Shown here piece by piece: positions 1 to 24,000 of a DNA stretch of 24,000 nucleotides; the first letter of the stretch is position 1, and each line of letters opens with the position of its first letter. The stretch lies in NCBI RefSeq assembly GCF_015666175.1, contig NZ_JADPIE010000001.1, positions 105,741 to 129,740 on the forward strand, given 5' to 3'. The notes beneath the pieces were generated by a model. That model was not told where the DNA came from and searched no databases. It saw only the letters and a program-made list of their open reading frames with translations. This DNA is from Halonatronomonas betaini (GTDB lineage Bacteria > Bacillota > Halanaerobiia > Halanaerobiales > Halarsenatibacteraceae). Both the position numbers and the translations under genes were made by a program.

Positions 1-1
1 G

Positions 2-577
2 ATCACCCGTTATCAGGTTGAAATTATTGGTGAGGCTAACCATTCAGGAACTACACCTATGGGGCTAAGAAAGGATGCCCTGGTAACTGCTGCTAAATTA
101 ATACTTGAGGTTGAGAATATAGCAAGAGAATTAGGTGAGCCCTTCGTGGCTACAATTGGGACCCTGGAAATTAAGCCTGGTGCAGTCAGTATAATCCCAG
201 GAGAAGTTGAATTGATCATTGAGATAAGGGATTTAGATCAGACTAAGATAGATGTCGCAGGTGGGCAGATAACAGATTATCTCAATCAGATCAGCAAGGA
301 CATCCAGATTGAAAGGATTGTCAATAAGACACCAGTAAAAACAGCTCCAGATATAGTTAATATAATTGAAAAAGCGTGCAAGAAGCTTGGAATTTCAGGC
401 CGAAAGATTATAAGTGGAGCCGGCCATGATGCTAAAGAGATTGCAAGGAAGGTTCCCACAGGTATGATATTTGTGCCAAGTATAGCAGGTAAGAGTCACT
501 GCCCTGAAGAAAAAACCAGCTGGGAAGATATTTACCTGGGAACAGAAGTCTTGCTAGAAACTATATTATCTATTTAA
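2..577 (+). CDS. M20-family Zn amidohydrolase (allantoate amidohydrolase / N-carbamoyl-L-amino-acid hydrolase type), C-terminal part; 5' end lies outside the window
   Basis: The frame is open from nt 2 (ITRYQVEIIGEANHSGTTPMGLRKDAL...). The HSGTTPM..R.DAL and SGAGHDA segments are typical of the carbamoylase/allantoate amidohydrolase branch. Stop TAA at 575-577. Confidence 0.8.
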   Translation: MTRYQVEIIGEANHSGTTPMGLRKDALVTAAKLILEVENIARELGEPFVATIGTLEIKPGAVSIIPGEVELIIEIRDLDQTKIDVAGGQITDYLNQISKDIQIERIVNKTPVKTAPDIVNIIEKACKKLGISGRKIISGAGHDAKEIARKVPTGMIFVPSIAGKSHCPEEKTSWEDIYLGTEVLLETILSI

Positions 578-616
578 TTTTTTAGAAACTAACAAATAAA
601 TTATAATTATTAATTC

Positions 617-640
617 AGGCGGCCTCTGGCCGTCTTTTTT
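617..640 (+). terminator. Rho-independent terminator
   Basis: GC-rich hairpin aggcggcc-tct-ggccgtct (617-635, one G:U pair) running into a T tract (635-640), about 40 nt after the stop codon. Confidence 0.8.
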
Positions 641-672
641 AATGGAATAATATAATAAATTTTCTGACTATA

Positions 673-702
673 TTGACATTTAACCATGATTAAATGTATA
701 AT
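673..702 (+). promoter_or_regulatory. Sigma-A type promoter for the adh-ABC-aor operon
   Basis: TTGACA (673-678), 18-nt spacer ending in TG, then TATAAT (697-702). It lies about 45 nt upstream of the ADH start. Confidence 0.65.
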
Positions 703-746
703 TATTTTAGATAGTTAAATAATTAAAGTGAAGGGGAGGGGTTATT

Positions 747-1919
747 TTGCTCGATCTTAGAAAAATTAAAAGTTTTGAGATGCCTACAAAGGTAGTTGCT
801 GGTGCTGGTTCAATAGCAGAACTACCTAAATTTCTGGAAGAAGAGGGAATTAATCGTCCATTAATAGTTACTGATCCAGGAATAAAAGATGCCGGCTTAT
901 TGAAAAAACTAGAGGAAGTACTTAAAAAGGCTGATTATAACTATGCACTCTTTGCTGAAGTCTTTGCCAATCCAGATGTCGAATTAATCGATACAGGTAG
1001 AGACTTTTTTCAGTCAGAAGGTTGTGATGGATTAATTGCTCTAGGAGGCGGCAGCTCTATTGATACAGCTAAGGGTATTGGTGTAATTGTAACCCATGGC
1101 GGTTCTATTCTGGAATATGAGTTTGGCAGAAAGCCTCTAACAGAAAGAATCACGCCGTTGATAGCTATTCCGACAACTGCTGGTACTGGGAGTGAAGTTA
1201 CAATGTGGTCTGTTGTTACTGATCATGACCGACAGGTTAAGTATAATGTTGGTGGTCCACTGATAGCTCCCCATATAGCTCTAATAGACCCGGAACTTCA
1301 TATGTCAATGCCGTCTCATATAACTGCAGGAACTGGAATGGATGCTTTAGCCCATGCAGTTGAATGTTATACTTCCCATTATGCTCAACCGATGACAGAT
1401 TCAGTCGCTCTTTTAGCCATAGAGTATTGCGGTGAATATTTAAGAAGAGCAGTTGCTAATTCATCTGATCTTGAGGCCAGATATTACATGGCACAGGCAG
1501 CTATGTTAGCTGGACTTTCATATGGCAGTGAAAGTGCAGGTGCTGTCCATGCAATGACACAGAGTCTGGGAGGCATTAAGCCAGATATACCTCATGGAGC
1601 AGCCGTTGGAACTTTATTGGCTCCAGTCATGGAATATAATTGGCTTGGTTATCCAGAAAAGTTTAAGCGAATAGCTATAGCATTAGGAGAAGATGTCTGG
1701 AATTTAACTGATCGGGAAGCAGCTCTGGTTTCAGTTCAGGCTGTAAAAGAACTTGCTTATGATATTAATATTCCAACTCTTAAAGAACTTGGAGTTAAAG
1801 AAAGTGAGATTCCAAAACTGGCAGTTGCAGCTGAAGAAGATCCACAAACAATCGGTAATCCTAGAGATATCGATCGCAATTCTTATGAAGAGATATATTA
1901 CAATGCTTTTAATCAATAA
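747..1919 (+). CDS. Iron-containing (group III) alcohol dehydrogenase
   Basis: 390 aa. GGGSSIDTAKG nucleotide/metal region and conserved His segments (DALAHAVE, AVHAMTQSLGG, PHGAAVG). TTG start 7 nt after the GGAGGGG Shine-Dalgarno (SD) sequence. An in-frame ATG at 780 is an alternative start. Confidence 0.9.
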   Translation: MLDLRKIKSFEMPTKVVAGAGSIAELPKFLEEEGINRPLIVTDPGIKDAGLLKKLEEVLKKADYNYALFAEVFANPDVELIDTGRDFFQSEGCDGLIALGGGSSIDTAKGIGVIVTHGGSILEYEFGRKPLTERITPLIAIPTTAGTGSEVTMWSVVTDHDRQVKYNVGGPLIAPHIALIDPELHMSMPSHITAGTGMDALAHAVECYTSHYAQPMTDSVALLAIEYCGEYLRRAVANSSDLEARYYMAQAAMLAGLSYGSESAGAVHAMTQSLGGIKPDIPHGAAVGTLLAPVMEYNWLGYPEKFKRIAIALGEDVWNLTDREAALVSVQAVKELAYDINIPTLKELGVKESEIPKLAVAAEEDPQTIGNPRDIDRNSYEEIYYNAFNQ

Positions 1920-1942
1920 TATAAATTAAGGAGATATTGCTT

Positions 1943-2857
1943 ATGGCAGATACTAATAGTTCAAACAAGTTATCTATTTGGGATAAAATGAAAAATGAGA
2001 AAATCACAGCTTTCTTTTTCTGCTTGCCAGCATTAATACCTTTAATTGTTTTCTGGATAGGACCAATGATATTTGCTTTTTATTTAAGTATGACAAACTG
2101 GGATCTTATGATGCCTGTTTATGATATGGTTGGTCTTGAAAATTATCAGGATCTTTTCACAGATCCCAGGTTTTATGATACCCTCTGGAATACCCTTTAT
2201 TTTACTGTTGGTTCTGTTATACCGGCTGTTTTAGGAGGTCTTCTCTTAGCTGTTTTGCTTAAAGGAAAAGTTATCGCTAAGACTTTTCATAGAACCCTTT
2301 TATTTTCTCCCTGGGTAACACCACTTGTTGCGATGGCTATAGTCTGGTCCTGGCTCTTTAATCCTAGAAGAGGGCTGATTAATTTCATTTTGGTTTCTTT
2401 AAATTTTCCAGCTCTGCCCTGGGCTTCTAGTTCTACCTGGGCTATGCCAGTTGTAATTATTGTAAGTGTCTGGCGTACATTAGGCTGGGCTATGGTTTTC
2501 TACCTGGTAGCACTGGATAAAATCCCAGAGACAATTTATGATGCCGCTAAAATAGATGGAGCAACTTTTTGGAAAAAGCTGAGATATATAACCCTACCAC
2601 TTGTTTCTCCAACAACCTTATTTTTATCAGTAGTTCTCACAGTTGAAGCTTTAAGGGCTTTTGATCAGATTGATATAATAACTCAGGGTGGTCCAGCAGG
2701 AGCTACCAGAACATTGCTCTATCATTATTATCAATCTGCATTTCAAAGATTTAATGCTGGTGAGGCAGCTGCAATTGGAATAGTTATCCTCCTTATCTCA
2801 GGAGTTTTTGCAATCGCTCAGTTTATAATTTCTAAAAAGTTTGTTCACTATCAGTAA
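1943..2857 (+). CDS. CUT1-family sugar/polyol ABC transporter permease (MalF/UgpA type)
   Basis: Multi-TM protein with the EAA-loop region (YDAAKIDGATFWKKLRYITLPL). ATG 1943 sits 9 nt after AAGGAG (1928-1933). The ORF-track TTG at 1937 is only 3 nt from the SD, so it is less likely. Confidence 0.88.
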   Translation: MADTNSSNKLSIWDKMKNEKITAFFFCLPALIPLIVFWIGPMIFAFYLSMTNWDLMMPVYDMVGLENYQDLFTDPRFYDTLWNTLYFTVGSVIPAVLGGLLLAVLLKGKVIAKTFHRTLLFSPWVTPLVAMAIVWSWLFNPRRGLINFILVSLNFPALPWASSSTWAMPVVIIVSVWRTLGWAMVFYLVALDKIPETIYDAAKIDGATFWKKLRYITLPLVSPTTLFLSVVLTVEALRAFDQIDIITQGGPAGATRTLLYHYYQSAFQRFNAGEAAAIGIVILLISGVFAIAQFIISKKFVHYQ

Positions 2858-2886
2858 TTAGATTTAGAAAGAAGGTGATAATATAA

Positions 2887-3747
2887 ATGGAAATAGACTC
2901 AAGAAAAAATTATAAATTAAAGGAAAGAATATCTAAAATAACATTAAACTTATTTATAGCAATAATGAGCTTTCTTATGGTATTTCCTTTTTTCTGGATG
3001 TTCACAAGCGCTTTGAAAACCCATGATGAAATCAGAGCTTTTCCACCATCAATATTTCCAGAAACAGCTCAGTGGGGTAATTTTTTAGAAGCCTGGCAGG
3101 CTGCGCCATTTAATTTATATATTTTCAATAGTTTCTTTACAGCATCAGCAATAGTTGCACTCCATGTCATTACGACCGCATTTTTTGCATATGCAATTAC
3201 ACAGCTGGAATTTAGATTCAGAAAAATATTATTTGGAATTGTAATGGCGACTTATATGTTACCGGTGCCGGTAACATATGTACCCAGTTATATTATCCTT
3301 TCAAGGCTTGGCTGGCTTGATAGTTATCAGGGGATTATTTTTTCTAATGCTGTTAGTGTGTTTGCAATTTTTCTGGCAAGACAGTCTTTTTTACAGGTGC
3401 CTGATGAACTGGTAGATGCTGCTAAGGTTGATGGTGCAAGTCATTGGACAATACTCTGGAAAGTATTTTTTCCACTTACAAAGCCAATCTTTATTACCTT
3501 TGGTCTGATTAATTTTGTGCTGATGTATAATAATTATCTCTGGCCATTGTTGATTATTAGAAGTCGTGAGCTCTATTTAATTACTATTGGTTTGCGTCAG
3601 TTCTTTATTGAACAGGGAGCCTATGGTGTTAACTGGCCGTTGATAATGGCAGCCAGTACGATTGTTGTTACTCCACTTTTAATACTTTTCTTTATTACTC
3701 AGAAATGGTTTGTTAAAGGCGTTGGCGGCTCAGGAATTAAAGGTTAA
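2887..3747 (+). CDS. CUT1-family sugar/polyol ABC transporter permease (MalG/UgpE type)
   Basis: 286 aa and multi-TM. EAA loop VDAAKVDGASHWTILWKVFFPL. SD GAAGGTGA lies upstream. Confidence 0.88.
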   Translation: MEIDSRKNYKLKERISKITLNLFIAIMSFLMVFPFFWMFTSALKTHDEIRAFPPSIFPETAQWGNFLEAWQAAPFNLYIFNSFFTASAIVALHVITTAFFAYAITQLEFRFRKILFGIVMATYMLPVPVTYVPSYIILSRLGWLDSYQGIIFSNAVSVFAIFLARQSFLQVPDELVDAAKVDGASHWTILWKVFFPLTKPIFITFGLINFVLMYNNYLWPLLIIRSRELYLITIGLRQFFIEQGAYGVNWPLIMAASTIVVTPLLILFFITQKWFVKGVGGSGIKG

Positions 3748-3795
3748 ATCTATTGACCTGGACTTAGAATTTAGACTTTTTAAAAGGAGGCTAAA

Positions 3796-5076
3796 ATGTT
3801 TAAAAAATTATTAAGAACAGGTTTAGTTGGTATTCTGGCATTCGCACTGGTTATAGGTCTTTCATTTAATCTTCAGGCTGATGTTGTAGAAATAGATTAC
3901 TATTACGGGCTTGGCGGATATCTTGGAGAAGTTACAGAAGAGATGATAGAAGAATTTAATGAGGCCAATCCAGATATTCATGTTAGAGGAATAACCTATG
4001 GTGATTTTGATGAGGCACTTCAGGCTTTTCAGGCTGGTGTCGCCGCTGGAGACCCTCCTGCAGCAGTAATGCTTGAACCTACCCCTACTGTTGAATTTGC
4101 TGGTCGAGGTATATTGGCTTCTGTAAGTGATTTATTAGCTGCCGATGAGGATACTGACGCTGATGATTATTATGAAGCTTTCTTTGAAATGTCAATGATT
4201 GATGGAGAACAGTATGCTATTCCATTATTCGGTACTACCCAGGTACTTTATTATCGCCATGACCTTTTTGAAGAAGAAGGTGTAGATCCTGAAATGTTAG
4301 AAACCTGGGAAGGTATGGAAGAGGCGGCCAGAATTTTAGCAGCCAGGGATGATGTTCAGTATGGCTGGATGCCAATGTGGGGGCGCTATAATATGATGGA
4401 TGCGGCCTTTGCCCGTGGCGGACAGATGATCAGTGATGATGGCACAGAAGTTTTAATTGACAGCGAAGAATGGGTTGAGACCTGGGAGGCATTTAGAAGG
4501 TGGATCCATGATGATGAAATTATGGGTATCCATCACAGTGGTGTCGGCTGGGAATACTGGTATGACACAATTGATGATGTTTTAGAAGGTAATGCTGCTG
4601 GTTATACTGGTTCCAGTGGTGATCAGGGAGACCTTGATTTTGATATTGTTTCCGCAGCAATTCAGCCTGGCTGGGAAGGCTATGGAGATCCTGCCCCAGT
4701 TGGTGAAGCTAGATATGGCGTTATCCCTGCAAATATCAGTGAAGAAAAGCAAGAAGCCGCTTATCGCTGGTTAACATTCTTCTCAAGTCCGGAAAAGACT
4801 GCTGAATGGAATATGCGGACAGGTTATTTAGCTGTAAGGGACTCAGCCCAGGACATTCCTGAGTTTGCCGAATTTTTAGAGGATAATCCACAGGCAAGGG
4901 TTCCACTGGATCAATTAGAAGTTGCCTCACCTTACTTTATTGATCCAACTGGTGGAGATATAGAGCAGGCCCTGGATGATGCAGCAGATGCTGTTCAGAT
5001 TGAAAATGTTCCTGCAGAAGAAGCCCTTCAAGAGGCTAAAGAGAGAGCACAAAGAGCACTTGACCGGTTAAATTAA
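3796..5076 (+). CDS. Extracellular solute-binding protein, family 1 (CUT1 ABC transporter substrate-binding component)
   Basis: 426 aa. N-terminal signal peptide (MFKKLLRTGLVGILAFALVIGLSFNLQA|D) without a lipobox Cys. Very D/E-rich mature protein. SD AAAGGAGG lies 7 nt upstream. Confidence 0.85.
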   Translation: MFKKLLRTGLVGILAFALVIGLSFNLQADVVEIDYYYGLGGYLGEVTEEMIEEFNEANPDIHVRGITYGDFDEALQAFQAGVAAGDPPAAVMLEPTPTVEFAGRGILASVSDLLAADEDTDADDYYEAFFEMSMIDGEQYAIPLFGTTQVLYYRHDLFEEEGVDPEMLETWEGMEEAARILAARDDVQYGWMPMWGRYNMMDAAFARGGQMISDDGTEVLIDSEEWVETWEAFRRWIHDDEIMGIHHSGVGWEYWYDTIDDVLEGNAAGYTGSSGDQGDLDFDIVSAAIQPGWEGYGDPAPVGEARYGVIPANISEEKQEAAYRWLTFFSSPEKTAEWNMRTGYLAVRDSAQDIPEFAEFLEDNPQARVPLDQLEVASPYFIDPTGGDIEQALDDAADAVQIENVPAEEALQEAKERAQRALDRLN

Positions 5077-5102
5077 TTTCTTCAGATTAATTATTTAGCT
5101 TT

Positions 5103-5125
5103 TAGATAATATCTATAGATAATAT
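5103..5125. repeat. Tandem direct repeat TAGATAATAT-cta-TAGATAATAT in the SBP/ferredoxin intergenic region
   Basis: Exact 10-nt repeat at 5103-5112 and 5116-5125. Each copy contains a -10-like GATAAT. Function is unknown (internal promoter or operator candidate). Confidence 0.5.
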
Positions 5126-5168
5126 TTCATCAACACCAAATAAAAATTATCTTGTTGGAGGAATTGAA

Positions 5169-5576
5169 ATGAAAAGGATAGTGGCAGATTTTGACCTCTG
5201 TACTGGCTGTGAGACCTGTGCTTTAGTCTGCTCCTTTACCAGGTTAGGAGGATTTAATCCTGATAGATCCTGCATTGACTTGAATCTATTTGCAGATGGA
5301 GTCTTTAATTTTCCAGAGATCTGTCATCAATGCAGCAGAGCTGTATGCAGTCAGGTCTGCCCTACAGGGGCAATGCAGGTTGATAGAGAAGCTGGTGTTG
5401 TTAGGGTAGATCAGGTTAGCTGTATAGCCTGTGGTCAGTGCGAAGAGGCCTGCCCTGTTGATATGGTTAAGGTAGACAAAAATCTTAACTATGCCCTAAA
5501 ATGTGAGCTCTGCCAGGGTGAGGTTCCCTGTGTTAAAGCCTGCCCTGCAGATGCTCTGGGGGTGTATAGCAGATGA
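5169..5576 (+). CDS. 4Fe-4S polyferredoxin, electron-transfer subunit of AOR (AorA-like)
   Basis: 135 aa with four Cys clusters: CTGCETCALVC, CHQCSRAVCSQVCP, CIACGQCEEACP and CELCQGEVPCVKACP. The stop overlaps the AOR start (ATGA at 5573-5576). Confidence 0.9.
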   Translation: MKRIVADFDLCTGCETCALVCSFTRLGGFNPDRSCIDLNLFADGVFNFPEICHQCSRAVCSQVCPTGAMQVDREAGVVRVDQVSCIACGQCEEACPVDMVKVDKNLNYALKCELCQGEVPCVKACPADALGVYSR

Positions 5577-7372
5577 AATATGGCAGTTATATGGGACGCT
5601 TCTTGGAGATTGATTTAACATTTAATGCTACAAAAGAAATTGAGCTTGATGATCAGTTGATAGAAGAATATGTTGGCGGGAAGGGCTTTGGTGTAAAGCT
5701 TTATCAGGATTATATTGATGATTCAGTGGGGCCGCTAAGTCCTGATAATGTTCTTTTCTTTCTGACCGGTCCACTTACTGGAACATTTGCTCCAGCTATG
5801 CGTTCAGTTGTTGTGACTAGATCGCCGTTGACAGGTGGCTGGCTCGATTCCTATTTTGGCGGTTATTTTGGTCAGGCTATTAAATATGCTGGCTATGATG
5901 GTCTGATAATTAAGGGAAAGGCAGATCATTTATCATATTTAGTAATAGATAATGGGAAAGTAGAGGTCAAATCTGGTATAAAATTAAAAAATCTTTCAAC
6001 TTCTGAGACTGCTGCTAGAGTTAAAGAACTACATGGCGGTAATTACAGAGTTGCTACCATTGGTCCGGCCGGTGAAGAACTGGTTAAATATAGTCTAATT
6101 TCCTGTGAGAATAACCGTCAGGCTGGTCGTGGTGGTGCCGGGGCTGTGATGGGTAGCAAGAATCTTAAAGCTATAGCAGTAAAAGGCGATTATTTGATTG
6201 AAGTGGCTGACAGGTCTAAGTTTGTTGAAGCTGTAGATAAAGCCAGGCAGGAACTTGATGAATCTGCTGATATCGATAATTTCCGTGAGAATGGGACACC
6301 ATCATCTATTCCCTTTGCCAATGAAATTGGAATGCTGCCAGCATGTAATTATAATAAAGGACAATTTTCTGAAGCTGAAAACCTTGAAACAGAGCCACAA
6401 TCAGAGCTTTTCTGGAATAGAGATTTAGCCTGTAGTGGTTGCCCGATTGCCTGTGGCAAAATTGGTAGAATTCGCCATGGCAAGTATAGTGGCATGCTGA
6501 CAGATACTGTAGAATACGAGACTCTGGGTCTATTAGGTTCAAATCTGGGGCTTGGTGATATCCGTGAAGTCACTAAACTGGCCAATCTTTGTGATGAATT
6601 AGGCCTTGATACAATTTCAGCTGGTGGTGCAATCGGTTTTTTGATTGAAGCAATAGATAGAAATCTTTATTCTGATCCTGAACTTGGAAGCCTGGATTTT
6701 GGTAAAGCTGAAGCAATCAGAGAAATGATTAAGCTAATAGCCTTTAGAAAAGGTCGGACGGCAGGCTTACTGGCAGAAGGTGTTGAAGAATTTTCTGATA
6801 AGATTGTTGGTGGCAATAAATTTGCTATTCATATTAAAGGCCTTGAGACACCGGCCTGGCCGCCCCGGGGAGCACCAGGGATGGGGCTGGCTTTAATGAC
6901 AGCAGATAGAGGGGGCTGTCACCAGCGTTCATTTCCTGTATCTCATGAAGTTGGTGGTCTGGAATGGCAGGGCAAGAAGCTGGAGCGGCTTTCGACTGAT
7001 GGCAAGGCCAGTTTGGTTGTTTACCAGCAGAACAAGCTGGCGGCCCTTGATACTCTGGTTAAATGTGATTTTGGCACCTATGGCATCAGCGAGGAAAGTT
7101 ATAAGTTGATGCTGGAGGCTGCTACCGATCTTGAATTGTCCGGCGATAATCCCTGGCAGGAGCTTGGTTCTAAAATCTGGGATGAAACCAGAAAGATAAA
7201 TATAATGCACGGCTTCGATAAGGAAGATGATACATTGCCAGCCCGGTTTATGGAAGAACCATTGCCTGATGGCCCGGTTGAAGGTCATATGATTACTGAG
7301 GAAGATCGGGAAGAAATGCTGACTGAATATTACAGGCTGAGAGGCTGGAACTCTGATGGTGAAGTAAATTAA
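5573..7372 (+). CDS. aor: Aldehyde:ferredoxin oxidoreductase, tungsten/pterin AOR family
   Basis: 599 aa. N-terminal AOR domain (GRFLEIDLT...GGKGFG). Fe-S ligand motif CSGCPIAC plus a later GGCHQRS. Pterin-binding DELGLDTISAGG. Confidence 0.92.
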   Translation: MKYGSYMGRFLEIDLTFNATKEIELDDQLIEEYVGGKGFGVKLYQDYIDDSVGPLSPDNVLFFLTGPLTGTFAPAMRSVVVTRSPLTGGWLDSYFGGYFGQAIKYAGYDGLIIKGKADHLSYLVIDNGKVEVKSGIKLKNLSTSETAARVKELHGGNYRVATIGPAGEELVKYSLISCENNRQAGRGGAGAVMGSKNLKAIAVKGDYLIEVADRSKFVEAVDKARQELDESADIDNFRENGTPSSIPFANEIGMLPACNYNKGQFSEAENLETEPQSELFWNRDLACSGCPIACGKIGRIRHGKYSGMLTDTVEYETLGLLGSNLGLGDIREVTKLANLCDELGLDTISAGGAIGFLIEAIDRNLYSDPELGSLDFGKAEAIREMIKLIAFRKGRTAGLLAEGVEEFSDKIVGGNKFAIHIKGLETPAWPPRGAPGMGLALMTADRGGCHQRSFPVSHEVGGLEWQGKKLERLSTDGKASLVVYQQNKLAALDTLVKCDFGTYGISEESYKLMLEAATDLELSGDNPWQELGSKIWDETRKINIMHGFDKEDDTLPARFMEEPLPDGPVEGHMITEEDREEMLTEYYRLRGWNSDGEVN

Positions 7373-7385
7373 TATAATGATTAGC

Positions 7386-7411
7386 AAGGCGGCTTCTGGC
7401 CGCCTTTTTTT
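7386..7411 (+). terminator. Rho-independent terminator
   Basis: Hairpin aaggcggc(t)-tct-(g)gccgcctt (7386-7406) followed by a T run to 7411, 14 nt after the aor stop. Confidence 0.85.
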
Positions 7412-7482
7412 ATGTGATAAATTAATATTTTTTGGAAAGGTCAAGGAAAGACTAACCCGGGTTGGATTTACCATATTTTAGT

Positions 7483-7511
7483 TTGTAAAAGTCTGAAAAT
7501 TATATTATAAT
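7483..7511 (+). promoter_or_regulatory. Candidate sigma-A promoter upstream of the TVP38 gene string
   Basis: TTGTAA (7483-7488), 17-nt spacer, then TATAAT (7506-7511). Confidence 0.4.
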
Positions 7512-7541
7512 TAACACAGATTTTAAAAATCTGTGTTAATT
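7509..7541. repeat. 33-nt near-perfect palindrome (aattaacacagattt-a-aaatctgtgttaatt)
   Basis: The 13-nt arms 7509-7521 and 7529-7541 are perfectly complementary, and the inner ttt/aaa also pairs. The palindrome overlaps the candidate -10. No T tract follows. Confidence 0.6.
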
Positions 7542-7561
7542 TATGTGGGAGTTGTAATTGA

Positions 7562-7753
7562 GATATAATAGGGTTTCGGGCAGAACTTAATAAATTGCCT
7601 AGAGCAGCTCATCTTACATTTCCTTTTGGTAGTCTGATTGGTGAACCTGACAATGAAATGCAACAGATAGAGGTTATAAAAGCAGCTTTAAAGCTGATAG
7701 AGACAGCTAAAAAGCCTGGAACAATTGTAGATTTACCTTTCAAATGGCGGTAA
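7562..7753 (+). pseudogene. Possible gene remnant (63 sense codons without a credible start)
   Basis: Open frame DIIGFRAELNKLPRAAHLTFPFGSLIGEPDNEMQQIEVIKAALKLIETAKKPGTIVDLPFKWR* bounded by TGA 7559 and TAA 7751. There is no ATG/GTG with an SD. The composition looks protein-like. Confidence 0.25.
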
Positions 7754-7816
7754 AACTGGATTACAAGAGATGAAGGTATGTACAATAAATCCAGGCAGTC
7801 TTAAAAATTAGGGGAT

Positions 7817-8512
7817 ATGACAATGAAAGCTAATAAGAATAATCGGTTCAAATCATTAATTATATTAGTGATTTTAATTGTAGCTATAATCTTTATTCGG
7901 TTTTTAGGATTACATGAATATATAAGTATTGAAAATATTGAGTTGCTGCAGGATTTGGTTGCAGATTTTGGGCTTTTAGCTCCTATTGCTTATATTTTAC
8001 TCTGGCTTTTAGTCTGCCTCTTATTTTTGCCAGGTCTGCCTGTAACAATACTTTCAGCCTTCTTGTTTGAACCTTTACAGGCCATTATATATACTTCAAT
8101 CGGTTCTACATTAGGTGCAACCCTGGCATTTGTAGTTGGCAGATATGCTGCTCGAGATTTTGTTGCTAACTGGATAAAAGATAAAAAACAGTTAAATAAG
8201 ATTGATAAAGGAGTTAAAAACCATGGCTGGAGAATGCTTATAGTAACAAGGATGGTACCATTATTTCCATTTAATCTTCAGAATTACATCTATGGTTTAA
8301 CTTCTATTAAATTAAAGACTTATATGTTTTTATCCTGGGTCTGTATGTTACCTGCTACCATTGCCTATATTCTAACAGCTTCTTCAATTTATAGAGGAGA
8401 AGGGGATTTAACTCAAACTTTTATTTATCTCGGAATTGCTGGTCTGATATTTTTTATATTGTCATTAATACCAAAATGGTTTAAGAGCAAAGGTTATATT
8501 CAGGATAGTTAA
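7817..8512 (+). CDS. TVP38/TMEM64 (DedA-superfamily, VTT domain) membrane protein
   Basis: 231 aa and multi-TM. VTT-type core LPGLPVTILSAFLF...GATLAFVVGRYAARDFV...RMVPLFPFNLQNY. The second ATG at 7823 has better spacing to AGGGG (7810-7814) and may be the true start. Confidence 0.85.
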   Translation: MTMKANKNNRFKSLIILVILIVAIIFIRFLGLHEYISIENIELLQDLVADFGLLAPIAYILLWLLVCLLFLPGLPVTILSAFLFEPLQAIIYTSIGSTLGATLAFVVGRYAARDFVANWIKDKKQLNKIDKGVKNHGWRMLIVTRMVPLFPFNLQNYIYGLTSIKLKTYMFLSWVCMLPATIAYILTASSIYRGEGDLTQTFIYLGIAGLIFFILSLIPKWFKSKGYIQDS

Positions 8513-8532
8513 TCTAACTGGAGTTGATACAG

Positions 8533-9126
8533 GTGTTGGACACTCATGCAAGAAAATATTTTGACTCGATTATTAATTTCACTGCTAAATCTATAGCAGA
8601 TCTCGGCTTGAATTCAAATCAGGTTACTATTATCGCTGCAGCAGTTGGTGTTTTTACAGGGTTACTGGTCTATCTGGATCAGTTTATTGCTGCTATCATT
8701 GTATTATGGTTATCAGGTTTTTTAGATGCAGTTGATGGGGCAATTGCCAGATTAAATAATAAAGAGTCTATGTGGGGAACTGTTCTAGATATTACTTTAG
8801 ATAGAGTTGTTGAAATATCATTTATTATCGGTCTGGCTTTTAGGTTTCCTGAGATTAGATTAAATTTATTATTTATGACAGTCAGTATAATTCTTTCATT
8901 AACTGTATTTTTAACTGTTGGTGCTGTCTCTGAAAAATCCAGGATAAAGTCATTTCATTATCAATCAGGATTGATGGAGAGAACAGAAGGATTTATATTA
9001 TTTACAGTATTTTTAGTATTACCAGATTTTATTTATGGATTGACTATACTATATGCAGTTCTGGTGTTGTTTACTGCTATTCAGCGCTTTAATGAGGCCA
9101 GCAAATTATTGAGTAGGGCTGATTAA
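8533..9126 (+). CDS. CDP-alcohol phosphatidyltransferase family protein
   Basis: The signature D-x2-DG-x2-AR-x8-G-x3-D-x3-D is present as DAVDGAIARLNNKESMWGTVLDITLD. The protein is multi-TM. GTG 8533 lies 9 nt after GGAG; the ORF-track TTG at 8524 abuts the SD. Confidence 0.85.
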   Translation: MLDTHARKYFDSIINFTAKSIADLGLNSNQVTIIAAAVGVFTGLLVYLDQFIAAIIVLWLSGFLDAVDGAIARLNNKESMWGTVLDITLDRVVEISFIIGLAFRFPEIRLNLLFMTVSIILSLTVFLTVGAVSEKSRIKSFHYQSGLMERTEGFILFTVFLVLPDFIYGLTILYAVLVLFTAIQRFNEASKLLSRAD

Positions 9127-9176
9127 TATTTATTGATGGATTAGATAAAAGTTTTATTAAGAAGGCAGGTGAAATA

Positions 9177-9668
9177 ATGTTATTTACTATTGCTATATTG
9201 ATTGTTATTTTGGCCGGAATAATTGCGTCAGCTTTTGTAGAATATATATTACATAAGCTATTCCTTCATCAGGAAGGCCATATTCACCTTTTAGAGCATC
9301 ATAAAAATTTTAAGCCTCAAGAGAGTACATTTACCCGGGAGAGTTTTGAGTTAGATGAAGTTTTTTCTGGGATTAAATATTTACTTGCAAACTTTCTGCT
9401 GTATCTTCCAATTGGCATTATAATAGGTATTTATTCTTTCAATTTAGGTTTAGTATTTTTATTAAGTGGACTTTTATATTCAGCCTGGATTGAAATTGTT
9501 CACTATCATTATCATCATATCGATGGGATAAAATTTGAAAGATTTAAATTGTTTAATTATTTAAAATCAAATCATAAGATTCATCATGCCTTATATAAAT
9601 TCAATTTCGGGATTGGTTCAAGTATCTGGGATATTATACTGGGCACAAGCAGAAAAGGTTGGAACTGA
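9177..9668 (+). CDS. Small membrane protein of the fatty-acid hydroxylase / sterol desaturase (tri-His-box di-iron) superfamily
   Basis: 163 aa. His boxes HKLFLH, HYHYHH and HKIHH interleaved with hydrophobic segments. Its size resembles the smallest members of the superfamily. Confidence 0.65.
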   Translation: MLFTIAILIVILAGIIASAFVEYILHKLFLHQEGHIHLLEHHKNFKPQESTFTRESFELDEVFSGIKYLLANFLLYLPIGIIIGIYSFNLGLVFLLSGLLYSAWIEIVHYHYHHIDGIKFERFKLFNYLKSNHKIHHALYKFNFGIGSSIWDIILGTSRKGWN

Positions 9669-9712
9669 TATGTTTGGATTGTTAATGGTTAGCTTATGGC
9701 GGGGAGGTTGAG

Positions 9713-11128
9713 ATGGCAAAATTTGATTATGATATAGCTGTAATCGGAGGGGGCTCAGCTGGTTTAACAGCTGCTTTTACAGCCAATGCGGTAAAGAAAA
9801 ATGTCGTGATAATTGAGCAAGATAGATTAGGTGGAGAATGTACCTGGACAGGTTGTGTGCCCAGTAAGGCTCTCCTAAAAGCTGCCAGAGTTGCTTATCA
9901 AAGCCAACATGCCAGCAAGTATGGTATTATCAATGATTGTAATATTGATATGAGTGGAGTAATGAATTATGTCCATAAAGTTCAGGAAGAAATCTATCAA
10001 AAAGAGAAGCCAGAAGTATTAAGAGCAGATGGGATCGGTGTTTTAATCGGAAAAGCCGAATTTATAGACAGCCATACATTAAGTGTAAACCAGAATAAAA
10101 TTAGGGCTCATAAGATAGTTATTGCAACAGGTTCCTCTCCAGCTATTCCGCCAATAGAGGGTATAGAAGATGTTTTTTATTTAACCAATCAAACCTTATT
10201 TGGCCTGGAAAAGTTGCCAGCATCATTAATAATTATTGGTGGTGGTCCAATAGGAATTGAGATGGCCCAGGCTTTAAATAGATTAGGTGTAGAAATTAAA
10301 CTTGTGCAGAGAGGCGAAAGAATTTTAAAGAAGGAAGAACCGGCTTTAAGTGGGGCTCTGGCTGAAAAGTTACGCAAGGAGGGCGTTGAGCTATTAACCG
10401 GTTATGAGGCTGTTAAAATTAAAGAAGAAAATCAATTAATACTAACTGTGAGTAATAGGAAAATGGAAAAAGAATTAAAAGCGGAAAAAGTCTTAATAGC
10501 AGCCGGGAGAAAAGCTAATATTACTGGGTTTAATCTTGATAAGATAGGTCTTGAAACTGGCAGCCAGGGGATTATAACCGATAGTAAGATGCAGACCAAT
10601 ATTTCTAATATTTATGCCTGTGGTGATGTTGTAGGCCCCTATCGTTTTAGTCATATATCATATCATGAAGGTATAACTGCAACAATAAATGCAATCTTAC
10701 CTTATCCTGTTAAGAAAATGAACTATGATAATGTATTATGGGTTACCTATACAGACCCAGAATTAGCCCATTTAGGCCTGACTGAGGAACAGGCCAGGGA
10801 TAGATATGGCGATAGCATAAAAGTCTATAATATGGACTATTCTGAGCTGGATAGGGCTATGACAGATGGCCAGGCAGGCCAGGCTAAATTTATCTGCGAT
10901 AAAAGAGGTAAATTGTTAGGAGCTCATATCTTTGGTGCTAGAGCAGGTGAGATTATTCATAGCTGTCAGATTATAAAAACGATGGGAATGCCTTTTAAGA
11001 AATTACAATCTGTGATTCATTCATACCCGACTTATTCTGAACTTGTAAGGGACGGAGCTAAACTGGCCTATATAGGTGACTGGCAAGATAGATTGAATTT
11101 AGTTAATAAATTAGCCTGGTGGAAATAA
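9713..11128 (+). CDS. Class I FAD-dependent pyridine nucleotide-disulfide oxidoreductase (dihydrolipoamide dehydrogenase / mercuric reductase-like)
   Basis: 471 aa. GGGSAG FAD fold, redox-active GGECTWTGCVPSK (CxxxxC), second Rossmann fold IIGGGPIGIEMA, and C-terminal dimerisation domain with HSYPTYSE. It lacks the MerA C-terminal Cys pair and the NmerA domain. Confidence 0.9.
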   Translation: MAKFDYDIAVIGGGSAGLTAAFTANAVKKNVVIIEQDRLGGECTWTGCVPSKALLKAARVAYQSQHASKYGIINDCNIDMSGVMNYVHKVQEEIYQKEKPEVLRADGIGVLIGKAEFIDSHTLSVNQNKIRAHKIVIATGSSPAIPPIEGIEDVFYLTNQTLFGLEKLPASLIIIGGGPIGIEMAQALNRLGVEIKLVQRGERILKKEEPALSGALAEKLRKEGVELLTGYEAVKIKEENQLILTVSNRKMEKELKAEKVLIAAGRKANITGFNLDKIGLETGSQGIITDSKMQTNISNIYACGDVVGPYRFSHISYHEGITATINAILPYPVKKMNYDNVLWVTYTDPELAHLGLTEEQARDRYGDSIKVYNMDYSELDRAMTDGQAGQAKFICDKRGKLLGAHIFGARAGEIIHSCQIIKTMGMPFKKLQSVIHSYPTYSELVRDGAKLAYIGDWQDRLNLVNKLAWWK

Positions 11129-11142
11129 GGAGGAGTGATAAC

Positions 11143-11805
11143 TTGATATTAGGTATTAGTGGAAGTGGTCGTAAAAATGGAACCACTTCAGGTGTAATTA
11201 AGTATATTTTAGAGAATACAGGAGAAGAATATGAGTACATATCACTGGCAGGTAAGCAGATTAATGGCTGCATAGGATGTACTGAATGTGCAGCTGATAG
11301 TTTCTGTAAGGTGAAAGATGACTGGCAGGAAATTGGTTATAAGATGCTGGAAGCTGATGCAATAGTTTTTGGTGCACCGGATTATTATGACACCTTAAAT
11401 GCTCTGGCTCATGCCTGTCTTGAAAGAACTTATTGTTTCCGGCATAGAGAGAAATTTAAGCTGGCAGGTAAATTAGGTGTGGCAGTGGCTGTTGATGGTG
11501 ACCCAGAGGTTTCCAGAGTTGAAACTTACATCAAAAGGATGATGGATTCAAATCAGATGGCAATTATGGATAAACTACATGTCGAAGGTTATTCTCAGTG
11601 TTTTACCTGTGGTTATGGTGAGGACTGTGCAGCTGGCACAGTTGTTAAGAGACATGGCTTTTTAGATGAGATTAAGACTGAGCATCTGCCTGATAAATTT
11701 TCTGATCAACCAGATAAAATGTTAAAAGCTAAAATGATTGCTAGAAATCTTGGCTCATTACTAAAAGATAGAAGTGATAATAATGAAAACATCAAGGAAA
11801 ACTGA
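11143..11805 (+). CDS. Iron-sulfur flavoprotein (Isf-like), NADPH-dependent FMN reductase fold
   Basis: LILGISGSGRKNGTT flavodoxin-like N-terminus. Compact CIGCTECAADSFC (CX2CX2CX5C) as in Methanosarcina Isf. A second CFTCGYGEDC group is present. TTG 11143 follows AGGAGG (11128-11133). The ORF-track GTG at 11119 lies inside the upstream gene. Confidence 0.8.
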   Translation: MILGISGSGRKNGTTSGVIKYILENTGEEYEYISLAGKQINGCIGCTECAADSFCKVKDDWQEIGYKMLEADAIVFGAPDYYDTLNALAHACLERTYCFRHREKFKLAGKLGVAVAVDGDPEVSRVETYIKRMMDSNQMAIMDKLHVEGYSQCFTCGYGEDCAAGTVVKRHGFLDEIKTEHLPDKFSDQPDKMLKAKMIARNLGSLLKDRSDNNENIKEN

Positions 11806-12202
11806 TTATGGGATTCATGCTTTAATGATTTTAGCAAAAAAGGATGGTGAAGAGCTATCGGTTAATGATCTTGCTGAGATTGAAAATGTTTCAACTTCCT
11901 ATCTGGCCAAGGTTATGCAGGAACTTTCAAATTATAATATTGTCAGTTCTTCAGAGGGTAAACAGGGTGGTTATACGCTCAACCTTCCTACTGAAGAAAT
12001 AACCCTGGCCCAGGTAACAGATATTTTTGAAACTGATGAAGGAGTATTTGATTGTGTTGATGATCTCCATGGTTGTAATATCAGAGATAGGTGTAAAATT
12101 CATTTTGTCTTCAGAAAGGCCTATCAGAAAATGCTGGCAGAACTTGAGGCAACAACTATTGCAGATCTATTGGATCCAGAAATAAAGGGTATCGTCAAAT
12201 AA
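11783..12202 (+). CDS. Rrf2-family transcriptional regulator with three-Cys (probable Fe-S) motif
   Basis: MKTSRKTDYGIHALMILA... winged-helix N-terminus typical of Rrf2. CVDDLHGCNIRDRC (Cx6Cx5C) occupies the position of the cluster ligands. The gene overlaps the Isf stop. GTG 11774 is an alternative start. Confidence 0.85.
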   Translation: MKTSRKTDYGIHALMILAKKDGEELSVNDLAEIENVSTSYLAKVMQELSNYNIVSSSEGKQGGYTLNLPTEEITLAQVTDIFETDEGVFDCVDDLHGCNIRDRCKIHFVFRKAYQKMLAELEATTIADLLDPEIKGIVK

Positions 12203-12213
12203 GGGGGGGAATT

Positions 12214-12759
12214 ATGGCCTGGATTGATATGGTTGATGAAGATAAAGCAGAGGGGAAATTAAAAGAAGTATATGAAAGAATTACTGGAGGAGGTAGCTCA
12301 AGGGTTGCCCATATATTAAAGGTTCATTCTTTAAATCCTCAGGTGCTGGAGGATCACCTTAACTTATATAAGACAATAATGTTTGCTAGTTCGAATATTT
12401 CTCGGAAACAGCGGGAGATGGTTGCAACGGTAGTTTCGGCTATTAATGACTGCCATTATTGAGTAATTCATCATGGAGCGGCGCTCCAGAAACTGATTAG
12501 AGATAAAAGTGAAGGCGAGAAGATTTTAAATCAGCTTATTGATGATTACAGGGCTGCTGAAATTACTGATAAAGAGAAGGCTATGCTGGAATATGCTGAG
12601 AAGCTAACCAGGAAACCGGCATCTATTGATATAACAGATATTGAGAGTTTAAGAGAATATGGACTTGGTGATCGGGATATTCTTGATTTAAATCAGGTGG
12701 TGGCTTATTTTAATTATGTCAATAGAGTGGCAGATGGCCTGGGGATAGAGTTAGAGTAG
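12214..12759 (+). CDS. AhpD-core / carboxymuconolactone decarboxylase family 'peroxidase-related' protein with in-frame TGA (12460-12462) read as selenocysteine
   Basis: SD AAGGGGGGG lies before ATG 12214. The same frame continues for 98 codons past the TGA to TAG 12757-12759. The motif SAINDCHY-TGA-VIHH matches NxCxYCxxxH with TGA at the second Cys. A hairpin follows the TGA. Confidence 0.7.
12467..12500 (+). promoter_or_regulatory. Candidate bacterial SECIS stem-loop
   Basis: Upper stem tggagc/gctcca (12474-12479 / 12483-12488) with a GGC apex. Lower stem 12467-12473 / 12494-12500 with one mismatch and a 3'-side gaaac bulge. The apex G residues lie about 20 nt 3' of the UGA. Confidence 0.5.
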
Positions 12760-12882
12760 TTATATTTATAAATTAAAAGTGATATACTTATTATTTTAAA
12801 GGAATATACTAAGGGATATTGAACTATTTATATGTAAATAAATTTTATATGAAATTAAATGAAATAAAAATGGGGAATTCTC

Positions 12883-14037
12883 ATGGTTAAAAAGCTAACA
12901 GAATATCTGATTAATTTGAAAAATAATATCTTATCACAGGAAGATTTTTTAATGACTGAAAAGTTAAAATCTGAATTTGATAAAGAAACTTTTAATCATA
13001 ATACTTTTATTATTATTATTTTAGGCTATTTTCTTTTCTTTGAACAACTTTTTTATGCGTTTTTTGTTAGAGAACCAGGCAGTACCTATCAACAAATACA
13101 TTTTATAACTGCTCTTTTAATGATTCTATTTGCTGGAATTGCAACTTATATTTATCAAAAAGATTTTACAAAAGTTAATAAATATCACAAAAAGTTTGTG
13201 ATTATTTTTGTTTTGAGTGGATTGCTTATAGCCATAGTGAGAACATCATTACTACAATTACAACTCTATTCATTGCCTACAATTTATTTAGCTGTAATTT
13301 ATGGCATGGCAGTTGCTTTTTACTTTCCACCAATACTGAGCTTTGCATTATACAGTTCTTCATCTATCCTTTTGATATTTTTATTATCTGGCCAGCCTAT
13401 TGCTCAGGAGTTTTCATATGTCCAGGATATAATCTCAAACAATATAATTGCCTGGGTTGTTTCAGTTCTCAACTTTAATAGTTATTTCAATGGTTTTATT
13501 AAAAGCAAAAAGATTTCTGATATGAATGGTAAATTAAGATATATATCAGAAAGGGATCCTTTGACTGACCTATATAATAGACGTAAATTGAATGACTTAT
13601 TGATTGATGAGATTAAAAGAATAGGGAGAACTAATGAGTTTTTTTCAGTTATAATTTTAGATATTGATAATTTCAAAAATGTCAATGACACTTACGGACA
13701 TAATATAGGGGATGAAGTATTAGTCAATTTTAGTGAAATATTAAAATCTAATATTCGTGAACTTGATAAGCCAGGTCGCTGGGGCGGGGAGGAATTTTTA
13801 ATAATTGCACCAGCTACAGATAAGAAAGGTGCAGAGAATCTAGCTAAAAAGTTAAAAAAATTAATTAATAATAATGATTTTGGTAAACCAGAGAGATTAA
13901 CTGCAAGCTTTGGTGTAGCTACTTATAATCATGAAGAGTCAGTTTATCAATTGATCAACCGGGCTGATAAAGCTCTTTATGAGGCCAAATCAACTGGCAA
14001 GAATAGAGTTATTGTTTATAATCAAGGTATTTCATAG
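12883..14037 (+). CDS. Membrane-bound diguanylate cyclase (multi-TM N-terminal sensor + GGDEF domain)
   Basis: 384 aa with a hydrophobic N-terminal half. FKNVNDTYGHNIGDEVL, the active site GGEEF, and an I-site RELD exactly 5 residues upstream of GGEEF. Confidence 0.9.
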   Translation: MVKKLTEYLINLKNNILSQEDFLMTEKLKSEFDKETFNHNTFIIIILGYFLFFEQLFYAFFVREPGSTYQQIHFITALLMILFAGIATYIYQKDFTKVNKYHKKFVIIFVLSGLLIAIVRTSLLQLQLYSLPTIYLAVIYGMAVAFYFPPILSFALYSSSSILLIFLLSGQPIAQEFSYVQDIISNNIIAWVVSVLNFNSYFNGFIKSKKISDMNGKLRYISERDPLTDLYNRRKLNDLLIDEIKRIGRTNEFFSVIILDIDNFKNVNDTYGHNIGDEVLVNFSEILKSNIRELDKPGRWGGEEFLIIAPATDKKGAENLAKKLKKLINNNDFGKPERLTASFGVATYNHEESVYQLINRADKALYEAKSTGKNRVIVYNQGIS

Positions 14038-14060
14038 GTGATTGTACTGGAGGATTTAAA

Positions 14061-15455
14061 ATGAAGATTAATAAAATCATGAAAAAATTAATTTTAGCTT
14101 ATATAATATATTTCTTATTGGCTGGAATAATTGTGTTTGGCTTTTTGCCAGTTCCAGGAGTTGAATCGGCTATGGATTATTCTCTTGATGAGTCGATTTC
14201 AGTTAGTAATGGTCAGGATGAAGCTTTATTGCTTGAAGGGCTAGAGATTGGCAAGCTTGCTAGAGTTAATCTGATAGAGAATGCCGAAGAGAGCCTGGAT
14301 ATAGCATATTACATGGTGCATAAAGGTGATGCTGCAGATATCTTTTATGGCCAGATTTTAGATGCTGCAGACCGTGGTATTAAGGTAAGGCTAATAATTG
14401 ATGGAATCTATTCAGCTCAGCCTCAAAATAGAAGTTATATTTATGCCATGACTTCCCATGAAAATATAAAGTTTAAAACATATGAGCCTATCAATCCGTT
14501 AAGGCCCTGGGCTGTCCAGAACCGTCTCCATGATAAAATTGTTATTGCGGATGGCAATTATGCATTAATTAGTGGCAGGAACATAGGTGACAAATACTTT
14601 GATCCAGATATTGAAACTCCATCGATTGATAGGGATGTTCTTTTAGTAAATGAAGAGCCTGGAGCTGACTCTGTATTGACTCAGTTTGATGATTATTATG
14701 ATAAATTATGGGAAAGTGAATTTAATAAAAATTACAGTGATTTGAACTCAGCCAGGGAGCGGCTAGCCAGAAGGAGGGTTGAGGAGATAAATAATAGTCA
14801 TCAGGAATTGCAGGATAAATATAGTGAACTATTTGGCCAGGATCTTGATTGGCAGAATTATTCATATCCAACAGATCAGGTAATGCTAGTCCATAATCCC
14901 CTGGAGAGGTTTAATAAGCAACCCAGGGTCTGGCAGGTTTTAGCTGGACTTTTTGAAGAGGCTGAAGATAGCATTATGGCCCAGAGTCCATATATTATTC
15001 CAACTGATCAGATGTTAAAGTTTTTGGACCAGGAAGAAATTACAGCTGGAAAGATTAATCTATTGACTAATTCATTAACAAATAGTTCAAATCCATTAGC
15101 TGGCTCAGGTTATAGCCTCTTTCAGGATGACTTGAAAGATTTTATTGGTGATAGAGGTAAGCTTTACGAGTATTATAATAATGGAGCTATTCATGCTAAA
15201 TCCTATGTTATAGATGAGAGGATCAGCGCAATTGGTTCCTTTAACCTTGACCACAGGAGTGCATTTTTAAGCACAGAGACTATGGTCATTATAGAGAGTG
15301 AACCATTTGCTGAGAACTTTTTAAGTCAGGTTGATGGGTTGATAGAACAGTCCTACCCATATCAGGAAGCTCCAGAGGAAGAGGTTTCAACTGCTAAGGA
15401 AATTAGTTTGCGCGGCTTATCTTATTTTAGCAGGTTTTTTAAGTTTATGCTCTGA
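14061..15455 (+). CDS. Phospholipase D / cardiolipin synthase-like protein with two HKD motifs and an N-terminal membrane anchor
   Basis: HDKIVIADGNYALISGRNIGD and HAKSYVIDERISAIGSFNLD (HxKxxxxD...GxxN twice). N-terminal hydrophobic helix LILAYIIYFLLAGIIVFGF. Starts 23 nt after the GGDEF gene. Confidence 0.88.
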   Translation: MKINKIMKKLILAYIIYFLLAGIIVFGFLPVPGVESAMDYSLDESISVSNGQDEALLLEGLEIGKLARVNLIENAEESLDIAYYMVHKGDAADIFYGQILDAADRGIKVRLIIDGIYSAQPQNRSYIYAMTSHENIKFKTYEPINPLRPWAVQNRLHDKIVIADGNYALISGRNIGDKYFDPDIETPSIDRDVLLVNEEPGADSVLTQFDDYYDKLWESEFNKNYSDLNSARERLARRRVEEINNSHQELQDKYSELFGQDLDWQNYSYPTDQVMLVHNPLERFNKQPRVWQVLAGLFEEAEDSIMAQSPYIIPTDQMLKFLDQEEITAGKINLLTNSLTNSSNPLAGSGYSLFQDDLKDFIGDRGKLYEYYNNGAIHAKSYVIDERISAIGSFNLDHRSAFLSTETMVIIESEPFAENFLSQVDGLIEQSYPYQEAPEEEVSTAKEISLRGLSYFSRFFKFML

Positions 15456-15520
15456 TTTTTGGCCATAAATGTGTTATAGGGAGAATAATATGAGCATAAA
15501 AAGAATAAATATAAGAAAAT

Positions 15521-15532
15521 TGGTAATGACCA
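15521..15532. promoter_or_regulatory. Candidate HutC/GntR-type operator TGGTAATGACCA
   Basis: Imperfect palindrome TGGT-N4-ACCA resembling the TGGTnTAnACCA-type sites of HutC-subfamily regulators (NagR/DasR). It lies upstream of the HutC-type regulator gene. Confidence 0.4.
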
Positions 15533-15563
15533 AAAAACATTTTAATTAATTTACCGATTTCCC

Positions 15564-15592
15564 TTGAAATTTTTATATTATTCTGCTATATT
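15564..15592 (+). promoter_or_regulatory. Candidate sigma-A promoter of the GntR/HutC regulator gene
   Basis: TTGAAA (15564-15569), 17-nt spacer, then TATATT (15587-15592). It lies about 65 nt upstream of ATG 15658. Confidence 0.5.
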
Positions 15593-15657
15593 AAAAACAC
15601 AGACAATTTTCAAACAATTAATTATCTTATAAATAACTACGAAAATGAGGTTTTAAT

Positions 15658-16413
15658 ATGGACTTGATTGATAATAAATTAGATAAGGATACACCTGTAC
15701 CGTTATATTATCAATTAAAGAATATTATTAAGGAACAGATTGAAAAAGGTTATTTAAAACCAGGAGATACTGTTCCTCCTGAAAGAATTTTAGCTGAGAG
15801 TTATGATGTAAGTAGGCCTACTATTAGAAAAGCATTATCTGAACTTGTTAATGAGGGGCTTTTAAATCGAGAAAAAGGTAAAGGGACATTTGTGTCTGAG
15901 CCTAAATTTGAATTTAGCTTTGTTCAAAAATTAATGACTTTTTATGATGATATGGTAACTAAAGGATTTAAGCCTAAAACTAATGTAATTACTAAAGAAT
16001 TAAAGGAAGCTGATAGGGATTTAGCTGAAAAACTATCTATTTCAGTAGGGGATAAATACATTTATATTAAAAGGGTAAGAAGTATAAAAGGTGAACCGAT
16101 TGTAATTGTTGAAAATCATATTCCATATCATTTATGTGAAGATATAATTAGCATTAATTTAAGTGATAAGTCCTTATATAATTCTATGTATGAAAAATGT
16201 GGTTTAGAGAATTATCGTGCAGAAATGTCTATTGCACCAGCATTAGCTAATCATTATGATTCAAAGCTGTTAGAAATAGATGCTGGCTCTCCCATTCATC
16301 ACATTAAAACAATCTCTTATACAAAAGATAATATACCAATGGACTACTTTGAATCCAGATTTCGTGGTGATAGAGGCGAGATAAAGGTAAACTTATGTGA
16401 TAATGGAATATAA
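15658..16413 (+). CDS. GntR-family transcriptional regulator, HutC subfamily (wHTH + UTRA effector domain)
   Basis: 251 aa. PLYYQLKNIIKEQIEKGYLKPGDTVPPERILAESYDVSRPTIRKALSELVNEGLLNREKGKGTFV is a canonical GntR wHTH. The C-terminal half is UTRA-like. Confidence 0.9.
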   Translation: MDLIDNKLDKDTPVPLYYQLKNIIKEQIEKGYLKPGDTVPPERILAESYDVSRPTIRKALSELVNEGLLNREKGKGTFVSEPKFEFSFVQKLMTFYDDMVTKGFKPKTNVITKELKEADRDLAEKLSISVGDKYIYIKRVRSIKGEPIVIVENHIPYHLCEDIISINLSDKSLYNSMYEKCGLENYRAEMSIAPALANHYDSKLLEIDAGSPIHHIKTISYTKDNIPMDYFESRFRGDRGEIKVNLCDNGI

Positions 16414-16492
16414 TAAAATAAAAACAAATTTTTTTACCAATTAGCAAAAACATCGTTTCACAATACAAAACATAATCAAGGAGGCCAATAAT

Positions 16493-17140
16493 TTGACAAA
16501 ACAAGAGGTTATTTCAGGTTTGGAAGATTCTGGAGTTGTTGCCGTTATTAGGGCTGATAAGATTGAGACAGCAGAACAAATTGTTGAAGCAATAGTGGAA
16601 GGTGGAATAACAGCTATTGAAGTGACAATGACTGTTCCAAATGCCTTTGATTTAATTAAAAAGCTAAGCAAAAAGTATCAGGGATCAGATGTATTAGTTG
16701 GTGCTGGATCTGTTACAGATGCTGTATCTGCTAAAAATTCAATTGATGCAGGTGCAAAATATATTGTAGGCCCTACATTTGATCAGGATGTTGTTAACAT
16801 ATGTAATGAGTTTCAGGTTCCGGTGATACCAGGTGCCATGTCACCGACTGAGGTTGTAAATGCAATGAAGGCAGGTGCTGATATTGTAAAAATTTTCCCT
16901 GCAACTTTATTTGGACCTAAAATTATTAAGGCTATAAAAGGACCTATTCCTCATGCACCATTACTACCAACAGGTGGAGTTAACCTTGACAATGTTCAGG
17001 ACTGGTTTGAAGCTGGAGCATGTGCAGTCGGGGTTGGGAGTGCCTTGAGTAAAGGTTGGAAAGAAGGAAAGTTTGATCAAATTACAGAGCAGGCAAAACA
17101 ATTCAAAGAAAAAGTAGCATTAATCAAAAAAGAATTATAG
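16493..17140 (+). CDS. eda: 2-dehydro-3-deoxyphosphogluconate (KDPG) / 4-hydroxy-2-oxoglutarate aldolase
   Basis: 215 aa. VVAVIRA...GGITAIEVT...VGAGSV...IVKIFPA...PTGGV pattern of class I KDPG aldolases. TTG start 8 nt after AAGGAGG. Confidence 0.9.
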   Translation: MTKQEVISGLEDSGVVAVIRADKIETAEQIVEAIVEGGITAIEVTMTVPNAFDLIKKLSKKYQGSDVLVGAGSVTDAVSAKNSIDAGAKYIVGPTFDQDVVNICNEFQVPVIPGAMSPTEVVNAMKAGADIVKIFPATLFGPKIIKAIKGPIPHAPLLPTGGVNLDNVQDWFEAGACAVGVGSALSKGWKEGKFDQITEQAKQFKEKVALIKKEL

Positions 17141-17156
17141 AAATGGAGGTATTATT

Positions 17157-18182
17157 TTGAATACTGCAAAAGTTATAACCTTTGGAGAGATAATGCTAAG
17201 ACTTACTCCACCAGAAAATAAAAGATTTATTCAAGCTGATAATTTTAACATAATTTATGGTGGAGGTGAAGCAAATGTTGCTGTATCACTTGCTAATTAT
17301 GGTTTAGATGCTTCATTTGTAACACGACTTCCTGATAACCCAATAGGAGATTCTGCTTTAAATGAATTAAGAAGGTATGGAGTTAACACTGAGTTTATTA
17401 AAAGAGGTGGAGATAGACTGGGGATATATTTCTGTGAAAACGGGGCCAGTCAAAGACCATCAAATGTTATTTATGATAGAGCCCATTCTGCCATAGCAGA
17501 AACTAAACCAGGTGAGTTTAATTGGGGAAAAATTTTTAATGGTGCAGATTGGTATCATGTAACTGGTATAACTCCAGCGTTAAGTGATAATATGGCTGAA
17601 GTTACAATTGAATCAGTAAAAGAGGCTAAAAAACAGGGCTTAAAGGTAAGTTGTGATTTGAATTATCGAGCTAAATTATGGAGTAGAGACAAAGCCGAAA
17701 AAGTTATGGCAGAAGTAATGGAATATGTTGATGTTTGTATTGCAAATGAAGAAGATGCTGAAATGATTTTTAAAATAAAAAGTGGCTCAGATATTGATAG
17801 TGGTGAGCTTAATATAGATGGTTATAGGGAGGTTGCTGATCAGTTAATGGAGAGGTTTGATCTTGAATTAGTTGGAAGCCATTTAAGAAAAAGTTATAAT
17901 GCTTCAGTTAATGGTTGGTTGGTTGTTCTCTATGATGGCAATGAATTTGTTCAATCTGAAGAGTATGAAGTTCATATTGTTGACAGAGTCGGTGGCGGAG
18001 ACTCCTTTGCAGGGGGTTTAATATATTCCAGGTTAACAGGCAAGTCTTTACAAGAATCTGCTGAATTTGGAGCAGCAGCTTCAAGTTTAAAGCAATCAAT
18101 ACCTGGAGATTTTAACCATATGAGCCTGGAAGAGGTTGAAAGCCTTGCTAAAGGTTCAGGTTCCGGGAGAGTTAAGAGATAA
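17157..18182 (+). CDS. kdgK: 2-dehydro-3-deoxygluconokinase (PfkB family)
   Basis: 341 aa. VITFGEIMLRLTPP...GGGEANVA...RPSNVIYDRAHSA...DRVGGGDSFAGGLIY closely follows characterised KdgK proteins. TTG start follows the GGAGG SD. Confidence 0.9.
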   Translation: MNTAKVITFGEIMLRLTPPENKRFIQADNFNIIYGGGEANVAVSLANYGLDASFVTRLPDNPIGDSALNELRRYGVNTEFIKRGGDRLGIYFCENGASQRPSNVIYDRAHSAIAETKPGEFNWGKIFNGADWYHVTGITPALSDNMAEVTIESVKEAKKQGLKVSCDLNYRAKLWSRDKAEKVMAEVMEYVDVCIANEEDAEMIFKIKSGSDIDSGELNIDGYREVADQLMERFDLELVGSHLRKSYNASVNGWLVVLYDGNEFVQSEEYEVHIVDRVGGGDSFAGGLIYSRLTGKSLQESAEFGAAASSLKQSIPGDFNHMSLEEVESLAKGSGSGRVKR

Positions 18183-18309
18183 GATTAATTAAACTGAATA
18201 TTATAAGGAGGTGATAACTAAAGAAGTGCAATGACACAATTTTTATCATTTGTCGGCTTAGGAATTTGACTTAAAAACCAAAATAAACTCAAAAAAGGGG
18301 AGTTTACTA

Positions 18310-19344
18310 ATGACAAAACTTACAAAAAGTATGATGATTATTGCATTAACATTTGTTTTAGCTTTTTCCTTTACAACTGTTTTTGAAATGGAAGCAATGG
18401 CAGAAGACGAGTATCATATTTCAGTAATAGTTAAAGCTACAGATTCAGATTTCTGGCAGCAAATGATGACAGGTGCAGAAGTTGCAGAACAGGTTAACGA
18501 AAATGTAACTATTGACTTATTAGGACCACCATCTGAAGCTGATATTGCTCAGCAGGTTGCTATAGTTGAAGATGCAGTTGTTGGTCAACCAGATGCAATT
18601 GTTTTAGCTTCAACAAGTTCTGATGCAACGGTAGGAGCAGTTGAAATGGCATATGAACAAGGAATTAAAGTTGTGCTGGTTGATAACTTAATTGAAACAG
18701 ATATGTATCACACATTTATGGCAACAGATAATATTGAAGGTGGTGCAATAGCAGCAGAAGAATTCTCCAGGTTAGCAGAAGAGGAATATGATATTGACTT
18801 AAATGAAAAAGTTGTCGGTCATATTAATGCGATGGCTGGAGTTCAGGTATTAATAGATAGAAGTGATGGTTTTATTGATCGTATAACTGAATTGAATCCT
18901 GATGTAGAAATGCTAGATCCTAGATATGTTGATAATAGAATTCCTGATGCAATGTCAGCAGCAGAAGATATTATATTGGGAGAAGGAGATAATCTTGGTG
19001 GTTTTTGGGCTAATAACAATCATACTGGTGTAGGAGTTGCTCAGGCAATTGCAGATGCTGATGCAGGAGATCAATTCCCGGCTATTTCATTTGACGCTGA
19101 TCCACAACAGATTGATGCCATAAGAGATGGCTACCTTGATGCTACTATTGTTCAGGATCCATTTGCCATGGGCTTTGATGGTGTTATGAATGCAATTAAA
19201 GCTATTGAAGGTGAAGAACTACCTGACTTTATCGATACAGGTGCTACACTTGTAACTCAAGATAATCTAGATGATGATGAAATTCAGCAATTAATTGATA
19301 CAGACTTAAGATCCGAAGCTATCTTAGAAGAATATGGTATGTAA
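18310..19344 (+). CDS. rbsB: CUT2 (ribose-type) monosaccharide ABC transporter substrate-binding protein
   Basis: 344 aa. Signal peptide without a lipobox Cys (…FEMEAMA|ED). Periplasmic-binding-protein type I fold pattern (ISVIVKATDSDFWQQ…). Very acidic. The symbol is assigned from operon context, so the substrate is not certain. Confidence 0.8.
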   Translation: MTKLTKSMMIIALTFVLAFSFTTVFEMEAMAEDEYHISVIVKATDSDFWQQMMTGAEVAEQVNENVTIDLLGPPSEADIAQQVAIVEDAVVGQPDAIVLASTSSDATVGAVEMAYEQGIKVVLVDNLIETDMYHTFMATDNIEGGAIAAEEFSRLAEEEYDIDLNEKVVGHINAMAGVQVLIDRSDGFIDRITELNPDVEMLDPRYVDNRIPDAMSAAEDIILGEGDNLGGFWANNNHTGVGVAQAIADADAGDQFPAISFDADPQQIDAIRDGYLDATIVQDPFAMGFDGVMNAIKAIEGEELPDFIDTGATLVTQDNLDDDEIQQLIDTDLRSEAILEEYGM

Positions 19345-19373
19345 AATATATCATTAATGAGTTAAATTAAAAT

Positions 19374-19407
19374 AATTCACCCTCTGCTTTAAAGTAGAGG
19401 GTGAATT
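19374..19407 (+). terminator. Strong hairpin after the binding-protein gene (intra-operon attenuator / partial terminator)
   Basis: 12-bp perfect stem aattcaccctct / agagggtgaatt around a 10-nt loop. Only a weak T-rich tail follows. The next gene starts 34 nt downstream. Confidence 0.55.
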
Positions 19408-19440
19408 ATTAAATATACTTCTTATTTAGGAGGTAACATT

Positions 19441-20931
19441 GTGGGAAATAATGACTTAATAATAGAAACTAAAAATATAAGGAAGACATTTCCTGGAGTT
19501 ACGGCTCTTGATAATGTCAATTTTAAATTAAAAAAAGGAGAGATACATGCTTTAATTGGTGAAAATGGGGCTGGAAAGTCTACATTCATTAAAATATTAA
19601 TGGGCGTTCATAAGATGGATAAAGGAGATATATTTTTTGAGGGAGATAAAGTAAATATTAAAAACCCCCTTGAAGCTGATAAAATAGGTCTTGCGGCTGT
19701 TTATCAGCATATGATAACAGCTCCATTATTAACAGTTGCTGAAAATATATTTCTTGGCAGACAACCTAAAAAAAATGGGTTGATCGATTGGAAAAAAATG
19801 AATCAAGATGCAAAAGAAATACTAGAAGATTTAAATATGGATATAAATCCAAAAGTAAGACTAAATAAGCTAAGTAATGTTCAAAGAAGGATGGTAGTAA
19901 TAGCTAAGGCAATCTCAAAAGACGCAAAAGTAATTATATTTGATGAACCGACAGCTCAGTTAGCTGAAGAAGAAACAGAGGAGTTACATGATAAAATTAA
20001 AATGCTAAAGGAAAAAGGAATCAGTATTATTTATATTTCTCATCACTTAGAAGAGGTTTTTGAAATATGTGATAGAGTTTCAGTGTTAAGAGATGGAGAG
20101 CATGTAGGAACAGAAAAAGTTGATGATATCACAGAAGATGATTTAATTGCAATGATGGTAGGTCGTGATGTTGGGGAACTTTATTATAAAGAAGATATTA
20201 AAAAAGGAAAAGAATTATTAAGGGTTGAAAACTTAGAGAGGGATTCAGAATTAAGTGATGTCTCATTTTCATTGCATGAAGGAGAAGTTTTAGGAGTTTA
20301 TGGTTTATTAGGAGCAGGCCGGACTGAATTAGTAAGAAGCTTATTTGGGGCCGAACCAATCACTGGTGGTAAAATAATTATTGAAGGTGAAGAAGTAAAA
20401 ATCGATAATCCAAGCCAGGCTATTAATAATAATATCGGATTATTGCCTGAGGATAGGCATGAAGAAGGTGTAGCTCTTTTACAGTCGGTAAATGATAATT
20501 GTAATGTAGTTAGTTCAAAGTTTTCTGCAAGATATGGTGTTTTAAATAAAAAGGTTGAAAGAGAAACTACTAGAAAAAATATTGAAGACTTAAATATTAA
20601 GACCCCATCAATTAATCAGTTGGTTAAGAATCTTAGTGGAGGAAATCAGCAGAAAGTTGTTATAGCAAAATGGATTAATGCAAATTCTAATATTTTATTA
20701 TTTGATGAACCAACAGTCGGAATCGATGTTGGTGCAAAAAAAGAAATCTATGTTCTGATGTCAGAACTTTTAAAAGAAGGCAAAGGTATTATTTTTGTGT
20801 CTTCATATATACCTGAACTTATGGAGATCTGTGATAGAATTATGGTTTTATCAAGAGGTAAAATGACAGGCATAGTTGAAAAAGAAGATTTTGATCAGGA
20901 AGAACTTCTATATCTAGCTACTAGAGAATAA
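19441..20931 (+). CDS. rbsA: CUT2 sugar ABC transporter ATP-binding protein (tandem ABC domains)
   Basis: 496 aa. Walker A GENGAGKST, a second-domain GLLGAGRTEL, and signature LSGGNQQK. GTG start 6 nt after AGGAGG. Confidence 0.9.
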   Translation: MGNNDLIIETKNIRKTFPGVTALDNVNFKLKKGEIHALIGENGAGKSTFIKILMGVHKMDKGDIFFEGDKVNIKNPLEADKIGLAAVYQHMITAPLLTVAENIFLGRQPKKNGLIDWKKMNQDAKEILEDLNMDINPKVRLNKLSNVQRRMVVIAKAISKDAKVIIFDEPTAQLAEEETEELHDKIKMLKEKGISIIYISHHLEEVFEICDRVSVLRDGEHVGTEKVDDITEDDLIAMMVGRDVGELYYKEDIKKGKELLRVENLERDSELSDVSFSLHEGEVLGVYGLLGAGRTELVRSLFGAEPITGGKIIIEGEEVKIDNPSQAINNNIGLLPEDRHEEGVALLQSVNDNCNVVSSKFSARYGVLNKKVERETTRKNIEDLNIKTPSINQLVKNLSGGNQQKVVIAKWINANSNILLFDEPTVGIDVGAKKEIYVLMSELLKEGKGIIFVSSYIPELMEICDRIMVLSRGKMTGIVEKEDFDQEELLYLATRE

Positions 20932-20968
20932 TGTATATTTAATATAGAAAGGTAAGGTGTAAAATTAA

Positions 20969-21922
20969 ATGAATATAGAAAATGTTAAAGACTTTATTAG
21001 TAGGAATTCAACAGAGTTTACTTTAGTATTTGTTATTGCAGTTATATGGGGTGCGTTGGGGCTTGCTGTACCAGTATTTTTAAGTTATCCAAACTTTTTC
21101 AATCTGGCCAGACAGAGTGCTGTAATTGGTGTGGTTTCAATAGGTATGACGCTGGTAATGATTGCTGGTCATATTGATTTATCTGTAGGTTCATATGTAG
21201 CAGTAAGTGGAGTAACAATAAGCTTATTACTTACTGCCGGATATTCAATACCAGTGGCATTTCTATTAACTTTATTATTAATGGCAGGACTTGGTACTAT
21301 TGTTGCTGTGGCTGTCCATGAAGGAGGAGTGCCTTCTTTTATTGCTGGCCTTGGCATGATGAGCGCAGCTCGGGGATTTGCCTTACTTATTACTGGTGGA
21401 AGAATAATTTCAGGCTTGCCTATGGAGTTTACTGGTTTAGCCAGAACTGATGTTTTTGGGATTCCTGGTTTATTTTTAGTATTATTAGCTTTAATGTTCT
21501 TAGCAGACTTCGTTTTAAGAAAAACCAAATTTGGTAGAAATTTATATACTCTAGGAAGTGGCACTGAAGTTGCAAAATTATCAGGTGTTAGATTAAGAAT
21601 AAATACGTATGCAATATTTATTATAAATGCCTTAATTTCAGGTCTAGCTGGTATTATGCTTGCTGCAAGACTTTCGTCAGGTGTTCCATCTGCTGGCCAA
21701 ATGTATGAGTTAGACGCAATTGCTGCTGTAATCATTGGTGGTGCCAGTCTTTCAGGTGGAGCTGGTGGAGTATATGGTACTTTACTTGGTGCTTTATTAA
21801 TGGGAACACTTAGAAACGGTGGAAATTTACTTGGTTTAGATCCATTTTATATGCAGATTGCAACTGGTGTAGTTGTTGTAGTGGCTGTATTTGTTGATCA
21901 GCTTAGAAAACGAGGAGAATAA
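20969..21922 (+). CDS. rbsC: CUT2 sugar ABC transporter permease
   Basis: 317 aa, multi-TM, RbsC/BPD_transp_2 pattern (GHIDLSVGS…GRNLYTLGSG…AKLSGV). Confidence 0.9.
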   Translation: MNIENVKDFISRNSTEFTLVFVIAVIWGALGLAVPVFLSYPNFFNLARQSAVIGVVSIGMTLVMIAGHIDLSVGSYVAVSGVTISLLLTAGYSIPVAFLLTLLLMAGLGTIVAVAVHEGGVPSFIAGLGMMSAARGFALLITGGRIISGLPMEFTGLARTDVFGIPGLFLVLLALMFLADFVLRKTKFGRNLYTLGSGTEVAKLSGVRLRINTYAIFIINALISGLAGIMLAARLSSGVPSAGQMYELDAIAAVIIGGASLSGGAGGVYGTLLGALLMGTLRNGGNLLGLDPFYMQIATGVVVVVAVFVDQLRKRGE

Positions 21923-21938
21923 GTAGGAGGAATAATTA

Positions 21939-22346
21939 ATGAAAAAGAAAGGGATTTTTAATCATCCACTGGCAGAAATTGTAGCATCAATGGGACATAA
22001 AGATAGGCTAACTGTTACTGATTTAGGATTTCCAATTCCTAAAGATGCTAAAAAAGTTGATTTAGCTGTTAAAGAAAATTTGCCTGATATTAAAACAGTA
22101 CTTGATGTTATTTTATCTGAAATGCAGGTAGAAAAAGTTTTGCTTGCAGAAGAGATCAAAACTGAAAGCCCTGAATTACATGAGTATTATCTGGAATTAT
22201 TTAAAGGTGCTGAAATTGAATATATCCCACTCTGGTGGGAGATGTATGAAGAGACCGAGAAAGCTAAAGGTGTTGTCAGAACTGGAGATGTAACTCCATA
22301 TGCTAATTTAGTTTTAATATCAGGTGTAGATGGAATTTTCTATTAA
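21939..22346 (+). CDS. rbsD: D-ribose pyranase (RbsD/FucU mutarotase family)
   Basis: 135 aa. MKKKGIFNHPLAEIVASMGHKDRLTVTDLGFPIP is the RbsD N-terminal signature. Confidence 0.88.
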   Translation: MKKKGIFNHPLAEIVASMGHKDRLTVTDLGFPIPKDAKKVDLAVKENLPDIKTVLDVILSEMQVEKVLLAEEIKTESPELHEYYLELFKGAEIEYIPLWWEMYEETEKAKGVVRTGDVTPYANLVLISGVDGIFY

Positions 22347-22369
22347 ACCATTTAAGAGGATGTGTATTT

Positions 22370-23296
22370 ATGGATAACAGGATTGCTGTAATTGGAAGCA
22401 ACATGATGGACTTAATAACTTATATGGATAGATTGCCTGCTCCTGGAGAAACTTTGGAAACAGATAAATTTGATCTTGGTTTTGGTGGGAAAGGTGCTAA
22501 TCAGGCAACAGCTGCAGCCAGATTAGGAGCAAATGTTACCTTTGTATCCAGGGTTGGAGATGATTTATTTGGTCCTGAAGTTATTAATAATATGAAAGAG
22601 ATGGGTATAAATACTGACCATATAAAAACTTCTAAAAATACTTCTAGCGGTGTTGCTCCTATCTTTGTTGATAGGGATGGGGAAAATAGAATATTCATAA
22701 TTAAAGGTGCAAATCAAGACTTAAAACCAGAGGATATTGATGAAGCGGCGGAAACTTTAAAAAAATGTAATTTAATTATATTACAACTGGAAATTCCTCT
22801 TGAGACTGTTTATTATGCAATCGACTTTGGCAATAAAAATAATATAGAAGTTATCTTAAACCCTGCACCTGCCAATTCATTAGATTTTAAAATGGTTAAA
22901 AAGGTAGATATATTTGTTCCTAATGAGACCGAGCTAGCAGATATAAGTAATCAAAAAGTTAATGATCTTGAAGATGTTAAAAAGGCAATAAATAAGTTGC
23001 AATCTAAAGGCTTAAAAAATATAATTGTAACCCTGGGCTCAAAAGGTGCATTTGTAGCAACTGAGAAAGAACAATTACTGGTTGAGTCTATCGATATAAA
23101 TCCTCATGATACGACTGGAGCTGGGGATGCCTTTATAGGCAGCTTAGCTTACTATTATTTACAAAAGAGCTCTCTAGTGGAAGCTGTAAAATATGCAACT
23201 ATTTATGCTGGTCTTTCAACTTTAAAACCTGGAACACAGAAATCATATCTATCAGGAGATGATTTTGAGAATAGATTATCAAATTATTTAAGTTAA
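22370..23296 (+). CDS. rbsK: Ribokinase (PfkB family)
   Basis: 308 aa. GFGGKGANQA, NETE and TTGAGDAFIG motifs. Confidence 0.9.
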   Translation: MDNRIAVIGSNMMDLITYMDRLPAPGETLETDKFDLGFGGKGANQATAAARLGANVTFVSRVGDDLFGPEVINNMKEMGINTDHIKTSKNTSSGVAPIFVDRDGENRIFIIKGANQDLKPEDIDEAAETLKKCNLIILQLEIPLETVYYAIDFGNKNNIEVILNPAPANSLDFKMVKKVDIFVPNETELADISNQKVNDLEDVKKAINKLQSKGLKNIIVTLGSKGAFVATEKEQLLVESIDINPHDTTGAGDAFIGSLAYYYLQKSSLVEAVKYATIYAGLSTLKPGTQKSYLSGDDFENRLSNYLS

Positions 23297-23311
23297 TTGA
23301 GGTGTTAACCA

Positions 23312-24000
23312 ATGGGAAAATATATACTTGCCCATGATTTAGGTACAACAGGTAATAAAGCCACATTATATAATGCCGATGGAGATTTAGTTAATAGTCA
23401 GTTTTTTGGTTATGAAACCGATTATCCTAAAACCAATTGGGCTGAACAGAACCCAGAAGACTGGTGGGAAGCTGTTTGTAAGAGTACTAAAAAGCTTATA
23501 AAGGATAGTAAAATAGATAAAAGCTCTATTGGAGTAATTAGTTTTAGTGGTCAGATGATGGGAGCCTTACCTGTAAATGAAAAAGGTCAACCTTTAAGTA
23601 ATTCGATTATATGGGCTGATCAGCGTAGTACTAGTGAGGCTAATTTATTATCAAGTAAAGTTGGTAACGATCAGATTTATAATATTACTGGCCATAGAGT
23701 TAGTCCTGCTTATTCTGGTGAGAAGATATTATGGTTTAAAATGAATAAGCCTGAAATTTACTCAAATACTTATAAGTTTTTACAAGCTAAAGATTATATT
23801 ATTTATAAATTGACTGGAGAATTTGTTACTGATTATTCAGATGCTACTGGAACTAATATTTTTAATATTAATAAACTTGAATGGTCAGAAAAAATAATTG
23901 AGTCAGCAGAGATTGATATTAATAAGTTGCCAGATGCTTTACCATCAACTCATGTTGCAGGCACTGTAAATGCCAATGTCGCTGAAACAGTTGGTTTACA
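23312..24000 (+). CDS. FGGY-family carbohydrate kinase (xylulokinase-like), N-terminal part; 3' end lies outside the window
   Basis: Not in the ORF track because it runs off the window. ATG 23312 lies 7 nt after GAGGTG. MGKYILAHDLGTTGNKATLY…WAEQNPEDWW…IWADQRS are FGGY N-domain hallmarks. Confidence 0.85.
   Translation, partial: MGKYILAHDLGTTGNKATLYNADGDLVNSQFFGYETDYPKTNWAEQNPEDWWEAVCKSTKKLIKDSKIDKSSIGVISFSGQMMGALPVNEKGQPLSNSIIWADQRSTSEANLLSSKVGNDQIYNITGHRVSPAYSGEKILWFKMNKPEIYSNTYKFLQAKDYIIYKLTGEFVTDYSDATGTNIFNINKLEWSEKIIESAEIDINKLPDALPSTHVAGTVNANVAETVGL

What the first reader, a model, noticed from the sequence alone, without database searches (positions are those of the whole stretch)
7817..12759. 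Seven-gene co-directional string coupling membrane-lipid enzymes to a thiol/selenol redox module
From 7817 to 12759 the genes are separated by 45 nt or less, or overlap, and no hairpin terminator was seen between them. The order is TVP38/DedA membrane protein, CDP-alcohol phosphatidyltransferase, tri-His-box hydroxylase, Lpd/MerA-like flavoprotein disulfide reductase, Isf-like Fe-S flavoprotein, Rrf2 regulator, then the AhpD-like (Sec) protein.

TVP38 domains are known to occur adjacent to or fused with MerA-like reductases in bacterial annotations, without an assigned function. DedA-superfamily proteins are implicated in lipid flipping.

This combination joins a head-group transferase and a lipid-modifying di-iron-type enzyme with a complete reductase/peroxidase-like chain and its own Fe-S sensor regulator. 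It suggests a dedicated system that makes, modifies or repairs (for example de-peroxidises) a particular membrane lipid. I know of no characterised system with this composition.
Basis: inference. Interest (0 to 1): 0.7.

Follow-up and report, generated by a model that had tools for sequence, protein, structure and literature searches.

The report
Redox-regulated lipid synthase, flippase, reductase cluster
The seven genes are real and probably one transcript, but their core is a local variant of a widespread, still uncharacterised bacterial module (also in E. coli as ydjX/ydjZ-ynjF) that pairs an unusual phospholipid synthase and a DedA-type flippase with sulfur/selenium redox enzymes.

Summary
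Seven co-directional genes lie at 7817-12759, each matching its family above threshold, with gaps of 20, 50, 44, 14, -23 and 11 nt and no convincing terminator inside.

- TVP38/DedA + YnjF-like CDP-alcohol phosphatidyltransferase + flavoprotein disulfide reductase is strongly conserved. It is contiguous in 44 of 80 species loci, and also present in Babeliales.
- This trio usually sits with a YnjBCD-type ABC importer, and one protein fuses YnjF to YnjB.
- E. coli ydjXYZ-ynjABCDEF is the same kind of cluster, of unknown function.
- The hydroxylase occurs only in this Halanaerobiaceae lineage.
- FMN-reductase/Rrf2/AhpD(Sec) is a separate block. In relatives it lies 3.5 kb away behind its own copy of the same promoter and 27-bp palindrome that precedes the lipid block here.

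So the window holds a deletion-compacted single operon of what is a two-operon regulon in relatives, probably repressed by the Fe-S Rrf2.

The function is not known. The most likely reading is synthesis and flipping of a special phospholipid coupled to thiol/selenol redox chemistry. Lipid de-peroxidation is not supported.

The parts
7483..7511 (+). Promoter-like site, TTGTAA-17 nt-TATAAT
   Evidence: Found by the scan. Conserved base for base in four copies from relatives (alignment A4).
7509..7541 (.). Perfect 16-1-16 palindrome (core TAACACAGATTTT-N-AAAATCTGTGTTA, 7512-7538) overlapping the -10 box. Candidate operator, probably for the Rrf2 protein.
   Evidence: one match, none in 100 shuffles. 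The same motif stands before block A and before block B in L086, and before block B in L089/L090. There are only 5 hits in 1.65 Mb of fetched loci.
7575..7757 (+). 3' remnant (61 codons) of a GrdB/PrdB-like UxxC selenoprotein gene. It now lies in the 5' leader of the operon.
   Evidence: The gene is intact in L086 7873-8622, with TGA at 8329-8331. It scores 87.9 bits on TIGR01918, cutoff 65.45.
7817..8512 (+). TVP38/VTT (COG0398-type DedA) membrane protein, YdjX-like
   Evidence: PF09335, 98.8 bits. 32% identity to E. coli YdjX, E 1e-34. Five hydrophobic segments.
8533..9126 (+). YnjF-like CDP-alcohol phosphatidyltransferase (the ORF is open from TTG 8524)
   Evidence: PF01066. The complete motif D68xxD71GxxAR...G85xxxD89xxxD93 is invariant in the family. 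27% identity to E. coli YnjF. Scores are below the cutoffs for AIP and PIP synthase.
9177..9668 (+). Small membrane di-iron (His-box) hydroxylase of the FA_hydroxylase family, specific to this lineage
   Evidence: PF04116, 44.1 bits. Invariant His residues at 26, 31, 37, 41, 42, 109, 113, 133, 136 and 137. Only 5 homologues, all in the same gene block.
9713..11128 (+). Class I flavoprotein disulfide reductase with CTWTGC redox centre, HxxxxE motif and a C-terminal ...KLAWWK tail. Not MerA, Lpd or GR.
   Evidence: 49% identity to the Babeliales homologue that sits between YnjF-like and two VTT genes.
11143..11805 (+). FMN_red flavoprotein with Isf-type Cys motif CX2CX2CX5C plus CX2CX5C
   Evidence: PF03358. 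Cys positions. The start is set by comparison with L086.
11783..12202 (+). Rrf2-family regulator with three Cys (C94, C101, C107, numbered from 11774), presumably binding an Fe-S cluster
   Evidence: PF02082, 117 bits, and TIGR00738. Nearest solved structures are RsrR and NsrR. Cys positions.
12214..12759 (+). AhpD-like 'peroxidase-related' selenoprotein with motif C80-H-Y-U83 (TGA at 12460-12462)
   Evidence: TIGR01926, 154.6 bits. The TGA and the sequence downstream are conserved in L086 and L002. Nearest PDB entries are 2pfx and 3c1l.
12474..12488 (+). SECIS-like hairpin UGGAGC-GGC-GCUCCA, 11 nt after the UGA
   Evidence: stem present; z-score only -1.5. Conserved in three relatives, with one G-U change. 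No Rfam hit.

Best explanation
The string is a single operon, compacted by deletions, of what in relatives is a two-operon, redox-controlled envelope regulon.

Block A (7817-11128) is a local variant of a widespread module. In that module:
- a YnjF-like CDP-alcohol phosphatidyltransferase makes an unusual phospholipid from CDP-diacylglycerol and a polar, probably anionic, alcohol;
- in most other genomes that alcohol is supplied by a YnjBCD-type ABC importer;
- a COG0398 DedA/TVP38 protein moves the lipid across the membrane;
- an NAD(P)H-dependent flavoprotein disulfide reductase carries out thiol/disulfide (or persulfide/selenol) chemistry coupled to it.

In this Halanaerobiaceae lineage an O2-dependent His-box hydroxylase has been added.

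Block B (11143-12759: Isf-like flavoprotein, Rrf2, AhpD-like selenoprotein) is an oxidant-defence and sensor unit. The Fe-S Rrf2 protein binds the 27-bp palindrome over the promoter and represses both blocks until its cluster is damaged.

Shown: the gene content, the conservation of the core, the YnjF-YnjB fusion, the shared promoter/palindrome and the deletions. Inferred: the lipid product, the direction of transport, the reductase substrate, the identity of the repressor and the inducing signal.
For: - Families and intact catalytic motifs.
- In 80 species loci fetched with the transferase as anchor, TVP38-YnjF-PNDR is contiguous and co-directional in 44. The full order SBP-permeases-ATPase-TVP38-YnjF-PNDR occurs in 42. 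Within -6/+7 kb, the ABC ATPase is present in 75, TVP38 in 67 and PNDR in 55.
- The SBP is YnjB family: NF008633, 460 bits against a cutoff of 203.
- The trio also occurs in Candidatus Babeliales, with PNDR 49% identical.
- E. coli has ydjX-ydjY-ydjZ-ynjA(AhpD-like)-ynjBCD-ynjE(rhodanese), with ynjF convergent. Pairwise homology to the window and to the Bacillota genes is shown.
- P0278 is a natural fusion of YnjF-like and YnjB-like parts.
- A close relative (transferase 83%, TVP38 72% identical) pairs the same two genes with a YnjE-like rhodanese and CGGC proteins instead of PNDR.
- Other partners are HdrD-like CCG proteins, OsmC, MsrAB and GrdB-like proteins. In all, 66 of 80 loci have a thiol/sulfur redox partner.
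- The same promoter and palindrome precede both blocks in L086 and block B in L089/L090.
- The window junctions show clean deletions.
- PMC10127716 reports PNDR as the commonest fusion partner of COG0398 DedA proteins and proposes them as phospholipid flippases.
Against: - No experiment exists for any member. The literature searches found none.
- The window itself has no YnjBCD, so the source of the head group here is unknown.
- The window's PNDR is only 33-39% identical to the Bacillaceae cassette PNDRs. Five closer or comparably close PNDR homologues (47-65% identity) have no lipid genes nearby: Halanaerobium, Halanaerobacter, Nitrospirae and two others.
- The hydroxylase needs O2, while the host family is anaerobic.
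- The E. coli cluster is FNR-dependent, that is, expressed anaerobically (PMC3688515), which fits poorly with a purely oxidant-induced role.
- The Rrf2-palindrome link is by association only.
Confidence: 0.45

Rival explanations
1. Two unrelated modules that merely sit side by side: a lipid/DedA module and an oxidative-stress module (PNDR, Isf, Rrf2, AhpD). In this reading the reductase belongs to the stress module, and there is no chemical link between lipid and redox genes.
For: - In L086 and L089 the blocks are 3.5 kb apart, and block B has its own promoter.
- In Halanaerobacter the PNDR homologue sits with FMN_red, CMD/AhpD, a second FMN_red, a peroxiredoxin-type gene and Rrf2, with no lipid genes.
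- Several other PNDR homologues stand alone.
Against: - TVP38-YnjF-PNDR is contiguous in 44 of 80 species loci and also present in Babeliales.
- DedA-PNDR fusions exist.
- When PNDR is absent, other sulfur or thiol redox proteins take its place next to YnjF/TVP38.
- An identical promoter/operator stands on both blocks.
Confidence: 0.2
2. A sulfur/selenium (chalcogen) trafficking system. The DedA protein and the ABC system move an inorganic or small organic S/Se species. Rhodanese, PNDR, HdrD-like, AhpD-like and GrdB-like proteins process it. The transferase has an accessory role and does not make a lipid substrate for the DedA protein.
For: - Partners are rhodanese (YnjE-like, 38% identity), CGGC proteins and two selenoproteins in the ancestral cluster.
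- A 363-aa PNDR in 36 of 80 loci is closest to TIGR03169, 'N-terminal to SelD' (275 bits, cutoff 310). The HdrD-like partner is closest to NF045663, 'dicluster near Sec'.
- From my own knowledge, a DedA protein was linked to selenite uptake in Ralstonia (Ledgham 2005).
Against: - The transferase is the most constant member, and it is fused to the SBP in P0278, so it is hard to see it as accessory.
- From my own knowledge, most Bacillaceae carrying the cassette are not known to use selenium; this was not checked here.
- Both NCBIfam matches are below their cutoffs.
Confidence: 0.15
3. One reading: a repair system that reduces peroxidised membrane lipid, with PNDR passing electrons to an AhpD/OsmC-type peroxidase.
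For: AhpD-like and OsmC-like proteins recur near the cassette. An oxidant-sensing type of regulator is present.
Against: - A CDP-alcohol transferase is a biosynthetic enzyme, not a repair enzyme.
- AhpD/OsmC partners are present in only a minority of loci: OsmC in 6; TIGR01926-type AhpD in 5 Bacillaceae loci within 10 kb but only 1 within -6/+7 kb.
- The E. coli cluster is switched on anaerobically.
- No acyl-chain-handling enzyme is conserved in the module.
Confidence: 0.1
4. An inositol-lipid pathway, with the transferase acting as a phosphatidylinositol-phosphate synthase.
For: The nearest NCBIfam models and all the nearest solved structures are AIP/PIP synthases. R94 is kept, and the equivalent of R195 probably is too (PMC6506517).
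Against: - Scores are far below the cutoffs: 103 against 180, and 76 against 170.
- The strictly conserved phosphate ligand R155 is an invariant Gly in this family.
- No inositol-phosphate synthase gene was seen in any of the neighbourhoods examined.
Confidence: 0.05

Closest known systems
Escherichia coli ydjXYZ-ynjABCDE / ynjF gene cluster (b1750-b1758), function unknown, FNR-dependent
   Same: It contains two COG0398 DedA/TVP38 proteins, an AhpD-like protein, an Fe-S protein, a sulfur redox enzyme and the YnjF CDP-alcohol transferase. Homology: YdjX 32%, YnjF 27%. YnjB, YnjD, YdjY, YdjZ and YnjE are 36-60% identical to the Bacillota cluster genes.
   Different: - The window has no YnjBCD importer nearby.
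- It uses a flavoprotein disulfide reductase instead of a periplasmic rhodanese.
- It adds a His-box hydroxylase, an Isf-like flavoprotein and an Rrf2 regulator.
- Its AhpD-like protein belongs to another subfamily (TIGR01926; only 26% over 74 residues to YnjA) and carries selenocysteine.
COG0398 DedA proteins fused to pyridine nucleotide-disulfide oxidoreductase domains (PMC10127716)
   Same: The same two families are functionally linked. The DedA member is a putative phospholipid flippase.
   Different: Here the two are separate genes, with the transferase and hydroxylase between them. None of the 120 closest PNDR homologues is fused to a DedA domain.
Phosphatidylinositol-phosphate / archaetidylinositol-phosphate synthases (PgsA1, RsPIPS; PDB 6h53, 5d92)
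   Same: Same fold family, identical metal-binding signature motif, and R94 conserved.
   Different: E about 1e-9 to 1e-11 only. Scores are below the family cutoffs. The R155 equivalent is Gly. The gene context is entirely different.
Phosphatidylcholine synthase working with a choline ABC importer (own knowledge)
   Same: The logic is a CDP-DAG-dependent transferase fed by an imported head-group alcohol. This is supported here by the operon linkage and the YnjF-YnjB fusion.
   Different: The transferase clade and the binding-protein family both differ. No redox partners are involved.
Rrf2 Fe-S sensors NsrR / RsrR / IscR and their palindromic operators
   Same: Same family, three Cys ligands, and a long A/T-centred inverted repeat over the promoter.
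   Different: It does not reach any equivalog cutoff. The operator sequence and regulon content are new. Binding was not tested.
Iron-sulfur flavoprotein Isf of methanogens (own knowledge) and AhpD-like CxxU selenoproteins
   Same: FMN_red fold with a compact CX2CX2CX5C motif. AhpD core domain with Sec at the second redox position.
   Different: No Isf structure was matched by sequence, so 'Isf-like' rests on the motif alone.

Membership tests
YnjF-type CDP-alcohol phosphatidyltransferase | CDP-alcohol signature DxxDGxxAR...GxxxDxxxD intact | tested here: met
   D68, D71, G72, A75, R76, G85, D89 and D93 are invariant in 20 family members, the window protein included.
YnjF-type CDP-alcohol phosphatidyltransferase | Closer to E. 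coli YnjF and its Bacillota relatives than to characterised transferases | tested here: met
   52-60% identity to a large Bacillota family, some members of which carry the source name 'YnjF'. 27% identity to E. coli YnjF, E 6e-14. PIP synthases reach only 43-47 bits.
YnjF-type CDP-alcohol phosphatidyltransferase | Neighbourhood with YnjBCD-type ABC importer | tested here: not met
   Present in 69-75 of 80 related loci but absent from this 24-kb window. The rest of the genome is not available.
Phosphatidylinositol-phosphate / archaetidylinositol-phosphate synthase | Score at or above the NCBIfam equivalog cutoff | tested here: not met
   NF040950: 103.3 against 180. NF045883: 76 against 170.
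Phosphatidylinositol-phosphate / archaetidylinositol-phosphate synthase | Inositol-phosphate phosphate ligands R94, R155 and R195 (PMC6506517) | tested here: not met
   R94 is kept. The R155 position is an invariant Gly156. The R195 equivalent is probably R188.
COG0398 DedA / TVP38 (YdjX, YdjZ type) | VTT/DedA domain, with best E. coli match among the YdjX/YdjZ paralogues | tested here: met
   PF09335, 98.8 bits. YdjX 32%, E 1e-34; YdjZ 27%. The UptA model gives only 23.8 bits against a cutoff of 250.
Mercuric reductase MerA | C-terminal Cys pair and N-terminal metal-binding domain; score at or above cutoff | tested here: not met
   There is no Cys in the last 50 residues and no N-terminal extension. 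TIGR02053: 362 against 454.
Dihydrolipoyl dehydrogenase / glutathione reductase | Score at or above the equivalog cutoff | tested here: not met
   TIGR01350: 365 against 409. GR models: 251-305 against 480-606. The redox motif is CTWTGC rather than the usual CxNxGC (comparison from own knowledge).
FA_hydroxylase (membrane di-iron His-box enzymes) | Domain match and the full set of His boxes | tested here: met
   PF04116: 44.1 against 31. HxxxxH, HxxxHH, HxxxH and HxxHH are invariant in 6 sequences. The substrate cannot be determined.
Iron-sulfur flavoprotein (Isf) | FMN_red/flavodoxin-like fold plus a compact four-Cys motif near the N terminus | tested here: inconclusive
   PF03358, 63.6 bits, with C51/C54/C57/C63. 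There is no NCBIfam hit and no Isf structure hit.
Rrf2 Fe-S regulators | Rrf2 domain with three conserved Cys ligands | tested here: met
   PF02082, 117 bits; TIGR00738, 110 against 73. Cys at 94, 101 and 107. Cluster binding cannot be tested here.
AhpD-like 'peroxidase-related' (TIGR01926) selenoprotein | Family score, CxxC/CxxU motif, conserved in-frame TGA, and a downstream hairpin | tested here: met
   154.6 against 81.8. CHYU motif. The TGA and downstream coding sequence are conserved in L086 and L002. A hairpin lies 11 nt downstream, but it is statistically weak.

The most novel reading that the evidence does not exclude
The YnjF-like enzyme makes a phospholipid whose head group carries a redox-active sulfur (or selenium). 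The COG0398 DedA protein flips this lipid between leaflets, so that it carries reducing equivalents or sulfane sulfur across the membrane. It would be used outside by lipoprotein rhodaneses, YdjY-type Fe-S proteins or MsrAB, and re-reduced inside by the flavoprotein disulfide reductase or HdrD-like proteins. This would be a lipid-based counterpart of the DsbD/CcdA protein relay, and it would assign a substrate to the bacterial TVP38-type DedA proteins.
Probability: 0.12. Interest if true: 0.9.

Novelty: new variant of a known kind. Interest (0 to 1): 0.6.

Why it matters
COG0398/TVP38-type DedA proteins, YnjF and the whole ydj-ynj cluster are long-standing 'y-genes' with no assigned substrate. 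The reason DedA domains are so often fused to disulfide reductases is an open question (PMC10127716).

The comparison made here yields a concrete, testable module: head-group importer, transferase, flippase and thiol reductase. It also yields a Rosetta-stone fusion (YnjF-YnjB) and an experimentally tractable counterpart in E. coli.

The window adds a regulatory handle, a defined 27-bp operator with an Fe-S Rrf2, and shows that selenoproteins are recruited to the module in anaerobes.

If the lipid product is found, it would define a new bacterial phospholipid class and a function for bacterial relatives of TMEM41B/VMP1.

Tried and rejected
- **Upstream ABC transporter of the window (1937-5076) as the YnjBCD counterpart.** Rejected. 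It is a CUT1/Ugp-like system with only 22-23% local similarity to the permease cluster and no SBP match.
- **MerA, Lpd, GR and PIP/AIP synthase assignments.** Rejected on cutoffs and missing residues.
- **Structure prediction of the hydroxylase** from its 6-sequence alignment. Mean pLDDT was 50.6 and pTM 0.37, too poor for a fold search, so none was run.
- **Metagenome-wide scan for the operator palindrome.** It returned 4 loci. Two are the L086 organism again. The other two look unrelated: one has the motif in tRNA-like sequence, and neither has ORFs matching the cluster proteins. No new regulon members were found.
- **Rfam scan of the window.** No hits, so there is no known riboswitch or SECIS model.
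- **Contexts of six PNDR homologues.** Only the Babeliales one has the lipid genes, so the PNDR clade as a whole is not tied to the module.
- **C-terminal tail of the PNDR as an amphipathic membrane anchor.** The clade has conserved Trp/Phe/Lys-rich tails. The hydrophobic moment of the window's tail is unremarkable, at the 23rd percentile, so I make no claim.
- **Literature searches** for ynjF, ynjA-D, ydjX/Y/Z, and for TVP38 + oxidoreductase + transferase, found no functional study. The selenium comparative-genomics paper does not mention these genes.

Full report
**1. The observation.** ORF listing and translation confirm seven co-directional genes between 7817 and 12759. Each matches its family above Pfam's gathering score: TVP38/VTT, CDP-alcohol phosphatidyltransferase, FA_hydroxylase, class I pyridine-nucleotide disulfide oxidoreductase (PNDR), FMN_red, Rrf2 and CMD/AhpD. 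NCBIfam places the last in TIGR01926, 'peroxidase-related enzyme' (154.6 bits, cutoff 81.8). The frame reads through TGA 12460-12462, giving C-H-Y-U. The TGA and the coding sequence after it are conserved in two relatives (84-86% protein identity over the whole frame). A small hairpin, UGGAGC-GGC-GCUCCA, lies 11 nt downstream; on its own it is weak, with z = -1.5.

A strong terminator follows the preceding AOR gene at 7386-7406. Inside the string there are only two weak intragenic matches, no more than in shuffles. With starts corrected by comparison with relatives, the gaps are 20, 50, 44, 14, -23 and 11 nt. The only deviations are one 50-nt gap and a revised FMN_red start (TTG 11143, behind GGAGG), which removes the supposed overlap with the reductase gene.

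**2. Where the window comes from.** The exact hydroxylase protein is on a 39-kb Logan contig. The nearest named relative is a Halanaerobiaceae MAG with the same gene order (L002). The hosts are therefore anaerobic halophiles.

I used the transferase as anchor: 926 homologues, typically 52-60% identical in Bacillota. An alignment-based scan of one genome per species returned 387 loci, and the best 80 were kept. ORF clustering shows a strikingly constant architecture: SBP, two permeases (or one fused), ATPase, TVP38, transferase, PNDR.
- TVP38-transferase-PNDR is contiguous and co-directional in 44 of 80 loci.
- The full seven-gene form occurs in 42 of 80.
- Within -6/+7 kb, the ABC ATPase is present in 75, the SBP in 72, TVP38 in 67 and a PNDR in 55.

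The SBP belongs to NF008633/PRK11622, the YnjB family (460 bits, cutoff 203). This pointed to E. coli, where the annotated locus reads ydjX (DedA), ydjY (4Fe-4S), ydjZ (DedA), ynjA (AhpD-like), ynjBCD (ABC), ynjE (rhodanese), with ynjF (CDP-alcohol transferase) convergent. BLASTP confirms homology:
- window TVP38 to YdjX: 32%, E 1e-34;
- window transferase to YnjF: 27%, and 32% for the Bacillus members;
- YnjB and YnjD to the Bacillota SBP and ATPase: 41% and 38%;
- YdjZ, YdjY and YnjE to clostridial cluster genes: 60%, 55% and 36%.

Outside Bacillota and Proteobacteria, a Candidatus Babeliales genome has YnjF-like (divergent), PNDR (49% identical to the window's), VTT, VTT. An all-against-library HMMER search found 38 representatives at E ≤ 1e-30 and 360 at E ≤ 1e-10. 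One of them, P0278, is a 591-residue natural fusion of a YnjF-like domain (37% to the window) and a YnjB-like binding protein (39% to E. coli YnjB). The core coupling is therefore real, old and widespread.

**4. What is not conserved.** The hydroxylase has only five detectable homologues (66-93% identity), all from metagenomes and all in the same block, VTT-transferase-hydroxylase-PNDR. FMN_red, Rrf2 and the hydroxylase occur with the transferase only in the window's own lineage. AhpD-like TIGR01926 genes (47-52% identical) lie within 10 kb in five Bacillaceae loci, in varied arrangements. E. coli has the distantly related YnjA, so an AhpD-type partner is recurrent but not constant.

**5. The string is a compacted composite.** L086 (about 80-90% protein identity) is syntenic from the Fe-ADH gene through AOR to the AhpD-like gene, but it carries extra genes.
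- Between AOR and VTT it has a 127-aa membrane protein and a GrdB/PrdB-like protein that reads through a TGA to give a U-P-I-C motif (TIGR01918 87.9 bits against 65.45).
- Between PNDR and FMN_red it has a discoidin-domain protein, a second PNDR and a secreted 238-aa protein.

In the window only the last 61 codons of the GrdB-like gene survive, at 7575-7757. The PNDR stop codon is joined directly to the RBS of FMN_red. The more distant L089/L090 share the long form, so the long form is the likelier ancestor, and the window/L002 lineage has lost about 3.5 kb there.

**6. Regulation.** A perfect 16-1-16 palindrome (7509-7541; core TAACACAGATTTT-N-AAAATCTGTGTTA) overlaps the -10 box of a TTGTAA-17-TATAAT promoter. 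The same promoter-plus-palindrome cassette occurs twice in L086, once before the first gene of the lipid block and once immediately before FMN_red-Rrf2-AhpD. It also occurs before the latter block in L089/L090. There are only these five hits in 1.65 Mb of fetched loci. The two blocks are thus co-regulated in the relatives. In the window the second copy was deleted, leaving one seven-gene unit behind one cassette.

The only regulator encoded in the cluster is the Rrf2 protein. It has three Cys (94, 101, 107), and its nearest solved relatives are the redox sensor RsrR and NsrR. That it is the repressor, and that oxidants relieve repression, is inference.

**7. What the core might do.** The transferase has the complete catalytic motif. 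Its nearest characterised relatives are PIP/AIP synthases, but only at E about 1e-9 to 1e-11 and far below the family cutoffs. Of the three phosphate ligands of PgsA1 (PMC6506517), R94 is kept, R195 probably is, and R155 is an invariant Gly. This argues for a related, probably anionic, but different acceptor. The operon linkage and the fusion to a YnjB-type binding protein suggest the acceptor is imported.

The DedA member is of the COG0398/TMEM41-like type. These are proposed phospholipid flippases whose commonest fusion partner is a PNDR (PMC10127716).

The partners that alternate next to YnjF/TVP38 are nearly all sulfur or thiol redox proteins:
- class I PNDR (55 loci);
- a 363-aa PNDR nearest to TIGR03169, 'N-terminal to SelD' (36 loci; 275 bits, below the 310 cutoff);
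- HdrD-like CCG/4Fe-4S proteins (6 loci);
- OsmC (6 loci);
- MsrAB (5 loci);
- lipoprotein rhodaneses and YdjY-like proteins (3 loci each);
- a GrdB-like protein.

In a close Halanaerobiaceae relative the orthologous transferase (83%) and TVP38 (72%) pair with a full-length YnjE-like rhodanese (38% to E. coli YnjE) and two CGGC proteins instead of PNDR and hydroxylase. Sixty-six of 80 loci have at least one such partner.

Several partners carry signal or lipoprotein sequences (seen in the translations), whereas PNDR, FMN_red and AhpD have no hydrophobic segment. The module therefore seems to join redox proteins on both sides of the membrane. This is the basis of the more novel reading, a lipid-borne thiol or sulfane shuttle, to which I give about 0.12.

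**8. Caveats.**
- No member has been studied experimentally, as far as the searchable literature shows.
- The window has no YnjBCD.
- The PNDR clade (CTWxGC motif, basic aromatic C-terminal tail) is often found without lipid genes. In Halanaerobacter it sits with FMN_red, CMD and Rrf2, so it could belong primarily to the stress block.
- The E. coli cluster is FNR-dependent (PMC3688515), that is, anaerobic. The hydroxylase here needs O2, and the Rrf2 type suggests induction by oxidants. These signals are not obviously the same.

**9. Verdict.** What is there is a new variant of a widespread but uncharacterised module (YnjF-like transferase + COG0398 DedA + thiol/sulfur reductase, usually + YnjBCD). 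In this lineage it has gained a hydroxylase and is co-regulated with an Isf/Rrf2/AhpD(Sec) block through a shared operator. Lipid de-peroxidation is the least supported part of the original idea. Interest is moderate to high, because the analysis turns several orphan families, including E. coli y-genes, into one testable hypothesis.

Noticed in passing
window 7575-7757 (+); L086 7873-8622: A 61-codon 3' remnant of a GrdB/PrdB-like UxxC selenoprotein gene lies in the leader of the operon. The intact gene, with in-frame TGA, is present in the relative L086. A GRDB-like gene also directly follows the YnjF-like gene in Ammoniphilus (L009).
   Followed up: yes
window 747-7372 (+): This stretch holds an Fe-ADH, two CUT1-type ABC permeases, an SBP, a 4Fe-4S ferredoxin and an aldehyde:ferredoxin oxidoreductase. 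The Fe-ADH scores above the cutoff for choline dehydrogenase GbsB (595 against 550 bits). The unit is fully syntenic in L086 and looks like a separate alcohol/aldehyde utilisation unit ending at the terminator 7386-7406.
   Followed up: partly
window 12883-15455 (+): A membrane-bound GGDEF diguanylate cyclase and a PLD/cardiolipin-synthase-like protein with an N-terminal membrane anchor follow the string with no detected terminator. They are not syntenic with L086, so I did not count them as part of the system, although the second is another lipid enzyme.
   Followed up: partly
L086 11980-15346: In relatives, three genes lie between the two blocks: a membrane-anchored discoidin (F5/8 type C) domain protein, a second class I PNDR (32% identical to the first) and a secreted 238-aa protein with no family match. 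A second, 248-aa FMN_red follows the AhpD-like gene.
   Followed up: partly
P0278 (591 aa): A natural fusion of a YnjF-like transferase (residues 1-193) with a YnjB-like ABC substrate-binding protein (about residues 205-589).
   Followed up: yes
L044 12125-13216 and 35 other Bacillaceae loci: A 363-aa PNDR-like gene next to the cassette is closest to TIGR03169, 'N-terminal to SelD' (275 bits, cutoff 310). The clostridial HdrD-like partner is closest to NF045663, 'dicluster-binding protein near Sec'. This is a possible selenium connection that I could not test.
   Followed up: partly
P0126-P0245: The PNDR clade shares an unusual CTW(T/K/S/Y)GC redox motif and a conserved Trp/Phe/Lys-rich C-terminal tail (for example ...KLAWWK...FIKLLKKIF).
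   Followed up: partly
L094 8931-9365: In the Babeliales locus a small HAD-family phosphatase gene lies convergent to the two VTT genes. It could be the phosphatase of a phosphatidyl-X-phosphate intermediate. This is a single case.
   Followed up: no
L083 2517-6608: A related Halanaerobiaceae cluster contains two CGGC-domain proteins and a 159-aa membrane protein, with no family match, between the rhodanese and the VTT gene.
   Followed up: no
window 15658-23296 (+): A GntR/UTRA regulator, a KDPG-type aldolase, a PfkB kinase and a ribose-type ABC transporter form an ordinary sugar-acid utilisation cluster. At the other edge of the window (59-577) there is a truncated M20 amidohydrolase.
   Followed up: no

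Follow-up and report, generated by a model that had tools for sequence, protein, structure and literature searches.

A reading frame of Halonatronomonas betaini that is interrupted by a TGA is very probably a single selenocysteine-encoding gene that has been split in two by ORF calling. The frame lies at 12214-12759 on the forward strand of the 24,000-nt stretch of DNA that was analysed here (the window). It opens with an ATG at 12214-12216, reaches the in-frame TGA at 12460-12462 and then continues for 98 sense codons to a TAG at 12757-12759. Read as a whole, it would form a complete coding sequence for an AhpD-like (TIGR01926) selenoprotein of 181 residues with selenocysteine (Sec) as residue 83. 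Homology is continuous across the TGA, and the substitutions on either side of this codon show a coding pattern. A Shine-Dalgarno-like G-run, read directly from the sequence, occupies 12203-12209 (+), 4 nt before the ATG, and 11 nt of intergenic sequence separate the stop codon of the preceding Rrf2 gene from the start.

For this locus the list of open reading frames contains only two pieces, 12214-12462 (82 aa) and 12583-12759 (58 aa). Public gene calling on this contig (Logan SRR13552879_61) divides the gene in the same way. The preliminary description had reported an 82-aa ORF ending at the TGA with its frame continuing for 98 codons to the TAG, which the sequence bears out, and had expected the locus to be annotated as truncated, in agreement with both the public gene call and the many fragments found among database relatives. 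The contig, which derives from hypersaline soda-lake brine, is also present in JGI 3300000361 "SL_6KL_011_BRINE" and in GCA_001563815.1.

Reading of the UGA codon

TGA is the true stop codon of four other genes in the window (ends 5576, 9668, 11805 and 15455), and the other 23 coding frames contain no in-frame TGA as opposed to 79 TGG codons. The standard code is therefore in use, and the TGA at 12460-12462 is an exception to it. No other TGA on the forward strand of the 24-kb window is flanked on both sides by 50 or more open codons, and reading through the stops of the other 23 window genes yields extensions of 0-26 codons.

The codon at the Sec column was compared across 80 loci drawn from one-genome-per-species GTDB representatives. 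TGA was found in 46, TGC in 18 and TGT in 16 of them, with no other codon. As the only alternatives among these 80 species are codons for Cys, the column bears the signature of Sec. Together with the alignment to PDB structures discussed below, it suggests that the UGA at 12460-12462 (+) is read as selenocysteine (U83), in the nucleophile-equivalent second position of a C80-H-Y-U83 motif. The closest named relatives belong to the Halanaerobiaceae, and TGA forms occur in this family, in other Bacillota and in Chloroflexota, Acidobacteriota, Gemmatimonadota, Marinimicrobia, Planctomycetota and Acidimicrobiia. Among cultured Bacillaceae they are found in Pseudalkalibacillus, Rossellomorea aquimaris, Fictibacillus iocasae and Bacillus sp. 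SG-1.

A search covering 5.8 billion proteins returned relatives that were full-length with Cys at this column, full-length with "W", or fragments of ~105 aa, the last being numerous and starting exactly one residue past the TGA column ((M/V)VHHGAAL...). Of the best 120 database clusters, 30 had Cys and 20 had "W" at this column, and at least 56 were fragments of the C-terminal part. At face value, the "W" that several public pipelines place at the Sec column, along with R in one database relative and S in another, would speak for insertion of a standard residue (Trp, Gly, Cys or Arg) at the UGA without selenium, be it through a reassigned code (tables 4/25) or through near-cognate read-through. 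Yet where the closest database proteins show "W", the DNA has TGA (locus L001), and Cys codons are the only alternatives in the 80-species comparison. The use of TGA as a stop in the window and its absence from the other coding frames also contradict a reassignment, and the hairpin downstream of the UGA fits a SECIS of the SelB type. Insertion of a standard residue is thus very unlikely, and Sec remains the preferred reading of this codon.

Even less likely is a decaying pseudogene, in which an ancestral TGC or TGT has turned into TGA, only the 82-residue fragment or nothing at all is made and the downstream frame is open by chance. Such a change would take a single base substitution, and a close lineage recovered in two JGI samples (L002/L003) carries a 2-nt deletion directly after the TGA, with the remainder of the gene intact, hairpin included. 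Against decay stands the retention of the same TGA in 46 species of many phyla, as well as an open frame of 92-150 codons beyond the TGA in all 45 tabulated TGA loci, compared to a median of 13 codons in the other two frames. The three closest relatives share 92%, 85% and ~69% amino-acid identity with the window protein, and 13 of 22, 32 of 50 and 44 of 83 post-TGA differences, respectively, fall on third codon positions. For the two closest of them synonymous changes exceed non-synonymous ones after the TGA, likewise before it, and a structured element specifically accompanies the TGA. The preliminary description had named accumulated frame disruptions in close relatives as a sign of decay. 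Such a disruption exists in the one lineage with the 2-nt deletion, whereas ~48 other TGA forms, and the window gene itself, are intact. The deletion could reflect either a very recent inactivation or an assembly error shared by the two samples.

Within the window, ARAGORN detected no tRNA and no tRNA-Sec. The genes selA, selB, selC and selD were likewise absent from the window and from ~15 kb of further contig (~39 kb in total), this additional part containing only sugar-catabolism genes. No second selenoprotein gene was found in the window, and ten related loci scanned for TGA-interrupted genes yielded nothing convincing. For Halanaerobium praevalens, tRNA-Sec candidates and five predicted selenoproteins have been described (PMC5330540), which lends support at the level of the clade only. 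A corrected annotation would add one selenoprotein to this soda-lake anaerobe and would imply Sec decoding and a selenium requirement in this organism.

Family membership and active site

With a Cys put at the TGA position for family matching, the joined 181-aa product scored 154.6 bits against NCBIfam TIGR01926 "peroxidase-related enzyme" (cut-off 81.8), and the match extends from end to end, with residues 2-178 on profile positions 1-173 of 178. The Pfam CMD domain (PF02627) was matched with 39.1 bits (gathering score 23), which would indicate membership at the level of the fold only and does not imply decarboxylase activity. With these two matches the earlier assignment to the peroxidase-related AhpD/CMD family holds. 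Bona fide AhpD of the Mycobacterium tuberculosis type (TIGR00777) was rejected with 16.6 bits against a cut-off of 191.95, and so were NF041238 "alkylhydroperoxidase-related (seleno)protein, CFYUT" (78 against 175) and NF053654 "YciW-related (seleno)protein" (36 against 310). Like the window protein, the latter two have the CMD fold and carry Sec in a CxxU motif, yet they form separate sister families.

The least plausible reading, in which 12214-12462 and 12583-12759 are independent small genes for an 82-aa and a 58-aa protein, is exactly what automatic calls on the same contig give and has an ATG at 12583 at its disposal, but no Shine-Dalgarno evidence was seen for 12583, TIGR01926 is matched end to end, and the stretch from the TGA to ATG 12583 encodes conserved residues (84-123) that line up with the central part of full-length Cys homologues and PDB structures.

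In the undivided protein, the TGA takes the second Cys position of the AhpD motif, and the predicted proton-relay residues are E68, C80, Y82, U83 and H87. The corresponding relay consists of Glu118, Cys130, His132, Cys133 and His137 in M. tuberculosis AhpD and of Glu36, Cys48, Tyr50, Cys51 and His55 in PA0269 (PMC3141380). The spacing Glu-X11-Cys-X2-Cys-X3-His is reproduced by E68, C80, U83 and H87 and is identical to that in M. tuberculosis AhpD and PA0269, with Y82 placed as Tyr50 of the latter. E68, Y82 and H87 are invariant in a 34-sequence alignment (A1), and C80 is nearly so.

Four Cys homologues of solved structure, 2PFX, 3C1L (Mlr4105), 2OYO and 6K40 (DR1765), align over nearly the whole length of the window protein (E = 1e-30 to 2.5e-26) and share its N-x-C-x-Y-C-x-x-x-H region. 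They differ in having Cys where the window protein would have Sec, so that a SECIS is not needed. In all four the TGA column coincides with the second Cys of CxxC, as seen for INKCFYCLVAHGAA aligned with INDCHY[TGA]VIHHGAA, and it coincides with Cys in 34 genomic Cys forms too, which confirms the proposed position of the TGA at the second redox Cys. In Deinococcus radiodurans, a deletion mutant of DR1765 is sensitive to H2O2 and its complementation requires the CxxC (PMC8945050). For Sec-form members of the family, we found no enzymology in the literature. M. tuberculosis AhpD, in which a lipoamide/flavoprotein system supplies the electrons that reach AhpC by way of the CxxC (PMC8945050), is not an orthologue of the window protein. 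Its catalytic helices occupy a different topological position (PMC3141380). It further differs from the window gene in that no ahpC is adjacent in the window and in that a Tyr stands for His132.

Selenoproteins of the AhpD-like family have been catalogued repeatedly, in accordance with the earlier remark that the family is not new. The Sargasso Sea survey of 2005 introduced "AhpD-like protein, COG2128, CxxU" among its new selenoprotein families, giving 27 sequences and depicting a SECIS (PMC1088965). In the GOS data (2008) the family ranked fourth in abundance (299 Sec forms, 902 Cys forms; PMC2398784), and a review of 2026 lists it as "AhpD-like protein", TIGR01926, CxxU (PMC13188914). It can also be browsed in BSepDB. 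The window gene has in common with this family ("AhpD-like 1" of the Sargasso Sea and GOS sets) a TIGR01926 score above the cut-off, a CxxU motif whose Sec takes the place of the second Cys, a SECIS immediately downstream with a G in the apical loop, and the coexistence of Sec and Cys forms.

Nothing essential separates the two: with every defining feature that can be tested present, the window gene appears, on sequence grounds, to be an ordinary member of a family known since 2005. It stands in an Rrf2/flavoprotein operon of a soda-lake member of the Bacillota, whereas the first description of the family relied on marine metagenome reads, which offered no genomic context, and this lineage and operon context have not been specifically described before. 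What is known of recoding and of the AhpD-like family is unchanged by the gene. Its value lies mainly in annotation, given that gene callers routinely cut members of the family in two.

The hairpin downstream of the UGA

A candidate SECIS upper stem-loop is located at 12474-12488 (+), with a 6-bp stem (UGGAGC/GCUCCA) and the apical loop GGC (12480-12482), and is supported by its geometry, energy, conservation and covariation. The apical GG lies 21-22 nt from the U of the UGA, the spacing between UGA and loop is 17 nt, and a lower extension predicted at 12468-12496 is weak. According to the published model, a bacterial SECIS has a loop of 3-9 nt, an upper stem of 4-16 bp and a spacing of 16-37 nt, as well as G in the first two loop positions and a minimum free energy (MFE) of at most -7.5 kcal/mol (PMC13188914). 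With short flanks the window hairpin has an MFE of -8.9 to -9.2 kcal/mol. The bare 15-nt hairpin reaches -7.4 kcal/mol, marginally short of the -7.5 limit, which it passes once 3-4 flanking nt are added. When short flanks are included, the hairpin satisfies all four published bSECIS constraints.

Compared to shuffles of its 64-nt stretch, the window hairpin alone is not significant (z = -0.24), and the same filter on position, loop and energy is passed by 8 of the 993 TGA trinucleotides in the window (0.8%). The significance of the hairpin thus comes from its conservation in relatives and not from its own stability. Over nt 11-40, the folding energy averages -8.2 kcal/mol in 48 TGA forms as opposed to -3.9 kcal/mol in 34 Cys forms (Mann-Whitney p = 4e-9). 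A G-loop hairpin in the expected place, with the loop starting at nt 20-25 and a G in its first two positions, occurs in 43 of the 48 TGA forms but in only 4 of the 34 Cys forms (Fisher p = 5e-13), where both p-values treat species as independent although they are related. The loops among the hairpins of TGA forms are GGC (24), GGUC (7), GGUCU (6) and GGU (2). Their stems vary by clade while pairing is kept, as in GGAGC/GCUCC, GGAGA/UCUCC, GAGAA/UUCUC and GCGGAG/CUCCGC. The encoded peptide covaries with this element, reading HHG(A/E)(A/G)L in Sec forms and HHAEAL in Cys forms.

Scored for the window-type structure on an ungapped, codon-registered alignment, covariation amounted to 0.294, compared to 0.151 ± 0.016 in shuffles (none of 500 reached 0.294) and to at most 0.144 in slid registers. 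Changes on both sides were observed at pairs 18-32 (UA/CG), 20-30 (GC/CG) and 23-27 (CG/AU). RNAalifold returned no consensus pairs for an ungapped alignment of 46 sequences, which we attribute to clades folding in registers 2-3 nt apart. Folding of each sequence with Cys forms as controls, together with a count of pairs in the named structure, was used in its place. Searches against Rfam, at gathering thresholds for the whole window and at E <= 10 for 12380-12580, gave no relevant family, the three hits being far below their gathering scores. The hairpin of bacterial SECIS geometry that had been noted after the TGA is seen again here. TGA forms retain it with covarying stems, and most Cys forms lack it.

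By the established bacterial mechanism, SelB·GTP·Sec-tRNA(Sec) would bind the apical GG of the hairpin at 12474-12488 as the ribosome nears the UGA, and SelB would deliver Sec at this codon in competition with release factor 2. Failure of Sec insertion, for example under selenium limitation, would leave a truncated peptide of 82 residues.

Operon context and possible function

The selenoprotein gene is the last of seven co-directional genes (7817-12759, +) with gaps of -23 to +50 nt. The first three encode a VTT/DedA-type membrane protein (7817-8512), a CDP-alcohol phosphatidyltransferase (8524-9126) and a protein of the fatty-acid-hydroxylase family (9177-9668). They are followed by a class I flavoprotein disulfide reductase (9713-11128), assigned by domain match (Pyr_redox_2 and dimerisation domain) and with the active site GGECTWTGC, and by a gene of the NADPH-dependent FMN reductase family (11143-11805). 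The latter overlaps by 23 nt the gene of an Rrf2-family regulator (11783-12202; 139 aa) with a C-x6-C-x5-C triad, which lies directly upstream of the selenoprotein gene and for which the public call also starts at 11783. Upstream of the seven genes lie a hairpin resembling a terminator (7386-7406) and a promoter-like site (7483-7511), and scans for promoters and terminators inside 9000-13000 gave nothing above shuffle expectation.

Parts of this arrangement recur around related genes. In the closest relatives (L002/L003, L004, L005 and L008), an Rrf2 gene stands directly before the AhpD-like gene. An FMN reductase gene adjoins it in L004, L008 and L040 and is present in L002, and homologues of the disulfide reductase occur within 6 kb of the AhpD-like gene at seven Sec loci and three Cys loci. 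No AhpC-TSA/Redoxin domain was detected among the 24 window genes, so that the window holds no peroxiredoxin or AhpC partner. At L002 the AhpD-like gene is flanked by a Grx-fused reductase and a peroxiredoxin, the peroxiredoxin following the gene.

The flavoprotein encoded at 9713-11128 may serve as electron donor to the selenoprotein. The most likely arrangement would be a redox-stress-responsive relay from NAD(P)H via flavoprotein to the C-x-x-U protein under an Rrf2 regulator of the Fe-S type, and the operon, with its Fe-S Rrf2, FMN reductase and flavoprotein disulfide reductase, thereby offers a testable electron-donor hypothesis for the AhpD-like family. In such a scheme, Rrf2 would control the unit through Fe-S/redox sensing, and the NAD(P)H-dependent flavoproteins would keep the C-x-x-U protein reduced. 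From the chemistry of the family, the selenolate of U83 could attack an oxidised partner, such as a peroxiredoxin or a peroxidase of the Ohr/OsmC type, or might act on a peroxide itself. Resolution of the resulting intermediate by C80 would give a selenenylsulfide, to be reduced again by the upstream electron donor.

Perhaps, although this is rather doubtful, the selenoprotein forms the redox end point of a dedicated, membrane-associated module and is no generic peroxidase helper. Built around a C-x-x-U protein, such a module could be a conserved system that repairs or remodels oxidised membrane lipids or handles selenium. The idea derives from the putatively co-transcribed set of VTT/DedA, phosphatidyltransferase, hydroxylase-family, disulfide reductase, FMN reductase and Rrf2 genes and from the neighbourhoods in three distant Bacillaceae, where genes beside the TGA form encode a VTT protein as well as homologues of the phosphatidyltransferase (54-57% identity) and of the disulfide reductase (41%).

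Linkage with membrane-lipid-type genes

In three Bacillaceae genomes (loci L020:6551-12516, L029 and L046), the TGA-form AhpD-like gene adjoins homologues of three window genes from the stretch 7817-11128, and the association of the selenoprotein gene with membrane-lipid-type genes is a recurrent linkage. Within it, the CDP-alcohol phosphatidyltransferase homologues share 54-57% identity with the window protein and the flavoprotein disulfide reductase homologues about 41%, while a VTT/DedA protein homologue likewise lies beside the TGA-form gene in the same three genomes. An ABC transporter intervenes in the Bacillaceae arrangement.

Regulatory and flanking genes

Upstream of the AhpD-like gene, an Rrf2 regulator (11783-12202) carries a C-x6-C-x5-C triad resembling that of Fe-S-binding members of the Rrf2 family (IscR/NsrR-like). 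Public calls begin the gene at ATG 11783 rather than at the ORF list's GTG 11774, and it shares 23 nt with the FMN reductase gene. Directly downstream of the AhpD-like gene, genes for a membrane-anchored GGDEF diguanylate cyclase (12883-14037) and a PLD/cardiolipin-synthase-like protein (14061-15455) follow. GGDEF genes also occur no more than a few kb from the AhpD-like gene at four other loci (L008, L019, L031 and L051). The spacer before the window GGDEF gene is AT-rich, 123 nt long, and contains a promoter-like site (12765-12794). Further away (5169-7406) is a gene for an aldehyde:ferredoxin oxidoreductase of the tungsten-enzyme family, whose beginning is overlapped by a 4Fe-4S ferredoxin-like gene; 3' of the oxidoreductase gene come an intrinsic-terminator-like hairpin (7386-7406), the only strong one seen, and an AT-rich intergenic region of 444 nt.

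Sequence variation around the Sec codon

Across columns 16-34 of alignment A2, which correspond to window 12472-12490, the register of the SECIS hairpin varies by 2-3 nt among clades, and its loop is clade-dependent, reading GGC, GGUC or GGUCU. The peptide encoded across the element is HHGAAL, HHGEAL or HHGEGL in Sec forms versus HHAEAL in Cys forms; as this peptide varies along with the hairpin, SECIS RNA and protein sequence therefore co-evolve.

A close relative (74% identity in the C-terminal half), found in JGI samples 3300017921 (L002:4230-4245) and 3300017919 (L003:8036-8051), has lost two nucleotides (GT) directly 3' of the TGA. This loss shifts the reading frame, although the gene is otherwise undamaged in its two halves and in the SECIS hairpin. 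Possible causes are recent pseudogenisation, an assembly error common to both samples, or something else.

Representation in public protein sets

Public protein sets handle the AhpD-like family unevenly. Among the top 120 protein clusters (P0001-P0120), the Sec codon is rendered as W in 20 because a TGA=Trp table was used, and at least 56 are C-terminal fragments whose first codon is the one after the TGA. Some fragments of ~105 aa bear the name "peroxidase-related enzyme". Two relatives have neither C nor U at the redox column in their database protein sequences: P0060 has R (CHYRVVHHGAAL) and P0051 has S (CEYSLSHH).
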